A stretch of 64,000 nucleotides of DNA from contig OZ242180.1 in NCBI GenBank assembly GCA_965205485.1, positions 4,096,001-4,160,000 of the forward strand, given 5' to 3'. The stretch is from Candidatus Latescibacterota bacterium (lineage in GTDB: Bacteria > Latescibacterota > UBA2968 > GCA-2709665). The notes under the pieces were generated by a model. That model made no database searches and was not told the DNA's origin. It was given only the letters and a program-made list of their open reading frames with translations. This document shows positions 1 through 64,000 of the stretch, piece after piece. Made by a program: the position numbers and the translations under genes. Position 1 is the stretch's first letter. Each line of letters starts with the position of its first letter.

Positions 1-3000
1 CGTGCTCCGACAGGAAACGCGTCCGGACGCCGCCGGAGGTTCGCTGGTGCGATATGAGCTTCAGTTGCTTTTCCATTTCGGAAAAGCGCCGGTCGGGAAC
101 CACCGCGTCCCACACCCGGCCCGCCGCCAGGTTTCTCATCTCCGCCGGCGTTCCCGTATACAGTAGACGCCCCTGGTCCAGAACCGCCAGCCGATTGCAG
201 CTTCCCGAGATATCTTCCACGATATGCGTGGAAAAAATCACAATGCGCTCCTGACTTAACCTGGCGAGCAGGTTGCGAAACCGGATGCGCTCCAGCGGAT
301 CCAGCCCCGCGGTGGGCTCGTCCACGACGACGATCAGCGGGGCGTGCAGGAGCGTCTGCGCGATGCCGAGGCGCTGTTTCATTCCGCCTGAAAAAGAACC
401 GATCGGATCGTCCCTTCGTTCGATCAGATTGACCTGCTCCAGAGATTCGATCACCCGGGTCTCGCGGGTCTTCCGGTCCTTGAAGCCCTCGAGCAGCGCT
501 CTGTACTCCAGAAATTCGAATGCCGAAAGGTGTCCGTAGTTGCCGAAGTGCTGCGGCAGGTACCCGATCAGTCCGTGGATCGTACCCTTGTTCAGGATGT
601 TTCTACCGTCGATCAGGATGGACCCGTAGCTGGGTTCGAGCACCCTGCAGAGAATACGCATCAACGTTGTCTTGCCGGCGCCGTTCGGACCCAGCAGACC
701 GAACATCCCCCTGCCGATTTCCAGGTTGACGCCCGCCAGCGCTCGAAATTCCGGCCGGGGAATGCCTATAAGTGGAACGGCCGACGCCAATCGATAAAAC
801 CACCGTCGCGGCCGCGCAAAACGTCCTGGCAGGTTATCGGGACTGATCTCGCCCGTCCGCACCCTGTCGGCGAGCCGGCGTAACAGGCGATAGACGGCCC
901 AGATCCCGAACGAGGCAAGTGTGACCGATAGCAGGTCCAGCCGCCAGTGTACGTAGGCGACAAATGCCAGCGGGAGAGCGGCTTTGTGCAGCAGTTTGAC
1001 GATGCGGGCGAACGGCGCCGGCGGATGCCATTGGCGGAGTTCTCCGATACATCGACCCACGTGGGATACCATAAAGGCCAACGCCAGCACGTGCAGATAG
1101 ATCCAGATTTCGTCTTCGAAATAGGTCGTGAACAACGACAACAGCGCGAGCATTGGCAGTTTCCAGAAGAGGGCATCGCGAACCGCCCTGCGGTCCCGCG
1201 GATCCAGGCCCGTTTTCATCAGCCGCCCCCGCCGGCGCTCGTCACGCGCCCACTCCCGCACAAAGCGCCCGGGCGCGCCATAAACCTTGGTGAGGTTCCT
1301 CAGCTGAATGGCGTGCACGGCGCTCGACACGCGGCGGGCTGCGACTCGCGCGTGATGTACCCGTTGAACGATCCACACTGCTGCCAGAAATGAGCCCCAG
1401 ATGGGCAATATGGACAGGCTCGTCCAGAAAATGCTCTCATATCGGACGTAAATGCCATATCCGGCCGCGGCGGTCGCCAGCAGTGAGAACGTGACGCCGG
1501 CAAACCCGATGCCGTCCAGCCAGTCACCGATCTGATCCAGCCCCATATATACAACAGGAATCAGAATCAATGTGGACATCATGGAAACCGACAGACCTCC
1601 CAGCACCGTGATTGCAAACGGCGGCCAGATCTCAAAATCGCCGCCGAATTCCAGCGCGAGCGGGAGAACGCCGAGCAGCGTCGTGGCCGTCGTCATGAGG
1701 ATGGGTCGCAGGCGGGACCTCGCTGCGGTCAGTACAGCGCGTTCGCGGCGGTACCCGAAACGGGACCTGAGTACACCGACCGCGTCGATCAGGATGATCC
1801 CGTTGTTCACGGCAATACCCAGCAGGACGATGAAGCCCAGGAGCGCCATGGGACCCTCCTGCTGGCTGAGGCCCGTTCCTGACATCATCAGCGCCCAGCA
1901 GGAGCCGATGGCGGCGGGCGGAAGCGTACACAGGATGATGATCGGAGACGAGAGCGATTCAAAAAGCGACGCCAGAATCATATAGATCAGAACCGCGGCT
2001 ATTGCCATCATCCAATAGTAAATCATCTCCTCATGCGCCTCGATGATTTCGATTGAATAACCCTCTGGCAGCACCATATCCTGCAGTGTCGTGCGTACGA
2101 CCCGCCTCGCGAGTTCCAGCCGTGGCTGTGAATCCAGGACTTCCGAAGGAAACCTGTAGGAAACCACGAGCCGGCGGGCCTGGTCGGTCCGCAGCAGGCT
2201 GCTTCTGCCCTCGTCAGTCCGGACCCGCGCCACCTCGTCCAGAGGTACATACTGGCCGGCCTGGTTCAGAATACGCGTCCGACGGAATTCAGCCAGCCCG
2301 TAACGGTCGCGGTCCTCCTCTTCGATTGTTCGCACTTCAATGGGTATCTCGGTCGCGTCGGGCAGCAGAAACGGAACGGTCGTACGGAATCCGTCCCATC
2401 GGGTGTCGCCCATTGCGGCGAGGACCTCCTGCGCGCCGAGCCGCCGGTCGAACAGGGCGGCCGCATCGGGCAAAACCTGAACCTCGGGCGAACTTCGTTC
2501 GGCGTCGGCACGTACACTGTTGGCATCCACTTCCTCGAGTTCCTCGAGCCTGTACGACACGTCGTTCGCAATCATCGTCAGTATCGTAAAGTCATATCCG
2601 CGTATCACAACCTGCTCGTTCGGAGCGGTCCCGGTCAGATCGAAGCCACCCGAGCTGCGTCTCCGGCGTTGACCTATCCCCTGCCCGCGGCCGCCCCTCC
2701 CCGCCCTGGACCTGCGTTCGTATCCCACGACGCCACCCTGTACATTCTGAAGCTTCTCGTCCAGCAGTTCCTTGATTTCATCCAGCGAGATTCCGCCGGG
2801 CCGGTCGGAACGGTTGAGCAACATGACGGTTACGTCGGCCTCGGCCTCCCGGACAGACGTCGTAAACCGGTCCAGTCCGGACACGTCCCGAACGGATTCC
2901 TCCACCTGTTTCACCACGTCATCCGTGGCATCCAGCGTGGACCCTTCCGGCAGATTCACGTAGACCGTAAAGCGCGTCTCTTCCCGCCTTACCTGCTGTT

Positions 3001-4621
3001 GAAGCAGGTAGAAGAAGGCCAGAACGAGCGTCAGCAGGAGGGCGCCGCCCACCGCCAGGACCACCGATGTGCGGTGGCGCAAGGCGGCCTTCAGCAGCAG
3101 GGTATACCGTTCCAGCAGACCGCGGACGTCCGGCGGCTTCCGGACCTCACGGCTCAGTGCGCGGACGGCAAGCGCGGGAACCAGTGTAAGCGCAACCAGC
3201 AGTGACGCCAGAAGCGGAAACACCATGGACAACGCGAGTTCGCGCAGCAGGTCCCGTGCGTCGCTTTCGATAAACAGAACGGGCAGGAATGCGGTTACCG
3301 TGGTTGCCGTTGCCGCGACCACGGCGCGCCCGACTTCGGAAGCCCCGTCACGTGCAGCGTGAGCCGGCGATTTGCCTCGCTCGTAGTGTTTGAAGATATT
3401 CTCCATCACCACGATGCCGTTGTCCGCGAGCATTCCCATCGCGAGGGCAAGGCCGCAGAGCGACAGCACGTTGACGGACAGCCCGCCCGCGTACATAAGA
3501 TTGAAGGTCATCAGAAGTGAAATCGGAATGGCCAGCAGGAGAACCGAAACAAAGCGAAGGTTACGAAGAAACAGAAAGAGTACGATCAGACCGAGTACGG
3601 CGCCGACGACGGCCGCCTGCTTCAGGGTGGAGAGCGCCCCGGTCATCAGGTCGGCCTGGGAGGAACTCACGCCCAGTTCCACACCTTCACTTTCCAGGTC
3701 CCGGTTCAGGCGCCCGACGGTGGCTTCCACCGCAGCGGCCACTTCGATCAGATTCGCTTCGTCATCCTTCTGGATCCGTACGCCCACCGACGGTTTGCCA
3801 TTGACTCTGTGCCGGTCGGCCTGCTCCTGAAGGCCGTGCCCGATTCGGGAGATGTCGCCCAGCCGGAGCGTGCCGTCTTCGTTCACGACGAGATCGCGAA
3901 TCTGTCGCAGGTCCGTGAACTGTCCCTGAATACTCACCGAATAGGCCCTGTTCCCGTCGAATACCCGGCCCAGGTACTCACGCCTCCGGTTATGGCTGTT
4001 CAGTCGCGTCCGTACCTGTCCCGCCGAAAGGCCGTGCGCCTCCAGCAGGATCGGATCCAGGACGATTTCCACGGCGCTGCGGCGCCCGCCCAATACGGAC
4101 ACGTTCACGACGCCGTCGACAGACTCCAGTTCGGGCCGGATCTTTTCCTCCGTGAACTCACGCAACGGGTTCAGGTCCCAGTCGGCAAGCACGTGAAGCT
4201 CCATAATACTGCTGCTGAGGTCTGTCGAATCGAACCTCCGTACATCGGTCTGCGTGCGCTCGGGCAACGCAGGCTGCAATCGGTTCAGGTTGCTCTGCAG
4301 CTGAAGAAGGGCGAATTTCATATCCACGTCGGGGGCGTAGGATATCCTGATACCGCCCCTGTTGGCCGCCGCGAACGATTCCATCTCCTGAACGCCGTCG
4401 AGTTTTCCAATCTCTCCTTCCACCGGAATCAGCAGGTCTCTCTCAACCTGCTCCGGAGAGGCCCCCTGCAGCGTCAGCGTGACAAACACCTCAGGAAAGA
4501 TCAGCTCGGGAAAGAGCTGAATCGGAAGCCTCGTCCACGACACGACGCCCAATATGGCGAATGCAGCGAAGAACATGGACGTGGTCACCGGCCGCCGGAC
4601 CGCAAGATCGGGGAGAATCAC
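1..4621 (-). CDS. RND (AcrB-family) permease fused to extra TM segments and a C-terminal ABC ATPase; 3'-partial, >1540 aa
   Basis: Manual translation from GTG 4621 (GTGA overlap with upstream stop): MILPDLAVRRPVTTSMFF..., TM4 GMLADNGIVVMENI, TM10 GIAVNNGIILID, RLRPILMTT. The same frame continues to Walker A GPNGAGKT (691-668), signature FSGGM (394-380), Walker B VVVDEP and H-loop STH. Frame checked at 4621, 2740, 1309, 691 and 10. Its absence from the ORF track is consistent with no stop before the edge. Confidence 0.9.
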   Translation of the reverse strand, partial: MILPDLAVRRPVTTSMFFAAFAILGVVSWTRLPIQLFPELIFPEVFVTLTLQGASPEQVERDLLIPVEGEIGKLDGVQEMESFAAANRGGIRISYAPDVDMKFALLQLQSNLNRLQPALPERTQTDVRRFDSTDLSSSIMELHVLADWDLNPLREFTEEKIRPELESVDGVVNVSVLGGRRSAVEIVLDPILLEAHGLSAGQVRTRLNSHNRRREYLGRVFDGNRAYSVSIQGQFTDLRQIRDLVVNEDGTLRLGDISRIGHGLQEQADRHRVNGKPSVGVRIQKDDEANLIEVAAAVEATVGRLNRDLESEGVELGVSSSQADLMTGALSTLKQAAVVGAVLGLIVLFLFLRNLRFVSVLLLAIPISLLMTFNLMYAGGLSVNVLSLCGLALAMGMLADNGIVVMENIFKHYERGKSPAHAARDGASEVGRAVVAATATTVTAFLPVLFIESDARDLLRELALSMVFPLLASLLVALTLVPALAVRALSREVRKPPDVRGLLERYTLLLKAALRHRTSVVLAVGGALLLTLVLAFFYLLQQQVRREETRFTVYVNLPEGSTLDATDDVVKQVEESVRDVSGLDRFTTSVREAEADVTVMLLNRSDRPGGISLDEIKELLDEKLQNVQGGVVGYERRSRAGRGGRGQGIGQRRRRSSGGFDLTGTAPNEQVVIRGYDFTILTMIANDVSYRLEELEEVDANSVRADAERSSPEVQVLPDAAALFDRRLGAQEVLAAMGDTRWDGFRTTVPFLLPDATEIPIEVRTIEEEDRDRYGLAEFRRTRILNQAGQYVPLDEVARVRTDEGRSSLLRTDQARRLVVSYRFPSEVLDSQPRLELARRVVRTTLQDMVLPEGYSIEIIEAHEEMIYYWMMAIAAVLIYMILASLFESLSSPIIILCTLPPAAIGSCWALMMSGTGLSQQEGPMALLGFIVLLGIAVNNGIILIDAVGVLRSRFGYRRERAVLTAARSRLRPILMTTATTLLGVLPLALEFGGDFEIWPPFAITVLGGLSVSMMSTLILIPVVYMGLDQIGDWLDGIGFAGVTFSLLATAAAGYGIYVRYESIFWTSLSILPIWGSFLAAVWIVQRVHHARVAARRVSSAVHAIQLRNLTKVYGAPGRFVREWARDERRRGRLMKTGLDPRDRRAVRDALFWKLPMLALLSLFTTYFEDEIWIYLHVLALAFMVSHVGRCIGELRQWHPPAPFARIVKLLHKAALPLAFVAYVHWRLDLLSVTLASFGIWAVYRLLRRLADRVRTGEISPDNLPGRFARPRRWFYRLASAVPLIGIPRPEFRALAGVNLEIGRGMFGLLGPNGAGKTTLMRILCRVLEPSYGSILIDGRNILNKGTIHGLIGYLPQHFGNYGHLSAFEFLEYRALLEGFKDRKTRETRVIESLEQVNLIERRDDPIGSFSGGMKQRLGIAQTLLHAPLIVVVDEPTAGLDPLERIRFRNLLARLSQERIVIFSTHIVEDISGSCNRLAVLDQGRLLYTGTPAEMRNLAAGRVWDAVVPDRRFSEMEKQLKLISHQRTSGGVRTRFLSEH

Positions 4622-7600
4622 GCCGCACTCCTGTTTCTGAGCCGCTCGATCAGTTCGTAAACAACCGGAATCACCACCAGGGTCATCAACGTGGACGTGA
4701 CCAATCCGCCGATGACCGCCACCGCCATTGGCGCCCGCAGACGCGCGCCTTCACCCACACCCACCGCCATGGGCAACAGCGCGAGAATGGTTGTGGCGCT
4801 GGTCATCAGGATCGGACGGAGCCGATCCTGCGCACCCTGGAGTACGGCCGTTCTGACGTCGGACGCATTTCGCCGCAGCTGGTTGATGTGGTCCACCAGA
4901 ATGATGGCGTCGTTGACGGCGATGCCGCCCAGCATAATCGCTCCGATGAATGCCATCACGCCGAATGCCTCACCCAGACCCCAGAATGCGAACACCACCC
5001 CGATGCCGGCCAACGGCACTGTCAGCATGACGGTAAACGGATGCAGCAAAGACTCGAAGAGCGACGCCATGACCATGTAAACGAGCACGACGGACAACAG
5101 CAGGGCGAACTGCAGGCCTCCGAATGATTCGGCCCGCTCACGTTCCTCTCCGGTGATGGTTACACGATATCCGTGAGGAATGGCCATCTGCCCCACCGCC
5201 TGCCTGATCTGCGCCGCCGCCTGGCTCAAGACCATGCCTTCGGCCAGAAACGCGGATACCCTCCCCACCCTGCGCTGCCCGTCACGCAGGATTTCTCTTG
5301 GACCCTGGACCACGCGAAGATCGGCGAGATCTCCCAGCGTGAGCATCGCGCCGTCCGGACCGTCGATTCTGGCGTGTTCCAGCTCACGAAGGTCCACGTC
5401 TGCGAAGCCCACCCGGATGGTTCGCTCGCGCTGGTCTTTGGAGAGTTCGCCGGCTTCCTCCCCGCCCAGTCTGCGCTCGAGTTCACGCACGAGGTTCTGC
5501 GAGGTAAGGCCGAACGCCGCGGTGACATCCGGCCGCAACACGACGTCCAATTCGGGCTGGCCATCCTGAAAGCTCGTTCGGACATTATACACCGTCGACA
5601 ACACGTCCATGCGCTGTTTCAGATCTGCCGTCAGTTCCCGAAGCAGTACCAGGTTCTCGCCACTCACCTCCACCTGTACCGGTGCGGCGCCTCCACGTAC
5701 AAGTCCTTCCAACGCAGATTTATGGAGTCGATAGTTAACTTTGATATTCGGCACGTCCAGGAGGGCCGCATCCAGTGCGGCGGTGAGTTCGGTGACACCA
5801 CGACGGCCCGCTTGCGGGCCCAGGACGACCGTCAGTTCGGCCCGGTTCGGACCCGTGGGCTCTCCCACGGCCGTGAACCGGTTCGGATCTGTTCCCACCC
5901 GCAGGTAGATGTGCAGGGCTTCCTCTCCGGCAACCGCCTGCGCAATAGCCGCGACGCGTCTCCCCACCCTGTCTGTTGACTCGAGTCTCGTGCCCTCCGG
6001 CATCGCGAGGTCCACGTGGAGTACACCCTCGTCTTCCGTGGGAATGAACGACGTATGGAGGGACGTGGCCATATGGAAGGCCGCCACAAGGCAGGCGATC
6101 AGTACCGCTATCGTGCGGCCCTTGCGGTTGAGCGACGCATCCAGAAACCGTCTGAACGTCCGCGCCCCGGCGACCCCCGTGGACCCGCGCGGATACCGCC
6201 TGAACAGCCGTGCGGTCATCATGGGGACCACCGTCATCGCCACGGCGAGAGATGAAACCAGTGAAAACGCCACGGTCCAGGCCTGTTCCTTGAAGAGTTC
6301 GCCCGCCAGCCCTTGAAGATACACGATGGGAAGAAACACGGACACCGTCGTCAGCGTGGAAGCCAGTATCGCGACCCCGACCTCGCCGGCGCCCTTGACG
6401 GAGGCTGCTGCGGCTGTTTCACCACTTTCGATATGCCGGTAGATGTTCTCAATTACGACAATGGCGTTATCCACCAGCATGCCGGCGCCGAGTGCGAGAC
6501 CGCCAAGGGTCATTACGTTCAACGTCAACCCCTGGAAATACATCAGCGTGAACGTGGCGAGAACGGAAATCGGAATGGCAAGGCCAATCACCAGCGTTGC
6601 AGTCCATTGCCGGAGCGCGGCAAGCAGCACGCCCACGGCCAGAAACGCGCCGATGACAGCCGCCTCTTCAACTTCGCTTACCGCGCGTTCGACAAAGCGT
6701 GCCTGGTTTTCCACCACCGTAAACCGGATGCCGGCCAGATCGGCTTCCAGGCTCCCCAGTTCCTGCAGTACCCCGTTCACCACTGAAGAGGTATTCGCGC
6801 CGGCTTCCTTGTAGACCGAAAGTCCTACGCACTCCATGCCGTCCAGACGGACGATGGTTTCCCGTTCCTTATACTGGAGGGCCACGGTACCCACGTCGCT
6901 GACCGTGACCGGCACGCGCTGAGTCGATGCGTTTTCTCCGCCGTTCGAAGATTCGCCGCTGCGTTCGCCGACAACCAGGTCGTTCACGTCCGCCAGGTCG
7001 GTCAGCCGTCCCAGGCCCTTTACCAGATAGGATTGCTGGCCGTCCTTCAGCGTTCCTCCGGAGACATCCGAATTCGCTTCACGAATCCGCGAGACCACCG
7101 TTGCGGAATTGACGCCGAACGCTTGCAGGAGATAGGAATCCAGTGTGACGCGGATCTCCTTTTCGGCTCCCCCTTCGATTTCAACCGAAGCCACCCCCGA
7201 CAGCCCCTCGAGCCTGGGCCGGATGATCGTCTCCACACTGCCCAGCAATTCATCTGGATCCTGCCAGTCCGCCCCCGAAACAGCCAGACGCATCACCGGC
7301 AATGCCTGCGGGTCTTCCTGCGTAACGTCCAGACTCGTGATATCGGGGTCCGATGCGTACCGCGCCACTTTCTTCTGCACGTCGAGAACCGCGAAATCCA
7401 TGTCCGCATCCCACTCGAACTCCGCGATCACCACGGCCTGCCCGGAGCGGGACACGGAATGTACGCGTTTCACGTGCCGTACCGTACCGATGTCCCCTTC
7501 CAGGCGCTGCGCGTACCGTTCCTCCATCTCCCGGGGCGTCTTTCCGGGAAAACGCAGGTCGACGGTGATCACGGGAGAACGCAGGTCGGGCAACAGGTCC

Positions 7601-7701
7601 ACATCCAGCCGGTCCAGCGAGATCCAGCCGAGGAGCGCTACCGCCAGCGTCGCCATCGCGACCGTCACGGGATATTTCGTGGAAAATTCGGGCAATGACA
7701 T
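4618..7701 (-). CDS. RND efflux permease (AcrB/AcrD/AcrF family)
   Basis: ~1027 aa with GMLVDNAIVVIENI and RLRPILMTS. Start moved to ATG 7701 (MSLPEF) because the upstream extension lies in the MITE. Confidence 0.95.
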   Translation of the reverse strand: MSLPEFSTKYPVTVAMATLAVALLGWISLDRLDVDLLPDLRSPVITVDLRFPGKTPREMEERYAQRLEGDIGTVRHVKRVHSVSRSGQAVVIAEFEWDADMDFAVLDVQKKVARYASDPDITSLDVTQEDPQALPVMRLAVSGADWQDPDELLGSVETIIRPRLEGLSGVASVEIEGGAEKEIRVTLDSYLLQAFGVNSATVVSRIREANSDVSGGTLKDGQQSYLVKGLGRLTDLADVNDLVVGERSGESSNGGENASTQRVPVTVSDVGTVALQYKERETIVRLDGMECVGLSVYKEAGANTSSVVNGVLQELGSLEADLAGIRFTVVENQARFVERAVSEVEEAAVIGAFLAVGVLLAALRQWTATLVIGLAIPISVLATFTLMYFQGLTLNVMTLGGLALGAGMLVDNAIVVIENIYRHIESGETAAAASVKGAGEVGVAILASTLTTVSVFLPIVYLQGLAGELFKEQAWTVAFSLVSSLAVAMTVVPMMTARLFRRYPRGSTGVAGARTFRRFLDASLNRKGRTIAVLIACLVAAFHMATSLHTSFIPTEDEGVLHVDLAMPEGTRLESTDRVGRRVAAIAQAVAGEEALHIYLRVGTDPNRFTAVGEPTGPNRAELTVVLGPQAGRRGVTELTAALDAALLDVPNIKVNYRLHKSALEGLVRGGAAPVQVEVSGENLVLLRELTADLKQRMDVLSTVYNVRTSFQDGQPELDVVLRPDVTAAFGLTSQNLVRELERRLGGEEAGELSKDQRERTIRVGFADVDLRELEHARIDGPDGAMLTLGDLADLRVVQGPREILRDGQRRVGRVSAFLAEGMVLSQAAAQIRQAVGQMAIPHGYRVTITGEERERAESFGGLQFALLLSVVLVYMVMASLFESLLHPFTVMLTVPLAGIGVVFAFWGLGEAFGVMAFIGAIMLGGIAVNDAIILVDHINQLRRNASDVRTAVLQGAQDRLRPILMTSATTILALLPMAVGVGEGARLRAPMAVAVIGGLVTSTLMTLVVIPVVYELIERLRNRSAA

Positions 7702-7715
7702 CGTATCGGCCCTTA

Positions 7716-7927
7716 GAAGCTGCCTTAAAATTCCCAGCGGTCTTCGCACGGCTGCAAAAGCGCCGGTCGGCGTTGGTCAAACCCACCCAAGAGTGGCGAG
7801 GGGCGCGCAGCCACGATACATTGGAGATGGGTGGATTTTCCCGTCGGCGCTGCGCGCCCCTCGCGCCTCATAACCGGCACTTTTTCGCTCGCGCTCGGGA
7901 ACTCACCGGTAATTTTAAGACAGCTTC
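7716..7927. mobile_element. MITE copy 1 (212 bp)
   Basis: TIRs GAAGCTGCCTTAAAATT / AATTTTAAGACAGCTTC, TTA direct repeats at 7713-7715 and 7928-7930, internal similarity to copies 2 and 3. Confidence 0.85.
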
Positions 7928-8198
7928 TTATTGAATGAGCGTTGGTTGCTTTGGCTCAGTAACCGTGATTAACATGAATGACCTCGATCGAAGGAGCAAA
8001 CTCCCGCAAGCAAATGTGACACCGCCCGGTAACGAGGTTGGTCGGGGGTGAAAAAACCCCTCCGGAAGGCCCACACGCTGTCCCTGGGCCCCAGAGGGGT
8101 CCAATCGAGAAAGCTCACGATGATTCGTTCGCTGCGGACGGTATCTCTCGAGTCGGCAATGGACTGTCAGGACGACGGACGTTCGTAGCGCGTATTCA

Positions 8199-9281
8199 TC
8201 ACTGCCGCCCCGCCGCGTCCTCCCCGGTTACCCGCACGCGCGTACGGGACCGCAGCGTCTCGTAGTTGCTGGTAATGAGGCGCTCGCCCGGTTCAAGCCC
8301 TTCGAGAATCTCGACCTGCTCCGGTCCCTCCAATCCCAGCCTTACGTCGCGCATCTGCGCCCGCCCCTCCTCCTCGACGAACACCACCTTGCGATTCTGG
8401 CGCGTCAGGACGAAACGTCGCGGGATCACCACCGCATCCTCGTGAGACTCTGTGACAATCTCTGCCTTCACGAACATCCCCGGCCGTAACATCAGGTTAG
8501 GATTTTTCACCGCCCCCACCACCCGGAACGTACGCGTCGCCGGATCGATGGCCGGGTCGACCACCTTGACGGTCCCCAGAAACCGTCGGTTGGGCAATGC
8601 GTAGTTCTCCACGCGCAAGACCTGCCCCGGTGAAACGGATACAATATATGCGTTCGGAACCTTGAGATCGACGAGTACCTGGTTGTAGTCCATCACCGTT
8701 GCAATGGTCGTGCGGGCCTCCACCATCGTACCCTCGGTAATATCGGCCAATCCTGTCAGAAAGCCGGTGATTGGCGTCCGAATCGTCGTCTTGGCGATCT
8801 GAACGAGAGCGTCTTCATAGTTGGATTCGGCCTCGGCGAGGGCCCGGCGCGCTTCGTCCAGATCCTTCACCGTGCTCAGTTTACGGTCGACAAGAACTTC
8901 CTGCTCGCTCAATGTTTGCTTCGCGACGGCGCGCGCAAGATCGCGGGATTCCAGACGGGCGTTTACGACAAGCTCCTTGTTCACAAGCCGGGCGATTACC
9001 TGGTTCCGGGTCACCCGCATTCCCTCCGTCGCCCGTCCTCCGACGCCCCGCGCCACATATTGGATAATTCCCTCGACCTCGGTCTGAATACGGGCTTCTC
9101 TGAAGGGCCGGAGCGTGCCCGTGGCCGCCACCGTCGCCTCCATGGTGTCCAGATGCACCGCCTGAACCGTTACGGGGACGGTCAGATCCACGGACCGCTG
9201 TTCGGTCTGCCCGCCGCATCCGGCCAGAATGGCAACAGCGGTGAATACCATACCATAACCGATCAGGACTCTTTTGTTCAA
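8199..9281 (-). CDS. RND periplasmic adaptor (membrane fusion protein), lipoprotein
   Basis: Lipobox LAGC; TTIRTPITG, VDPAIDPATRTF and LRPGMFV MFP motifs; GAGGTG RBS before TTG. Confidence 0.93.
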   Translation of the reverse strand: MNKRVLIGYGMVFTAVAILAGCGGQTEQRSVDLTVPVTVQAVHLDTMEATVAATGTLRPFREARIQTEVEGIIQYVARGVGGRATEGMRVTRNQVIARLVNKELVVNARLESRDLARAVAKQTLSEQEVLVDRKLSTVKDLDEARRALAEAESNYEDALVQIAKTTIRTPITGFLTGLADITEGTMVEARTTIATVMDYNQVLVDLKVPNAYIVSVSPGQVLRVENYALPNRRFLGTVKVVDPAIDPATRTFRVVGAVKNPNLMLRPGMFVKAEIVTESHEDAVVIPRRFVLTRQNRKVVFVEEEGRAQMRDVRLGLEGPEQVEILEGLEPGERLITSNYETLRSRTRVRVTGEDAAGRQ

Positions 9282-9325
9282 GTTTCACCTCATAAAAGGG
9301 TTATAACTCGCTGTTCACCATTGGA

Positions 9326-12300
9326 TTACCAACCTCTTCCACGCGTTTGTCCTCCGCCGCTCCGGCTGCCGCCCCCTCGCCCCCCGCGGTCGCCGCCCCG
9401 ACGGCCCCGACCGAAGTTCCACGTCGGAAGATCTTCTTCATATACCTCTTCCGGGTGGTCGGGATCTACGTACCTCCAGCGCACCGCATCGGCATAGAGG
9501 CGCCCGTTTGCCCGGTCGGACAGTTCGACACGGGCCAGCTCACCTCCCTCGAAACGGTACCGACCCATCACGTTCCAGCCGCCCTTGAGCTTGTCCGCTT
9601 CGACCGCCAGTGTATCCACCTCGCCGCCGTGGCCCACCGCCAGACTGAATTCCGTGGCCATACGCAGACGCCTGGCGAACCGGGGTTGAACGAAATAATA
9701 GTAGACGTCGTAATCCCCGCTGTGCGGCAAGCGGGCCGTCCAGACCGCCGGTTGCGCGCCGTCGCCGGGTTTCTTCCACCTGTAGTTGGTTTCATACCGG
9801 CCGAAAGAAAATGGCATCTGTCGTTCCTGCCAGTTGTCCCCTTTCAACTGCGGTCGGAGATAACGCCGCACCCTCCGGACCGGCATTTCGAAGCCTTCGT
9901 CGTCATTGTCCACGATGATCTCGGTCAATCCCGTCTCGTCTGGGGCGACCTCTCTCACGTAGGTCGTGGCGGAACCGTCCATCGGCTGCTCGGGTATGCG
10001 CAGCGGCGCCATCAGGACGCGGCGGTTTCGTGCAAAAAACGGCTCGACGCTGATTCTCGAAGGCCGTTCCCAAAGGATCAAGCCCACCTCCACTTCCTGC
10101 CCGCCTTCTATCTCAACGCCCTTCAACGCCTCGTCCTCGCTCCCCATCGCTCGAATCTGGACGAATCCGCGCCCCGGCTCTCCGTTTCGGATCCGCACGA
10201 CGACCTGATACACCATCATCCCCCACCCATCGTCCACTTTGTACGCCTTTGCCCTGGTGAGCGTATATCCCGGTACCTGGGTGCCGTGCAGCCAGTCTCT
10301 GACGAGGCGATGCAGGTTGGGTCGTTCCGCCCGGCTGGAGGAATCTCCGACAGCCGCACGTTCGAACGACTCGAAGTTGACTGCCGCGTGCCGGTTTGAC
10401 TCCTCGAATCCGCTGACCACGTCTCTGAACGTTTCGTCACCCACCACGGCCTGCATCATCCCGAACATGGAGGCGCCCTTGGCGTCGACGACCGCCCGGT
10501 AGAGTTCCGCGTCGGCATCCGGATCCAGCTCAGCAAAGGAACGCTGACGCATCTTTGACGTTACCGTATCCCACGAGACGCCTCGCGCGCCCCTGTTGCG
10601 CCGGAAAAGACCCCGGAACCTGCCCCGCCGCGAATACAGGCTTTGCTGCAGGCTGGTCTCGAGATGTTGTTGAATATGGACGGGCATTCCGCGCTTGAGC
10701 AGGGAGTAGTGTTCGCCTTCGAAGCCCTGGTTGAAGGACCAGAGGTGCGCCACCGGACTCCGGTAGATGCCGCTCTGAGACGATTCCCGCGCAAGAAACG
10801 TGCGCAGAACCGCGCTGACCAGCAGATCCCGCTTGATCCTCGCGGGGTCGTCGTTTCGTCGCCGCCGCCGCTGCATCCATTTCAGGCGCCGCTGCAGATT
10901 GAGCCGCATCAGCACGTCCTCTTCCAGCATCAGCACGCCCGGCTGCACGAGTCCACCGGCTTCCTCCCATCCGTCGTAATACCATTGTACCTGGAATGGC
11001 ACTTCCACAACCGACAGGCGTTCGTAGGGATAGGCCAGGCCGGTTTCCTGTTCAACGCTGTCCAGGATTTCGCCCAGCGTTTCGAGGGCGTCGTCCCTGG
11101 CGTCTTCGAAGAAGGTGACCTGTCTGGCATGGGCCGGATGAACGTAAACGGCGCATTGGATATTATGGATTTCGGCCTGGAAGACACGGTAGACGCCGGC
11201 GTTGAGCGAGAAAAAAGGTACAGGGCTTCGCGCCTTCCACGAATGGACCTCCCGATCGCCCTCCGCCTTCCGGCTGACCGGCATCCCCTGGGTTATAACC
11301 TCAAGTCCCGCGGGAAGAGAGATATCCAGATCCGCGGTGGCGAAGGACACGGGTCTGCCATCCTCGTGTCCGTAGTCAACGCCCGGCGAAGGATACCACC
11401 TGCTGCGGGGTGGGAGGAATACGGAATTCCCGCGAATCCAGGCGGTCAGATCGCCCTTTCTGCCCGGCCCCGCGCGCCGCTTCTGCAGACGCCTCGCATC
11501 CGGATGGCGCTTCAGATCGAATCCGCTGAGGTCAATCGAACCGTCGTATACGAACGCCAGCGTCGCCGTGCTGTCAGGCTGGAGCGTTCGGGCGACCCGC
11601 ACGACGGCGGTTTCTCGCCGCCAGTTCACAGCAGCGTCCACTCCGTTTTGCACATTCACGGATCGCAGTCTCAAACCCGGGTTGAGACTGAAAACCAGCG
11701 TGTCGAGCGGAACGGAATGAGGGTTGGAAACGCGCAAAACCGCAGTGCCCCGAAGGGGCGTCCGGTCTGACGCAAGGTCCAGGTCGAGCGTGTAATGCGT
11801 TACCGCCACGGTTGGCTGTCCGGCGTATCTCTCATGAACTTCCAGCTGCGCTGTCCTGTATGCGATGTCCGAGGCGTCGCTGTTTTCAATATACAGGTAG
11901 AGGCCCAGCGCGGCGACGAAACCACCGGCAGTCATACACCGGCCGAACCTGCGCCAGGCCCGGGACTGAGGCAGCCGCGGATACCGGTCGATTGACAATC
12001 CGAAGAAAAACAGGGCAAGCAAGGTGTAGAAGAACCGGAGTTCCACGACGCGCCGAATATCGCCGAGACCGAGCATATCCGAGTAGAACACCGGGGCGAA
12101 GAATGCGCCGAAGTCGTAGACGCCGCCGTATCGGCGTCCGAGGAACAGGAGGACGATCAGCACGTACGCGATGGTCAGCACGGTCACCGCGGCCTGCCGG
12201 CGCAGCACCGCCCCGAGGAAAAACGTAAGGGCGGACATGTAAATCAGCCCCGGCAGGTTCAGCAGAAGCAGGTACGTCAGATAGGGTCGAATCGTAAACG

Positions 12301-12724
12301 GGGCGCCCGTAATGCTGATTTTGGCCGCCTGCACGCCAAGGCTGAGTACCAGCACGATCAGGCTCAGCGTTATCAGGGCGCCCAGTACCCCCAGGTATTT
12401 GCCCATGACCAGTTCGGCGGTAGACAGCGGCCGCGCCGCAACCACCTCGTAGATTCCCGCACGTTCATCCGCCGCCCTGAAATCTCCCACAATAAACGCG
12501 ATCACCACGGTCTGGAGGAGACTGTAGACGAAAAAGGGCATATAGGCGCCGATTCCGCTCACAGATTCGAACTCGACGCCTCTGGATTCGGCGATCGCCA
12601 CGCCGATACCCAGGACAACGGGAATGAGCACGCCGATACCGCCCAGGATGCGAAACCGGATCGTACGCATCAGCATTTTGCGCTCGTATCTGGCTACAGA
12701 CAATATGGTGAAGACCGTATTCAT
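9326..12724 (-). CDS. ABC-2-type permease fused to an M1-aminopeptidase-like domain (no HEXXH seen), a golvesin/xanthan-lyase C-terminal-like domain and an RG-rich tail
   Basis: N-terminal VARYERKML plus ~7 hydrophobic segments and ARPLSTAELVMGK. HYTLDLDL, FSLNPGL and YPYERLSVVEVP are M1-like. IIVDNDD...GWNVMGRYRF...LYADAVRW is golvesin-like. ATG 12724 overlaps the ATPase stop (ATGA). Confidence 0.8.
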   Translation of the reverse strand: MNTVFTILSVARYERKMLMRTIRFRILGGIGVLIPVVLGIGVAIAESRGVEFESVSGIGAYMPFFVYSLLQTVVIAFIVGDFRAADERAGIYEVVAARPLSTAELVMGKYLGVLGALITLSLIVLVLSLGVQAAKISITGAPFTIRPYLTYLLLLNLPGLIYMSALTFFLGAVLRRQAAVTVLTIAYVLIVLLFLGRRYGGVYDFGAFFAPVFYSDMLGLGDIRRVVELRFFYTLLALFFFGLSIDRYPRLPQSRAWRRFGRCMTAGGFVAALGLYLYIENSDASDIAYRTAQLEVHERYAGQPTVAVTHYTLDLDLASDRTPLRGTAVLRVSNPHSVPLDTLVFSLNPGLRLRSVNVQNGVDAAVNWRRETAVVRVARTLQPDSTATLAFVYDGSIDLSGFDLKRHPDARRLQKRRAGPGRKGDLTAWIRGNSVFLPPRSRWYPSPGVDYGHEDGRPVSFATADLDISLPAGLEVITQGMPVSRKAEGDREVHSWKARSPVPFFSLNAGVYRVFQAEIHNIQCAVYVHPAHARQVTFFEDARDDALETLGEILDSVEQETGLAYPYERLSVVEVPFQVQWYYDGWEEAGGLVQPGVLMLEEDVLMRLNLQRRLKWMQRRRRRNDDPARIKRDLLVSAVLRTFLARESSQSGIYRSPVAHLWSFNQGFEGEHYSLLKRGMPVHIQQHLETSLQQSLYSRRGRFRGLFRRNRGARGVSWDTVTSKMRQRSFAELDPDADAELYRAVVDAKGASMFGMMQAVVGDETFRDVVSGFEESNRHAAVNFESFERAAVGDSSSRAERPNLHRLVRDWLHGTQVPGYTLTRAKAYKVDDGWGMMVYQVVVRIRNGEPGRGFVQIRAMGSEDEALKGVEIEGGQEVEVGLILWERPSRISVEPFFARNRRVLMAPLRIPEQPMDGSATTYVREVAPDETGLTEIIVDNDDEGFEMPVRRVRRYLRPQLKGDNWQERQMPFSFGRYETNYRWKKPGDGAQPAVWTARLPHSGDYDVYYYFVQPRFARRLRMATEFSLAVGHGGEVDTLAVEADKLKGGWNVMGRYRFEGGELARVELSDRANGRLYADAVRWRYVDPDHPEEVYEEDLPTWNFGRGRRGGDRGGRGGGSRSGGGQTRGRGW

Positions 12725-13626
12725 GATCCTTGCACCCCTGCGTCCCGTTCCGGATTCTCCATACCCATGAAATACACGTACGCGTCTTCGAGGTTCGGCG
12801 GAACCGGTTCGGAGTTTGCCGGCGGCTGGCCATCGCCCACAAATCTGAGGTCCATCAGGCCGCCGTCCACCGAGATCGTCACGACCAGAAACTTCCGGGA
12901 TATCGATTCGAACTCGGCGTCGTCCGCCTGCAGGCGCCACGTCTTTCCATCGGCGCGATCGACCAGTGCCCCGGGCGATCCCCTGTAGACGATCCGTCCT
13001 GCATTCAACACCGCCAGATCATCGCAGGTACTTGAAATATCGCCCACGATGTGTGTCGAAATCAGGATGGCCCGGTCTCGACTCAATTGGGCAAGGATTC
13101 CCCTGAAACGAATGCGTTCTTCCGGATCGAGTCCCACGGTGGGCTCATCCACAACCAGGATTTCCGGATCGCCCACAATGGCCTGTGCAATCCCGAGGCG
13201 CCGCATCATCCCCCCGGAAAATGTGCCGGTCCGGCGGTCCCGCACGTCGTAGAGCCCCACGTTCTCCAGCGCATCGCGCACGCGCCCTTTTCTGCCGTTC
13301 CGTCGCCGTCCGGCCGCCAGCCGGTCCATATAGTCCAGAAACTCCCACGCCGTCAGCTGTGGATACGAACCGAAGTGCTGGGGAAGATATCCCAGACTGC
13401 GACGAACTTCGGAGCGATTCCGCTGCAGGTCCCACGCTCCCACGCTTACATGGCCGGACGTTGGCGCCATCTGAGTTGAGAGAATCTTGATGAGCGTGGT
13501 TTTTCCCGCGCCGTTCGGTCCAAGCAGCCCGAAGGTCCCCTTGCCGATCTCGAGGTCCACGTTGTCCAGAGCGGGCACGGTCCCCTTTGGATAGATTTTC
13601 GTCAATCCGGTCGCAACGATACGCAT
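12721..13626 (-). CDS. ABC transporter ATP-binding protein (ABC-2/CcmA-like)
   Basis: [24 protein letters not shown]. Start moved to ATG 13626 because the upstream extension runs through the MITE. Confidence 0.95.
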   Translation of the reverse strand: MRIVATGLTKIYPKGTVPALDNVDLEIGKGTFGLLGPNGAGKTTLIKILSTQMAPTSGHVSVGAWDLQRNRSEVRRSLGYLPQHFGSYPQLTAWEFLDYMDRLAAGRRRNGRKGRVRDALENVGLYDVRDRRTGTFSGGMMRRLGIAQAIVGDPEILVVDEPTVGLDPEERIRFRGILAQLSRDRAILISTHIVGDISSTCDDLAVLNAGRIVYRGSPGALVDRADGKTWRLQADDAEFESISRKFLVVTISVDGGLMDLRFVGDGQPPANSEPVPPNLEDAYVYFMGMENPERDAGVQGS

Positions 13627-13639
13627 TGCCAGCCCCTTG

Positions 13640-13826
13640 GAAGTTGTTTTAAAATTACCGGCGAGTTCCCGAGCGCGAGCGAAAAAGTGGCGGTCAAGGG
13701 GGAAAATCCGCCCAATTTTAATGTATCGTGGCTGCGCGCCCCTCGCCACTCTTGGGTGGATTTGACCAACGCCGACCGGCGCTTTTGCAGCCGTGCGAAG
13801 ACCGCTGGCAATTTTCAAACAGCCCC
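13640..13826. mobile_element. MITE copy 2 (187 bp, inverted relative to copy 1)
   Basis: Ends GAAGTTGTTTTAAAATT / AATTTTCAAACAGCCCC, flanks TTG/TTA, long near-identical internal stretches to the reverse complement of copy 1. Confidence 0.8.
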
Positions 13827-13943
13827 TTATCCGTGTTCCGGGGGAAAACCGTACACTGTGCATTAGACCGGTCAGCGGCGAAGATCGTTCCGCAAGGATT
13901 CGCTGGGGATGCGTGGGGAACCGCCCATTTGCGGCCGATGCAT

Positions 13944-15191
13944 TCAGGGGTTGTCCGATTCCGTTGACGAGACGCGACCCACGCGCCGTCCGGCTGTCAG
14001 TTCCACCTTGACGTGGCGCGCATCCAGCTCGGGCATTGCGGGGCACGGCAACACGTGCACCGTTTCCTTCGGCACCGCCTGAGAGACGATTTCCGGGAAC
14101 GCCGCGGCGGTTTCCGGCGAACTGACATAGGCAAACGCCAGACAGATTTCTCTCCGTGTAAGTGACAGCCGTTCCAGGACGGTTGCCAGCTGTTCCGCAA
14201 CCAGTTCCGCCTCCCGGCGCGGGTCCGTGCCGCCGGGCGCCCGCAGCTCGCCCACCTGGATCAATTCCCAGCCCTGGGCGCGGCAGCGGCGAATCCTCAA
14301 GGCGCCGTCATCCGGGATTTCCGAAGGAATCCGCGTCTCCGAGTGCCGCACCTCGTTATCGTTGTCGGGCAGGACTCCCATGACCTGTATTTCCGCGTAC
14401 AGGCGGGGCGGATCGCCGAAACACCGGCTGTCCGACATCATCACCACGGGTCGCGGACGACCTGACCAGCGCCGGTTGACTTCCTTACGGATGAGGCGCG
14501 CGATCCTCGTACAGTGGGCGAACGGACGGAGACGCACGACGTCGCTCAACGAGCCGCCCCCCTCCTCGAAAACGTCCTGGATGAGGTCGAACACGTGCCG
14601 GATCTGGCGTTCCGGTTGTCCTTCGAACAGCGGATTGATGCCGTCGTCCCATGCCACTACGCCCGACAGATGGATCTGGCGGGCGCCGCCGAAGCGCGTC
14701 ACGACCGCGGGGGCAAGCGCCATGAATTCGGTATCGTACAATGACTCCGGACGCCAGATGGCCTGCTGGAACGCCGCGCCGGGTCTTGGCACATAACCCA
14801 CTGCCTGGATACACGTGGAGAGGCGGGTCCTCGAATGCGCCCAGCCAAGCGTCGTGATCGCGGCGCGATACCCGCGGCTGAACCGGGCCCGCCGTTCACC
14901 GCGCATGTGGGTGCCGTCGTACCGCTTGTTGTGCAGAACCGTCCATTCGGCGAAGGAATCAAAACCCCCGCCAGACACGGTGGCGACCTCCGTCATCGTG
15001 TCGCAGAGCGCCACATTCTGGGATTCGGACCATTCGTCGCGCAATGCCTCGCCCGCTGCCTCCGACCATGTTGAGCCCTGGACGCCGTGGTCGGGCAGCT
15101 GCAAACCCAGTTGATTGAGATCGATACGCACGGCGTCGCCCCAATCCGTGTGCCGGACCCGCATGTGTCGCCGTACGTCCGGGTGAGACAT
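13944..15191 (-). CDS. RidA/YjgF-superfamily multi-domain protein
   Basis: Central IHLSGVV...QIRHVFDLI...GGGSLSDVVRLRPF...AEIQVMG unit; AAGGAG RBS before ATG 15191. Confidence 0.6.
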   Translation of the reverse strand: MSHPDVRRHMRVRHTDWGDAVRIDLNQLGLQLPDHGVQGSTWSEAAGEALRDEWSESQNVALCDTMTEVATVSGGGFDSFAEWTVLHNKRYDGTHMRGERRARFSRGYRAAITTLGWAHSRTRLSTCIQAVGYVPRPGAAFQQAIWRPESLYDTEFMALAPAVVTRFGGARQIHLSGVVAWDDGINPLFEGQPERQIRHVFDLIQDVFEEGGGSLSDVVRLRPFAHCTRIARLIRKEVNRRWSGRPRPVVMMSDSRCFGDPPRLYAEIQVMGVLPDNDNEVRHSETRIPSEIPDDGALRIRRCRAQGWELIQVGELRAPGGTDPRREAELVAEQLATVLERLSLTRREICLAFAYVSSPETAAAFPEIVSQAVPKETVHVLPCPAMPELDARHVKVELTAGRRVGRVSSTESDNP

Positions 15192-15265
15192 CAGTGAACT
15201 CTCCTTGTGCCGGCACCCTTCGTGCGCAGCCGGAAAGACCGTGAACCGACGGGATCGGTGAAGGC

Positions 15266-16603
15266 TCAACTCCAGGGGAACGGACTGTTGGATACCGGAT
15301 GGAGCCTTCCCTCGGCATAGCGGGAAAAGCGGAACGGCGCCAGCAGACGCGTGGACTCGCCGAGGAGTTCCTCGGCCACCAGCCCGCCCACGCCGATCAT
15401 CTTGTATCCGTGATTCGAGTCCGCAATGAAGTAGCAGTTCTGGTGAAACCGGTCGAATACCGGGAAACTGTCGGGTGTAAACGCGCCGATGCCTCCGGAC
15501 GGCTCTTTCTTGAAGAGCGATGACTTTCCTTCAAACCGCTTGTGACAGAATGCCAGTGCGGAACACCACTGGTGTGCGAACCGGTCTCCGACGATGAAAT
15601 CGGGGGACTCCGGACCATAGGGATCCACCGCCACCTCGTCCGGCGGTCGTTCCACCCTGTAAGGCATCGCCCCCCCTTGTACACCCCCGAAGTGGAAATC
15701 GGGCTTGTAATAAATGCCCCACAAACGATCGGTAATCAGCGAACCGTCGACGTCCGAATACAGCGGCGCATCGGTGTCGAGATGAATCACAGGGGGCATG
15801 CTGCCGTCGTTGGTCTTGAGATAGTTGGGGTCGACGCCCAGCGTACCTTCCTGCAAACACCAGTAACTCCACATCGGGATATCGTGGTGCATCGTCCCGT
15901 CCGGACTCTTTATGCTCACCGACGCGGGCAGACCCAGCATATCCCAAAGCAGCTTCGCCCAAGGGCCCGCTGCGATAACGACCTCGTCCGTCCGGATCAC
16001 GCCGCGATCCGTTTCCACCGCCGAGACAGCCCCTCCGTCGAACCGGAATCCGGTGACCGTGACGCCTTCCAGAATCCTGACGCCCTCGTCTTTGGCCTTG
16101 TCGGCCAGGCCCGCCATCGACGCGCGATTGTTGGCGTACCCCCCTCGTTTTTCGTGAAGAACGGATGTGATTCCCTTCGCCTGCCAGTCGTGAAACAGGC
16201 GCCGCATATACTTCATGCAGTCTGCATCGCCTTCTATAAACTCCGATTCGTAACCGATCTCGCGCTGCTGTTGTGCGATGTTGGCGACGTCCTCATGCAT
16301 GGACTCGGGGCTGATCTGCATGTAGCCGACGGGATGGTAGCTGAACGCCTCCGGATCGGTCTCCCACAAATCGACGCTGTGCGCCATCAGTTCGCGCATG
16401 GCCGGCTGGAAGTAGTTATTGCGGATGACGCCGCAGGCGATGCCGGAAGCGCCCGCAGCCACGCCCTTCTTGTCCACGATCAGCACCTCGGTTCCGGCAA
16501 CGCCCCGCCGCCTCTTCAGCTCCTTCGCCAGGTGATAGCCGGTACTCAGACCGTGAACGCCGGCGCCGATAATCAGATATGGCGTATGTTCGGGTATGCG
16601 CAT
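15266..16603 (-). CDS. FAD-dependent oxidoreductase, DAO family (sarcosine oxidase beta / N-methylglutamate dehydrogenase MgdA-like)
   Basis: IIGAGVHGLST dinucleotide fold; GASGIACGVIRNNYFQPAMRELM; FTPDSFP; SNHGYKM. Confidence 0.8.
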   Translation of the reverse strand: MRIPEHTPYLIIGAGVHGLSTGYHLAKELKRRRGVAGTEVLIVDKKGVAAGASGIACGVIRNNYFQPAMRELMAHSVDLWETDPEAFSYHPVGYMQISPESMHEDVANIAQQQREIGYESEFIEGDADCMKYMRRLFHDWQAKGITSVLHEKRGGYANNRASMAGLADKAKDEGVRILEGVTVTGFRFDGGAVSAVETDRGVIRTDEVVIAAGPWAKLLWDMLGLPASVSIKSPDGTMHHDIPMWSYWCLQEGTLGVDPNYLKTNDGSMPPVIHLDTDAPLYSDVDGSLITDRLWGIYYKPDFHFGGVQGGAMPYRVERPPDEVAVDPYGPESPDFIVGDRFAHQWCSALAFCHKRFEGKSSLFKKEPSGGIGAFTPDSFPVFDRFHQNCYFIADSNHGYKMIGVGGLVAEELLGESTRLLAPFRFSRYAEGRLHPVSNSPFPWS

Positions 16604-16647
16604 GGTTGCCTCATATCTACAACGCCTGCGTTCACGCGTCTAAAACG

Positions 16648-18248
16648 CTAGTATTCCATCCCGGTGTAAAATTCCTCCTCCACCCGGGCCGCCACGACCG
16701 TCAATTCCGGTTTGGCCAGCCAGGCCTCTCCGGTCCGCCGCATTTCCTCCAGTGTCGTCACGGTCACCCCCCTTGCGCCGAAGCCTTCAGCCACCCTCGC
16801 CCAATCCACCGGTAGGAATTCCACGCCGCGATACGGGATGTTACGCATGGCCTGGGCGACCTTGACAATGGCCAGGGACCGGTCGCACATCACCACGAGC
16901 AACGGCCGCAGCCCCAGCCTGCGCGCGGTTTCCAGTTCCTGGACCATCATCGCGAAACCGGCGTCGCCGAACACGCCCGCCACAGGCTGATCTGGCCGCA
17001 GGAGCGACGCCGCCAGCGCCGACGGCAGACCGTAACCCATTGCGGAAAGGCCGTTCGACGTCAGGAACCTCCCCGGCGAGCGCGGCCGCCAGACCTGCGA
17101 AACCAGCATCTTGTGCGCGCCGACGTCGACAGAAAGAATGGTTTCCGCGGGTAGCGTTTCGCGTATTTCACGGATCAGATGAAATGGCGATAGTCCAATT
17201 TTACCGGCTTCCTCATCGGTACGGATCGCGTCCGCGACGCCGCGCCTGGCGTTGCGGATTTCGGCGGCCTTCCACAGCGGGCGCGCCTTGTATCGCGTCA
17301 ACAAGCGATCCAGCAAGACTGTTAGGTCGCCCACGCACTCGGAAGCCGGCCTGAAGTCGCCAAAGGCAATTGAGCAGTTGGCCAGAGCGTAAACCGGCTG
17401 GCGAAGATGCCAGTCCTGCGCCGATTCCACCGGATCGAAACCCACGCCCAGGATACAATCGCTCCGCCTGATCAGATCCACGAGAACGGCGTCACCCGCG
17501 GCCGATGCGACCGTGCCCAGATAGCCCGGTCCGAACTCATCGGGAATTCCCTTTGCTTGCGGAAGCACGACATAGGGAATCTTGGACTCGGAAAAGAACC
17601 GGCGCACCGCGGCCGAATCCCGACGGGCGTCAAGTGCGATGCCGACCACGCCGACCGGACGTTCAGCCCTGTTCAGCGCCGCCGCTATCCCGTCGAGACT
17701 GCCGCTGCACGCGCGAGTCGGGTCGGGCGTCGACGCGCCCTCGCCGGGCGCCGCGTCGGCCACGGCGACGTCATTCGGTATCGAGAGGTATACCGGACCG
17801 GCGGGCGCCGCGGTCGAAACCTTCAAGGCGGACCGCACGGTCGCCTGTATACCTCTCCTCTCCAGGGGGACGGACCATTTGCAGACGGGATCGAACAGTT
17901 CATTGAGAGGCAGATTCTGCTTCTGGCTCGCCCCGGATCGGGATACCAGGCTGCGCGCGGATATGGCCAGTATCGGGTCTCTGTCGAGATACGCGGCGCC
18001 AACGCCCAGCACCAGATTGCAGGCGCCCGGGCCAAGCGTCGCCAGGCAGACGCCGGGCGTCCGCGTGAGACGCCCGACCGCGCTGGCCATGAAGGCGGCG
18101 GCGGCCTCGTGGCCTGTCAGTATGAACCGGATTCCGGACTTCTCCAGCGCGTCGATCAGGTCCACAACCTCGCCGCCGGGGTGGCCGAATACGTACCTTA
18201 CCCCGCTTCGTGCAGGGACTCCGCGACAGCAGCCGCACAGGATTGCAT
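16648..18248 (-). pseudogene. ThDP-dependent enzyme (acetolactate synthase large subunit-like) with a 1-nt frameshift near the 5' end (real or sequencing error)
   Basis: HEAAAAFMA, TLGPGACN, SNGLSAMGYGLP, GDAGF. The N-terminus MQSCAAAVAESLHEAG (ATG 18248) joins VRYVFGHPGGEV only if the G4 run at 18201-18204 is G5. Confidence 0.75.
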
Positions 18249-18263
18249 GGACTCGAGGGCTCC

Positions 18264-19331
18264 TCAGAGCTTATCGACGAACTCCTGATTGTGACGCCTG
18301 AGCGTGGCATCGCTGCCCAGCGCATAGTGCCTGGACATATCCGGAGAGTACTTGCTGGCAGGCGGCCGCCGACCCAACGCTTCCGCGATCGACCTGACGT
18401 GATGCGGCCCGGCTCCGCAGCAGACGCCGAGGTACCGGACTCCCATTTCGAACGCTGTACGCGCAAACGCGGCCATTTCGTACCTGTGGCAGGTAAACGG
18501 ATCCAGCGCCGTGGGAAAGGAACGTCCCCCGGGCGGGGCCGGGGCGCCCGTTTCCCCCAGCGACTGAAACGTCGGTTGTTCATCCGTTGTGCGATACGGC
18601 ACCGGCAGTGCCGCCACGTGGCAGGACACCGAATGCCGTATTCGTTCAACGTCGGGCAGCATCGTCCGCGGTCCCCTGGTGCAATTCACCCCCACGACGT
18701 CGACGCCTGCCTGTTCAAGGCGTCTTGCGGCCTCTTCCAGCATGACGCCATCCCTCAATCCTTTTTCTCGATGGTGGGCGAAGGTGACGACAGCCGGCAA
18801 GCCGGCGCGTCTGATAGACGCCAGCGCCAGCGCGGCCTCGCCGAAGAAGGAAAATGTCTCCGCGATCATGAAATCGACGTTCGCCTCAGCCGCCCAGGCC
18901 ACCTGCTCGTCGAACATCGTCGCAACCTGCGCATCCGTTGCGCGATCGGCCGGATCCCAAATGTTGGTATTGCAGATGTTGCCGGCCACGAGCGGGCGTT
19001 CTCCGTCCACGGATCCGGCAACCGATTGCGCAATGGTCAATGCGCTTTTCTGCAGGGGTTCCAGAAGATGTTCACGTCCAATGAGACGCATCTTTTCACG
19101 GTGCCCGTAATACGTAAACGCTTCGATCACGTCGGTGCCGGCGCGCCAGAATTCAAGATGCAGCCCGGCCACGACCTCGGGATGCTCGAGCACGACTTCC
19201 GGCACGTACGGGCCCGCCTGCAGATACCCCCGGCGCTCAAGTTCGAACAGGTAGCCCTCTGCGCATATCACCGCGTCTTCGTCAAGGCGCTCCAACAGGC
19301 CCCGGGGGGTTGCCGACTCATCTGCTTTCAT
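18264..19331 (-). CDS. Betaine--homocysteine S-methyltransferase family protein
   Basis: CAEGYLFELERRGYLQAGPYVPE; FTYYGHREK; Zn ligands in GVNCTRGP and GVCCG. Confidence 0.88.
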   Translation of the reverse strand: MKADESATPRGLLERLDEDAVICAEGYLFELERRGYLQAGPYVPEVVLEHPEVVAGLHLEFWRAGTDVIEAFTYYGHREKMRLIGREHLLEPLQKSALTIAQSVAGSVDGERPLVAGNICNTNIWDPADRATDAQVATMFDEQVAWAAEANVDFMIAETFSFFGEAALALASIRRAGLPAVVTFAHHREKGLRDGVMLEEAARRLEQAGVDVVGVNCTRGPRTMLPDVERIRHSVSCHVAALPVPYRTTDEQPTFQSLGETGAPAPPGGRSFPTALDPFTCHRYEMAAFARTAFEMGVRYLGVCCGAGPHHVRSIAEALGRRPPASKYSPDMSRHYALGSDATLRRHNQEFVDKL

Positions 19332-19364
19332 CAGAATCGTTCCTTCGGTTTTCCCGACTGATTA

Positions 19365-21617
19365 TCAGGACGACACATTCGCCGGCGGCGTCGGGTCGGC
19401 GTCTCCCAGTACCGTGCGTCCGGCGGGGGTGTCCAGAAACCGGCGAATCACGTTGCGTGTGATCATCGAGACGTTATTCGAATACCCGTTGTGAGAGAGG
19501 CTGCCCGTCCACGTTACGGAGCCCGCGGAAAAGACCGCGCCTCCCCCGGCATAGTCCATAATCGCCATGTCGGCCGCGGGCGTGACGTGTGTGCGCCTGG
19601 CGGGGATGAAATCGGGATGCGCCGCCCGGGCGAGTACGACCGGCTCCGGCGTGAACCCGTCCCACGCCCAGGCCTGAACGGCATCCATTTCAAATCCGGC
19701 CGCGCTGCCCAGGTTCAAACCGAAGTCGCCGATAATCTCGTCCTCCCCGACGCCGTGGAATACCCATGCATATCTGGCGTCCATGCTTGACGGAAGCCGC
19801 CGGAATCCCCGTTTATCGTCGGCTTCGATCCAGGCGTTGGACGCGTGTTCCACGCCGACCGTCCGCCGCGGTGGACGTCCGCGCCTGGCCCACAGCCCTC
19901 CGAGTTCCAGTGTCGTACTGTGTTGGGATTCCCCGGGCGCAGGATCGTACGTCGGTCCATAGTCGCCCTCTCCTCCCCTGCGAAGTTCGAGCAGGTACGG
20001 CCGCCGGGTGTCGATGGACGTCACCCAGTACAGACCGTTGCCGCTCAAATAGACGAGGCGGCCCCCGTTCCGCACGTACGCCGCCAGGCTGTCGACCATG
20101 TTTTCGGTGTGGTATTCCGGATGGCTTCCCATAACCACACATCGGTAGCCGGAGAGCAGATCGGCGCCCCCGCGATCAAGGTCTTCGTCCGCAAATACCT
20201 CGTATTCGAACCCCAGCGCCTCCAGCCAGTCGATCAGGTAGAGGTTCGCCGTTATGTTGTGCGCCCCCCAGTTCTGGAATCCCGCGCCGGGATTCCATCC
20301 CCGTGTGGGCTGAAGGCGCGAGTAATAGTGAACCATCGAACCGTCGCTGTGAACGTCGTAAGTACACAGCGTTCGGTCCAGGACACCGTCTTCCGTATAG
20401 CTGTACGCGGCACGGTTGCTTCCGTATGCCTGCCACGTCAGCGTGGGAATCAGACATCCCAGTTCGGAACGCGGCGCCTTCGATGTAACGATAAACGGCA
20501 CGAAGAGCGCGTCCGAACCGGACCGTGCCCGCAGTGTGTATATGCCGGATCTCGCGTCGGAAGGCACCGCGACCGAGAAAGCAGTCGGCCACCCTGCATC
20601 TTCGAGGTCGTCTTCGTGCAGGTAGATCGCGTTGTAATCATCGGGCCGATCCGTATAGAGCCTGGACGGCATTCCCCCCCAGAACGGCCCCGTCACGGCG
20701 CGCCCCGGCGCATTGACGGCAAGCCCGTGGTTTCTGTTGTCAGAAAGATCGACGACCCGGGGGCCGGTCACGTCCAGGCCAAGATGCCAGTTTCCAATGA
20801 CGGGGCCGAGGGTTGACGGGTCCTGTCCGCCAGCAAGCGCCAGGACCGCTTCGCGGTCTAGCGCGGCTCCGAGAATCACGGGGTGCGCGATCTTGCCCGT
20901 GAAGTGAGCCCAGTGGCAAGCGGGGCGATCGGCGTCCTGACACGCGCCGAACAGCAATGGCGCGTTACTCGCGAACACGGAACCCTTCCTGATTTCTTTC
21001 GAGGAAAGACTCAGCGTATCGCGGGAAGACCGGGTTTCGACCACGCCGGCCGTATCGCCGATCTGCTGGTAGAGACGGATTTCGCCGGAGTCAGGACGGT
21101 GCGAGAACGCCACGAACTGCCAGTTGCCCACGTGGATGTTTTCTCTGGCCGTCGCCCAGTGCGCTGTCCTTCCGTCGTGAGAAACCGCAGCCGTCAGAAA
21201 GCGCTCGCCCGCGAAGAAAATACCGTAGCCCAGGTTTTCGCGTGTCCACTTCACGGCAAGGGCGCGCCAGCCGCCACCGCCCAGCGTTGGCTGGAACCAG
21301 AGTGCGACGGTAAACGGACCTTTCGGATTCAGGGTATCGGAGTGGGGAATCTCTATGTACGAACCATAATCCGTAGGTTGTTCGAAAACCCCGATGCGGT
21401 CCGGTTGCCCCCATGAGACGCGTTCTTCCCGGTAGCCCGGACCGGCGGGATTGGGATCGCCATGAATCAATCGCGACAGGTTCACGTCCGCCATACCTGG
21501 AGGGCCGCCCAGTTTGAATGCGATCTCCGCTCCGGCCGGCACGGTCATTTCATCCGCGTAGCCTTCCAGCCCGAGTCCCGGGACGGGCGACGATTTCTCG
21601 AATCGGGGATTGGACAA
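19365..21617 (-). CDS. N,N-dimethylformamidase large-subunit family protein with LamG-like domain
   Basis: GYAD, RLIHGDPNPAGPG, PTLTWQAY, TYDVHSDGS, GSHPEY, YLSGNGLYW, VFSAGSVTW. Confidence 0.85.
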   Translation of the reverse strand: MSNPRFEKSSPVPGLGLEGYADEMTVPAGAEIAFKLGGPPGMADVNLSRLIHGDPNPAGPGYREERVSWGQPDRIGVFEQPTDYGSYIEIPHSDTLNPKGPFTVALWFQPTLGGGGWRALAVKWTRENLGYGIFFAGERFLTAAVSHDGRTAHWATARENIHVGNWQFVAFSHRPDSGEIRLYQQIGDTAGVVETRSSRDTLSLSSKEIRKGSVFASNAPLLFGACQDADRPACHWAHFTGKIAHPVILGAALDREAVLALAGGQDPSTLGPVIGNWHLGLDVTGPRVVDLSDNRNHGLAVNAPGRAVTGPFWGGMPSRLYTDRPDDYNAIYLHEDDLEDAGWPTAFSVAVPSDARSGIYTLRARSGSDALFVPFIVTSKAPRSELGCLIPTLTWQAYGSNRAAYSYTEDGVLDRTLCTYDVHSDGSMVHYYSRLQPTRGWNPGAGFQNWGAHNITANLYLIDWLEALGFEYEVFADEDLDRGGADLLSGYRCVVMGSHPEYHTENMVDSLAAYVRNGGRLVYLSGNGLYWVTSIDTRRPYLLELRRGGEGDYGPTYDPAPGESQHSTTLELGGLWARRGRPPRRTVGVEHASNAWIEADDKRGFRRLPSSMDARYAWVFHGVGEDEIIGDFGLNLGSAAGFEMDAVQAWAWDGFTPEPVVLARAAHPDFIPARRTHVTPAADMAIMDYAGGGAVFSAGSVTWTGSLSHNGYSNNVSMITRNVIRRFLDTPAGRTVLGDADPTPPANVSS

Positions 21618-21697
21618 TTTTCGTACCCTCGCGAGCGCGAAGTACCAGTTCGCGTTACCGGATCACGCGTCGCCGCAGGTGGACGCCCGCAAATGGC

Positions 21698-22480
21698 CTA
21701 AATGTACCGTGCTAGCCCGCCGTCCACGTCTATGGATGCGCCGGTAATGTAGCTTGCCCGTTTGCTGGCCAGGAAAGTCACGACCGCCGCGATCTCTTCC
21801 GCTTCCCCCACCCTGCCCAGCGGTGTCTCCCGGCCGGCCTGTGCGTAATACGCCTCCAGTTCCGCGTCCGGCGCGAAATAGTCCAGCGTACTGCCCCAGG
21901 CCTGGCTCTTCACGTTGCCGGGATTCACACTGTTTACAAGAATACCGTATTGTGCAAGATTGTCCGCGAGACCCTTGCTGAACGCCAGACACGCGGCTCG
22001 GTCCGTGCTGTTGGCGATGTATTCCGGCGCAATCTGGCGCCCGACGATTGAGTTGATGTTGACAATCCTGGCCTGCGTGCTCTGTTTCAGATAGGGCAGT
22101 GCGGCCCGCACACAGCGCATCGCCGCAAACAGCTTCACGTCGAGGTCCGCGCGCCAAGGGACCTCCTCCACCTCTTCGAACGTACCGGGAAGCGCACTGC
22201 CGGCATTGTTCACCAGAATATCCAGGCCGCCCAGTGCGGTGGCTGCCGCTACCACGAACGCCAGGATCTGGTCGTTGTCCGTTACATCGGCAGTGTCGAA
22301 GAATACGTCGGCACCGGTTTCCTTCCGGAGCGCCGCCGCCGTATCGTCAAGATCACGGGACCCTCGGGCGCAGATCGCAAGGTCGGCGCCTTCCCGTGCG
22401 AATTCAAATGCAATTGCACGGCCGATACCCTTGCTGCCGCCCGTAACCAGCGCCCTGCGGCCTTTCAGCCCAAGTTCCAT
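21698..22480 (-). CDS. Short-chain dehydrogenase/reductase (atypical catalytic motif)
   Basis: TGGSKGIG, NNAG, ITGASIDVDGG; YxxxK replaced by NSTDR. GGAGG RBS. Confidence 0.88.
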   Translation of the reverse strand: MELGLKGRRALVTGGSKGIGRAIAFEFAREGADLAICARGSRDLDDTAAALRKETGADVFFDTADVTDNDQILAFVVAAATALGGLDILVNNAGSALPGTFEEVEEVPWRADLDVKLFAAMRCVRAALPYLKQSTQARIVNINSIVGRQIAPEYIANSTDRAACLAFSKGLADNLAQYGILVNSVNPGNVKSQAWGSTLDYFAPDAELEAYYAQAGRETPLGRVGEAEEIAAVVTFLASKRASYITGASIDVDGGLARYI

Positions 22481-22550
22481 CAATCCCCTCCTGCGTGCCT
22501 GACGACGTGTCAAAGCCGTGCCCGGAACGTGTTCCGCAACCCTTTTGTAC

Positions 22551-23381
22551 TCAGTACATCGCACCCGTTGTCACGCGGATGTCCTCCCCGTTGATTCCCC
22601 GCGCTTCGTCCCGGCACAAAAAAACCACGAGATCGGCGATTTCCTCCGGAATCAGGAACCTGCCCTGCGGATAGGTTTTCATAACCTCCTCGCGCATGGC
22701 TTCACGGGAGAGTCCCTGGTCTTCAGCCCACCGCCGCAGATGCATTTCCCCCGATGGCGTCTCGATCGTAGCCGGGCTGACGGTATTGGCCGTTATGCCA
22801 TGGGGAGCCGCTTCCAGCGCAAGAGACCTGCTGAACCCCAACAACCCGTGCTTGGATGCCGCATAGGCGCTGTAATTCGACGTGCCGATATGGGAATTGG
22901 TGGAGCCGATGGATATGATACGCCCCCAACCGTTTTCAATCATATGGGGAAGTGCATATCTGGCGCAGAGGTAGGGTCCGAACAGATTCACGTCAACCAC
23001 GCGCCTCCACGCCCGGTCGTCGTGGTTCAGAATCGGATGTATTACATTCGTTGCAGCATTATTCACCAGAACGTCCAACCTGCCGAAGGTCCTGATGGTC
23101 CGGCCGATCATGTCCTCAACGTCCGTCGCGGAACTCACGTCTCCGTCCAGACCGATGCACCGTACGCCCGTTTCCCGGATTTCCCCCCGGGTTGCTTCGA
23201 TCTCGTCGGCGCCCGCGAAATATTTCACCTCGCCTTCCACCCGCTTCACGCGCACGCTGCTCAAGGACATGATGCAGACGTCCGCGCCCCGACCCGCCAG
23301 ACGCAGCGCGATAGCCCTGCCCAGCCCGCTCGCGCCACCCGTGACAATTGCGGCGCGTCCTTTCAGGAATTGATCGTCCAT
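22551..23381 (-). CDS. Short-chain dehydrogenase/reductase (classical)
   Basis: TGGASGLG, NNAA, YAASK. Confidence 0.9.
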   Translation of the reverse strand: MDDQFLKGRAAIVTGGASGLGRAIALRLAGRGADVCIMSLSSVRVKRVEGEVKYFAGADEIEATRGEIRETGVRCIGLDGDVSSATDVEDMIGRTIRTFGRLDVLVNNAATNVIHPILNHDDRAWRRVVDVNLFGPYLCARYALPHMIENGWGRIISIGSTNSHIGTSNYSAYAASKHGLLGFSRSLALEAAPHGITANTVSPATIETPSGEMHLRRWAEDQGLSREAMREEVMKTYPQGRFLIPEEIADLVVFLCRDEARGINGEDIRVTTGAMY

Positions 23382-23512
23382 CCTGCAATTCCAGCCTCCG
23401 CATATGCGAAATTCGCTCTGCCGAAATACGTCGCTCATACACGCCGGGCAGGGATTGGGCGGGTACCTTCAAATGGCGTATGGGACCGCGCCACGTTCCA
23501 GAACCGTCACGG

Positions 23513-25261
23513 CTATGGATTCCGTCGGGCAGCCCTTATTTCCAGCAGGTACATCACCATCACGTTTTCCTGACCAAAACTCAGGTGGAAGGCGTCCGAC
23601 AATTCGGCGACCCGCCGGATCTGGTCCGAGTTTTCATCGAATAACGGTCCAAAATGAAAAAAGCTGAAGTCGATGACCCTCGCTTCCAGCCCCGCGGCCG
23701 AAACCAGCTCCGACGTCCGAATCTGGCTTAACGCCGAAATCTGCATCAGATAGGCGATGCCCTCGTCGGCCAACATCTCCGGCAGCAGGGCGACCAGGTG
23801 ATCGAGCAGATTTCTGCCCCAGAAATCCGCGGGCCGGTGTCCGGTTGCCTGCCGGACCGGATCCACCGGCATCTGATAGAGGCTGCCGATCACCAGGTCA
23901 TGGCGCTCTTCCGGAATATAGGTGTAGAGGTCCACAACCCGTCCGGAAATACGGTCGGCCACGCCGTTGCGAAACGCGTTCGTCATTGTATTGCCGATGG
24001 CTTCTTTCTGAATATCGATTGCAAGGACCTGCTCCGCTCCGTTCAATGCGAGCTGTACAGAGAGGATTCCGGTACCGCACCCCACGTCCAGACAGCGTTT
24101 GCCCCGACCGGCGCCCGTTCGAAAGAGGTGCTTCCAGATCAGAAAGCTCCCCTGCGTGGGAGCGAATACGCCAGGATCGCAAGCAATTTCAGGAAATGGC
24201 AGCGGAAAGAGCGACCTCCCGGCCTCGTCCGCCCATGGACCCTGGACGACCGCTGCATTCTTCCGGCTTCCGCGCAGCGGTGACGCCTGCTCACGCACGC
24301 GCTTTCGGCCGGGCCGGGTACAGGCGAGCGTTTTTCCGGCTTTGGCAATGTGATCCGGCGTGACGCCACAGCACCCGCCAATGATCTGCGCGCCCTCGTC
24401 CCGCCAGCCCCTGGCCAGCGCGGCAAAGCGCCGGGGGCCCACGGACTCGTCAAATTTCCAACCCGGATCCAGGTAGCGTCCCAGGTTCGGGTAAACGCCC
24501 AACGGCAGATCCGTAAAATCCCGCAGCCACGAGATCATCCCCGGAACGTGATCCACCGGCAGACAATTGATCAGCAGGGCGCCAATCCCCAACCGTTGAA
24601 ACCGGTGGGCCAGCCTGCCGAAATAATCGCCCTCAGGCCCACCCCAGTGCTGTCCGTGTACGCCGCACAGACCCTCTCTGCAACGCCGAAAGCTCAGCCA
24701 CACCGGAAGGCCGGTCTGGATCATCATTTCGATTGCGGGAAGCGTAAGGTCGTCCCGGACGATTGACATCGTCTCCATCAAGACAAGGTCGGGCGGTTCG
24801 TCCGCAAATACCCTTGCCAGCAGTTGCAAGCGCTCCAGCCGCTGAGGCGTATCGATGTCTCCGTTCATGCTGAACGCGACGGCGCATTCGTCGTCCCTGC
24901 CCAGCTCCTGATTCGCCTGGCGCGCCAGTCCGATGCCGCGTCGCGCCACATCCATCCAATGCGATATACCCACGTCCGGCGTCGGCCCTCCCCCGCCAAT
25001 CTCCGATCCCTCGAGGATTCCCCAGGTATTGGTTGAAATGACGTCACACCCGACTTCTGCAAAGCGCCGGTGCACATCGAGAACGGTATAGGGTTCATGG
25101 TACAACGCCCAGGTGCCCCAAAGGCTGTGATCGCTTATGGCGTGATCCTTAAGGCCCATGCGATCCAGTTCGGTTGCAACACCGCCATCCAGAATGACAC
25201 AACGGTCCTCGACGATAGATCGCTGGATGCGGCGGTAGGCTTTCGAGAAGATGCGGCCCAT
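23513..25261 (-). CDS. Homocysteine S-methyltransferase domain fused to a class I SAM-dependent methyltransferase
   Basis: ILDGGVATEL, LINC, GVYPN and IIGGCCG (HMT); C-terminal LDVGCGTGIL. Start uncertain. Confidence 0.82.
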   Translation of the reverse strand: MGRIFSKAYRRIQRSIVEDRCVILDGGVATELDRMGLKDHAISDHSLWGTWALYHEPYTVLDVHRRFAEVGCDVISTNTWGILEGSEIGGGGPTPDVGISHWMDVARRGIGLARQANQELGRDDECAVAFSMNGDIDTPQRLERLQLLARVFADEPPDLVLMETMSIVRDDLTLPAIEMMIQTGLPVWLSFRRCREGLCGVHGQHWGGPEGDYFGRLAHRFQRLGIGALLINCLPVDHVPGMISWLRDFTDLPLGVYPNLGRYLDPGWKFDESVGPRRFAALARGWRDEGAQIIGGCCGVTPDHIAKAGKTLACTRPGRKRVREQASPLRGSRKNAAVVQGPWADEAGRSLFPLPFPEIACDPGVFAPTQGSFLIWKHLFRTGAGRGKRCLDVGCGTGILSVQLALNGAEQVLAIDIQKEAIGNTMTNAFRNGVADRISGRVVDLYTYIPEERHDLVIGSLYQMPVDPVRQATGHRPADFWGRNLLDHLVALLPEMLADEGIAYLMQISALSQIRTSELVSAAGLEARVIDFSFFHFGPLFDENSDQIRRVAELSDAFHLSFGQENVMVMYLLEIRAARRNP

Positions 25262-25500
25262 GCAGAATACGCTCCGGTGCGCCGGCGGCACGGCCGGCCG
25301 TCGACCGTTCCTGTATGTCCGAAACGACAGAAAAGCGTCGCGATGAGGATCCATCTGACCCGGTAATGAACCAACTCCGCCAAAGATAGCCCGGAATGGC
25401 GGGATGCACAAATGCAATTCTCACAACCTTCACGTCCCGGACCACCCGCAGGAACATCGGCCACGTTCGCATATCACGTTGATCTCGCGTGTGTATGTAC

Positions 25501-25529
25501 AAAAAAATCCCGGTGTTCCGAACCGGGAT
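25501..25529 (-). terminator. Rho-independent terminator downstream of the fdh operon
   Basis: ATCCCGGT-loop-ACCGGGAT stem followed by a T run on the minus strand. Confidence 0.7.
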
Positions 25530-25673
25530 CCACAAGCCTAACCTCAATTCGTCGCTTTTCGGGGACGCTAAGTCGTATATATACAAGCCGATAAAGGCGA
25601 TTAAACTGCGGATTACCAGGATACTTCAGGTCACTGGAAGTGAACAGGACCTCTCCCCGGGGCCCCTCAGATT

Positions 25674-25795
25674 CGGGTAGACGGGAGAAGGTAGAGGGGA
25701 GAGATTTCTTGCCTCGTGGAGTTTCTTCTCCTGCCGCAGGCAAGAAGGAATAGAGTAGCGGGCAAGGGTTTCTTCTACCGTCTCACCTCTACCCG
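25674..25795 (+). ncRNA. Putative structured RNA (long rod with asymmetric internal bubble), family unassigned
   Basis: Nested complementary blocks CGGGTAGA/TCTACCCG, GGTAGA/TCTACC, TTCTTGCCT/AGGCAAGAA, GGAG/CTCC. G-U extensions favour the + strand. Confidence 0.3.
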
Positions 25796-25846
25796 CATTC
25801 AGGCTTTCTGTGGTCGATTAGACTGTTGTCTTCTTCCGAATTGAGG

Positions 25847-26074
25847 CTAATTCAGTGAACATGCGCCGGGGCCTCTCGGATCTCCGCAGGTTCCGCATGG
25901 TCCCGGGACCGCACTCGCATCGGTTTGACCGCTTCCGCCGTTTACGGCAAATACCGATAGCTGTTTCTCGAGATCGCCGCTGCCGCAGGACGGGCAGCAG
26001 GGTTCCTGGCTGCCCTGAATCAGCGTCTCGAAGGGATGACGGCAACTGCCGCAGATGAACTCGTATATAGGCAT
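25847..26074 (-). CDS. FmdB-family zinc-ribbon regulatory protein
   Basis: MPIYEFICGSC...FE...CPSCGS...SVFA; AAGGAG RBS. Confidence 0.88.
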   Translation of the reverse strand: MPIYEFICGSCRHPFETLIQGSQEPCCPSCGSGDLEKQLSVFAVNGGSGQTDASAVPGPCGTCGDPRGPGACSLN

Positions 26075-26087
26075 TGTCTTCTCCTTA

Positions 26088-26272
26088 GAAGTTGTTTTAA
26101 AATTCCCGGTGAGTCCCGAGCGCGAGCGAAAACGTGTCGGTCACGGCGGGCAAATTCGCCTAAGAGAGGCGAGCAAGCGCAGCCTCGACCTCTCGAAACG
26201 GGTGGATTTGCCCAACGCAGACCGACGCTTTTGCAGCCGCGCGAAGACCGCTGGGGGTTTTAAGACAGCTTC
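26088..26272. mobile_element. MITE copy 3 (185 bp)
   Basis: Ends GAAGTTGTTTTAAAATT / TTTTAAGACAGCTTC; TTA repeats at 26085-26087 and 26273-26275, the latter being the fdhD stop codon. Confidence 0.85.
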
Positions 26273-27103
26273 TTATTGCGCGATCCGTTCTGGGTGTGCA
26301 TACAGGTTGAAACCCTTCCTTCGAACGAATCCCGCAAGGGTAATTCCCACGTCGGATGCAAGATCGACCGCCAGAGAGCTTGCAGCGGAGACGCTTGCAA
26401 CAACGGGAATTCGCGCGACCGCCGCCTTCTGCACGATTTCAAAACTCGCTCTGCCGCTCACGGCCAGCAGGACGGCGCCCGCAGACGCGCCCACCAGGCG
26501 GTCGAAAAGCAGGGCGCCGACGGCCTTGTCCACGGCATTGTGGCGGCCAACGTCTTCGGAGCACACAAGCGGACGGCCGGACCGATCGAACGCGGCGGCG
26601 GCGTGTACGCCGCCGGTATGGGTGAATGTGGGCTGAATCCGTCTCATCCCGTCAATCGATTCGATGAGCAATTCCGCCGAGACCCTGGGCCCGGGCGGCA
26701 ACACGGAACAGCGCGCCACCAGGTCCGCAACGTCCTGTCGACCACAGACGCCGCACGCCGACGTCGTGAGTGTGCCGCGCCGGCTGGCGCTCACCCGTTC
26801 GATATCCAGGCTGTGCCCGGGCGCGGGGAGCACGTCGATGGCGTTGCCGTATCCTTCGGTCCCCGGTCGTCCGCAATGAAAGACTCTCCCCACATCCTCG
26901 ATTGACCCGATTATCCCTTCGGAAAACAGAAAACCCACCGCCAGCCGCGCATCTTCGCCCGGCGAACGCATGGTTACGGCAACGGGATCCCCCGCAACGC
27001 GGATTTCCAGGGGTTCTTCAATTGCGAGATCGTCGCGGATCGAACGCGGCGGACAGCCGTCATCCATCCTCGAAACGGCGCGCTGTGTAATCCCCGGGTT
27101 CAA
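26273..27103 (-). CDS. fdhD: Formate dehydrogenase accessory sulfurtransferase
   Basis: EEPLEIR, TMRSPG, SACGVCG, TGGVHAAA, EDVGRHNAVDK, SGRASFEIVQKA. Confidence 0.95.
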   Translation of the reverse strand: MNPGITQRAVSRMDDGCPPRSIRDDLAIEEPLEIRVAGDPVAVTMRSPGEDARLAVGFLFSEGIIGSIEDVGRVFHCGRPGTEGYGNAIDVLPAPGHSLDIERVSASRRGTLTTSACGVCGRQDVADLVARCSVLPPGPRVSAELLIESIDGMRRIQPTFTHTGGVHAAAAFDRSGRPLVCSEDVGRHNAVDKAVGALLFDRLVGASAGAVLLAVSGRASFEIVQKAAVARIPVVASVSAASSLAVDLASDVGITLAGFVRRKGFNLYAHPERIAQ

Positions 27104-27111
27104 CGTTATCC

Positions 27112-29850
27112 TCAGGGTGTATGTGTTTCCGGGACAAGCGCTTCAATACGAACTGGACATACCTTTAATTCGGCTGTCTCCGTTACGGGATCGTAGCCGG
27201 ATCCTGTTAACACATTTACCGGTACGTCATTGAAGCCAAAACTTGCGAACACGGTGCCTCGAGGTGACTGACGGGTCGCCTTCACCTTGATCCTGATGGA
27301 ACCCCGCGCGCTCGACATCTGACACCAGCCGCCGTCCGAAAGTCCCCAGGCCGCTACGTCCGATGGATGCACTTCCAGCGTCTCTTCGGAGAGAAAATAG
27401 TCCATCCCTGCCGCCCGTCCGGTCTGGGTCCGCGTATGGTAGGCCTGCAACCTGCGACCCGTCGTCAGCCATACCGGAAAGTCGTCGCTGACCGTCTCCG
27501 CCGGATTGCGATAGCGATGCTTCGTGAAGATTCCCCGGCCATTTTCGAACTCGATTTCGTGCAACATCGGCGTGCCTGGATGACCGGCTTCGGGGACCGG
27601 CCAATGATACTGGCCGTGTTCGATCCGGTCCCAATCCAACCCTTCGTATATCGGTGACACGCGGCACAGCTCGTTGAACACATCTTCAGCAGAACCGTAC
27701 TCGAATCCTGGCGTTCCCATCCGTTTCGCAATCTCGCTGATGATCCACCAGTCAGGACGGGCATCTCCGGGGGGAGAGACCGCGGCACGCAGCCGCTGGA
27801 CCCGCCGCTCGGTATTCGTACACGTCCCATCCGTTTCCCCCCAGGCCGTTGCCGGCAGCACCACGTCGGCAAGTTCTGCCGTTTCGGTCAGGAAAATGTC
27901 GATCACAACAAGGTGGTCGAGGCTCTGCAAGGCGTGCGTGCAGTGCGCCCTGTCCGGATCGGAAACGACCGTGTTCTCGCCGTCTATCATCATAGCGCGG
28001 ATCCGGTCGCCGCACAGGTTAAGCGCCGCCACCTTCGTAATCCCCGTTTCCGCTTCCAGACGCTTGCCGTAGAGCCGTGAGAATTTCGCTGCATTCTCCG
28101 GGTCGTCACACGGCTGGAACCCGGGGAATTTATCCGGAATGGCGCCTGAATCGCCCGCGCCCTGGATATTGTTCTGGCCGCGCATCGGATTGATGCCCGT
28201 GCCTTCCCGCCCCACGTTTCCCGTCATCAGCGCGAGATTGCACAGGCTCTGGACATTGTCGACGCCGCAGATATGCTCGGTTATTCCCAGCGTATAGTAG
28301 ATCGCGCCACGGTCTGCCATACCGTACCAGATCGCGGCGAGTTCGATATCCTTCGCAGGCACCCCCGTAATCCGCTCGGCCCACTCCGGGGGATATTCCT
28401 TGACATGCTCGAGCAAGTCTTCAGACTTCACGGTCCGGCTATTGACAAAGTCCCTGTCGACCAGCCCTTCCCGCGCAATGACGTGGGCCATTGCCAGCAG
28501 TAGAGCGACATCCGACCCGACCCGCAACGGAAGATAAAGATCCGCCATCTCCGCCAGCGGAATGCGCCGCGGGTCCGCGACGATCAGTTTTGCGCCGCCC
28601 CGTATTGCTTTCTTCAGTCGCGTCGCCGCCACCGGATGACACTCGGTCATGTTCGTCCCGATGCAGAAAAACACATCGGGCTTGTCCATATCGACCAGCG
28701 GATTCGACATCGCGCCCCTTCCGACCGTGGCTGCCAGACCGGCAACCGTTGGGGCGTGTCAGGCACGGCTGCAGTTGTCTATGTAATTGGTACCGAATCC
28801 GGCTCGGATAAATTTCCCCATCACGTACGCGGCCTCGGTAGGCGCGCGCCCCGAAGCCACTCCGTACGCGCTGAATTTCCCGTGCTTCGCTCGAGCTTCG
28901 CTGAAACCCCGAGCAGCGCGATCCAGCGCCTCTTTCCAGCCCGCTTCGTGCAGTTTGCCGTCTCCACGGCGCACGAGCGGCGCCTTCAGGCGATCGCGGT
29001 GATGCACAAAGTCGAATGCGAATTGCCCCTTTACACAAAGCGCGCCCTCGTTCGCCGGGCCGTCCATCGCGGGCTGGATGCCAACGATCCGCTCCCCTTT
29101 GGTCATCAGGTCCACGGAACACCCCACCCCGCAATACGGGCAGATCGAACGGGTCTTTTCAATCTTCCCCGGTTCACCGGAAGCCCTCAATGCCTTCCTG
29201 TCAGCAAGCGCGCCCGTTGGGCAGGTCTGAATGCACTGCCCGCAGAACGTACAGGACGACTCCTTCAGCAGGCCGTCGAATTCGGTTACGATCTGCGTCT
29301 CGAACCCACGGCCCATCACGCTGATCGCGTCGTCTCCCTCCTGTTCGGCACACACACGGACGCAACGGTAGCAGGAGATACATTTGTCGTAGTCCCGCAA
29401 CAGAAACGGATTGTCGTCCTCCACCTTGCTGCGTCCGGAAAGAGCGCCACTGAACCTTCCGGTGCGCGCGCCGTATCGATCCGCAAGCGTGGACAGTTCC
29501 TGCGAGGCATAACCGCAGAGGGGGTCCACATCGATCTCGGGGTTTTCGGACGCCACCATCTCCAGCAACACCTTTCGATACTTCCGTATCGCATCCGTTT
29601 CCGAACGAACGACCATCCCGGGCGTCGCGGGTGTGGTGCAGGAAGCCGCGGGAGTTCGGGCGCCTTCCACGTCGACCACGCAGAGGCGGCAACCTCCGAA
29701 GGGCTTCAGCCGCGCGTCGTAACACAGGGTCGGCACGGATATCGAGTGCCTTTGCGCAACGTCGAAAATGGTTTCTCCGTCTAAGAACCGGACCGTCTCG
29801 CCGTCAAGGGTCATTGTGCCTGTTTTGCCGCTGTCCATGTCTTCGACCAT
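27112..29850 (-). CDS. fdhF: Selenocysteine-containing formate dehydrogenase alpha subunit (N-terminal 2Fe-2S/4Fe-4S domains); Sec UGA at 28759-28761
   Basis: Two track ORFs are in the same frame across one TGA: DNCSRA-U-HAPTVAGL...GAMSN. Also CPYCGVGC...LCVKG and RGQNNIQG. Confidence 0.92.
28729..28747 (-). promoter_or_regulatory. Bacterial SECIS hairpin
   Basis: GGTTGCC-GGTCT-GGCAGCC starts 12 nt after the UGA and resembles the E. coli fdhF SECIS context. Confidence 0.8.
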
Positions 29851-29898
29851 CACTCTCCGCCTTCCCGGATTCTGGCGTCGCGTCAGCACCGATGGGGG

Positions 29899-31563
29899 CT
29901 ACTTCCGCAACACATGCCTTTCGACCTGATCCGGAAAATACTCCATCAGGCTTTCCGTCACCAGGGGAGCCGCCGTGCCAAGGCCGCACGCGCTGGTGGC
30001 CATCATGGTCAGGCCGATATCGTGTACCTCTGCCCGCCATTGCCCCACCTGCGCCGGCCCGTTGACGCCGTTCAGCCGCTCCACCAGCCGGCGCGTGCCT
30101 ATGCGGCACGGAAAACACTTGCCGCAAGACTCGTCGGCAAAAAAGGCCATCGCGCTGTGGGCAACCTCGACCATGTCTCTGCTGTCGTCGAAGACGATGA
30201 TGCCCCCGGCGCCCAGAAAGGACCCGTAACCTCGGAGGCTGGGTTCATCGAGCGTCGCTTCCAGCGCGTCACCGGCTACAAAGCCACCCGACAATCCCGC
30301 CATGGTGACCGCCTGGATGTTCCGGCCGCCGGGGGCGCCGCCGCCCCAATCGTAAAGCAGCGTTCTCAGCGGCAGGCCGAAGGGGACTTCGTAGTTGCCC
30401 GGACTCTCGATATCGCCCGACAGACTGATGACTTTGGTGCCTGGCTGGCCGTTCAATCCAAGACTCCGGTACCAATCCGCGCCCTTTCGGACGATTTGAG
30501 GTACGGCAACCAGCGTTTCAACGTTGTTCACCGCAGTCGGCAGGTCCTCGAACCCGTGGGTTACGGGATAAGGCGGCCGGTTTCTCGGGAACGGATGTCT
30601 GCCTTCCAGGCTGTTCAGTAACGATCCCTCTTCGCCGCACACATACGCCCCTCCGCCGCGCCGGATGTGTATCCGGAAATCGAAATTCGTCCCCAGAATG
30701 CCATCGCCAACCAGACCGGCGGCCTCCGCTTCTTCGATGGCGCTTTCCAGAATGCTCAGCGCTTGCGGATATTCGTACCTCAGGTAGATGAACCCCCGCG
30801 TGGCGCCGGTTGCGTACGCGGCGATGACCATACCCTCCAGTACCGCGTGCGGATCGTAGTCCATCAGGGCCCTGTCCTTGAAGCAGCCGGGTTCTCCCTC
30901 GTCGGCATTGCAGACGACCGTTTTCGGACCGCCTGCGGCTTCGGATACCGCCTCCCACTTCGCACCTGTGGGAAAGCCGGCGCCTCCGCGTCCGGCCAGC
31001 CCGCTTTCCGTGACACTCTCCACGACCTCTGCCGGCTCCATCCCGGATATCGCTCTCTTCAGTCCGCGGTACCCGTGTGAGGCGCGATACCCTTCGAGGT
31101 TCGAGCGGTTCGGCGCGCGAATATGTCGAAAGACGCACTCCTCCAGCCGGCCGGGGTTTTCCGCCGGCAGCGGCGTCGGGTCCTCCCTCATGCGCCGCGC
31201 ATCCGTCCCCACGAGAACCCTGTGGTTCTGAATCACCGGAACCGGTTCATCGCACCTGCCCGCACACGCCATCGGGGCGCCATTCAGGGCATCGCACATC
31301 TCCCGCGCGCCGCGAAGCGCACAAATCGGCCCGGTGCAAACGCGGAATCCATCAAGTCCGCCGGGCTTGCGGGAAATGTGATGGTAGAAACTTACGGTAC
31401 CGAACAAGTCTGCCAGCGGCGTATTCAACCCGGCGGAAATGGCCCGGATGGCCTCATCAGAGACATATCCATCCCGATCGTGGAACGCGTGCAACAGCGG
31501 CAACAACGGCGCAGTTTCGTCTTTCCAGCGTCGAACCAGTTCGGCGTCCGAAGGGTCCGCCAT
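29899..31563 (-). CDS. NAD-dependent formate dehydrogenase diaphorase subunit (NuoE-NuoF fusion)
   Basis: VSFY, CTGPIC...CAGRC (NuoE-like); SGLAGRGGAGFPTG, NADEGEPG, YVCGEE, ESCGKCFPCRIG (NuoF-like). Confidence 0.92.
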   Translation of the reverse strand: MADPSDAELVRRWKDETAPLLPLLHAFHDRDGYVSDEAIRAISAGLNTPLADLFGTVSFYHHISRKPGGLDGFRVCTGPICALRGAREMCDALNGAPMACAGRCDEPVPVIQNHRVLVGTDARRMREDPTPLPAENPGRLEECVFRHIRAPNRSNLEGYRASHGYRGLKRAISGMEPAEVVESVTESGLAGRGGAGFPTGAKWEAVSEAAGGPKTVVCNADEGEPGCFKDRALMDYDPHAVLEGMVIAAYATGATRGFIYLRYEYPQALSILESAIEEAEAAGLVGDGILGTNFDFRIHIRRGGGAYVCGEEGSLLNSLEGRHPFPRNRPPYPVTHGFEDLPTAVNNVETLVAVPQIVRKGADWYRSLGLNGQPGTKVISLSGDIESPGNYEVPFGLPLRTLLYDWGGGAPGGRNIQAVTMAGLSGGFVAGDALEATLDEPSLRGYGSFLGAGGIIVFDDSRDMVEVAHSAMAFFADESCGKCFPCRIGTRRLVERLNGVNGPAQVGQWRAEVHDIGLTMMATSACGLGTAAPLVTESLMEYFPDQVERHVLRK

Positions 31564-31649
31564 TCCACACTCCCTATCGATGCCAGATTGGCAGAAAATA
31601 ACGCCCACCGGCTTCCTGCCGGCGGGAGACGCACGTATTGACCCGGGAT

Positions 31650-31678
31650 AATATAGACAAGATAAATGTAGCTGTCAA
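31650..31678 (-). promoter_or_regulatory. Sigma-70-type promoter of the fdh operon
   Basis: TTGACA-17 nt-TATATT. Confidence 0.7.
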
Positions 31679-31914
31679 GGCGGGTTACGGCAGGTCGAAT
31701 CTCACCATTCGGAGTTGAATTTCGCGTCGACCCGTTAATGCGGATTGGCATTGCAGGCTGAAATTTGGCGGGCGGCGGCATCGGTCACAAAGGACTTGGA
31801 AACAGACTGTCCGGAAATTACAATTGTGGACGAACGGAAATACTCGGCCCCGCATCCCGGTCTTCGCCGGGCAATGCCACTGATTTTCCCTAAACGTCGT
31901 TCGAGGAGGTTCAG

Positions 31915-33129
31915 GTGAACTTGTGCGGCACGAACTGGCCGACTTCCACGGACGAGGAAGTCTACTGGCAGAAGATTCGCACAGCCTATATGATCGCCGA
32001 CGATGAGATCTATCTCAATACCGGCTCCGTTGGCGTGCAGCCCAAGCGTGTCTTCGACAGGATGATTGCAATCCTGACGGATGTGGAACGCAGCCCGATC
32101 CGGAATCGGGCGAAACATGCGTACGCGGTGGATGATAGCCGCCGCCGGTTGAGCGACTTTCTTAACGCCCCGGTGGAGGACATCGCGTTCACCTGCAACG
32201 TCACCGTATCCATCAATATGGTAGTTAACGGGCTGGACTGGCGGCCCGGTGACGAGATACTGGCCTCGAACCATGAATACGGCGCAATCGACCATTGCCT
32301 CCATCAGGCGGAACGACGGTACGGGGTTGTGGTCAAGCGTGCCAGAATCCCGCCGGTTGCCGACAATCCCGATGTGATACTGGATGCGTTCGAACCGGAA
32401 TTTACCGCTCGCACCCGGCTGGTACTCTGTAGCCACATCTTTGCCCGCACCGGCCTGATAACGCCAGTCGGAGCGTTGGCCCGCCTCGCCCACCGGCGTG
32501 GCGCAATGATCGCGGTCGACGGGGCCCATGCTCCGGGTATGATCCCACTGGACCTGGATGCCCTCGAATGTGACTTTTACGGCGGCAACTGCCACAAGTG
32601 GCTGTGCGCGCCCAAGGGTACGGGATTCCTTTACGTGTCGCCACACGCACAGGAGCGTTTGAATCACGTCATCGTAAGTTGGGGATACAGCCGCGAGGGT
32701 CCGATACGATGCGGGGACGGAACGCTTCAGATCAACGACCGTCCGTTCATGTGGGGAATCGAGAACTGGGGCACCCGCGATCAGGCCGCTTTTGCAGCGG
32801 TCGGTGAAGCCGTCGATTTCCAGGAACAGGTTGGCAAACGCCGAATCCTGCGTAGAGGCCGGAAACTGGCTGCTTATCTGAGGGAACGCATGGCGTCAAC
32901 CGGCTGGGCAAGACTTCTCACACCGTCCAGGGCCGATATGTCCGGTTCAATCTCGGCATATCACGTCACGGGATTCGAAAGCCTCGACCTTTATGAGCGA
33001 TATCGGATCACCGTGCCGGCGGAACGAATTGACAGCGCACACCGGATCCGTGTGTCCACTCACATTTGCAACGGTTTCGACCATGTCGACCGGCTCATCG
33101 AAGCCCTGCGCGAACAGCGTCCCGGTTGA
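31915..33129 (+). CDS. PLP-dependent class V enzyme (isopenicillin N epimerase / C-S lyase-like)
   Basis: YLNTGSVG, VDGAHAPG, GNCHKWLCAPKG, WGTRD; GGAGG RBS. Confidence 0.85.
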   Translation: MNLCGTNWPTSTDEEVYWQKIRTAYMIADDEIYLNTGSVGVQPKRVFDRMIAILTDVERSPIRNRAKHAYAVDDSRRRLSDFLNAPVEDIAFTCNVTVSINMVVNGLDWRPGDEILASNHEYGAIDHCLHQAERRYGVVVKRARIPPVADNPDVILDAFEPEFTARTRLVLCSHIFARTGLITPVGALARLAHRRGAMIAVDGAHAPGMIPLDLDALECDFYGGNCHKWLCAPKGTGFLYVSPHAQERLNHVIVSWGYSREGPIRCGDGTLQINDRPFMWGIENWGTRDQAAFAAVGEAVDFQEQVGKRRILRRGRKLAAYLRERMASTGWARLLTPSRADMSGSISAYHVTGFESLDLYERYRITVPAERIDSAHRIRVSTHICNGFDHVDRLIEALREQRPG

Positions 33130-33611
33130 GTATCGAATCACGGCACGTTCCGCAAACATCAGCTCAGCACGCCGAACCTGTTCGCATAAGTTCACCAAAC
33201 GCCGCTGACCGCCGCCATTCAGGCGCTCCCAACCCTCCTTGAGCCAGCAATGTCAAGGGTGTCTTCCATGCAATTCGCTGGCCGCGGTCGACCTCCGGGT
33301 ATGCCGAAATATCCGCAGGGGATCCGTGGGTTTCTGTTGCGGATTCAGGCGAACGCGGTGTACTGGCCGTGCCGCAGGCTGAGAATTCGAAACGAGATTA
33401 TACGTGTAAGTGTCTAAAATTCAACAAAATAGGGAAATTTTCATCCAAGTACATTAAAAACAACTAATTACATGAATTCCCGGGTATTGAATTCCGAATC
33501 CCGCCGGGCGAAAATTCGTGTAACTTCTAGTAAATTTTTTCCTTGCGGCAATCGGCACTTTGGGTCTATATTATGTTTCGGCACGATCGGGCGTGTCAGA
33601 CGGGAGGAGAA

Positions 33612-33941
33612 ATGACAACAACCAAAAAGGATCTGGCGCTCGAAATTTCCGAACGGCTGGGCGTCAAGAAGCAACTCGCCTACGAGGTTGTAGACACGCT
33701 TTTCAAGGCAATGCGCGAGAGCCTGATTTCCGGCGACCGCATCGAGATTCGGGGTTTTGGTGTACTTGGCGTAAAAAACACCAAGCCCAAGCCTGCGGCG
33801 CGGAACCCCCGGACAGGTGAAATCGTTTACGTGCCCGCACGAAAGAAGAGCTACTTTAAAGCGGGCGTACTCATCAAGAAGGCACTTCACCAGCCGCTGG
33901 ATCCGTCGAGCCAGGAGGAATCAGAACCCCTGCGCCGCTAA
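33612..33941 (+). CDS. Integration host factor / HU family DNA-binding protein
   Basis: TKKDL, IEIRGFG, ARNPRTGE; GGAGGAG RBS. Confidence 0.92.
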   Translation: MTTTKKDLALEISERLGVKKQLAYEVVDTLFKAMRESLISGDRIEIRGFGVLGVKNTKPKPAARNPRTGEIVYVPARKKSYFKAGVLIKKALHQPLDPSSQEESEPLRR

Positions 33942-34038
33942 CAGGATCCAGTTCCGGCTGGACCTTCGACCCCGGGTTCGATCGTTACGGGAGTTTGTAA
34001 GTCCGGGGTTTCAGCAGCAATCTCAGACCGAACGCCGG

Positions 34039-34073
34039 AAGCGGAGCGCCAGAGTCGCCACTCCGCTTTTTTT
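34039..34073 (+). terminator. Rho-independent terminator
   Basis: GCGGAG...CTCCGC stem followed by T7. Confidence 0.6.
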
Positions 34074-34225
34074 ATTGTCCGAAATCAGCGAACCGCGACA
34101 TTTGCGCACGGCCGGCCGAGCGGCACGGGTTCTTCGCACGTGCGTACCAGGGCCTTCGCGTATCGTTCTTCCGGGTCCATCCTGAGGTTGTCCGATCGAG
34201 CGCACGGTGTTCCTGCCCCTCGGAG

Positions 34226-35635
34226 CTAATGGAATACGACCATTTTCAATTCCGTCATCTCCTCCACCGCGTACTTCGGCCCTTCCTTGCCCATCCCGCT
34301 GTCTTTCAATCCACCGTAAGGCATCAGATCCGCCCGCCATTGCGGGCCCCAGTTCACCATAATGTTGCCCGACTGCACCCTGTTTACGAACTGCATAGCG
34401 TGGTCGAGGTTCTCAGTGAACAGCGCGGCCGACAAACCGTAATTGGTGTCGTTGGCCGATGCGATGGCCTCGTCGATTGTATCGAATCGGGTCAGCCCGA
34501 CGGCCGGACCAAAGAGTTCGTCGCATGAGATCCGCATTTTGGGATCGACGTCCGCTACCACCGTTGGCGCGTGCAATGTGCCGTCACGGTCTCCGCCCAC
34601 GATTACCCTTGCGCCGCCCTCTCTGGCCTCGCGTATCCAGGCGCCAACCCGCTCGGCATCTGCTTCACGTATCATTGGCCCCATCGCAACCGACTCATCC
34701 AGCTGATTGCCGATTTTCATGGCCTCCACCTGAGGCTTCAGTACGTCAATGAAGTCCTCGTACACGTCCTTGTTGACCATGACGCGCTGCGCCGATATGC
34801 ATACCTGCCCGGCGTTTGCGAACCCTGTCGCGGTCGTGGCGGCGGCCACCTTGTCCAGATCGGCATCGGGCATTACGATCAGTGGGGAATTGGACCCCAG
34901 TTCCATCGTCACTTTCTTCAGCCCCGCTGTCCTGCAAATCTGCTCGCCCACGTCTCTGCTGCCGGTGAACGAGATCTTGCGGACCCGGGAATCTGACGAG
35001 AGCAGATCGCCGATTTCGCCTCCTGGCCCCGTGATGCACTGCACGGCTTCGGCCGGCGTGCCTGCATCCAGAAGGACATCCACGAGTTTAATAGCGGAAA
35101 GCGGCGTGTCGGTGGCCGGTTTAATGATCACCGAGTTTCCGGCCGCCAGCGCGGGTCCCACCTTGTGACAGACCAGATTCAAAGGGAAATTGAAGGGGGT
35201 AATGGCCACGACAACGCCACAGGGAACTCGAACGGTAAATCCGAACTTGCCCTCCGCACCTGTTGCGCCATCCAGCGGGATGGTCTCGCCGTAGAGTCGT
35301 TTTGCCTCTTCGGCCGACAGTGTCATTGTATCGACTGCCCGTGCGGCCTCCCCGCGCCCTTCGGAGATGATCTTCCCCTCCTCGGCGGAAATGGTCTGCC
35401 CGAAATCCTCCTGGCGTTCCGCCATCAATTCAGCAGCACGGTGCAGAACCCGGTATCGTTCGTGGGCCGGCATCGCCGCCATTATTCCGGCGCCTCTGGC
35501 CGCAGTCGCAAGGGCGGCCTGTACGTCACCGCTGCCGGCGCGAGGTACCGTATCGATAACCGAGCCATCGTACGGGTTCAGCACCTCGACTTTCTCGTCC
35601 TTGTCCATCCAGCGGGAATTGACGAACATCTTCAT
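34226..35635 (-). CDS. NAD(P)-dependent aldehyde dehydrogenase
   Basis: ITPFNFP, FTGS, MELGSN, GQVCIS, ELFGP, YGGLKDSG. Confidence 0.93.
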   Translation of the reverse strand: MKMFVNSRWMDKDEKVEVLNPYDGSVIDTVPRAGSGDVQAALATAARGAGIMAAMPAHERYRVLHRAAELMAERQEDFGQTISAEEGKIISEGRGEAARAVDTMTLSAEEAKRLYGETIPLDGATGAEGKFGFTVRVPCGVVVAITPFNFPLNLVCHKVGPALAAGNSVIIKPATDTPLSAIKLVDVLLDAGTPAEAVQCITGPGGEIGDLLSSDSRVRKISFTGSRDVGEQICRTAGLKKVTMELGSNSPLIVMPDADLDKVAAATTATGFANAGQVCISAQRVMVNKDVYEDFIDVLKPQVEAMKIGNQLDESVAMGPMIREADAERVGAWIREAREGGARVIVGGDRDGTLHAPTVVADVDPKMRISCDELFGPAVGLTRFDTIDEAIASANDTNYGLSAALFTENLDHAMQFVNRVQSGNIMVNWGPQWRADLMPYGGLKDSGMGKEGPKYAVEEMTELKMVVFH

Positions 35636-35712
35636 GATCTTGCCTCCTGCGAAATGACAAGTGAGTCGGATCCAGGCCGCTTTTCAACGGCCCACGGCCG
35701 GTGCACACACCG

Positions 35713-36633
35713 TTATGTTCTCTTGATTACGACAAGACTGATATCGTCGAGAGGTTGGCCGAAGTCGAGTACGTCCACCTTGATGGCTTCGAATATTCCG
35801 CGGGCCGAGAGTTCCTTGACCCCGCGGAGCATGTCCTCGAGCCGGTCGGGGAAATATTCGTCGTCGCCCCGGCGATGGTCCGCCAGCCCGTCCGTATACA
35901 GCAGCAGGATGTCGCCCGAGCCCCGCAACGTCCACTCGTTGATCTCATATTTTTTCTTGAAGCCCAGCACACTCTGGATCGCCTGCCTGTCTATATCTTC
36001 CTGTGACGGCAATGTCCCGATCGGTGGAAAGGTCACAAACAGGTCATCGCTGATATCCATGATTCGATTCTGCAGATTGGAGAAAACGATCGGCATAGGA
36101 TGGGCGGCAGAAAGAAATTTGAAGGTGTCGTCCTCGCTGATCTCCCCATAAATCATCGTCAGAAACTTGCTGACGCTGGAAGAATTGTAGATCCGGGTAT
36201 TCAGATTCTCGAACAGTTTCTCCGTGATCGTACCGAACTGGTCCAGTTCGTAAATAGCGCCCAGCAAGAAGGCCTCGTGCAGCATTCCGGCCAGCATCGC
36301 GTCCGTTATCTGATGTCCGGATACGTCCACGAGGGCGATTCCGGCCATCCGCTGGCATCTCCTCAGATTTGCTGCTACGGTTCCGCGGCCTTCTTCCTCC
36401 GCCTTTTGTATCCGTGCCTCCAGATCGTACCGTTTCTTGAAATCGACGTAGATGATGTGATCACCGCCGATCAGGCCGTCAAGCGGAATCGTCTCTCCGT
36501 AAATGTCGATTCCCTCTAATTTCGGGATTTCACCCGAAGGCGGCTTGATGTGCTTGGCGATTTCCTGAAAATTCTGCAATTCGCCCGTAAGGCGGTGCAG
36601 AGACTTGATGACATCGATCGACGATTCTTCCAT
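35713..36633 (-). CDS. Stand-alone PP2C/SpoIIE-family Ser/Thr phosphatase
   Basis: IGGD, VDVSGH, SAAHP, LYTDG, DDISLVVIK. Start uncertain. Confidence 0.85.
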   Translation of the reverse strand: MEESSIDVIKSLHRLTGELQNFQEIAKHIKPPSGEIPKLEGIDIYGETIPLDGLIGGDHIIYVDFKKRYDLEARIQKAEEEGRGTVAANLRRCQRMAGIALVDVSGHQITDAMLAGMLHEAFLLGAIYELDQFGTITEKLFENLNTRIYNSSSVSKFLTMIYGEISEDDTFKFLSAAHPMPIVFSNLQNRIMDISDDLFVTFPPIGTLPSQEDIDRQAIQSVLGFKKKYEINEWTLRGSGDILLLYTDGLADHRRGDDEYFPDRLEDMLRGVKELSARGIFEAIKVDVLDFGQPLDDISLVVIKRT

Positions 36634-36790
36634 GAACGAACTCCAGACGTACAGGGAACCGCGGAAATCGCGTTCAGATGAAGATACGAAAAGTCTCCTG
36701 TCGAAACAACAGCAGAACGGCAACAACGTGAAAGAGGGACATCCGTTGAATAACGGTTGTCCCTCTTCGGATGCTGCCGTGTATACCGGC

Positions 36791-37051
36791 TCAGCTATCG
36801 GCTTCTTCCTCAACTTCCGCTTGACCGTTGGACGTCAGGTATTCATACGCCTTGTTCAGGACCAGAATCGCTTTGGGTATATCGTTCACCCTCAGGCTGC
36901 TGGAACGTTGCCACTCGCCCTGCTTGTCCCGGTAGCTTCTCTGGAACGAAACGGTACGGACGTTGAAGCTGTCCTTGCCGCGGCTGTATTCGTTGTCGAA
37001 TACGGAAGCGCTGCATGAACCGTGTCTGAACGTGATCTCCGGCTGCGCCAT
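36791..37051 (-). CDS. Small conserved hypothetical protein (possible PC4-like nucleic-acid-binding fold)
   Basis: Strong AAGGAGGTG RBS; FQRSYRDKQGEWQ...LRVNDIPKA beta-hairpin plus helix pattern. Confidence 0.7.
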   Translation of the reverse strand: MAQPEITFRHGSCSASVFDNEYSRGKDSFNVRTVSFQRSYRDKQGEWQRSSSLRVNDIPKAILVLNKAYEYLTSNGQAEVEEEADS

Positions 37052-37234
37052 GGTTTCCACCTCCTTTCCTCGGTTGTTCCCATTCCCGCCTCGACGATCT
37101 GGCCGGCGTTGCGAGGCAAAGCGCCTGCATTTCCGCGAGAATGGATTCTTGCACGAATTCGGAGCCTCCCGCCCACAGACGCTTGCTGTAATCCGTGTTC
37201 GGCCGTGGTCGTTTGCTCAAGGCTTTCGGGCGGG

Positions 37235-40200
37235 TCATTTAATCAAAACCACACGCATGGTTCGGACGCGTGTTCCGTTGCGCAGGCGAATCAGATATAT
37301 GCCCGTACCAACCGATCGCCCCAGGTGGTCGCTTCCGTCCCACACGAGTCGATGGTAACCCGCGACCGCCGCAATCGAGAAACGTCTGACGGGTTGCCCG
37401 AGAACATTGTAGACCGTCAGGTCCGCCGGATCGCCGGTGCTTCGAAACCCGATGGTCGTATGCACATTGAACGGGTTCGGAAACGGGCGCTCCTGGCAGG
37501 CATCTCCGTTATCTGTATAGACTCCCGTGGAGTCGGCAAAGGCGGAGTCCGAGAATGGTGTCGCCTTCCCCGGCGAGAACGGCAGATTCGAAACGCGGCT
37601 GTGCGCTAACCATTCTCCCGGCATGTGCGGGTGGGGCACCAGTGACGAGCCAATCCGGTCCTTCACATATTGCACATCCACCAGCGTATCCGGCCCGGCC
37701 GGTACGACTAACAGGATCCTGTCCTCGGCATCCAGACCGTTCCCGATACGGCCCCCTGCTGAAAAACAGCCCTTTGCGCCTCCGCGCGTTCCCCTGCCGA
37801 AGAGGACAAAGCGCTCGCCGCCATCCAGGACCGAGCCCCCAGGGAACACGAACGACCCTCCATCGTCGTCGCCAAGCGTCCAGCCCGACAGATCCACCGC
37901 GGACTCGGCAGTGTTGAGCAGTTCGATGAATTGATCTCCATGCCGGTCCATCGTTCCATCTCCACTGACATCTGTTGTTGGATCGGCCAGAATCTCGTCA
38001 ATTACGACGAGCGGCCGCGGACGTACCGTAATCAGAAAACTCAGGATCAGACTCTCGGCGCCGTTTCGACTCATGGACACCCTTATCACACGGGGGCCCT
38101 CGTCTCCGCGACGGGGACGCCACACGAGAGATTCGCCCGTGTCGTCTAAGACAGGGCCGCCATCTACCTGGATCTGAATTCCCTCGCCGGTATCCACTGA
38201 CATCCTCCAGGTCAAGCCAACGAACGCAACGCTGTCCCGGCGGCTTGCCGGACGAAGGCCGGGCGCCACGACATTTATGGTGAACGACTGAACGGTCGAG
38301 TCGCTGTGGTCCGTTGCCGTGATGACGACCGGCCAGAATCCGGTATGTTCCGGCATACCTTCCAGATCGGTTTCCGTCCAATTCAGCCATGCCGGTCGCC
38401 GCTGCACCGAAACGGACACTTGGTCGCCATCGGGGTCTACAGCCGACGGCGTGTAAGCATACGTTAAACCTCGTATGGCCAGCGTGTCAGGCCGTGAGAT
38501 AAACACGGGAGGGCGATTGGATGGGGGGTTCTCGCCGCTGGAGTCTCCGTCGTTCCGGCCCCCGGAGTCGGCGCCGTCGCCTTCGATCCCGGAATGAACC
38601 CGGACGAGGGCGCTGGATGTGACGCGTCCGTGTCGTGCATGTACCACCGTCACCCCCGGCGCAACGCCCCGTAAACGCGGGAGCGGTTCGAGCCGCGCGA
38701 TATCAGCGTCCTCAACACGCCACGTCAGTTGGTTGGTGACAACCGTCACGGTTTCCGAATCGAAGAAACCGTCTGCAGCAACGGTATGGCTGGACCCCGG
38801 GTATATGTCCAACGTGTCGGGGACGATCCCGATGGCAACCAGCATCGGCGCGGCACGTCCGGGCGAGGACAGGCCTGTGAAAGGCAACAGATCATGTCGT
38901 TGTAGCGCGGCGCCCGCCCCGCGAACGAGCGAGGCGCCGTCGGGTGCGGCGTCGTAGCTGACGATGTCGAGCGTGTCCGCACCGCCGGGCGACAGAAACA
39001 CAACCGTGTCGCCTGAATTCGAGAGCCCGTCGCCGATCCGACCGTCATCCACAAGTGCGCTTTCCGGAAACCCTGACGTAGACCCGCCGCCGAAAAGGAC
39101 CAGGAAACCGCCGGGAGGAAGCAACGTCCCGGCGGGGAATTCGAAATGACGGTCGATCGGCGTATCGTCGTCTCCCAGCCTGCACCCGTCGAGCCTGGCC
39201 GTGTCGGACCGGGGATTCCAGAGTTCCACAAACTCGTCCTGGAAACCGTGGCGTTCGCCATCGCCATTGGTGTCACCGGGCGCCCCTGGGGCGGGATTCG
39301 CGTGGATTTCGCTGATGATCACACCCGCCGGAACGGTCGCCGGTGGATATCCGTCCCTCCCTTCCCCGTCATCCGGCCCCGCATCTTTCGCAACGACGGT
39401 TCCCTTCTCACTGGGCAACCCGGGGGAATAAATCCCCCGTCCGGGAGGGGTCTCATGGGGGACCCAAACGGTGCCGTTCCACACCAGCGACTGGTCAATG
39501 TCTCCCTCTGAGGTGTAATCGGCCCTGGCGAGCGTATCGTTCAGAACGGAATCGATCAGCAGAATAACGTCGGATTCGTCGGTCAAGCCGTTACCGATGC
39601 TGCCGTCATCCACGAATACCTGGCCCTCGATTCCTTCCGGCCGCCCACCTCCAAATAAGACAGCGCGTTCTCCGGGGTGAAGCCTGGTGAAACCGGGAAA
39701 CCTGAACTGCCTGCGTGCTGATACATCATCGTCGCTCAGCCGCCAGTCCGATATCCAGACGGCGTCAGGACCATCGTTCAGAATCTCGACGAATTCGTCC
39801 GATTGGCTGTCGCGCGATCCGTCGCCATTCACGTCGCCGTTCAGGCCGGGCGGCGGGTCCGCCAGAATCTCGACAATTGCAACCTGCGGACGGGGCTCGA
39901 CCCACACGTCAAATTGCCGCACGGTCTTCTCTCCGGAGCCACTCACCGCAGTCTGCCAGAAGCGAAAACGACCTTCCTGATCAGGCCTCCATGAGATTTC
40001 TCCGGTATCACGGTCCCACCGGATGCCCTGTACCTGGGTTTCCAGGTGCACGAATCCCCCGTCCAGATTGCGGATGCTGGGGGTGAATCTGCAAAGCGCG
40101 CCAACCCGGCACCACGATGGTGGCGCGTCCAGAAATTCCGGCCGTGGGGCTTTCGCCGCTTCCGCGGGGGCCGAGGGCTTCGGATGAGGCCGACCCGGCG

Positions 40201-41605
40201 AGATGGTCCCGCCGTCCGGCAAGTCGGCGTGCGGGACGTAAACGCCCTCGGCGAACCGCACCACGGACCGGTTCAGGTCCCCTGCCACCTGAAAGTCGGC
40301 CACGGCCACCGTATCGTCCGCGGCGGGGTCGACGAGCAACACGCGGTCCCCCCTATTGGTCAATCCATTACCGATGCTGCCGTCGTCTACGAATACATGC
40401 CCGGGGATATCCTGGGGATTACCACCGCCAAACAGGACCGCGCGCATTCCCGGCGCAAGCGTCAGGCCGACGGGAAAGTGAAATCGCCGTCCCGAACCGA
40501 CGTCGTCGTCGCTGAGCCACCATCCACCTATCGTTACCGGCTTCGAGTCGACGTTCAATATTTCAACGAACTCGTCCGCCTTGCCGTCCCTCACCCCGTC
40601 CTGATTGGCGTCTCCGTCCGGACCGGGAGCCGGGTCCGCCAACACTTCGTCAATGACCACCCGGGCCCCGAACCGGATTGTCGGGCCGGGATCCACCGGG
40701 GTATCGCCGGGGATGACTTCCGTCCGTTCCGTCACCTTGCGGGCACGACCGGGAGAAAACAGGGCGCCGTCACCGGGTGATTCGCTATGTAGCAGAAAGG
40801 GACCGCGCCCTTGTGGATGGCGCACGATCGATTGATTCCGGTCCCCTGTCTTGCCTTCGTATTGTGCAGCCGCCAATGTATCCATCGAAGATGGATCGAT
40901 CAGGAACACGCTATCGCCCCCGTTTCTCAGGCCCCCGCCGATTGCTCCGTCGTCCACGAACACGAGCCCCGGAACACCTGAAGGAGAACCACCGCCAAAG
41001 AGAACCAGTCGCTGACCCGGCTTCAATTCGGTGTTTTCAGGGAACGCGAACCTGGATCCGGGCGCTGTCCCCGCGTCGCTCAATTGCCAGCCGTCCAACC
41101 TGACCGGCTTGAGTCCGATATTGAGCAGTTCCACGAATTCGTCCTGACTGTGGTGGCGCGTCCCGTCGCCGTTGGCGTCGCCCTGTACGCCCGCCGGCGG
41201 GTCTGCAAGAATCTCCTGAATGACGACGACTTCCCGGACACCTTCCCCGACGATCGGCGTCTTCAGCGCGCCACTGCCGGTTGCGACGGTCAGAACTCCG
41301 GTACATACAGCGAGGTCCTCGGGTTCGAATCGGACCGTCAGGCTCGCGGCCCGGTCCGGCGGCAATACGATACTTGTGTCGGCAAAGAGATCGTCAGGCA
41401 GATGGAACCCGTTCCCTTCAATGTTGGCGGAAGTCAGGACGAGATCGCTCCGACCTCCATTTGCGACAACGACGCTATCCAGCGCGGAAGACCCTGCTCG
41501 CACCGGACCGAAGCGGAGCGTATCCGGCGTGACGACCGCCTGCGCCCAGAGCCCTGTCCGGTCAGGGACGAGAAACACGAGGAAAAACACGAGGACCTGT
41601 TTCAC
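37235..41605 (-). CDS. Large secreted protein: N-terminal ASH/Ig-like domain, 5 lamin-tail domains, Ig/cadherin-like domains, C-terminal FlgD/T9SS-type sorting domain
   Basis: Signal-like N-terminus after AAGGAG plus GTG 41605; five copies of VxIxE(I/V)xA(D/N)P...D(E/Q)F(V/I)E(L/I)xN; NRPPVFISRP; C-terminal PFPNPFN...VYNVLGQ...WDG...GIY. Confidence 0.85.
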   Translation of the reverse strand: MKQVLVFFLVFLVPDRTGLWAQAVVTPDTLRFGPVRAGSSALDSVVVANGGRSDLVLTSANIEGNGFHLPDDLFADTSIVLPPDRAASLTVRFEPEDLAVCTGVLTVATGSGALKTPIVGEGVREVVVIQEILADPPAGVQGDANGDGTRHHSQDEFVELLNIGLKPVRLDGWQLSDAGTAPGSRFAFPENTELKPGQRLVLFGGGSPSGVPGLVFVDDGAIGGGLRNGGDSVFLIDPSSMDTLAAAQYEGKTGDRNQSIVRHPQGRGPFLLHSESPGDGALFSPGRARKVTERTEVIPGDTPVDPGPTIRFGARVVIDEVLADPAPGPDGDANQDGVRDGKADEFVEILNVDSKPVTIGGWWLSDDDVGSGRRFHFPVGLTLAPGMRAVLFGGGNPQDIPGHVFVDDGSIGNGLTNRGDRVLLVDPAADDTVAVADFQVAGDLNRSVVRFAEGVYVPHADLPDGGTISPGRPHPKPSAPAEAAKAPRPEFLDAPPSWCRVGALCRFTPSIRNLDGGFVHLETQVQGIRWDRDTGEISWRPDQEGRFRFWQTAVSGSGEKTVRQFDVWVEPRPQVAIVEILADPPPGLNGDVNGDGSRDSQSDEFVEILNDGPDAVWISDWRLSDDDVSARRQFRFPGFTRLHPGERAVLFGGGRPEGIEGQVFVDDGSIGNGLTDESDVILLIDSVLNDTLARADYTSEGDIDQSLVWNGTVWVPHETPPGRGIYSPGLPSEKGTVVAKDAGPDDGEGRDGYPPATVPAGVIISEIHANPAPGAPGDTNGDGERHGFQDEFVELWNPRSDTARLDGCRLGDDDTPIDRHFEFPAGTLLPPGGFLVLFGGGSTSGFPESALVDDGRIGDGLSNSGDTVVFLSPGGADTLDIVSYDAAPDGASLVRGAGAALQRHDLLPFTGLSSPGRAAPMLVAIGIVPDTLDIYPGSSHTVAADGFFDSETVTVVTNQLTWRVEDADIARLEPLPRLRGVAPGVTVVHARHGRVTSSALVRVHSGIEGDGADSGGRNDGDSSGENPPSNRPPVFISRPDTLAIRGLTYAYTPSAVDPDGDQVSVSVQRRPAWLNWTETDLEGMPEHTGFWPVVITATDHSDSTVQSFTINVVAPGLRPASRRDSVAFVGLTWRMSVDTGEGIQIQVDGGPVLDDTGESLVWRPRRGDEGPRVIRVSMSRNGAESLILSFLITVRPRPLVVIDEILADPTTDVSGDGTMDRHGDQFIELLNTAESAVDLSGWTLGDDDGGSFVFPGGSVLDGGERFVLFGRGTRGGAKGCFSAGGRIGNGLDAEDRILLVVPAGPDTLVDVQYVKDRIGSSLVPHPHMPGEWLAHSRVSNLPFSPGKATPFSDSAFADSTGVYTDNGDACQERPFPNPFNVHTTIGFRSTGDPADLTVYNVLGQPVRRFSIAAVAGYHRLVWDGSDHLGRSVGTGIYLIRLRNGTRVRTMRVVLIK

Positions 41606-41647
41606 CAATCTCTCCTTCCAGAAGCGCCAGCACGTCATACCGGCCGA

Positions 41648-41664
41648 TGCAATCTGTATGCCAA
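41648..41664 (-). promoter_or_regulatory. Sigma-54 (-24/-12) promoter
   Basis: TTGGCATACAGATTGCA, with exact GG-N10-GC spacing, ~45 nt upstream of the start codon. Confidence 0.7.
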
Positions 41665-41692
41665 TTACGGGTTTATGATATAACTTGATTTT

Positions 41693-41705
41693 TATCAATA
41701 TGTTA
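41693..41705 (+). promoter_or_regulatory. IHF-binding site consensus
   Basis: TATCAA-TATG-TTA matches WATCAANNNNTTR, within an AT-rich imperfect palindrome next to the sigma-54 site. Confidence 0.55.
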
Positions 41706-41790
41706 TATTATAGAGTCTGTCGGTCTGATATGCCATGGATGAATACAATTTTCAGTACGGGCGCTTGAAATTGAAACCTCGCTCGCGGAC

Positions 41791-41822
41791 AAAAAAATCC
41801 CCGGCGGAGATGGAGCCGGGGA
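41791..41822 (-). terminator. Rho-independent terminator-like hairpin
   Basis: TCCCCGGC...GCCGGGGA followed by T7 on the minus strand. Confidence 0.6.
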
Positions 41823-42102
41823 ACTGAGCGTGGTCGCGCTTGTGTGCCGTGCCTGCTGTGGGGCGGCGACCGGACCGCCGGGCGGCGTGTTATACCCGCT
41901 GCCAGGATTCAGCGCGTCAAGAGTACACGATGTCGATCTCTGTTCGCCTCCCCAAATCGAATTCCCCTTGACACCGCGGATACCGCACGCGATTTTACGC
42001 GAGAGGGCCGGTGTCTTTCCGTTCAGTGCCTGCCGGCCGTTCTCTTCGCAGCGTCAACACAAACCATCGATCGGGATCGTCCTTGCCATGAAGGAGACCG
42101 GG

Positions 42103-42888
42103 ATGCCCCAAAACGTCATCCTGCCGGACAATTTCAATGATCAGCTCGACATCCCCAATGCACCCGAACGGCTCAGCGAGGCGCTCGACGTCGCACGAAG
42201 GATCACCGACGCGGGCGTGCCGCTGCTGCCGAATCCGGACCACGCGGCCATTTTCGTCGATCCCCCGCGTCTCATTTCCGGCCGGCTGAAACGCATCGGT
42301 TACATTGCCGGCTGGGACACCCGCTGCTATCCGTCTCCGGTTGACGGACACGACTACATGAACGTGCCTTCCGGGCTGCCCGAAGACAGCCCGGCTCGTG
42401 GCGAGGGCTGGTTCGACTACGTCGCGGTCGTCCATCCCGTTGACGAGGACGCCCGCGACCATATGCTTGCCCAGGGTCACGGAAATCCATTCGTACACCA
42501 CATGACCTGGGGTATCGTACCGCCCGTACGTGACGATGAGGACGACTTCGAATACGCGGGAAAGGTGATTCCCTATCTTGCGAGGATACGAAAAACCATC
42601 GGGGAGGCGCTGGGCGAATCGCCGGGAGCGCTGGTCATGGCGCTACCGCAGATCGTATGTGCGGATGCCCGCTTGAGGGCATGTCTTCCGAAATGGGTCG
42701 GCGGATTGGACCCTGCTGACTATCAGGTCGAGCCGATGCAGGGCGGAGGCTTTCTGCTGCAGTTTTTCGTCCTGACCGGAGGACGAATCGAGGTCGCACT
42801 GCGGTCGGGCACACGTCAGACATTCAATCCAATGAGCGTACACAAGATCTCGAAGGACGAAATCAGCGCGGTTCAATCCGGCGGGTAG
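42103..42888 (+). CDS. Hypothetical protein, possibly VOC/glyoxalase (HPPD-like) metalloenzyme
   Basis: AAGGAG RBS; PDHAAI, FVHHMTW, GFLLQFF, RIEVALR..TF. Confidence 0.6.
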   Translation: MPQNVILPDNFNDQLDIPNAPERLSEALDVARRITDAGVPLLPNPDHAAIFVDPPRLISGRLKRIGYIAGWDTRCYPSPVDGHDYMNVPSGLPEDSPARGEGWFDYVAVVHPVDEDARDHMLAQGHGNPFVHHMTWGIVPPVRDDEDDFEYAGKVIPYLARIRKTIGEALGESPGALVMALPQIVCADARLRACLPKWVGGLDPADYQVEPMQGGGFLLQFFVLTGGRIEVALRSGTRQTFNPMSVHKISKDEISAVQSGG

Positions 42889-42932
42889 TCTTTTCGGCTC
42901 GCGGCACGGCCGACCACACGCACACACAATAG

Positions 42933-42987
42933 ACAACCGGCGGAATCTTTCGCAGTTGCCAATCTGCACATCGATTCCGCCGGTTGT
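42933..42987. terminator. Inverted repeat between convergent genes (probable terminator)
   Basis: Perfect 15-bp stem ACAACCGGCGGAATC/GATTCCGCCGGTTGT followed by a T-rich tract on +. Confidence 0.6.
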
Positions 42988-43005
42988 TTGTTTTTGAACC
43001 TTTGG

Positions 43006-44475
43006 TCAAATTGATTTCCTGTACCTCGCGGGATTGATATTCAACTGATCTCTATACTTGGCAACCGTTCGGCGGGCAATGGCGATACCTTCGTCTTTCA
43101 GCAAATCGGCGATTTTCTGATCACTCAAAGGTTTTCTGGCGTTCTCTTCCGCAATCAACCTGGAGATCTTCTGTTTTACGCTCCTTGCGGCGATGTCTTC
43201 GCCGTCGTTGCGGGTCAGTCCGCCGTCGAAAAAGTACTTCAATTCGAACACACCGTGCGGCGTCTGTACGTATTTCCCGTTGCTCACCCGGCTGATGGTT
43301 GAAACGTGCATATTCACCCGGTCCGCGACCTCCTGAAGCACCATGGGCTTGAGAAAGCCAACTCCCTTGTCGAAGAATGCACGTTGACTGTCGACAATAC
43401 ACCGCATAACCCTGAGCATTGTGGTACGGCGCTGATTGATCGCGCTGATGAACCAGCGGGCGGAATTGAGGCGATCCACGACGAATTTCCTGGCCTGACT
43501 TCCCGGTTTACCGGACTTGCTGAGCAGCGTTCTGTATGCGGGGCTGACCCGCAGGGCGGGAAGATTGCGGTCGATCAGCGATACGACATACTCGTCGCCC
43601 ACCTTCTGCACCTCGAGATCGGGTACAACCAGATTGTGATTGATACGGCTTTCCCTGTAAATCATCGGTTTGGGGTTAAGGCCCGATATCACGCTTTCGG
43701 CGTGGGCAATCGCCGCCCGGTCCACGCCGAGCGCTCGACTGATCTTCATATATCGACGGTTCACCAGGTCGTCCCAATAGCCGTGTACGATACCCATCGC
43801 GAGAGAATCCGCCAGCCCCTGCTCGCGAAGCTGGATCGCCAGGCATTCCTGGAGATCCCTTGCGCCCACGCCCGGCGGATCGAACGTCTGAATAACCTCC
43901 AGGATCTGCTCCACAGATTCCGTCTCACACCCGAAAACAGCAACAATATCCTCGATCTGCGCCTGCAAAAAGCCGTCTTCGTCGATATTGCCGATGATGT
44001 ACTCGCCAATCTTCCGTTCAGCGGCGTCCAGATCGGTAAGCGAGAGCTGGGCGCGCAGTTCGGCCTCCAATGACTGCTGCCCGGGACCGTCGTACTCCCA
44101 CTCTTCAGCGTTGGGATCGAACTCATGCCGTGGCACGGTATACCCGGCATCGTTCAGGAGCTCGTTCCACTGATTCTCGTCCAACCGTCCATCGGCCAAT
44201 GCTGTGTCGCCGAATTCCACGTCCGGCGGGTCCGCATCGTCAACTTCCTTTCGTTCCCCGTCGATATCGACCGATTCCGAACCGTCCGACTCCGGATCCC
44301 ATTCGTCGTCTTCGCGACCTGTCTCTTCCGAAACCTCCAGGAGTGGATTGGTTTGCAGTTCCTGCTGAATCAACTGTTCCAATTCGAGCGACGGCATCTG
44401 CAGCAGCCGCAACGACTGGATGAGCTGCGGCGCCAGCTTCTGCTGGAGGGAGACGGTCTGCGTGAGTTGAATCAT
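43006..44475 (-). CDS. rpoN: RNA polymerase sigma-54 factor
   Basis: PQLIQSLRLLQ, PPGVGARDLQECL, HVSTISR, RpoN box ARRTVAKYR. Confidence 0.97.
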   Translation of the reverse strand: MIQLTQTVSLQQKLAPQLIQSLRLLQMPSLELEQLIQQELQTNPLLEVSEETGREDDEWDPESDGSESVDIDGERKEVDDADPPDVEFGDTALADGRLDENQWNELLNDAGYTVPRHEFDPNAEEWEYDGPGQQSLEAELRAQLSLTDLDAAERKIGEYIIGNIDEDGFLQAQIEDIVAVFGCETESVEQILEVIQTFDPPGVGARDLQECLAIQLREQGLADSLAMGIVHGYWDDLVNRRYMKISRALGVDRAAIAHAESVISGLNPKPMIYRESRINHNLVVPDLEVQKVGDEYVVSLIDRNLPALRVSPAYRTLLSKSGKPGSQARKFVVDRLNSARWFISAINQRRTTMLRVMRCIVDSQRAFFDKGVGFLKPMVLQEVADRVNMHVSTISRVSNGKYVQTPHGVFELKYFFDGGLTRNDGEDIAARSVKQKISRLIAEENARKPLSDQKIADLLKDEGIAIARRTVAKYRDQLNINPARYRKSI

Positions 44476-44704
44476 AGGCCTTTGAAGAACCCCTGCAAAG
44501 AGTACGAAACGGGAATGAGCGAAACTTGCCGCCGGTTGATCGCGTGAAGGGGAAGTGCCGTCAAGTCATATGTCATCGGCTGTAATGTATCGGAAAATCC
44601 TCGGTGGAAAGGCATCGATGTCCGCTCAACCCCGGTTCGCCTTTCCATTTACTTCGTTAAAAATAATAAGGAAAACAGGTCCGGGTGACAATCCCAATTT
44701 TGGG

Positions 44705-45427
44705 TCAGTCCAATCGGAATCTGTCCCCCAGATAGACGCGTCGCACTTCCGGATTTTCCGCCAGCTCAGTCGGGCTGCCGGAGGTCAGGATCTTTCCGTC
44801 GGAGAGGATGTACGATCTGTCGGTTATCGCCAGGGTTTCGCGGACATTGTGATCGGTAATGAGGAGTCCGATACGTCGGTCCTTTAATGCGCGGACGATG
44901 GCCTGGATATCCTCTACGGCCTTTGGGTCGATACCTGCGAAGGGCTCGTCCAGCAGGAGGAATCGGGGACGTCTTGCCAGTGCACGCGTAATCTCGAGCC
45001 TGCGCGCTTCGCCGCCCGACAGCCCGTCCGCCCTGCGAGCCGCGAGACTCGAGAGTCCCAGTTCGCGCAGAAGCGTCTCCAGACGGGCCTCCTGTTCCAT
45101 GCGTGACAGTCGAAGTGTTTCCAGCACAGCGAGGATGTTCTGCCTCACGGTCAGTTTTCTGAAAACGGAGGGTTCCTGGGCCAGATAGCCGATGCCCTTC
45201 CTCGCCCGAATGTACATCGGCATACCTGTAATATCCTCGCCTCCGAGGAAGATCTCGCCGTGCTTGCACGGGATCAGGCCCACAATCAGGTGAAAAGTGG
45301 TCGTCTTTCCGGCGCCATTCGGGCCCAGAAGGCCCACGACCTCCCCCGGATTCACCTCGAGGCAAACGCCGTCCACCACCCGCCGCCGCTGGTATGCCTT
45401 AACCAGGTCTCGTGTCTTCAGTATCAC
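44705..45427 (-). CDS. lptB: LPS export ABC ATPase
   Basis: [49 protein letters not shown]; upstream of rpoN; GTG overlaps the previous stop. Confidence 0.95.
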
Positions 45428-46749
45428 GGCGCATCTCCGGATTCCGTCGGCCTGTATCGGCCGCGAACCCCGCCCTCCGCCTGAACATCGGTGAGCCTGT
45501 CGCCGTCGAACGTCAGTTTCACGGAATCGCCCGAAAGCCGGATATCGCCGGTCCGTTCGGTTTCGGACCGATGGGTACATCGGGCGCTCCCCGTAATCAG
45601 GACCTCATTAACGGCGCCGTTTTCGAAGTCAATCGCAATTGAACCGCCCGAAATTCGACTGACGGCGGCGCTGTCGGACGAGACGTACGCACCGATGCCC
45701 TTCCCGTGAACCGTCAGGCTGTCCAGGTTCCCGTCCATAAGGTCCATGCAGATTCGACCGCCCGTGAGGTCCACGCTGGCGCCATCGCGCGTGGTCAACA
45801 TCGCCGAAGCCTCCCCGGACGCATCGATGGTAGCGATCCGTCCTTCTGACAAGCCCAGGACAACCGAATCGGCCTGTACCTCCTGCCCACCGTCAAATTC
45901 CGGTTGTACAGCTTGCTTATGCAGTCTTGCGGCACCAATGAGGACGATGCTATCGAGCGAATCGGCACCTGCGCCGTGCACGCGCATCCGTTCGGCGTTC
46001 AATGTAACCGAGTCAGCCCGTGTTGCATGGTTCCGGATCCAGAAGGCAGATGTCCCGCCGCCCAGTTCCAGCCTGTCCGCGGGCCTGAAGTAGCGTCCAC
46101 GGGGGGCACGTGCCCGCATCCCGGCGTGTTCCATGCGGACCCGACCCGAAAATCGCATGCGATCCCCCAGATCGGCGAAATGCATCGAATCCGAGTGAAC
46201 GTGAAGCGAATCTTCAGGTGTCTCGGGGTATCGTACGGCCTGAACGCCGCCTGAACCCGATCCTGAATCCGCCAGCACATGATACGTCATTGCAGGTGCG
46301 CGAAACGAAATCCGCTTCCGGCTGTAGTTCAGTGTAACCGCGCCTTCGGCCTCCAGCAGGTTCGCCTTTTTGCGGTACGTCACTCGGTGGGCATAAAGCA
46401 ATCGGTGCTGTTCGATGACCCGGACCCCGCCCCGAAAGCTGGCCAGTTCGCTTCGAGGGTGATACGTCAGGGCATCGGCTGTCAGCGTTCTTGCGGAATC
46501 CCTGTATGTCACCCGCCCAAAGAACCTCGCCCGTGACAGTCCGCCATCCGGAATCCACAGGCGCGCCGAATCCGCATTCACGCTGAACGCGCGTTCAGTG
46601 TGCCGGTAGGATACGCCGCCCGCTTCAATCCGCAAGACGCCAGCATCCCGCAGCATGGTTTCACTGCGGTCGGCACGGATGAATTCTGTTGCGTAAACAG
46701 GAGGCGCCTTCGACAGGAGATACAACTGTAAGAGCAGGGAGAAGAACAT
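45424..46749 (-). CDS. Extended LptA/OstA-like beta-jellyroll protein
   Basis: Repeated ADS/GxV beta motifs, located between lptC and lptB. Start uncertain. Confidence 0.7.
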
Positions 46750-46790
46750 ACAAGAGGCAGGAAAGGCGACGATTGCAGATCGACAGAAAG

Positions 46791-47357
46791 TTACCGGAGG
46801 GAATCCGCCCCGCCCAGCCGCGTTGAAACCTGACGCATCCTCCACCACTTGAGATCTGAAGACGCCTCGAACCCTTCGCCAGTCTCCTCGCCGTCGGGTC
46901 GCCGAAGGGTCATCCTGCCGTTTCCCGTAATCATCTCGGTCTCGCGGTTCCAACGCAATGTATCGGTCTCCAGGCGGGTTCCGTTGGTAGCGATTACGGC
47001 CACGTCTCCCGTGACCACCATATCCCCGGATTCTTCGTGAATCTCCGCCTGCCGTGCCGTCAATACCGACACTCGCTTCAGCCCGGATCCGTTGTAAAAG
47101 GAAACAATCACGCCGCTATCGAGGAGGGCTGTAAACGTCCGATCAAATTTCCTGAAATGGCCCGCCTCGACTTCGGCGCGCTTGCGACCGTTCCGGGTAA
47201 CAACCGTGTTCCATCCCCACGCCTCCTGGTCCGGAGGTTTGGGGACTGCAGGCTGATTGGATGAGGGCTCGGACGACGGCGAACAGCCTGCCGCAAGAAA
47301 AATGAGCAGCCAAACCCCGTACGTGTACGAAATCGGGGACGCCCGGCCCGGCTTCAC
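46791..47357 (-). CDS. lptC: LPS export periplasmic protein LptC
   Basis: Lipobox-like AAGC; GDVAV..NGTRLETDTLRWN; GEGFEA; synteny. Confidence 0.85.
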   Translation of the reverse strand: MKPGRASPISYTYGVWLLIFLAAGCSPSSEPSSNQPAVPKPPDQEAWGWNTVVTRNGRKRAEVEAGHFRKFDRTFTALLDSGVIVSFYNGSGLKRVSVLTARQAEIHEESGDMVVTGDVAVIATNGTRLETDTLRWNRETEMITGNGRMTLRRPDGEETGEGFEASSDLKWWRMRQVSTRLGGADSLR

Positions 47358-49141
47358 GTCTCCAACTCGATCTGCACGGAATCCTCACGACCCGCTCCGG
47401 AACAGCGTATTGACGCATTGATGAGGCCAAAAAACAGGGGTGCTGGACGTTCCAGCCGGGATTTAAACTCCGGATGTGACTGGGTTGCAATGAAATACGG
47501 ATGATTGGGCAGTTCCACGAACTCCATCAGCTTGGTACCGTCTTCCCTGCGGTGGAAACCTGAAAACACCAGCCCGTACTCCTCCAGCAGGTCCACATAT
47601 TTCGGCGCAACTTCATAACGGTGCCGATGCCGTTCGACCACCGCGTTCTCGCTCGGCAGGATCACACCGCACCTGAACATCTGATCGGGAAGCTGCCGGA
47701 GTTGCTGGATTCTCCATGAATCCTCCTCCAGTCGTCCCGTCTGTTCGTAGAGGTCCAATACACGGGATTCCCGCCGTAATACAGCAGCGTACCCACCCAG
47801 CCTCATGGTGCCGCCGTACCGGTTTTCTTCGATAATCTGTCGCTGCGCGTACTGGATGTCGATTACGGCGTGGGGCGTATCGGGATCCATCTCGACGGAG
47901 TTCGCGTCGTCCAGTCCGACGACGTTTCGGGAGTATTCAACCACGACCATCTGCAGCCCGTAGCACAGGCCAAGGAACGGAACCTGATTTTCCCTGGCGT
48001 AGCGGACGGCATTGATGGCGCCCTCGGCGCCCCCTTCACCAAATGCTCCCGGTACGATAATACCGTGATATCCGGCGAGCACCTCCTCGACGTCGTGACG
48101 TTCGAGGCGGGTGGAGTCGATCCAGTCGATCTCAACCTTCGTATCCAACAGGGCGCCGGCGTGTTCCAGGGATTGATTGACGGAGATGTAGGAATCCTGA
48201 AATTCATAGTCTCCGATTCCGACGTATTTGCCCACCATGGCCACACGCACGCGTTCCCTGGGAGCTCGAATCATCTCCAGCAATTCACACCAGCGATCCC
48301 AGTCCGGCGTATTTTTCGGAGCCAAGCCGAACTCATCGAGTATCTTCTCGCCCAATCGGTCCTTTTCGTATTCCAGCGGAACCTGATAGATGCTGTCGAC
48401 GTCGGGCGCCGAAATGATCCGGTCTGCCGAGATATTCGCCGAAATCTCGATTTTGCGCTTCCGCACGTCGTCCAGCGCTTCCACGGCGCGGCAGATGATA
48501 AAGTCCGCGAATATCCCGTTCTCGCTCAAGGACCGGATCGCATGCTGTGTGGGCTTGGTTTTCATCTCGCCGACGTGGCCGGGTACCGGCAGGTAGGTGA
48601 CCAGCACATAGATGACGTTTTCCTCGCCGACTTCCCGTTCGAGGCTCTTCATTGCAAACAGAAAAGGGCGGTTTTCGTCATCGCCGATCGTGCCGCCTAT
48701 CTCTACCAGCGCAACATCGAATCCCTTCGCCGAGTCGGTAATCCGCTGTTTGATTTCGTCGGTGATATGGGGAATCGGTTGAACCGTCTTGCCCAGATAT
48801 TCTCCGCGGCGTTCACGCTCTATCACGGTATGGTAAATCTGTCCGGTGGTCAGGTTGTTGGTCCGCGGAAGATCGATTCCCAGGAATCTCTCGTAGTTTC
48901 CGAGGTCGAGGTCGATTTCACCGCCGTCGTCCGTTACCCACACTTCTCCGTGTTCCGTCGGACGCAGGGTACCGGCGTCGTAGTTGAGGTAAGGATCGAT
49001 CTTGATGCCCGTTGCCTTGTATCCGTGCTGCTGCAGAATTTTCCCGATGGACGCCGTAGCAAGGCCCTTGCCCACACCGCTCATTACGCCGCCGGCGACG
49101 ACGATGTATCTGGGTCCATTGTAATCACGCCGCTTGACCAT
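47354..49141 (-). CDS. pyrG: CTP synthase
   Basis: GGVMSGVGKG, HGEVWVTDDG, EIGGTIGD, KTKPTQH, GLCYGLQ, RHRHRYEV, HPEFKSR. Confidence 0.96.
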   Translation of the reverse strand: MVKRRDYNGPRYIVVAGGVMSGVGKGLATASIGKILQQHGYKATGIKIDPYLNYDAGTLRPTEHGEVWVTDDGGEIDLDLGNYERFLGIDLPRTNNLTTGQIYHTVIERERRGEYLGKTVQPIPHITDEIKQRITDSAKGFDVALVEIGGTIGDDENRPFLFAMKSLEREVGEENVIYVLVTYLPVPGHVGEMKTKPTQHAIRSLSENGIFADFIICRAVEALDDVRKRKIEISANISADRIISAPDVDSIYQVPLEYEKDRLGEKILDEFGLAPKNTPDWDRWCELLEMIRAPRERVRVAMVGKYVGIGDYEFQDSYISVNQSLEHAGALLDTKVEIDWIDSTRLERHDVEEVLAGYHGIIVPGAFGEGGAEGAINAVRYARENQVPFLGLCYGLQMVVVEYSRNVVGLDDANSVEMDPDTPHAVIDIQYAQRQIIEENRYGGTMRLGGYAAVLRRESRVLDLYEQTGRLEEDSWRIQQLRQLPDQMFRCGVILPSENAVVERHRHRYEVAPKYVDLLEEYGLVFSGFHRREDGTKLMEFVELPNHPYFIATQSHPEFKSRLERPAPLFFGLINASIRCSGAGREDSVQIELET

Positions 49142-49159
49142 CCGCTCCTCCACGTACCC

Positions 49160-49195
49160 AAAAAACAACGGCGGCGCTGACAAACCCGCCGCCGT
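49160..49195 (-). terminator. Terminator-like hairpin between gatC and pyrG
   Basis: ACGGCGGCG/CGCCGCCGT stem followed by TGTTTTTT. Confidence 0.6.
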
Positions 49196-49198
49196 CTC

Positions 49199-49498
49199 CT
49201 AATCGATGACCTTCGGAACCCTGAAATGGCCGACGCCTGAACTCGGCGCATTTGACAGCGCCTCTGCCTGTGACAGAGATGCAACGGGCGTATCCTCGCG
49301 AAACACGTTACTGACCGGCAGTACATGCGACGTTGGCGCAACGTCGGTCGTGTTCAGTTTCTCGAGAGCAGCCGCATAGTCAAGCATCTGATTCAGGTCG
49401 GCAACCAGCCGATCCATCTCTTCCGTATCGAACCTGAGCCGGGCGAGTTGCGCAACCTTTCGGACGTCTTCATGCGTAACTGACACAAAAAAACCCAT
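49199..49498 (-). CDS. gatC: Asp/Glu-tRNA amidotransferase subunit C
   Basis: VRKVAQLARL, PTSHV, NVFRED, ALSNAP, FRVPKVI. Start may be GTG 49486. Confidence 0.93.
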   Translation of the reverse strand: MGFFVSVTHEDVRKVAQLARLRFDTEEMDRLVADLNQMLDYAAALEKLNTTDVAPTSHVLPVSNVFREDTPVASLSQAEALSNAPSSGVGHFRVPKVID

Positions 49499-49618
49499 GA
49501 AAATGGATTGAGGTTATATCCGGAATTTACATTGATGTTAATATGGGTCAATCCAGGTGCGAAATCAAGAAGATTCTGGCAAAGGAAGCGACCCGCCGGA
49601 TGTTCGTACGGCTCGGCG

Positions 49619-51874
49619 TCATCCCGGTCGGAGACCGGCATAACGGACGATCACCTTTCTTATGGAACCGTTCTTAAAGCATACCGTGAGTTTCGTATCC
49701 GGTCCGCTCCCGGTCCGATCCAGAATGTGCCCCCTTCCGAGGGTTGGATGGAGAACGGCGGCGCCCGCATCCATTGGGAACGGGTCGTCGTCATTCGGTT
49801 TTTTCGCGGGCATGATTGCCTGCGATACTCCCCGAACGGCGGTGCCCGCCTTCAGGTGGACAGGCCCGCCGTCATTCGGTATGTTCGTCGACTTGATTGT
49901 CGGAGTAACCTCTCGAACGGCTCCCCCTCGAACGATCAGATCATCCGGAATCTCCCGCAGGAATCTGGATTCGGCATTGACCGTCGCGCCTCCGTAACGC
50001 CGGCGCTGTTCGGCGCAGGTGAGATGGAGTCGGTCCTGCGCTCGCGTGACGCCCACATAGAACAGCCGCCGCTCCTCCTCTACGGCCGCGTCTTCGGCGG
50101 ACGGATTGTCCTGATCCCTCAGGATGGGAAACAAGCCTTCTTCCAGACCCGCAATGAATACCGCGGGAAACTCAAGTCCCTTGGCGCTGTGCAGCGTCAT
50201 CAACGTCACCGAATCAGCCTCTTCGCGCCACTGGTCGACGTCCGTGACCAGCGCGACCTCGCGCAGAAATGCCGGCAGCGAAGAGGTTTCGGATCGTTGC
50301 GCGAAATCCTCAATGGCCACCAGCAGTTCCTGCACATTCTCCGAACGGGAGAGGGTCTCGGCCGGCGTCAATTCCTCGAGTTTCTGCAGATATCCGGTCT
50401 CCTCCACGACGCTGGCAGCCAGCTCGTGAGCGGGCTCATCCTCCACGCGGTTCCGGAATCCATCAATCATGCTGTGAAACGCGCCCATCGCACTTCTCGC
50501 GCGAGCGGTGAGGCCGTCGATGCTGTTGGCGCGGGACAACGCCTCGTACGGTGCGATTCCCTCGCCCGTTGCAAAGGAATCCAGTCTTTCAAGCGAGGTC
50601 TGGCCAATACCGCGCTTAGGGGTATTGACAATCCGGTAAAGGCTGACCGAGTCGCAGGGATTCACGATCAGCCTCAGGTACGCGAGTATGTCCTTGACTT
50701 CCAGGCGTTCGTAGAATCGAACGCCCCCCACGATCACATATGGAATCGCCCGATATCGAAGCCCGTCTTCCAGCGCGCGGGATTGTGCGTTCGTTCGATA
50801 CAATACGGCGATCTGCCCGTAGCTGTATTGCGTTCTCAGGCGCTTCAATTCACGAGCGATCCGCCGGGCTTCGTCCACTTCGTCCGAGCATCGGAACAGC
50901 TGAATCGGTTCCCCGCGATCCCGATTCGTCCAGAGTTCCTTCCCCTTCCGCCCGAGATTGTTGCGAATCACCGCGTTTCCCGCATCGAGTATCACCTGTG
51001 ACGACCTGTAGTTCTGTTCGAGACGGATGACGCGGGCATCGGGAAAATCCCGTTCGAAATTAAGGATGTTTCCCAGATCCGCGCCTCGCCAGGCATAGAT
51101 GCTCTGGTCGTCGTCGCCAACCACGAAGATGCGGCCGTGTTCTTCCGCCAGCATACGCGTTAAGAGGTACTGCGGCCGGTTGGTATCCTGATACTCGTCG
51201 ATCAGACAGTGCTCAAACCGTGCCCGGTACCGCGCCAGAACCTCCGGATCCTCCCGGAAGACCTGCACGGTCAGCATCAGGAGATCGTCGAAATCCACCG
51301 CGTTATTCTGTTGCAGCGCCGACTGGTACTGCCGATAGACCCGTGCGACCTGCTGCTCGTAAAAGGAACCGGCGCGACTGGCGAAAGAGACCGGATCGAC
51401 CATCCGGCTTTTCTCGGAACTGATCCGGGCGCGAATCTTCCGTGGCGGAAACTGCCGCTCGGATATCTCCTGATCCCGAATGACCTGTCGCATCAATGCA
51501 AGCTGGTCGGCCGCGTCGTAAATGGCAAAATTGGAGTCCAGGCCGGCAGCCCCGGATTCCCTCCGCAGGATGCGCGCACACAGGGAGTGGAACGTCCCCA
51601 GCCACATGCCCCTGGTGCTGCGGCTCAACAGTTTTTCCACGCGGCCGTTCATCTCACCCGCGGCCTTGTTGGTGAACGTCGTGGCCAGGATCGCACCCGG
51701 ATGGACGCCGCAAACCTCGATCAGGTACGCGAGCCGGTGGGTCAACACGCGCGTCTTTCCGGAACCGGCCCCCGCCAGCACCAGAACCGGGCGGTCCACA
51801 ACGCTCACCGCCTCCTGCTGCTGTTCGTTCAAACCATCCAGTATCGACAGTCTTTTCTCGGTTTCCGGTTTCAA
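49619..51874 (-). CDS. pcrA: ATP-dependent DNA helicase PcrA/UvrD
   Basis: AGAGSGKT, TFTNKAA, DEYQDTN, VGDDDQSIY, MTLHSAKGLEF, EERRLFYVGVTRA. Confidence 0.95.
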   Translation of the reverse strand: MKPETEKRLSILDGLNEQQQEAVSVVDRPVLVLAGAGSGKTRVLTHRLAYLIEVCGVHPGAILATTFTNKAAGEMNGRVEKLLSRSTRGMWLGTFHSLCARILRRESGAAGLDSNFAIYDAADQLALMRQVIRDQEISERQFPPRKIRARISSEKSRMVDPVSFASRAGSFYEQQVARVYRQYQSALQQNNAVDFDDLLMLTVQVFREDPEVLARYRARFEHCLIDEYQDTNRPQYLLTRMLAEEHGRIFVVGDDDQSIYAWRGADLGNILNFERDFPDARVIRLEQNYRSSQVILDAGNAVIRNNLGRKGKELWTNRDRGEPIQLFRCSDEVDEARRIARELKRLRTQYSYGQIAVLYRTNAQSRALEDGLRYRAIPYVIVGGVRFYERLEVKDILAYLRLIVNPCDSVSLYRIVNTPKRGIGQTSLERLDSFATGEGIAPYEALSRANSIDGLTARARSAMGAFHSMIDGFRNRVEDEPAHELAASVVEETGYLQKLEELTPAETLSRSENVQELLVAIEDFAQRSETSSLPAFLREVALVTDVDQWREEADSVTLMTLHSAKGLEFPAVFIAGLEEGLFPILRDQDNPSAEDAAVEEERRLFYVGVTRAQDRLHLTCAEQRRRYGGATVNAESRFLREIPDDLIVRGGAVREVTPTIKSTNIPNDGGPVHLKAGTAVRGVSQAIMPAKKPNDDDPFPMDAGAAVLHPTLGRGHILDRTGSGPDTKLTVCFKNGSIRKVIVRYAGLRPG

Positions 51875-52962
51875 CGCGTCCCCTGCCTCCCCCAGGTGCG
51901 TCTCCTGGCCGATCTGGTCTTTCGCTTCGCATCTTCATGTTCGCGGACGGTTCTGCTGAACACGTGCGATCCGTCTCCCCTCGCCACAAAATAGAGAAAA
52001 TCGACATCTGCCGGGTTCAGCGCCGCCCTCAGCGACGCGGCCCCCGGATTCATGACGGGACCCGGGGGCAGCCCGAGATGGCGATAAGTATTGTATGGAG
52101 AGTCAATCTTGTAGTCCCTGTTAAACAGCCTGCGGGGTCCGTCCTCGATGACATACTGAACCGTCGGATCGGCCTGGAGGTACATCCCTTGCTCTAACCG
52201 GTTGTGGTACACAGCCGAAATTGTTGCGCGTTCCCTGTCCAAACGCGCTTCACCTTCGATAATCGAGGCCAGTGTAACGACTTCATGCGCCGACAGGCCT
52301 GTCTGATGTGCTCGTTCCGCCATCGTACTGTCAAAAACCGTGAAGAAATGCCGTACGAGCATCCGTATGACCTGCTCTTCATCCTTGGTCAGCGGAATCT
52401 GATATGTTTCAGGAAACAGGTAACCTTCAAGGTTGTCCGCGGGCACACCCAACCGGCGGCAATATCCCGGATCGGATGCGAGCTGCCGCATCTTCTTATG
52501 GTCCAGGTCCAGTTCCGACGCAAGGACCGCGAGGGTCCGGGCGAGGGTCATGCCCTCAGGGAGGGTCACACTTCGATACTCGTCTCTGGAATAGGCAAGT
52601 TTCTTGAGAGCTTCCCAGGTGCTGAGGTTTTCGGGGAACCGGTGTATCCCAGCCTTGAGGCGTCTGCTGGTTCCGTCGAACACGGAAAACAGGACCAGAA
52701 GCCTCGGGCTTCTGATCACGCCTTCCCTGTGCAGCAGTTCTCCGATCTGTATTACCGTCATCCCTTTCTGAATGACGACATCCTTTGCGCCTGATCCCGT
52801 GGGCCGGTTCAGGGCGAGAACCACCAGCAACATGCCTGCAACGCCAACGCCGAAAAGCACGAATATCGAGCGAAAAATCGCAGATCCGAACCTATCGGGC
52901 TTCCGGGATCCGGGGCCATCCGAATCGTTCGACGCAAGGCTTCTTTCGTCCTCGGTATGCAT
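51871..52962 (-). CDS. mltG: Endolytic transglycosylase MltG
   Basis: LEGYLFPETY, LASIIEGE, LQADPTVQY, SPYNTY, GLPPGP. Confidence 0.95.
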   Translation of the reverse strand: MHTEDERSLASNDSDGPGSRKPDRFGSAIFRSIFVLFGVGVAGMLLVVLALNRPTGSGAKDVVIQKGMTVIQIGELLHREGVIRSPRLLVLFSVFDGTSRRLKAGIHRFPENLSTWEALKKLAYSRDEYRSVTLPEGMTLARTLAVLASELDLDHKKMRQLASDPGYCRRLGVPADNLEGYLFPETYQIPLTKDEEQVIRMLVRHFFTVFDSTMAERAHQTGLSAHEVVTLASIIEGEARLDRERATISAVYHNRLEQGMYLQADPTVQYVIEDGPRRLFNRDYKIDSPYNTYRHLGLPPGPVMNPGAASLRAALNPADVDFLYFVARGDGSHVFSRTVREHEDAKRKTRSARRRTWGRQGTR

Positions 52963-53396
52963 CAGGGTTCCGCCGAGTCCCGCGCCTGCAGGTAGTTGTT
53001 CAGGAGCAAGACCGCCGCCATTCGATCCAGAGCTCCCTCTTTATTTCGATCCTTGAGACCGGTCTCACGCATCGTGCGGCGTGCGGCAACCGTGGTAAGC
53101 CGCTCATCCCAGAGGCGAACAGGCAGCCCCGTCGTACGATTCAGCGCGTCGGCGAACGATGCCGCCGCTTCAGCCATCGGGCCTCTGCTTCCGTCCATAT
53201 TGAGCGGCAGACCCACGAGAAGCTCCACGGCACCGACATCCGCTGCCGCCTGTGCCACGGAATCGACGGCGGAACTTCGTGATACCGCCCTTACCGTCGG
53301 CAGTCCGCGCGCGGCCAATCCCAGTTCGTCGGAAACCGCCAACCCCACACGGCGCCGGCCGTAGTCTACCGCGAGAATTCGCATTTTTTCGCGCAT
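52962..53396 (-). CDS. ruvX: Holliday junction resolvase-like / pre-16S rRNA nuclease
   Basis: LAVDYGRRRVGLAVSD, VGLPLNMDG, WDERLTT, DRMAA. Confidence 0.93.
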   Translation of the reverse strand: MREKMRILAVDYGRRRVGLAVSDELGLAARGLPTVRAVSRSSAVDSVAQAAADVGAVELLVGLPLNMDGSRGPMAEAAASFADALNRTTGLPVRLWDERLTTVAARRTMRETGLKDRNKEGALDRMAAVLLLNNYLQARDSAEP

Positions 53397-53483
53397 GGAT
53401 TAAAAAAAGGCGAAACATGCGGCACAACTCCCGGGAACTTCCGGGAGCATGCCCGCCATATTCCGCTTGACGTTACCCAACCT

Positions 53484-53666
53484 TCAGCCATCCTGCCCGT
53501 ACAGGCCTTTGAGGCGATGCCGCTTGTTCATCACCTCACGATGCACGTGAACCAGCCGTTCCCTGGCCTCCTGGTTTCCCGATCGCGCGTGGACAAGCAT
53601 CGCCTCGACCAGTTCTTCCAGTTCGTGAATGTGTACCTGCAGCGCCTGTCGGTTTTCCTGCATCAT
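53484..53666 (-). CDS. Small helical hypothetical protein (60 aa)
   Basis: ATG 53666 overlaps the upstream stop (ATGA); MMQENRQALQVHIHELEELVEAML. Confidence 0.45.
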   Translation of the reverse strand: MMQENRQALQVHIHELEELVEAMLVHARSGNQEARERLVHVHREVMNKRHRLKGLYGQDG

Positions 53667-54010
53667 CGTCCGGGCTTCTGTCCGTTTCGCCCCGGCACAT
53701 GCGGCCGGTCGCGGGGTGAATAGAGCGACTGCATATATGTCTTCTCCGGATCCTCCGCGGGGCGCCCCCACAGGTTCCTGGCGATCGAGGACAATCTTGT
53801 ACGCAGCGTCTGCTTCCTGTCTTTCAGACAAAGCCGCCGGATCGCCTTTCTCGACGTTCGCTCGGGCACTTCACGGATAAAATCAGCAGCGCTCATGCCC
53901 CTCTGGTGGGCGTGTTCCATCAGATTCGAAAACGCTTCGGCGTCGACCGGGTCCTCGAGACGCGCCATTATCCGATCGTCTTCAAGATATCCGTCAGGCC
54001 GTTGGGACAT
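53663..54010 (-). CDS. Hypothetical protein with a possible ribbon-helix-helix-like segment
   Basis: GGGAGG RBS; AFSNLMEHAHQRGMSAADFIRE. Confidence 0.45.
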   Translation of the reverse strand: MSQRPDGYLEDDRIMARLEDPVDAEAFSNLMEHAHQRGMSAADFIREVPERTSRKAIRRLCLKDRKQTLRTRLSSIARNLWGRPAEDPEKTYMQSLYSPRDRPHVPGRNGQKPGR

Positions 54011-54164
54011 CCTGATCCTCCCGATCTCTCATAGCATCCGGGGGAGACCAAAACGCGACGTTTATACAACGAATCGAGCTGACGCTGTACACCCGTCGAG
54101 CGGGACCGGCGGTGCAGGGAATGGCTGCCGTTCGATCAAATAGTATGGCATTCCAGGACTGATG

Positions 54165-55247
54165 TCAACCCTTTTGCCCACCACGGCCCAGTCGGGAGGG
54201 AAGCCTCACTCCGAAACCAGGTTCACTACCTGGTGAGACACGTCCGTCCGCGATTTCAGGCTGCCCTTTCACCCAGTCGATCCACGGCCTGCGCGACTCG
54301 GCCAGCGGGTCCGGATCTATCGAAGCGATCGCGTGCAGCGCCCAGATTTCGCTTCCACGGTGCGGGCATACCCTGACTCCGTGGATTTTACCCATCCTGT
54401 AGATCTTCAGCAACTCTGTAAGTCCGCCGCACCAGGTTACGTCCGGCTGTACGATCGCGTGCAAACGATCCCTCATAAGAACGTCGAAAGCGTCCGCCGT
54501 GTATTCATGTTCCCCGCCCGCGATTGGAATCGGGCTCCGGTCGCGCAACATCCTGTATCCTTCCAGATCCTCCGGGGGCAAGGGTTCCTCGAGCCAGTCA
54601 AGTTTGCACCCCTGCAATGCGTCGATCAACTGCAGCGCCGTTTCGACGTCCAGATTCATCGCCGCGTCCGCCATCAGGCGAACATCCGGTCCGACGACAT
54701 CCCTGACGCGTCGAATAGGTACAACGACGTCCGCGATATCCCGATTCCGATTGAGCCCGGCGTGAAACTTGAGTGCGCGGTACCCCTTCGCGCCGGAGCG
54801 GATCACCTCTTCGGCGGAGAATCCCGTCATATAACACGGGACCGATTCCCGCGGCATCGCGTTGTCGCCAGCAAGCATCCCGGCTATCGGTTTTCCTTCA
54901 CGTTTTCCCCTCAGATCCCACAATGCCAGATCCACGCCGCTGATCGCCATTACCGCAATGCCCTTGCGGCCGTACGGACGTGTGGCCCGATACATCTCGT
55001 CCCAGAGGTCTTCGATCCGCATGGCGTCGCTGCCGAGCAGAAGCCGTCGCAACTCGGTTTGTATAACGTGAATGCCCGCTGCACCGCCGCCCCCAACGCC
55101 ATAGCCCGTCAGCCCGTCTTCGGTCTCCACGCTGACGGCGATCTGACCCATCGAAGTCCGCCAATCGTCCGGACTTTCGGCGGAATTCGGCTGGGTCGCC
55201 GTTACCGAAGTAATTCGCACTTCCGGATCCATCCTTTCGGCATTCAT
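54165..55247 (-). CDS. Mandelate racemase/muconate lactonizing enzyme family protein (acid-sugar dehydratase-like)
   Basis: AISGVDLALWDL, LMADA, WLEEP, GGEHE, QPDVTWCGG, CPH. Start uncertain. Confidence 0.9.
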   Translation of the reverse strand: MNAERMDPEVRITSVTATQPNSAESPDDWRTSMGQIAVSVETEDGLTGYGVGGGGAAGIHVIQTELRRLLLGSDAMRIEDLWDEMYRATRPYGRKGIAVMAISGVDLALWDLRGKREGKPIAGMLAGDNAMPRESVPCYMTGFSAEEVIRSGAKGYRALKFHAGLNRNRDIADVVVPIRRVRDVVGPDVRLMADAAMNLDVETALQLIDALQGCKLDWLEEPLPPEDLEGYRMLRDRSPIPIAGGEHEYTADAFDVLMRDRLHAIVQPDVTWCGGLTELLKIYRMGKIHGVRVCPHRGSEIWALHAIASIDPDPLAESRRPWIDWVKGQPEIADGRVSPGSEPGFGVRLPSRLGRGGQKG

Positions 55248-55418
55248 TCCCGCGTCCGACAGGCTGCAGGATGCGCCTCCAAACACAAGCCCGTGTCTCA
55301 GGTGAAATATTCGATCAGTCTGGCTTTCCGGTAAGCGAAAATCTTCGATAATTCGCCCGCTACGAACAGTCGATTCACCAATGCTCCTCCCGGCACGTCG
55401 TTTTCGATGAAAATAAAA

Positions 55419-55491
55419 TGCCCCTGGCAGGACTCGAACCTGCGACCAACGGATTAGGAATCCGCTACTCTGTCCTCTGAGCTACAGGGGC
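55419..55491 (-). tRNA. tRNA-Arg (CCT)
   Basis: GCCCCTG acceptor stem, TAGCTCAG D-arm, anticodon arm GCGGA-TTCCTAA-TCCGT, GGTTCGAGTCC T-arm; CCA not encoded. Confidence 0.95.
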
Positions 55492-55505
55492 ACAAAAAAA
55501 CTCTG

Positions 55506-56021
55506 CTAACACGAAACAAGCGCGGTCACGTTTTCTCCCTTCAGCCTCGAGCGCCCGTCCAGCGCCGTCAGTTCGATGAGAAAGGAAATACCGAGAATTT
55601 GGCCGCCGAGTCCTTTAACCAGTCGGACAGCCGCCTCCATGGTACCCCCCGTCGCCAGCAGATCATCGAGGAGAAGCACACGCTGACCGGGTACGACCGC
55701 GTCGGTATGAATTTCGATGCTGTCCGTTCCGTACTCAAGCACGTAGCTCGCCGAAGCGGTCTGCGATGGCAGTTTTCCGGATTTTCGGATCGGTACGAAT
55801 CCGGCGCCCAGGTCCCGTGCCACGGCGGCCCCCAGAATGAAACCCCTGGACTCGATCCCCGCCACGACGGACACCTCCTTATTCCGGTACGGGTCCGCAA
55901 GCCGCCGAACGGAAGTGTCGAGTGCCGCGGGGTCCTTCAACAGGGTTGTGATGTCCTTGAAGAGGATGCCCGGTCTCGGAAAATCGGGTACTTCACGGAT
56001 GTATTCCAACAGATTCACCAC
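55506..56021 (-). CDS. apt: Adenine phosphoribosyltransferase
   Basis: PDFPRPGILFKDIT, IESRGF, RKSGKLP, LEYG, DDLLATGGT. Confidence 0.96.
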   Translation of the reverse strand: MVNLLEYIREVPDFPRPGILFKDITTLLKDPAALDTSVRRLADPYRNKEVSVVAGIESRGFILGAAVARDLGAGFVPIRKSGKLPSQTASASYVLEYGTDSIEIHTDAVVPGQRVLLLDDLLATGGTMEAAVRLVKGLGGQILGISFLIELTALDGRSRLKGENVTALVSC

Positions 56022-56033
56022 GCGCCCCGCTTT

Positions 56034-56315
56034 CTACCAACGTATCTCGAATTCGGACTCAGGACCCGGAACAGGACGCGGCTGCGCGAATGTATCCCCG
56101 ACATCTGCGCCCGGAGGTCCCGTGCCGACCGCATCGACCAGGGCCGAAACGTCAGAGGATTCGCCTTCCGCCTCGAGCTCCACGCTGCCGTCGGCGCAGT
56201 TGCGCACGTACCCGACCAGGCCCAGATTCCGCGCAACGCGACATACGAAAAAACGAAAACCCACTCCCTGAACGACGCCAGATACCCGGACATGGATTCG
56301 CCGCCGGGAATTCAT
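56034..56315 (-). CDS. acyP: Acylphosphatase
   Basis: VSGVVQGVGFR, GYVRN..DGSVE; ATG 56315 overlaps the upstream stop. Confidence 0.9.
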   Translation of the reverse strand: MNSRRRIHVRVSGVVQGVGFRFFVCRVARNLGLVGYVRNCADGSVELEAEGESSDVSALVDAVGTGPPGADVGDTFAQPRPVPGPESEFEIRW

Positions 56316-59179
56316 ACGTCCTCTTCGAGCGCGACCGCTTCCCACAGAATCTGAATCGGGTGGCGCGCGATCCTTCCCGTGGCATGGTGAATCTGTTGTC
56401 TGCACGACAGCCCGGCGGCGGCGATTTCGGTATCCGGCCCCGCCTGCCGGACGACCTTCAGGAGCCGGTCCTCGCCCATCTTCAGGGAAACGTCGTAGTG
56501 TTCCGCCTGATAGCCGAATGCGCCGGCCATGCCGCAGCAGGCCGAGTCGATGGCCGATGCAGAGTATCCGGGCGGTAGATTCAACACCTCGAGAGAGGGA
56601 GCGACACTCCAAAGCGCCTTCTGATGGCAATGTCCGTGGACGAGTATCTCCTTCTTCATGTCCGAAAAGGCCACCCGCAACTCGCCGCGTTCCGCCAGCA
56701 TGCTCAGATAGGTCTCCAATGTATAGCACCGTTCGGAAACCTCCCTGACACGGGTATCCGTATTGAGCTCGGGGTAGTCGTCCGTCAACATGGAAACGCA
56801 ACTGGGTTCGAAGCCCACGATATCGTACCCCTGCGCAACGTACGCATGCAGATGCCGCGTATTGAATGCCAGATTCTCCTTAACCTGCTCCATCATGCCG
56901 CTCGACAGGAGCGGCCGGCCGCAGCACCGCTTCTCAGGAAGGATGACTTCATACCCCGCGGCCTCGAGAAAGCGTGTGGCCGAAATACCGATATCGGGCT
57001 CATTGAAGGTAAGGTAGGTGTCATTGAAAAGTACCACCTTGCGCTCACGCGGCCGCTTCTCGCGTCGGGCGAACCAGTCGGTGAACGTCTGCCGTGCGAA
57101 CCGGGGCAATGCCCTTTTCGACGCGATGCCAAGGAAACCCATTCCCATCCTCGCGAGCCCGGTACCGGCGAACCAGTTCGAAAGCGGCGCCAGCGCGCAT
57201 CCGACGCGGTTCAGGGTCTCGATATTGCCGAACAACCACTCCCGCAGCGGTCTTCCGTGCTTGCCGTAGTAGTGTGCGAGAAATTCATATTTGATCTTGG
57301 CCATGTCCACGTTTGACGGGCACTCGGACTTGCACGCTTTACACTCCAGGCACAGGTCCAGGATCTCGTAGACCCGCTCGTCGGCCAGCCCGCCCTCGAG
57401 TCCGCCGGATATGGCGGCCCGGAGCGCGTTTGCTCTTCCGCGGGTTGAATGGGCCTCGTCGAGCGTCGCCATGTACGAAGGACACATCGTCCCGTGAAGC
57501 TTCTTTCTGCACGCGCCGACGCCGTTGCACATCTCCACAGCGCGATGGAATCCTCCGTCGGCCGAGAAATCGAAGTGGGTGCGCGGCTCCTGAGCCCTGT
57601 ACGCGGGACCGAACCGCAGGTTTTCCGTCATCATGGGCGCGTCAACGATCTTTCCCGGATTCATCAACCCCAGCGGGTCGAACGCGCGTTTGATTTCCCG
57701 AAACGCATTGTACAGCGTGGAACCGAATACCCGTTCATTCCAGCAGCTTCGTGCCAGGCCGTCACCGTGCTCGCCGCTCATCGCTCCGCCGTATCTCAGC
57801 ACCAGTTCCCTTACGGCCTCCGCGATCCCCCGCATTTTCGCCACGCCCGCCGCGGTCTTCAGGTTCACCATCGGACGGATGTGGAGCAGGCCCACGCTGG
57901 CATGCGCGTAGTAGCCGGCCGTGGTATCGTACTCTCGCACGATGCGCTCGAAGTCGCCGATATAATCGGGCAGCTTTTCCGGCGACACGGCGGAATCCTC
58001 GACGAATGCCACCGGTTTCGCATCCCCTTTGACCCCCATCAGCAATCCCAGGCCTGATTTGCGCACGTTCCAGACATCAGCCTGTTCCCCGGCCGACACG
58101 GCCCGTCGAAAGCCATAGCCCAGACCGTGCTTCGACATAGCGGCGTCAAGCGCGTCAAGCCGCGGCGTCAACACCTCGGGCGAATCTCCGAAATATTCCA
58201 CGATAAGCACCGCCCTTGGGTCTCCTTCAACCCATCCCCGCTGCCTGGACAGTGCGATCGATCCACGGGTCTGCTCCAGAATCATGCGATCCACCAGTTC
58301 CACCGCCGCCGGTCCGGTTTCGAGGATGGGTGAGACGGCCGCCATCGACTCGATCAGGTCCTCGAATTGCACGACGCCCAACACCCGGGCGCGAGGAAGC
58401 GGGACTACGCGCAGCCTGGCTTCCAGCACGGTGGCGAGGGTGCCCTCGGATCCAACGACCATACGGCACATATTGAACGGCTGCGGCTTCGTGAATTCAT
58501 CGAGATTGTAACCACCCACGCGACGCAGGATCTTCGGGTACCGGCGATCGATTTCGGACCGATGGATCCGTGCGAGCCTCCGGACCTCCCGGTACGTCTC
58601 GCCTTCGAGGTCCGTCTGTGCCGCCTTCCCGACGACTTCCTCTTCGGACAATTCCCTCAACAGGGTTTCCGTACCGTCCGCGAGAGCCACCTCAAGCTCG
58701 AGAACGTGGTCGATGGTCTTCCCGTAGATCACCGAATGCGCCCCCGCCGAATTGTTGCCGATCATACCTCCAATCGTCGCGCGACTGCTCGTGGCCACGT
58801 CCGGGGCGAATTGCAGACCGTATGGCTTCAGGTACGAATTCAATTCGTCCAGAACCACGCCGGGCTGTACCCGAACCCATCCCTCTTCCTCGTTCAATTC
58901 CAGAATCTGGTTCATGAATTTGGACAAATCCATAATCACGCCGGGGCCGACGCACTGTCCTGCAAGCGCCGTCCCGCCGCCGCGCGGCAAAACGGGTACT
59001 CCGAATTCCCTGGCAAGTCGAAGGACTCGCAGGACGTCCTGCCGGTGCCTGGGCAGAACCACCCCCAACGGTTCGATCTGATACATGCTCGCATCGGTGC
59101 TGTACAGTATCCGCGAGGCCTTGTCGAACCGCACCTCGCCGGACAGTTCCCGTTCGAGCGCCGATAGCAGGGCTTTCAT
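56312..59179 (-). CDS. FAD-linked oxidase / Fe-S oxidoreductase (YdiJ, GlcD-GlcF fusion family)
   Basis: YSTDAS, PRGGGTALAGQ, GSEGTL, GEHGDG, CNGVGAC, CLECKACKSECP, CCG domains. Confidence 0.92.
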   Translation of the reverse strand: MKALLSALERELSGEVRFDKASRILYSTDASMYQIEPLGVVLPRHRQDVLRVLRLAREFGVPVLPRGGGTALAGQCVGPGVIMDLSKFMNQILELNEEEGWVRVQPGVVLDELNSYLKPYGLQFAPDVATSSRATIGGMIGNNSAGAHSVIYGKTIDHVLELEVALADGTETLLRELSEEEVVGKAAQTDLEGETYREVRRLARIHRSEIDRRYPKILRRVGGYNLDEFTKPQPFNMCRMVVGSEGTLATVLEARLRVVPLPRARVLGVVQFEDLIESMAAVSPILETGPAAVELVDRMILEQTRGSIALSRQRGWVEGDPRAVLIVEYFGDSPEVLTPRLDALDAAMSKHGLGYGFRRAVSAGEQADVWNVRKSGLGLLMGVKGDAKPVAFVEDSAVSPEKLPDYIGDFERIVREYDTTAGYYAHASVGLLHIRPMVNLKTAAGVAKMRGIAEAVRELVLRYGGAMSGEHGDGLARSCWNERVFGSTLYNAFREIKRAFDPLGLMNPGKIVDAPMMTENLRFGPAYRAQEPRTHFDFSADGGFHRAVEMCNGVGACRKKLHGTMCPSYMATLDEAHSTRGRANALRAAISGGLEGGLADERVYEILDLCLECKACKSECPSNVDMAKIKYEFLAHYYGKHGRPLREWLFGNIETLNRVGCALAPLSNWFAGTGLARMGMGFLGIASKRALPRFARQTFTDWFARREKRPRERKVVLFNDTYLTFNEPDIGISATRFLEAAGYEVILPEKRCCGRPLLSSGMMEQVKENLAFNTRHLHAYVAQGYDIVGFEPSCVSMLTDDYPELNTDTRVREVSERCYTLETYLSMLAERGELRVAFSDMKKEILVHGHCHQKALWSVAPSLEVLNLPPGYSASAIDSACCGMAGAFGYQAEHYDVSLKMGEDRLLKVVRQAGPDTEIAAAGLSCRQQIHHATGRIARHPIQILWEAVALEEDV

Positions 59180-59299
59180 CAAATCCCCCTTGCGTCGTCC
59201 TGTGCCGCCTGATCTGAAACACTCATCTGCGCCGGTTTGAAGCCGATCCCGTCCGCGGAACCATTCGCTTGGCGGCCATACCGGCGCGGACAAGGCGAT

Positions 59300-59328
59300 A
59301 ATGTAACCCATGCCGGCGGATACGTCAA
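59300..59328 (-). promoter_or_regulatory. Sigma-70-type promoter (leftward)
   Basis: TTGACG-17 nt-TACATT. Confidence 0.6.
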
Positions 59329-59367
59329 GATCCAAGGCCCGGAAAGGCGGGCATGCTACGAAATGGC

Positions 59368-59396
59368 TTGACGCCCCCGGCAAATTGCGCTATCAA
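59368..59396 (+). promoter_or_regulatory. Sigma-70-type promoter (rightward)
   Basis: TTGACG-17 nt-TATCAA. Confidence 0.5.
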
Positions 59397-59437
59397 TGGA
59401 ACACGTACTCACCTGAATCGCAACACGGGGGCTGATC

Positions 59438-60673
59438 GTGCTGGAAACCGGTTTTGGCACGCAGGACTTCACGCCAGAACAACCGTCAGACGGGTCATTC
59501 CGGGTATACGATCCGATCTCGTTCCGCGCGCTGATCCTTCGGAAGGGGGATACCAACCTCACCTTCCTGGCCGGAGACTGCTTCAGTATCGAAGAAGATC
59601 TCATGGCCCGCGTGAGGGAACGGGTGATGGACATCGCCTGGCTGAATCCCCGTCACATCCTCCCCTGCGCATCCCACGTCGGCACCACGCCCATCCTCTT
59701 TCAATCCTATGTAAGCATTCCCTGCGAAGCGCTCAAATATTACGGCCGGGAGGACTATTTCGCGGACAATATGGCGGCCGCCATCCGTGCGGCCGCCGAT
59801 GCGATGGCGCCGTCCCGGCTGGGCATTGGCGCCGGTTCCGCTCCCAACATACTTTATAACCGGCGTTCATACGACCGGGACGGCAAACTGGTCATGAGCA
59901 ACTTCAAATTCCCCTACCCCCGTCCCGAACTCACCTACGCCGAAGTGGACGACAACGTCTACGTCATCCGAATTGACGATACGGAGGGCAATCCGACACA
60001 CTGCGCAATCGTATTCGGCTGCCATGCCCTTTGCAGCACGGACAAATACGGGCATATTTCCGCTGATTATCCGGGCGTCGTCCGCAAGGTGGTGGAATCA
60101 GCGGGAGTCAATGCGCTGTTTCTTCCCGGCAGTATCGGAAACGTGGTACCGGTAAGCCGCGCCGGTCGTACCTACAGGCGCGTGGGGAACAGCGTCGGAG
60201 GCGCGGCGCTCTATGCGCTGGAACAGGCGGGGATGAACGGCTCGGGCGACCTGCACGTCACGCAGAAGACCGTTCAGGTGCCTACGTTTGCGCACGAGGA
60301 TCCCGATGCCGTCGAGGCCGAGCTTGCAGCATCGCCGAACCGGTCGGACGGACACCAGCGATTTCAGGCCTACGGCAGCCGGCATTATGCAACCGGCAGG
60401 CGGTTTCTGGACTATACGATTACGCGGGTCTCCGTGTCCGGTTTCAATATTGTGCATCTGCCGGGTGAAATCTTCGTCGAGACCGCGTCCGCAATCAGGT
60501 CGGCGGCGCGAGGCGCGCTCACCGTCGTCCTGTCGGGTCCAACCGCCGACGTCGGTTACCTGAGCACCTCCCGGGCCCACCGGGAAGGGGGCATGGAACC
60601 CAGATATGCCGGGCTTGCGGTGGACGGCGAGAAGCGGGTCCGTGCCGCCGCGTGCGAACTCGTGACCGGTTGA
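59438..60673 (+). CDS. Neutral/alkaline ceramidase-like amidohydrolase superfamily protein
   Basis: DFTP, VYDPISFRAL, ASH, YNRR, FGCH, ISADYPG, LPGEIF. Confidence 0.65.
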   Translation: MLETGFGTQDFTPEQPSDGSFRVYDPISFRALILRKGDTNLTFLAGDCFSIEEDLMARVRERVMDIAWLNPRHILPCASHVGTTPILFQSYVSIPCEALKYYGREDYFADNMAAAIRAAADAMAPSRLGIGAGSAPNILYNRRSYDRDGKLVMSNFKFPYPRPELTYAEVDDNVYVIRIDDTEGNPTHCAIVFGCHALCSTDKYGHISADYPGVVRKVVESAGVNALFLPGSIGNVVPVSRAGRTYRRVGNSVGGAALYALEQAGMNGSGDLHVTQKTVQVPTFAHEDPDAVEAELAASPNRSDGHQRFQAYGSRHYATGRRFLDYTITRVSVSGFNIVHLPGEIFVETASAIRSAARGALTVVLSGPTADVGYLSTSRAHREGGMEPRYAGLAVDGEKRVRAAACELVTG

Positions 60674-60754
60674 ATCTCTCCTGCGGGTGCGGCCGGTTCC
60701 CATTAACATGGCCGGAAATGCAGGGAAGATCCCGGTCCGCTCGTTGGAGAACCC

Positions 60755-62002
60755 ATGCCGAATGTGATTTCTGCAGACCGGTTGGCGGTGAACGGAGGCA
60801 CTCCCGTACGCGATCGGCTTACGAATCCGTGGCCTTCCTGGCCCGTCAACACCGAGTCAGAGTGGAAACGGGAAATCGAGCCGGCGCTTCGGGAAGTCTA
60901 CCTCGAGAAGACAGAGGGGATTCCGGCAAGCAGGAGCGACCGGTTCGGTAACGCGTTCGCGGCCTATTGCGGCGCCCGATACGGCCTGATGATGCCGCAC
61001 GGTACCGACGCGATTTCCGCATCCATAGCCGGAGCGCTCGATCTCGACGGCCTCCGGGAAGGCGGGGAAATCATCATTCCGAACTATACCTTTATCGCTA
61101 CGGCCAGCGCTGCCCTGTCGGTGCGCTGCAGGCTGGCGCTGGTGGATATCGACCCGGTGAGCTTTACGCTCGACCCGAATGCGGTTCAGACGGCCATAAC
61201 CGATCGGACAGTCGGCATTCTTCCCGTGCATATGGGGGGGCACCCCGCCGATATGGATGCCCTGAACGCCATTGCCGAGAAACATGGCCTGGTGGTCGTT
61301 GAAGATGCCGCTCAGGCCCACGGCGCCGAACACAACGGGCGGAAGGTCGGCCCGCTCGGAGACGTTGGGGCCTACAGCTTTCAATCGAGCAAGAACCTGA
61401 CAGCCGGCGAAGGGGGCTGTCTCGTCACCGACGATCCGCACATCTACGAACGGGCGTGCGCGTTCAGGGACGTCGGCAGGCGCCCCGGCGGCGAACGGTG
61501 GGAATACCCCCGGCACGGATGGAACTACAGGACGTCCGAATACCTCGCGTGCCTCCTTCTGGTCAGGCTCAGGAGCCTTCAGCTTCAGACCGAGGTTCGA
61601 AGCAGCAACGCGGCCTATCTGACCGGGGAACTGCGAAGAATCGGCGGCGTCACCCCGCCCGCGACGCGGCCCTGGGTCACACGGCACGGATACCATCTCT
61701 ACATGGCGCGCTACGACCCGGAGCAATTCGGCGGTCGAAGCCGAGACGAATTCGTCACGGCCCTGACCGCGGAAGGCATCGACTGCACCCCGGGTTACCG
61801 GCGACCGCTCACGGACGAGGGCGCCCTGAAGAGCGTCTCGCACGAATATCCCGATTACGTCCGCAGGCTGCCGTGTCCGAACGCGGAATCCGTGTGCAGG
61901 CACAGCGTATGGTTCTATCAGTCCATGCTCCTGGGCGCCCGGGATGACCTGGACGACATTGTGGAGGCCGTGGACAAGATCAAGCTTGCGTTTACCCGCT
62001 GA
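60755..62002 (+). CDS. DegT/DnrJ/EryC1/StrS PLP aminotransferase (AHBA synthase-like)
   Basis: YTFIAT, EDAAQAHG, SFQSSKNLTAGEGG, GWNYR. Confidence 0.92.
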   Translation: MPNVISADRLAVNGGTPVRDRLTNPWPSWPVNTESEWKREIEPALREVYLEKTEGIPASRSDRFGNAFAAYCGARYGLMMPHGTDAISASIAGALDLDGLREGGEIIIPNYTFIATASAALSVRCRLALVDIDPVSFTLDPNAVQTAITDRTVGILPVHMGGHPADMDALNAIAEKHGLVVVEDAAQAHGAEHNGRKVGPLGDVGAYSFQSSKNLTAGEGGCLVTDDPHIYERACAFRDVGRRPGGERWEYPRHGWNYRTSEYLACLLLVRLRSLQLQTEVRSSNAAYLTGELRRIGGVTPPATRPWVTRHGYHLYMARYDPEQFGGRSRDEFVTALTAEGIDCTPGYRRPLTDEGALKSVSHEYPDYVRRLPCPNAESVCRHSVWFYQSMLLGARDDLDDIVEAVDKIKLAFTR

Positions 62003-62135
62003 CTCCCTGCGTTGCAGACGACCCTGTTGCCTGCCACCTTCGTCGATTACCTTTCGGTGGACGTCATTCCGTCCGAATCCGGTGGATGAACCCGGCAGGC
62101 GACGCACGTTTCTCGATGCCGGCGGGCAATAAACC

Positions 62136-62164
62136 GGGGTCGCCCCCTCGAGCGGGGCGACCCC
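62136..62164. repeat. GC-rich inverted repeat between convergent genes
   Basis: Perfect 11-bp stem GGGGTCGCCCC/GGGGCGACCCC without a U tract. Confidence 0.55.
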
Positions 62165-62201
62165 AACGTACCTCCTGAGACCGCAAGCGGGCTGTCGACC
62201 G

Positions 62202-63260
62202 TCAAGCCAGCTCACCGCCGCAGCTGCTTCCCGCACCGGCAGTACAACCGTAACAGTGTTCGGCGATTCGGATCCGTCTGTCGACCAACCACGCCGGCGA
62301 CACCTCCCACAGCTTTTTCGGCCGGCCGGACAGATGCATGTCCAGCATCTGATTGAAGTCGCAGTCGTAGATATTGCCTTCCCAGTCTACGCTCACGAGA
62401 AAACGACACATCAGGCGATCGATCGTCTGCGCGTTGAACCGGTCCCGCAACGTCCGTGTGTATCCGTCGTACTCCCCGCGGCGCCGCAGATAGTCGTTGA
62501 ACCGGCTGATCGGCATGTTTGTGATCGTAAAGAGCCGATTGAACGAAATACCATAGCGCTCGCCGAGAACCCGTTTGTAATCGGCCTCGAGTTCGGCCTG
62601 CGGCGGCGGGAGCGATGCTCCGACCGGATTGTATACGAGGTGAAGCAACAGGCCCGAATCCGGCTTTCCGTATCCGACAGCATTCAGCCGTTTGAGCGCC
62701 TCGATGCTGTCGAAGAATACGCCCTTTCCACGCTGCTGATCGACGTTTTCCTCGAGATAACACGGCAGTGAACAGACCAGTTCCACCTCGTGCTCGCGGT
62801 AGAAGTCAGGCAGGTCTTCCAGGCCCTGCTCAAATATCACGGTCAGGTTGCACCGTACCATCACGCTGCGGCCAAGACGCCGGATCTGTTTCACCAGATA
62901 CCTGAAGTCGGGATTCACCTCAGGCGCGCCCCCGGTGATATCCACCAGGGGAATATCCGTGGCGGCGAGAAACGTCAAAATGGACCGCATCGTTTCCCGG
63001 GTCATCACCTCCGTCCGGTGGGGACCGGCATCGACGTGACAGTGCCTGCATGCCTGGTTGCACAGTTTCCCGACATTGATCTGAAGTGTCTCCAAAGCCT
63101 CACGCCGCAGAACGACGCGCTCCCGCCGCAGACGCGCCCCGAATGACAACGGTTCGACGGGCGCTTCACCCTGAAATCGGGGCTGAATCGCAAGCAGATC
63201 CGACGGCCCTCCCATGGGCTTCTCCTTTGCGTAAACGACAGACGGACGGGGTTCCTTCAT
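62202..63260 (-). CDS. arsS: Radical SAM/Cys-rich protein, ArsS (arsenosugar biosynthesis) family
   Basis: LQINVGKLCNQACRHCHV, DITGGAPE, SLPCY, YDCDFNQ, HCYGCTAGAGSSCGG. Confidence 0.85.
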   Translation of the reverse strand: MKEPRPSVVYAKEKPMGGPSDLLAIQPRFQGEAPVEPLSFGARLRRERVVLRREALETLQINVGKLCNQACRHCHVDAGPHRTEVMTRETMRSILTFLAATDIPLVDITGGAPEVNPDFRYLVKQIRRLGRSVMVRCNLTVIFEQGLEDLPDFYREHEVELVCSLPCYLEENVDQQRGKGVFFDSIEALKRLNAVGYGKPDSGLLLHLVYNPVGASLPPPQAELEADYKRVLGERYGISFNRLFTITNMPISRFNDYLRRRGEYDGYTRTLRDRFNAQTIDRLMCRFLVSVDWEGNIYDCDFNQMLDMHLSGRPKKLWEVSPAWLVDRRIRIAEHCYGCTAGAGSSCGGELA

Positions 63261-63348
63261 TCAGGCAGTGGTACCCGTCGGACGGCCCGTCACGGCGCAA
63301 TTGCCGAAGACCCGGCTACGGGCGCCGTTTTGCGGGACTTTTGCCGGG

Positions 63349-64000
63349 TTAACGGACTGCATCCTGGTGCTGCGCCCGGTCGTTGAGCGTCCAATCGTAC
63401 GGAAGGTATCTGATGGTGATCTGAGGATGTGAGCGAAGATATGCACGATCTTCCTCGTCGAGATGGATATTCAGATAGTCAGTAATGCGAACGTTATCGA
63501 CCCGATATGCGCGCTTATACCAGTCGGTGAAATCACTCCCGAACCAATCTAGAATCTTCGAGAGTACAAGTGTCCCGGTCTTCCGGTCCACCCTGACGTG
63601 CTGCGGATTGCGTATAAATTCCCGAACAGCGGCGTCCAGCTGCTTCTCCAGCCGATCTGGAAGATAGACTTCCGGACGCAGCCTCGGGCAGGACGCCGCA
63701 GCGCAGTTCAGCGCGGCGTGGATTCGGGGATCGCCGAACTCCTTGCGTATAATCTTGTGCTCGATGTCGTCAAGCGATCTGGATTTGCCGCCGACAACGT
63801 GGAAGACCTTGAAGAATCCCGGTTGCGGATGGATGTTCATCACGCTCGTCGCGGGATACGCATTGACCACCCCGGCGATGACAAGCGCGTTGTAAGCGTT
63901 GATCCAATAGGCCAGCCTGTCTTCCCGCTCGGGGAACATGGAAGGGTGGCTCTCCGGGCTTGCTTCCCGCAGACGCGCCAGGATCATCCGGAGGTCGGCG
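63349..64000 (-). CDS. DUF547 domain protein (5'-partial)
   Basis: LAYWINAYNA, SLDDIEH, DPRIHAALNCAAASCP, LSKILDWF, YDWTLN. Confidence 0.88.
   Translation of the reverse strand, partial: ADLRMILARLREASPESHPSMFPEREDRLAYWINAYNALVIAGVVNAYPATSVMNIHPQPGFFKVFHVVGGKSRSLDDIEHKIIRKEFGDPRIHAALNCAAASCPRLRPEVYLPDRLEKQLDAAVREFIRNPQHVRVDRKTGTLVLSKILDWFGSDFTDWYKRAYRVDNVRITDYLNIHLDEEDRAYLRSHPQITIRYLPYDWTLNDRAQHQDAVR

Follow-up and report, generated by a model that had tools for sequence, protein, structure and literature searches.

RND pumps, driven by protons, and ABC pumps, driven by ATP, are taught as alternative engines for export across the envelope. A gene from a Candidatus Latescibacterota bacterium raises the question of whether both engines can belong to one protein and, if so, what the ATPase acts on. 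The gene lies at the left edge of the window (the whole stretch analysed, 64,000 nucleotides of contig OZ242180.1), where a preliminary description of this DNA had placed an RND permease continuing in frame into an ABC ATPase.

A fusion gene within a six-gene operon

Five ORFs run in the same direction on the minus strand (2-4621, 4618-7749, 8199-9281, 9326-12940 and 12721-14046), and their coordinates confirm the two overlapping stop/start pairs reported earlier (4618-4621 and 12721-12724). RND-A, TMD1big and NBD1 likely start at 7701, 12724 and 13626, respectively. A sixth gene, TMD2, lies outside the window; it encodes a 240-aa ABC-2-like permease, and its start overlaps the end of the fusion gene. 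The operon thus reads NBD1, TMD1big, adaptor, RND-A, RND-B::NBD2, TMD2 (Table 1).

Table 1. Features of the operon in window coordinates
Feature	Position	Strand	Remarks
RND-B::NBD2 fusion gene	2..4621	-	ORF calls; Pfam ACR_tran and ABC_tran in one frame
ATPase core	2..748	-	aa 1292-1540 in window, to 1570 in genome
H-loop	212-235	-	H1466
Walker B, IVVVDE	311-334	-	last residue E1435
ABC signature, FSGGMKQR	371-394	-	aa 1410-1417
Q-loop of fused ATPase	542-559	-	
Walker A	665-691	-	aa 1311-1319
TM15-18, predicted four-helix membrane insertion within ATPase	857..1192	-	aa 1144-1255, between strands 1 and 2
First ATPase beta-strand, A-loop tyrosine	1277..1309	-	IQLRNLTKVYG, aa 1105-1115
TM13-14, two predicted extra helices right after RND TM12	1331..1531	-	aa 1031-1097; hydropathy, AF2
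AcrB-type RND body of fusion	1541..4609	-	aa 5-1027; TM4 D400-N401, TM10 N939-N940, TM11 R972
RND-A, second RND permease	4618..7749	-	probable start ATG at 7701
Periplasmic adaptor (membrane fusion protein)	8199..9281	-	lipoprotein-type N-terminus (…LAGC)
TMD1big, 1,132 aa	9326..12724	-	ABC-2 membrane domain, M1-aminopeptidase-fold domain, Golvesin_C
NBD1, free ABC ATPase, 301 aa	12721..13626	-	
45-nt genome-wide repeat, one copy	13648..13692	-	ends 22 nt upstream of NBD1 ATG

The fusion ORF starts with GTG, overlapped by the RND-A stop codon. Its single frame matches ACR_tran (PF00873; E 1.4e-184, aa 5-1027, profile positions 3-1019 of 1021, 616 bits against a cut-off of 28) and ABC_tran (PF00005; E 4.6e-26, aa 1297-1438, 92.5 bits against 25), so the RND permease is indeed in frame with an ABC ATPase. 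The earlier account of this ORF held for both of these parts but not for its extent: the window contains codons 1-1540, the remaining 30 codons and the stop reach 93 nt past the left edge, and the complete product in the genome has 1,570 aa. The protein combines a complete ABC ATPase with an entire RND body of AcrB type and six additional membrane helices, the helices being a predicted feature. In the hydropathy profile the RND body shows twelve helices arranged as two sets of 1+5 and two large loops on the periplasmic side (hydrophobic segments at aa 10-37, 328-493, 516-545 and 864-1032, separated by long polar stretches).

RND-A is 33% identical to RND-B and scores 738 bits to PF00873. The fusion falls short of the NCBIfam cut-offs for HAE-1 pumps, the best score being to RND_permease_2 (511 against 1250 bits), with MdtB at 331 against 1584, MdtC at 356 against 1774 and AcrB at 175 against 2150 bits; the best solved relative of its RND part is MdtB (9lyq_B, E 1e-84). 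We know of no Mdt or Mux subunit with an ATPase or extra C-terminal helices. What the cassette does have in common with MdtABC-TolC and MuxABC is a tandem pair of RND permeases and one adaptor gene, the adaptor here scoring 186.9 bits to TIGR01730 (cut-off 94.9). HAE-1 pumps are seldom heterotrimers, MdtBC being an example, according to the review PMC8277102.

The likeness to MdtABC and MuxABC, with their outer-membrane factor, extends further in other phyla, where the cassette also has a factor gene in the cluster (26 of 27 loci); in Bacteroidota and one Zixibacteria MAG it is a seventh gene in the same order. The preliminary description had suggested looking for such a gene to the left. Extension in that direction instead showed TMD2 and then a convergent cdaA-like gene, and neither the window nor its left flank holds an OEP homologue. 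Of the eight OEP genes found elsewhere in the genome, none closely resembles the factor that other phyla carry in the cassette (best E 2.4e-5, 18% identity).

TMD1big had been described as an ABC-2 permease. This fits its membrane domain, which scores just under the Pfam cut-off (30.2 against 31.6 bits), but does not cover the whole 1,132-aa protein, in which the M1-fold and Golvesin_C parts form a large extracytoplasmic portion after the membrane domain. The extracytoplasmic fold matches IRAP, ERAP1/2 and aminopeptidase N over ~650 columns (Foldseek E 8e-20 to 1e-16) at about 10% sequence identity to M1 zinc aminopeptidases, and Pfam Peptidase_M1 matches weakly (E 9e-4). M1 zinc aminopeptidases are marked by the HEXXH zinc site and the GXMEN exopeptidase motif. 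Among 22 TMD1big orthologues HEXXH occurs in none and a GxMEN-like string in one; judged from these sequences, the domain is therefore probably not a peptidase. Unlike the M1 aminopeptidases, it shares its polypeptide with Golvesin_C and the ABC-2 membrane domain. In MacAB-TolC, an ABC transporter whose periplasmic domain is large acts together with an adaptor and a factor in the outer membrane; the extracytoplasmic domain of TMD1big and the cassette adaptor recall this arrangement. The permeases differ in fold, however: that of MacB has four helices and is fused to an ATPase at its N-terminus (review PMC8277102), those of the cassette resemble ABC-2 permeases, and the periplasmic domain here adopts the fold of M1 aminopeptidases.

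Upstream of NBD1, the copy of the 45-nt repeat lies in sense orientation and is a possible promoter or leader element of the operon. No known RNA element was detected in positions 1-16000 of the window (Rfam, E<=0.1), and positions 7600-8300 contain no sigma-70-type promoter and no terminator. Among the public runs listed as containing this DNA, none is an RNA data set.

Conservation of the fusion across phyla

An open frame of this kind could come from an assembly or sequencing error, or from a recent stop loss that joined two genes, and the window does rest on a single assembly. The stop or indel at the junction against which the preliminary description had warned is nonetheless absent from contigs of two runs, X1 and X4, which span 704-1652 with 0 differences and no indels (X1 is possibly the source sample of the assembly); in X6, a run from another study, a diverged relative has substitutions only at the junction. 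Nor are the two parts encoded separately in the homologues, the other outcome it had raised: PF00873 and PF00005 occur together in all 120 homologues listed, down to 38% identity over linker and ATPase. Most of these (108 of 120) are 1,486-1,646 aa long, and among the 150 best representatives of clusters formed at 50% identity, 27 have 1,550-1,601 aa. Within the phylum, the module that comprises the extra helices and the ATPase was found at E<=1e-100 in 55 of 101 sampled genomes. The frame is stop-free over at least 1,542 aa in 49 of these 55 carriers; one in-frame stop falls within the match in three of them, and the cassette genes are fragmented at two loci (L008 and L019), which are the remaining points on the side of an artefact. 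Against it, the fusion is found with a conserved linker in hundreds of clusters over several phyla, including cultured Bacteroidota (Marivirga tractuosa, Draconibacterium mangrovi and Parabacteroides massiliensis) and MAGs labelled Latescibacterota, Gemmatimonadota, Acidobacteriota, KSB1, Calditrichota and Zixibacteria. An artefact is thus extremely improbable; the fusion is real and ancient.

The search for the same architecture and gene order in other genomes revealed a fixed cassette in several phyla. Of the 27 loci from other phyla, 26 retain the order adaptor, RND-A, fusion and 24 have TMD2 directly after the fusion; the paired RND paralogues, the single adaptor and both ABC-2 modules move together. 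Given this fixed cassette and the fusion itself, the physical coupling of RND and ABC parts that had been proposed is built into the polypeptide. Full-text searches of the open literature, together with passages of the review PMC8277102, gave no paper on an RND-ABC fusion, in keeping with the earlier remark that no complex of this kind is known to have been characterised.

The fused ATPase and its predicted permease partner

Which membrane protein does the fused ATPase serve? The Walker A, signature, Walker B and H-loop motifs were found where the preliminary description had located them, and the Walker A lysine, Q-loop glutamine, SGG, Walker B D-E and H-loop histidine do not vary in 124 homologue sequences. 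An AF2 model of the 541-aa module (pLDDT 92.2, pTM 0.83) finds its best fold matches among ABC ATPases (4yer, NosF 7osf and LptB; Foldseek E 3e-22), the matches being restricted to the ATPase part. TM13-14 correspond to helices H2-32 and H35-68 of the module (pLDDT 92) and are followed on the C-terminal side by a basic cytoplasmic stretch. About 175 aa separate the first ATPase strand from the rest of the domain, and within this interval lie TM15-18 (H115-135, H142-166, H173-199 and H202-226), an insertion kept across 124 aligned homologues. To our knowledge no comparable four-helix membrane insertion occurs in other ABC ATPases. A protein atlas search with aa 1030-1292, the region of the extra helices, gave no usable match, and the notion that TM13-18 are a hidden ABC-2 permease was rejected (hhalign probability 0.3% against the TMD2 family).

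By family, the fused ATPase comes nearest to DrrA (TIGR01188) and GldA (TIGR03522), below both cut-offs (167 against 312 and 158 against 403), and NosF and TM_1403 are among its best folds. As in DrrAB-, GldAFG- and NosDFY-type systems, a permease gene follows directly downstream. This gene, TMD2, scores below the Pfam cut-offs for ABC2_membrane_2 and _3 (E 0.0019, 18 bits against 27.2); the membrane domain of TMD1big is its distant paralogue within the ABC-2 group (hhalign E 4.7e-5, 177 columns). TMD2 is present in 54 of the 101 sampled genomes of the phylum; among the matches listed, each adjoins a fusion match and none lies in a fusion-free genome.

Complex prediction with one copy of each chain and alignments compiled for this analysis paired the module with TMD2 at ipSAE 0.69, 0.69 and 0.71 (best of three controls 0.00), a score that could come from a resemblance to ABC-2-type transporters of solved structure and not from this pair. 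When the tool was calibrated, 116 of the 157 solved pairs and 2 of the 215 that were mismatched reached the mark. The pLDDT of the partner was at least 75, and at least 95% of contacts were common to the runs. The predicted contacts join module residues 320-354 (Q-loop and helical subdomain) to the N-terminal helix of TMD2 (6-24) and to the GERDRNTLETLF loop (85-101), which would seat the TMD2 coupling helix in the canonical ATPase groove. In ABC-2 (type V) exporters the ATPase meets a six-helix-type permease at an N-terminal interface helix and at a coupling loop; the predicted contacts would be of this kind. The cassette ATPase differs from those of such exporters in its covalent bond to an RND permease and in the four membrane helices inserted behind its first strand, which split the domain.

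On this basis the fused ATPase probably drives TMD2, forming an ABC-2 exporter tethered to RND-B of a two-paralogue RND pump. In such a machine the fused ATPase would power the small downstream permease, and the resulting ATP-driven exporter would be permanently attached to the RND-B subunit. NBD1 and TMD1big would make up a second ABC-2 unit with a periplasmic, non-catalytic M1-fold domain, RND-A and RND-B would associate in a hetero-oligomeric RND, and the shared adaptor would complete an envelope export machine. Substrate would presumably pass from the ABC module or modules to the RND and adaptor, in the direction of export, a hand-over of the kind that the preliminary description had considered possible.

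ABC transporters act as dimers, and three fused ATPases on an RND homotrimer cannot all pair. One solution to this odd-number problem is a single fused ATPase per trimer, as when NBD1 and the fused NBD2 form one heterodimeric ABC transporter with the TMD1big membrane domain and TMD2, this one unit docking on an RND trimer with one RND-B. The ATPases are indeed paralogous, as had been noted (46% identity), and so, distantly, are the permeases; all four co-occur in essentially one genome set (55, 54 and 57 of 101), and at one variant locus (L029) NBD1 adjoins a TMD2-like gene and the fusion a TMD1big-like gene, the reverse of the usual pairing. Yet NBD1-like and TMD1big-like genes are direct neighbours well away from the cassette in two genomes (G083 and G033), and second TMD1big-like copies occur away from it in two others (G007 and G018), so that this pair can be a unit of its own, whereas TMD2 was never seen without the fusion among the matches listed. 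A degenerate ATPase site is common in heterodimeric ABC transporters; here the catalytic motifs are canonical in both ATPases. We therefore regard the single heterodimer as doubtful, though the strongest of the alternatives to a tethered exporter.

Energy coupling of the RND permeases

The preliminary description had also suggested that ATP energises or gates the RND. Closure of the ATPase would then be passed through TM13-18 to RND-B, ATP would replace or control proton coupling, and TMD2 would be an accessory. The covalent link and the six conserved, confidently predicted helices speak for such a route, the more so as the module-TMD2 model places no confident contact of TMD2 with these helices and thus leaves TM13-18 unaccounted for.

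The relay residues bear on the same point. AcrB uses D407 and D408 (TM4), K940 (TM10) and R971 (TM11). Residues of RND-B were placed by alignment to MdtB 9lyq_B and by column counts. Where AcrB and MdtB have D-D and K, the RND permeases of the cassette have D-N and N: in alignment-based counts, the D408 position is N in 162 of 165 RND-B and 26 of 26 RND-A sequences, and the K940 position is N in 165 of 165 and 26 of 26. The HAE-1 relay set is thus incomplete in both paralogues, and the absence of the second aspartate and the TM10 lysine leaves room for another form of energy coupling. The first TM4 aspartate, however, is kept in 191 of 191 sequences and the TM11 arginine in 189 of 191 (both paralogues counted), so that proton coupling is still possible; moreover, unfused RND-A bears identical changes, which makes them a trait of the RND clade and not of the fusion. 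Short-form fusions of 1,389-1,455 aa lack TM15-18 entirely, and a dedicated permease next door is predicted to occupy the ATPase groove. ATP energising or gating of the RND is therefore not supported: the reading as a whole appears unlikely, and the specific proposal that ATP drives or gates RND-B through the six helices, in a tripartite-type pump run on both ATP and the proton gradient or on ATP alone, a little less likely still. A tethered ABC exporter is the simpler reading.

The fusion might also serve only the co-assembly or equal dosage of two independent pumps, with neither hand-over nor energetic coupling. Neighbouring genes of an operon are often fused for co-assembly and nothing more, and by their motifs the ATPase, TMD2 and RND parts look self-sufficient. 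Against this stand the fusion, its six added helices and the gene order, kept from Latescibacterota to Bacteroidota at about 35% identity, and the one adaptor gene for the whole cassette; the conserved fusion and order and the single adaptor argue for one integrated machine, and mere co-assembly seems improbable.

Taken together, the cassette joins both engines in one conserved polypeptide, accompanied by a second ABC unit, one adaptor and, elsewhere, an outer-membrane factor. It is widespread, and automated annotation gives it only the generic labels 'efflux RND transporter permease' or 'ATP-binding cassette domain-containing protein'. The fusion also offers an example of membrane helices that are predicted to interrupt an ABC ATPase. 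Should ATP drive or gate RND-B after all, this would be a mode of energy coupling new for the RND fold. With the partners fixed by the fusion at a defined distance and ratio, the long-standing question of how inner-membrane exporters transfer cargo to RND pumps becomes directly testable.

Evidence for the fusion and its distribution

Several independent lines of evidence establish that the RND–ABC fusion is real. A homologue search with the linker and ATPase (aa 1030–1570) yielded 120 listed cluster representatives, the most distant 38% identical, and every one carries both PF00873 and PF00005; the two domains are thus not confined to separate genes. Most of these proteins (108 of 120) are 1,486–1,646 aa long, and the remaining 12, mostly on short contigs, are shorter (881–1,398 aa). 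The best 150 matches of an exhaustive HMMER search over 1.84 billion cluster representatives include 27 proteins of 1,550–1,601 aa, and the search also recovered a distinct shorter class (7 proteins, 1,389–1,451 aa) that matches the ATPase only.

The same architecture recurs across genomes. Within the phylum, the whole module of linker and ATPase is present at E≤1e-100 in 55 of 101 sampled genomes. In 49 of these carriers it lies in a stop-free open frame of 1,542 aa or more; three others (G042, G044 and G077) have one in-frame stop, and in the last three the assembly is fragmented and the frame short (471, 643 and 1,217 aa). GTDB species genomes from other phyla contributed 80 loci: the whole fusion is encoded in one frame in 26, a further three are truncated by contig ends, and in the other 51 the match is limited to the ATPase. 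The GTDB carriers include the cultured Bacteroidota Marivirga tractuosa, Draconibacterium mangrovi and Parabacteroides massiliensis as well as a Zixibacteria MAG; closer relatives are MAGs named by their sources as Gemmatimonadota, Latescibacterota, Acidobacteriota, KSB1 and Calditrichota.

Contigs from two public samples, one of them possibly the source of the assembly itself, cover the RND-to-ATPase junction (704–1652) with zero differences and no indels, and a diverged relative from another study (run X6) has substitutions only across it; a stop or indel between 1545 and 750 is therefore absent. Homologue, genome and contig evidence thus uphold the fusion that the preliminary description had proposed from sequence alone. 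Runs labelled as sponge or marine metagenomes, X6 among them, contain near-identical or related copies of window 400–2000. At 616–723, the Walker A region, summed contig depth rises more than 100-fold with many loose ends; this is conserved P-loop DNA of many other metagenome organisms, not this gene.

Organization and conservation of the cassette

The ORF coordinates bear out the earlier picture of five co-oriented window genes with two stop/start overlaps, and Pfam places the RND body and the ATPase in one frame, as had been claimed. The window lies at G000:C1:4096001-4160000 of the source genome, and the fusion reaches its full 1,570 aa once the left flank is added (locus coordinates L006:9909–14621). 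RND-A is a second RND permease (738 bits, Pfam), the adaptor is of RND type (TIGR01730, 186.9 bits, exceeding the cut-off) and NBD1 is a free ABC ATPase by Pfam and NCBIfam. Directly outside the window is a sixth gene, TMD2, whose GTG overlaps the fusion stop; it encodes a 240-aa membrane protein with a weak match to ABC-2 families (E 0.0019). Because the next gene, cdaA-like, is convergent, the operon ends after TMD2. The leftward extension proposed in the preliminary description as a place to look for an outer-membrane factor holds these two genes instead, and no such factor occurs within the window or the left flank examined.

Features of the cassette and of the fusion protein (window coordinates in nt, fusion coordinates in aa)
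Feature	Position	Strand	Basis
ORF 1, fusion gene	2–4621	-	ORF scan; crosses left window edge
ORF 2, RND-A	4618–7749	-	ORF scan
ORF 3, adaptor	8199–9281	-	ORF scan
ORF 4, big permease TMD1big	9326–12940	-	ORF scan
ORF 5, free ABC ATPase NBD1	12721–14046	-	ORF scan
RND-A stop/fusion GTG overlap	4618–4621		coordinates
NBD1 stop/TMD1big start overlap	12721–12724		coordinates
45-nt repeat, copy in adaptor/RND-A gap	7875–7919	+	
45-nt repeat, second copy	13648–13692	-	
ACR_tran in fusion	aa 5–1027		Pfam, E 1.4e-184, profile positions 3–1019 of 1021
Two extra helices directly past RND TM12	aa 1031–1097		hydropathy + AlphaFold2
Basic stretch	after the aa 1031–1097 helices		hydropathy + AlphaFold2
ATPase first beta-strand and A-loop tyrosine, IQLRNLTKVYG	aa 1105–1115		hydropathy + AlphaFold2
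One helix, then four long hydrophobic helices	aa 1144–1255		hydropathy + AlphaFold2
Remainder of ATPase	from about aa 1292		hydropathy + AlphaFold2
ABC_tran in fusion	aa 1297–1438		Pfam, E 4.6e-26

The window proteins served as queries for a comparison with 27 related loci from other phyla: in 26, adaptor, RND-A and fusion come in this order, and TMD2 directly follows the fusion in 24, the exceptions being L029 (elsewhere in the cluster), L039 (contig end) and L074 (locus end). The free ATPase and big permease lie upstream wherever the locus extends far enough. By homologue count, 26 of the 27 loci have an outer-membrane factor gene placed after the big permease and before the adaptor; it belongs to the OEP family by Pfam in both loci tested. 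The source genome has eight OEP genes elsewhere, none of them a close relative of this factor (best E 2.4e-5, 18% identity). TMD2 occurs in 54 of the 101 phylum genomes, each listed match adjoining a fusion match, and in none of the 101 without a fusion; TMD1big occurs in 57. Gene breakage was seen in a Marivirga tractuosa strain (L008), with RND-A and the big permease each in two pieces, and in an uncultured Prolixibacteraceae MAG (L019), with almost all cassette genes fragmented, the causes being frameshifts, pseudogenization or assembly errors. RND-A and RND-B are 33% identical, and NBD1 and the fused ATPase, NBD2, 46%. Each Bacteroidota RND is nearer its own counterpart in the source genome than the other paralogue, and these sequence affinities argue that the RND duplication and the fusion predate the divergence of these phyla.

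With up to 6 substitutions allowed, the genome contains 91 copies of the 45-nt repeat (CGGCAC…TTTTAAG), and a BLAST-type search lists 41 matches at 88–100% identity. By raw count, 78 of the 91 copies are followed, at up to 300 nt and in their own orientation, by the start of an ORF of 80 aa or longer; a distance of 10–39 nt is commonest (35 of 78), and one copy ends 22 nt upstream of the NBD1 ATG. The repeat, which has no match in Rfam, may serve as a common promoter or leader element. The adaptor stop and the RND-A start are about 450–500 nt apart (gap 7750–8198), whereas in Bacteroidota loci no more than about 150 nt separates the two genes, or they overlap. The repeat copy in this gap is antisense to the operon and is followed by no ORF reaching 80 aa; a scan of the gap for consensus promoters and terminators was negative.

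The junction and the fused ATPase

The 270 residues separating the two Pfam domains are structured and form no loose linker. Hydropathy and an AlphaFold2 model of aa 1030–1570 (124 homologues, mean pLDDT 92.2, pTM 0.83) are concordant on the layout, which predicts an ATPase split by four inserted membrane helices and a total of 18 such helices in the fusion. The linker is conserved in the alignment consensus, and Walker A K1317, Q1357, S1411-G-G, D1434-E1435 and H1466 are invariant in all 124 homologues, pointing to an active ATPase kept under maintenance. Foldseek matches to the module model are confined to the ATPase (top: TM_1403 (4yer), NosF, LptB and ABCA proteins). An identity of the six added helices as an ABC-2 permease was rejected, as they have no profile similarity to that family (hhalign probability 0.3%).

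A second class of RND–ABC fusions, 1,389–1,455 aa long, comprises the proteins P0169, P0175, P0184, P0187, P0196, P0240 and P0254 and that encoded at L029:9944–14308. These short forms have no four-helix insertion: a brief amphipathic stretch follows TM12, and the insert after ATPase strand 1 is ~50 aa without membrane helices. The L029 locus has an altered gene order and a distant OMF-like gene 3' of the fusion.

Probable partners of the ATPase and possible coupling to the RND pump

Complex prediction of the module with TMD2 gave ipSAE values of 0.69, 0.69 and 0.71, compared with 0.00 for the highest-scoring of three controls; the partner had a pLDDT of 75 or more, and at least 95% of contacts agree between runs. 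In calibration of the tool, 116 of 157 solved pairs reached its mark, as did 2 of the 215 mismatched ones. The confidently predicted contacts join the Q-loop and helical subdomain of the ATPase (module residues 293–300, 320–354, 393 and 397) to the N-terminal helix (6–24), coupling loop (85–101) and C-terminus (234–238) of TMD2, with no confident contact between TMD2 and the six added helices. The prediction supports binding of NBD2 to TMD2; because this geometry is usual for ABC-2-type transporters, the score may stem from resemblance to solved structures and not from this particular pair. Together with the dedicated TMD2 gene, it suggests that NBD2 and TMD2 would form an ABC-2 exporter permanently tethered to RND-B of a two-paralogue RND pump.

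The 1,132-aa TMD1big appears to be related to TMD2. Its ABC-2 membrane region scores 30.2 bits, slightly below the 31.6 cut-off, and its membrane domain aligns with the TMD2 family (hhalign E 4.7e-5, 177 columns) across a loop resembling the ABC-2 coupling motif (GERDRNTLETLF versus ADERAGIYEVV). An AlphaFold2 model (42 sequences, pLDDT 79.5, pTM 0.74) has an N-terminal helical membrane domain and then a large extracytoplasmic body; at the C-terminal end (gene span 9326–12724), Golvesin_C is followed by a low-confidence glycine/arginine-rich tail. Pfam gives a weak Peptidase_M1 match, and by Foldseek the body resembles the M1 aminopeptidases IRAP, ERAP1/2 and aminopeptidase N over ~650 columns (E 8e-20 to 1e-16, about 10% identity). 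Unlike these enzymes, none of 22 TMD1big orthologues has the HEXXH zinc-binding motif, and the domain probably serves in binding or scaffolding rather than as a peptidase.

ABC ATPases work as dimers, and the MdtBC trimer has the ratio B2C. Among RND pumps, MdtBC offers the closest parallel to a mixed trimer and is named as one in sections of PMC8277102. A trimer of one RND-A and two RND-B would hold a single NBD2 dimer. With two RND-A and one RND-B, NBD2 would instead pair with NBD1, and TMD2 with the big permease; the parts are paralogous and co-occur, and their adjacency is swapped in L029, in keeping with such pairing. However, NBD1-like and big-permease-like genes also adjoin each other far from the cassette in two phylum genomes (G083:C1:4436686-4440902 and G033:C1:1462581-1466782), and G007 and G018 have second big-permease-like copies away from it. 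The G083 and G033 pairs are far from any RND fusion; of the second copies, one has in-frame stops and one is split in two. For the tethered exporter, the covalent link, single adaptor and fixed gene order suggest that substrate would pass from the ABC unit or units to the RND and adaptor.

Relay columns were located by aligning the fusion to MdtB and counted over 165 RND-B and 26 RND-A sequences. Only the first TM4 aspartate (191/191) and the TM11 arginine (189/191) of the AcrB relay are kept; in contrast to AcrB, N replaces the second TM4 aspartate in 188 of 191 sequences and occupies the TM10 lysine position in all 191. Because it is common to both paralogues, this change is a trait of the clade and not of the fusion. 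It leaves room for another mode of coupling, among them gating of the RND part by ATP, to which we assign a low probability.

The cassette parts belong to known superfamilies, and none scores up to the curated cut-off of any named RND or ABC subfamily in NCBIfam; automated annotations of the listed homologues label the fusion by one half or the other. No RND permease–ABC ATPase fusion was found in full-text literature outside subscription journals and TCDB, or in sections of PMC8277102. We class the locus as an export cassette of tripartite type to which an ABC module is covalently attached; if the RND part proved to be acted on by ATP, the locus would count as categorically new.

Follow-up and report, generated by a model that had tools for sequence, protein, structure and literature searches.

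To our knowledge, ABC ATPase domains (NBDs) are regarded as soluble and contact the membrane only through the coupling helix of a partner, and neither of the inserts known from the connection between their strands β1 and β2, the gate helix of Wzt and the regulatory insertion of CFTR, is membrane-spanning. The coupling helix docks on the NBD elsewhere than at the A-loop. Among RND pumps, the MdtBC pump has the stoichiometry MdtB2C. Type V ABC exporters have 6+6 transmembrane helices, and their transmembrane domains (TMDs) carry extracellular re-entrant helices between TM5 and TM6 (PMC8386196). In the type V glycolipid exporters WzmWzt and TarGH, the Wzt/TagH gate helix is formed by an extended β1-β2 connection directly after the adenine-stacking tyrosine; it is basic, lies where the membrane meets the cytosol and packs against the TMDs (PMC6379404). 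An RND protein, MmpL7, and a hetero-oligomeric type V ABC exporter, DrrABC, are both required for the export of one lipid, mycobacterial PDIM (PMC11539658).

Here we describe a single conserved protein of 1570 residues in which an RND efflux-pump subunit is joined to an ABC ATP motor. Like Wzt and TagH, it carries a helix in the β1-β2 connection after the A-loop tyrosine (residues 1119-1136 in the AF2 model). In Wzt and TagH, however, this connection is a single short cytosolic helix, whereas here it spans about 177 aa and contains two predicted transmembrane hairpins; Wzt is a separate subunit with no RND fusion, partnered by Wzm in a glycan-synthesis setting, whereas the present NBD is fused to RND in the cassette of an RND export operon. 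The NBD is not of the Wzt/TagH type, DrrA and GldA leading the ATPase models among the best 25 NCBIfam models listed. It resembles the DrrA/GldA/NosF-type NBDs of type V (ABC-2) exporters in its best structural match (4yer), its TIGR01188 score (167 bits), its catalytic motifs and its ABC-2-like neighbours, but NBDs of that type are separate, soluble subunits whose β1-β2 loop is short, and the fused NBD scores below the family cut-offs. The regulatory insertion of CFTR NBD1 (residues 404-435) occupies the same NBD site, but it comprises about 30 aa and is soluble, flexible and phosphorylated rather than membrane-embedded, and CFTR is a type IV eukaryotic channel. With MdtABC-type heteromeric RND pumps the locus shares an adaptor and two tandem RND paralogues, whereas MdtB and MdtC have no ATPase and no extra helices, and carry DD/KKN motifs where DN/VNN is found here. 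MmpL7 and DrrABC are separate polypeptides, with an MmpL-type RND protein, no adaptor or TolC and no split NBD. In the literature searched, with few subscription papers among it, we found no description of an RND::NBD fusion of this layout or of membrane helices inside an NBD.

An RND::ABC-ATPase fusion gene with a split NBD

The fusion gene (2..4621, minus strand; Pfam ACR_tran 5-1027 and ABC_tran 1297-1438) lies at the left edge of the window, the whole 64,000-nucleotide stretch of DNA analysed. It is one 1570-aa open reading frame that starts at nt 4621 and ends 92 nt beyond that edge. Residues 1-1027 (1541..4621, minus strand) form the RND permease part (PF00873, 616 bits, E 1.5e-184, matching residues 5-1027), of which MdtB is the nearest solved relative (9lyq, E 4e-83), although the NCBIfam equivalog cut-offs for MdtB and MdtC are missed (356 vs 1774 bits and 331 vs 1584 bits). 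Its TM4 DN motif is present in 233/233 parsed proteins, and the RxRPIxxT motif is kept.

The remaining features follow on the same strand. A short amphipathic helix and hairpin 1 (H1 1040-1061, H2 1064-1097; 1331..1531) are predicted from hydropathy, AF2 helices and covariation. Strand β1 of the NBD, IQLRNLTKVY (residues 1105-1114; 1280..1309), is assigned by conservation, structural alignment and covariation, and its last residue, Y1114, is the aromatic at the A-loop position. Between β1 and β2 lies the insert, residues 1115-1291 (177 aa, 531 stop-free nt, nt 1279-749). It begins with a basic amphipathic helix directly after the A-loop (1119-1136; 1214..1267; conservation, AF2, hydrophobic moment 0.54), continues with the predicted hairpin 2 (H3 1144-1164, H4 1171-1195; 1037..1192; hydropathy, AF2, conservation and repeat of hairpin 1) and hairpin 3 (H5 1202-1228, H6 1231-1255; 857..1018; hydropathy, AF2 and a weak repeat of hairpin 2), and leads back toward β2 through a second basic amphipathic helix (1269-1281; 779..817; AF2, hydrophobic moment 0.60). 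The remaining NBD, DrrA/GldA-like and recognized by its motifs, runs from β2 (FRALAGVNLEI) onward (2..748), with FRALAGVNL starting at residue 1292, nt 748. The reading frame thus bears out a preliminary description in which an insert of about 177 aa, built into the A-loop region, splits the ABC ATPase; the position given there for IQLRNLTKVY (1309-1280) and the 531 nt behind it are reproduced in the open reading frame, and the proposed span of the whole feature, 749..1545, holds except for its upper end, which misses the codon boundary (1543) by 2 nt.

The NBD is complete across the insert

In the AF2 model (pLDDT 92.3, pTM 0.81), IQLRNLTKVY occupies the normal place of β1. Intact NBDs align structurally from their own residue 1-2 onto model residue 73-75, which is β1, for example 1vpl_A (Z 26.6, rmsd 1.8 Å, 234 aligned); the best structural match is 4yer (Z 29.0, rmsd 3.3, 263 aligned). 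Pairs between β1 and β2 account for 4 of the top 25 covariation couplings, against 0.07 expected, in an alignment (Meff 170 for 305 columns) usable only for β1-β2 and intra-hairpin pairs. Model, structural alignment and covariation together complete the antiparallel β-subdomain with β1 and the A-loop aromatic; the chance that IQLRNLTKVY lies outside the NBD sheet, named earlier as what would overturn the split, is answered by a β1 that packs and pairs with β2.

K1112 and an aromatic at 1114 (Y/F) are each present in 244/244 rows, and the fusion protein contains Walker A, Q-loop, signature, Walker B, D-loop and H-switch. Among the 245 proteins of at least 1450 aa, one of which is an unrelated false match, Walker A is found in 243, the Q-loop in 241 and each of the other four motifs in 244. 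The insert is a greatly enlarged β1-β2 loop of an ABC ATPase whose catalytic motifs are intact. Because this loop holds two predicted transmembrane hairpins, the NBD must close its β-sheet across about 180 bilayer-threaded residues, which bears on the co-translational folding of split domains.

Three predicted membrane hairpins

Six hydrophobic helices are predicted across the 2+4 set. Hydropathy places H1 at about 1040-1058 and H2 at about 1064-1085, in keeping with the two hydrophobic segments noticed earlier past RND TM12, and the four segments with arginine-rich flanks reported in the insert correspond to hydrophobic cores at 1150-1164 (H3), 1171-1189 (H4), 1211-1226 (H5) and 1231-1247 (H6), with K/R-rich flanks. 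The terminal part of H2 is a basic cytoplasmic helix. The outer loop of hairpin 2 has 5 residues and is acidic, that of hairpin 3 has 4 residues in 121/121 rows, and the inner loop before hairpin 3 is K/R-rich and variable in length. Overall the loops display a positive-inside pattern, with a mean of 4-10 K/R in the inner loops and at most 1.1 K/R in outer loops of 4-7 aa. We therefore predict three bilayer-crossing hairpins that turn on the outside through short loops and begin and end in the cytoplasm, an arrangement that would keep β1 and β2 on the same side of the membrane; the crossing is read from hydropathy, charge bias and a bilayer-free AF2 model. The membrane part folded by itself reaches a pTM of 0.69, so the packing among the hairpins is less certain.

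The top-ranked covariation is an H1-H2 pair, A1053-I1074. HHalign relates hairpin 1 to hairpin 2 at 88.8% and hairpin 2 to hairpin 3 at 35% (35-51% across comparisons), against at most 6.6% in 18 controls, whereas hairpins 1 and 3 resemble each other at only 2.8%. The 2+4 helices thus appear to be arranged as three hairpins with short loops, of which two or more look like repeats. One relative has two additional hydrophobic segments, so that the helix count stays even. Duplication of a whole unit of hairpin, β1 and gate helix is not supported, the similarities being 7% and 0.4%.

Family and fold searches with the membrane part gave no match in Pfam, NCBIfam or PDB sequences and no usable match in the ESM Atlas. 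Foldseek with the membrane-domain model returned 0 matches at E≤0.001 (best 0.48), and VIA-align returned generic helical hairpins (best Z 8.6, rmsd 3.9, 86 aligned), with no ABC TMD among the 50 matches listed. These searches do not show a new fold.

The insert is constant in position and variable in its hairpins

The insert is found at the same site in 244/244 full-length rows, with a length of 166-257 aa, which settles in the affirmative the conservation of its position across homologues. Its GC content (0.63) and GC3 (0.73) are similar to those of the remainder of the gene, and across 15 same-genus genes dN/dS is 0.26. The conserved rows, the dN/dS and the gene-like composition together indicate that the insert is neither a chance event nor an artefact. 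An assembly or frameshift artefact is ruled out by the 244 rows and the dN/dS, and a recent foreign insertion by the composition and by the presence of the insert in every tree clade.

The hairpins have dN/dS values of 0.18-0.34, compared with 0.04-0.09 in RND, NBD and the small permease of the same loci (0.09 for the latter), and change 3-6 times faster than the transporter cores. W1173 in hairpin 2 is 95% conserved; throughout H1-H6, conserved residues are only Trp, Pro, Leu and Tyr, and none is polar.

A fixed export cassette surrounds the fusion

Upstream of the fusion gene, all on the minus strand, lie an unfused RND permease paralogue, RND-1 (4618..7701; PF00873 E 1.6e-221; synteny), which is the likely partner of the fused RND in a heteromeric pump; an RND periplasmic adaptor (MFP; 8199..9281; TIGR01730, above cut-off); a protein in which domain searches place an ABC-2-like membrane domain, an M1-peptidase-like domain and a Golvesin_C domain (9326..12724); and a free ABC ATPase paralogue (12721..13626; 45% identity; sister clade of the fused NBD). 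The M1-peptidase-like domain is missing its HExxH in 20/20 relatives. As had been noted, only PKGT separates TKIY from VPAL in the free paralogue (nt 13626-12721), and this loop of 4 residues measures 3-4 aa in 18/20 related loci, the other two not being parsed; the paralogue is a natural control for the insert.

The order free NBD, ABC-2/M1-like protein, (outer-membrane factor), adaptor, RND-1, RND-2::NBD and small ABC-2-like permease constitutes a fixed cassette of six to seven genes, with the outer-membrane factor gene inside it in 12/20 loci. Two NBDs and two ABC-2-like membrane domains are encoded in 20/20 loci, the TMD matches of both membrane domains lying below Pfam cut-offs. For the small permease, 27/49 members match ABC2_membrane at E≤0.01 (best 8e-8), whereas the 2+4 helices of the same 49 loci match these Pfam models in 0/49 at E≤0.05. 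The small permease has no real match among PDB sequences, and HHalign relates it to the other ABC-2-like domain of the cassette at 1.6%. The 2+2 count holds only if the small permease is a TMD.

Possible roles of the membrane hairpins

We favour, with a probability of roughly one half, a reading in which the four predicted membrane helices of the insert and the two after the RND part form an accessory collar of three hairpins that serves as the motor's anchor next to the RND pump and lies outside the transport path. The fused NBD would dimerise with the free NBD and dock on both ABC-2-like membrane domains. Together these would make up a type V exporter of ordinary 2+2 composition, with a covalent link to a single protomer of a heteromeric, MdtBC-like RND pump. 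ATP would push the substrate, amphipathic or lipid-linked, to the outer leaflet, from which RND would take it and expel it via the adaptor and the outer-membrane factor. The collar would clamp the antiparallel β-subdomain of the ATPase to the bilayer and space the ABC unit relative to the RND trimer, and the conserved helix after the A-loop would, by analogy with the Wzt gate helix, sit at the substrate entry. An RND pump and an ABC exporter are joined on one chain in this cassette, so that the cooperation of RND and ABC proteins on one substrate (cf. MmpL7 and DrrABC) becomes testable in one purifiable complex.

A purely passive anchor alone does not by itself explain the constant retention of the insert. 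It is possible, though unlikely, that ATP-driven rotation of the NBD β-subdomain moves the insert and hairpin 1 and pulls on RND TM12, synchronising or powering the RND cycle in an ATP-assisted RND pump. ATP binding shifts the Wzt helix at the same site by about 8 Å (PMC6379404), and β1 is pinned between the insert and hairpin 1, with a linker of 19 residues (18-23 aa in 121 rows). The RND part has DN in TM4 for the DD of MdtB, and VNN in TM10 for its VKKN; but unfused RND paralogues of this genome carry the same motifs, which therefore do not show lost proton coupling and were discarded as evidence that ATP drives the pump. The RP motif of TM11 is intact, and for an interface that transmits force the hairpins show little conservation. 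We likewise think it unlikely that the collar is a mechanical linkage carrying the power stroke of the A-loop β-subdomain through the bilayer to RND TM12 in one envelope-spanning machine. If it were, the ABC exporter would pass substrate straight on to an RND pump synchronised (or driven) by ATP, making a dual-energy exporter of an undescribed kind whose NBD folds across two membrane-inserted hairpins.

Improbable, too, is a role centred on the basic helix after the A-loop, which would recruit a lipid-linked substrate, as in Wzt, or control NBD dimerisation, as in CFTR, while the hairpins would do no more than keep it at the membrane or sense the state of the bilayer. No part of the insert is better conserved than this helix (mean top-residue frequency 0.74 vs 0.44-0.54 in the hairpins; dN/dS 0.135; G1115, P1117, G1118 and W1124 at 79-88%), and Wzt and CFTR provide precedents at exactly the same site. 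Against this, the segment has no sequence match to a solved gate helix in the PDB, and removal of most of the CFTR insertion altered gating little (PMC2217481).

We see only a small chance that the insert helices are re-entrant or confined to one leaflet and serve as a monotopic anchor. The cores of H3 and H5 are short (about 15-16 residues) and moderately hydrophobic, that of H5 being marginal on a crude hydrophobicity scale; the outer loops comprise 4-5 residues, and one end of H5 carries His/Arg. The helices are nevertheless 21-27 residues long in the AF2 model and have low hydrophobic moments (0.09-0.17), and one relative (G065) has an acidic loop of roughly 60 residues behind the H5-like segment, as a periplasmic loop would be.

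That the six helices build a new transmembrane domain, which with one ABC-2 permease makes the translocation path, is very improbable: the predicted six equal the type V helix count, share a chain with the NBD and have as neighbour a small permease of weak ABC-2 assignment, but in 20/20 loci two ABC-2-like domains are available from the cassette itself, the re-entrant helices of type V are not present between H5 and H6, the set looks to be made of simple hairpin repeats (with a hairpin added in one relative) that evolve fast and lack conserved polar residues, its mean column identity over 49 loci is 37%, compared with 52% in the small permease of those loci, and the insert sits at the A-loop, away from the docking place of the coupling helix. 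Of the "half-TMD or membrane anchor" in the preliminary description, the anchor, predicted and conserved in position, is thus retained and the half-TMD is not.

Origin and distribution

Five shorter matches to an NBD with the insert were obtained among 8000 scored candidates, none of them shown as a whole stand-alone gene: four come from contigs of 1.8-4.5 kb, and the fifth is a fragment of 188 aa that lacks an NBD. The apparent natural split form in one genome (G063) is an assembly gap of Ns, and one distant query found no plasmid copies in 72,556 records. Of the genomes found by the RND porter domain alone, all 81 proved to match the tail as well. In the tree, the free NBDs form the sister clade of the fused ones (SH-aLRT 96). 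The history may have begun with duplication of the cassette's NBD; the copy would then have been joined to RND TM12 via one hairpin, and that hairpin copied into the β1-β2 loop. The genomes that carry the fusion, mostly metagenome-assembled, bear the source labels Latescibacterota, Gemmatimonadota, Acidobacteriota, KSB1, Calditrichota, Bacteroidota and Proteobacteria.

A split ABC ATPase on an RND permease

The minus-strand frame from nt 4621 runs for 1570 codons without a stop and ends 92 nt past the left edge of the window. Its N-terminal part is an RND permease (residues 5-1027, the whole permease by the Pfam model ACR_tran, E 1.5e-184), and the fused NBD is a DrrA/GldA-like member of the ABC-ATPase superfamily (Pfam match at residues 1297-1438). 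In the translated frame, strand β1 of this NBD (IQLRNLTKVY) occupies residues 1105-1114 (nt 1309-1280, minus strand) and β2 (FRALAGVNLEI) starts at residue 1292 (nt 748, minus strand), and these flanking positions leave an insert of 177 aa, or 531 nt, the size given in the preliminary description, which was equally right that the operon's free ATPase carries a short loop, of four residues, at that site. Neither the insert nor the whole region of two helices before β1 and four after it matched anything in Pfam, NCBIfam or PDB sequences.

Modelled by AlphaFold2 from 109 sequences, residues 1030-1570 (mean pLDDT 92.3, pTM 0.81) show strands at 1104-1114 and 1292-1303. Solved intact NBDs, from their own residues 1-2, align to the model starting at its residues 73-75, which correspond to β1 (4yer_B: Z 29.0, rmsd 3.3, 263 aligned; 1vpl_A: Z 26.6, rmsd 1.8, 234 of 238 aligned), and Foldseek agrees with this alignment. 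In mean-field covariation (244 rows, 44,850 pairs) the second-ranked pair is Q1106-E1301, the third N1109-I1302, the ninth N1109-N1299 and the 25th T1111-I1302; these four β1-β2 pairs in the top 25 compare with 0.07 expected, and the β1-β2 block is the sole one among 312 comparable blocks holding at least two such pairs, although the covariation rows come from the same family as the AlphaFold2 model and the two lines are not fully independent. Strand position, NBD alignments and covariation all place β1 in the NBD sheet. With the strand packed, the insert predicted to be membranous instead of soluble, and its position conserved, the split NBD stands as first described. A quick maximum-likelihood tree, whose outgroup is limited to 14 further NBDs from this genome, makes the 31 fused NBDs it contains the sister group of the 21 free ones (SH-aLRT 97 and 96, jointly 96).

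Three predicted membrane hairpins

After TM12 the chain passes through a short amphipathic helix, hairpin H1-H2, a basic linker of 18-23 residues, β1 and the Tyr at the A-loop position, and continues through a basic amphipathic helix (1119-1136), hairpin H3-H4, a basic loop of variable length, hairpin H5-H6, a further loop and an amphipathic helix (1269-1281) to β2. Inner loops average 4-10 Lys/Arg and outer loops, of 4-7 residues, about one or fewer (121 rows); since the helix number is even, β1 and β2 would both be cytoplasmic. In a single genome (G065, L039:2828-4120) the insert is ~110 residues longer; the addition comprises an H5-like segment, a ~60-residue acidic loop and another hydrophobic stretch, apparently an added hairpin that again leaves the helix count even.

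Profile comparison gives 88.8% between the first and second hairpins, 35% between the second and third (51% with longer segments) and 2.8% between the first and third, against at most 6.6% in 18 control comparisons of hairpins with RND helix pairs and 92% and 79% for the RND internal repeats, which suggests that the hairpins are repeats of one another. Only Trp, Pro, Leu and Tyr reach at least 60% inside H1-H6 (139 diverse rows). Modelled alone, the membrane region has high local confidence (pLDDT 94.2) and a lower global one (pTM 0.69), and fold searches with this model returned no clear match.

The conserved cassette

The gene order free NBD, ABC-2-like/M1-like/Golvesin_C protein, adaptor, RND-1 (the unfused RND paralogue), RND-2::NBD (the fusion) and small permease is kept in 20/20 loci picked from 84 genomes for contig span and diversity, RND-1 being in two pieces in one of them, and the five genes reachable in flanks are kept in 14/14 same-genus loci. 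An extra gene precedes the adaptor in 12 of the 20 loci (L024-L033, L035, L036) and encodes an outer-membrane efflux protein (PF02321) in all three scanned. It is missing from this genome's cassette (window 9281-9326) and from closer relatives; two such cassette proteins used as tblastn queries had zero matches in this genome, which has eight PF02321 frames elsewhere.

One protein (window 9326-12724, minus strand) combines an ABC-2-like membrane domain, an M1-peptidase-like domain and a Golvesin_C domain. Because HExxH is absent from its M1-like domain in 20/20 relatives, this domain is likely non-catalytic, probably a periplasmic binding module, and may be a pointer to the substrate. The protein ends in an R/G-rich tail resembling a loop of RND-2 (residues about 640-660, window 2640-2710, minus strand) that is periplasmic, of low complexity and R/G-rich, and in relatives Gly-rich. 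The small permease (L001:14193-14912, minus strand, just left of the window) has about 240 aa with six hydrophobic peaks; across 49 loci, 13 of its residues are invariant. It matches ABC-2 models weakly, below cut-off (27/49 members at E<=0.01), barely matches the cassette's other ABC-2-like domain and has no real match among PDB sequences.

Similar intergenic elements, probably copies of one small element that is repeated or mobile, lie before the RND-1 gene (window 7750-7870) and the free ATPase gene (13630-13800); their overlapping frames have SGLRTAAKAPVGVGQ.HPRVARGAQPRYI in common.

A possible coupled exporter

Type V exporters have 6+6 helices according to PMC8386196. Two NBDs and two ABC-2-like domains would form one complete 6+6 exporter, so that a third half-TMD is unneeded; the weak ABC-2 assignment of the small permease is the weakest link of this stoichiometry argument. 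We propose, with a probability of about one in two, that the fused and free NBDs pair on the two ABC-2-like permeases, with the three hairpins embedded in the lipid as a collar beside a heteromeric RND pump. The collar would pin the ATPase β-subdomain to the membrane and set the spacing of the ABC unit against the pump. The ABC unit would bring its substrate, amphipathic or lipid-linked, as far as the outer leaflet, and the RND pump would then expel it together with the adaptor and the outer-membrane factor.

It is unlikely, in our estimate, that the hairpins act as a lever coupling ATP turnover to RND. RND-2 has the motifs DN/VNN versus DD/KKN in MdtB, which we rejected as a sign of ATP drive because unfused RND paralogues in this genome have them too. 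A gate or regulator resembling those of Wzt or CFTR is a somewhat weaker candidate. In CFTR, according to PMC2217481, the regulatory insertion (404-435) joins strand 1 to strand 2, and channels cut at that site still function; together with the Wzt gate helix (PMC6379404) it marks the β1-β2 connection as a known site of additions, but both are short and not membrane-crossing, whereas the fusion's insert has 177 aa and predicted membrane hairpins. A monotopic anchor is improbable, its re-entrant arrangement being favoured by the short cores of H3 and H5 and the marginal hydropathy of H5. The reading of the 2+4 helices as a new half-TMD, put forward in the preliminary description, is the least probable, as the cassette already holds two ABC-2-like domains. 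We do not class the helices as a type V TMD, since they match no ABC-2 sequence model and lack a re-entrant loop between TM5 and TM6.

PDIM export requires MmpL7 as well as DrrABC, a type V exporter (PMC11539658); these are separate proteins, whereas the fusion carries RND and NBD on one chain. There is a modest chance that the split-NBD fusion cassette is a new kind of coupled exporter.

Conservation and selection

Residues 1030-1330 matched 1314 of 8000 scored proteins, the best 120 of which were taken; a full-library search gave 80 representatives, and the best 120 of 197 were taken from a search with a distant member. The pooled set comprised 333 proteins, 245 of them at least 1450 aa long, and two of these were left out for want of a Walker A pattern match (one belongs to the family but has a variant motif, the other is an unrelated repeat protein). 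An insert of 166-257 aa (median 188.5) occupies the same position in all 243 remaining proteins and the query; across them K1112 never varies, and residue 1114 is Tyr in 240 and Phe in 4. As the 243 proteins came from insert-containing queries, a control without the insert was run: the RND porter domain alone matches 81/168 genomes of the phylum, all contained in the 84/168 matched by the tail (the part after the RND domain). An apparent split of the gene in G063 was rejected, an assembly gap lying at that place. The split-NBD architecture is real and conserved across many labelled phyla, is assembled from known parts, and carries generic database labels. In the literature searched, which lacks most subscription papers, we found no paper that deals with an RND::NBD fusion or with an NBD containing membrane helices, and as far as searched the architecture is undescribed.

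The closest genome relatives, labelled Ca. Latescibacterota or Gemmatimonadota, share 77-96% identity over the tail, and the relative search returned 16 loci, 14 orthologues and two unrelated ATPases. In a same-genus comparison (15 genes, 105 pairs) the insert has a dN/dS of 0.26, H1-H2 of 0.22 and β1 with the following helix of 0.135, against 0.04-0.07 in the cores of RND and NBD and 0.09 in the small permease; the insert is therefore under purifying selection, yet clearly relaxed.

One clade (P0284, P0286, P0295, P0425; cluster n=17, most 1840-1886 aa) has about 250-290 additional N-terminal residues before RND::NBD. They match sigma-70 region 4 (PF08281; in P0286 at residues 130-175), and after this match comes HxxxCxxC, a motif typical of zinc-binding anti-sigma factors. 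The extension could be a genuine sigma/anti-sigma fusion or an upstream gene read into frame.
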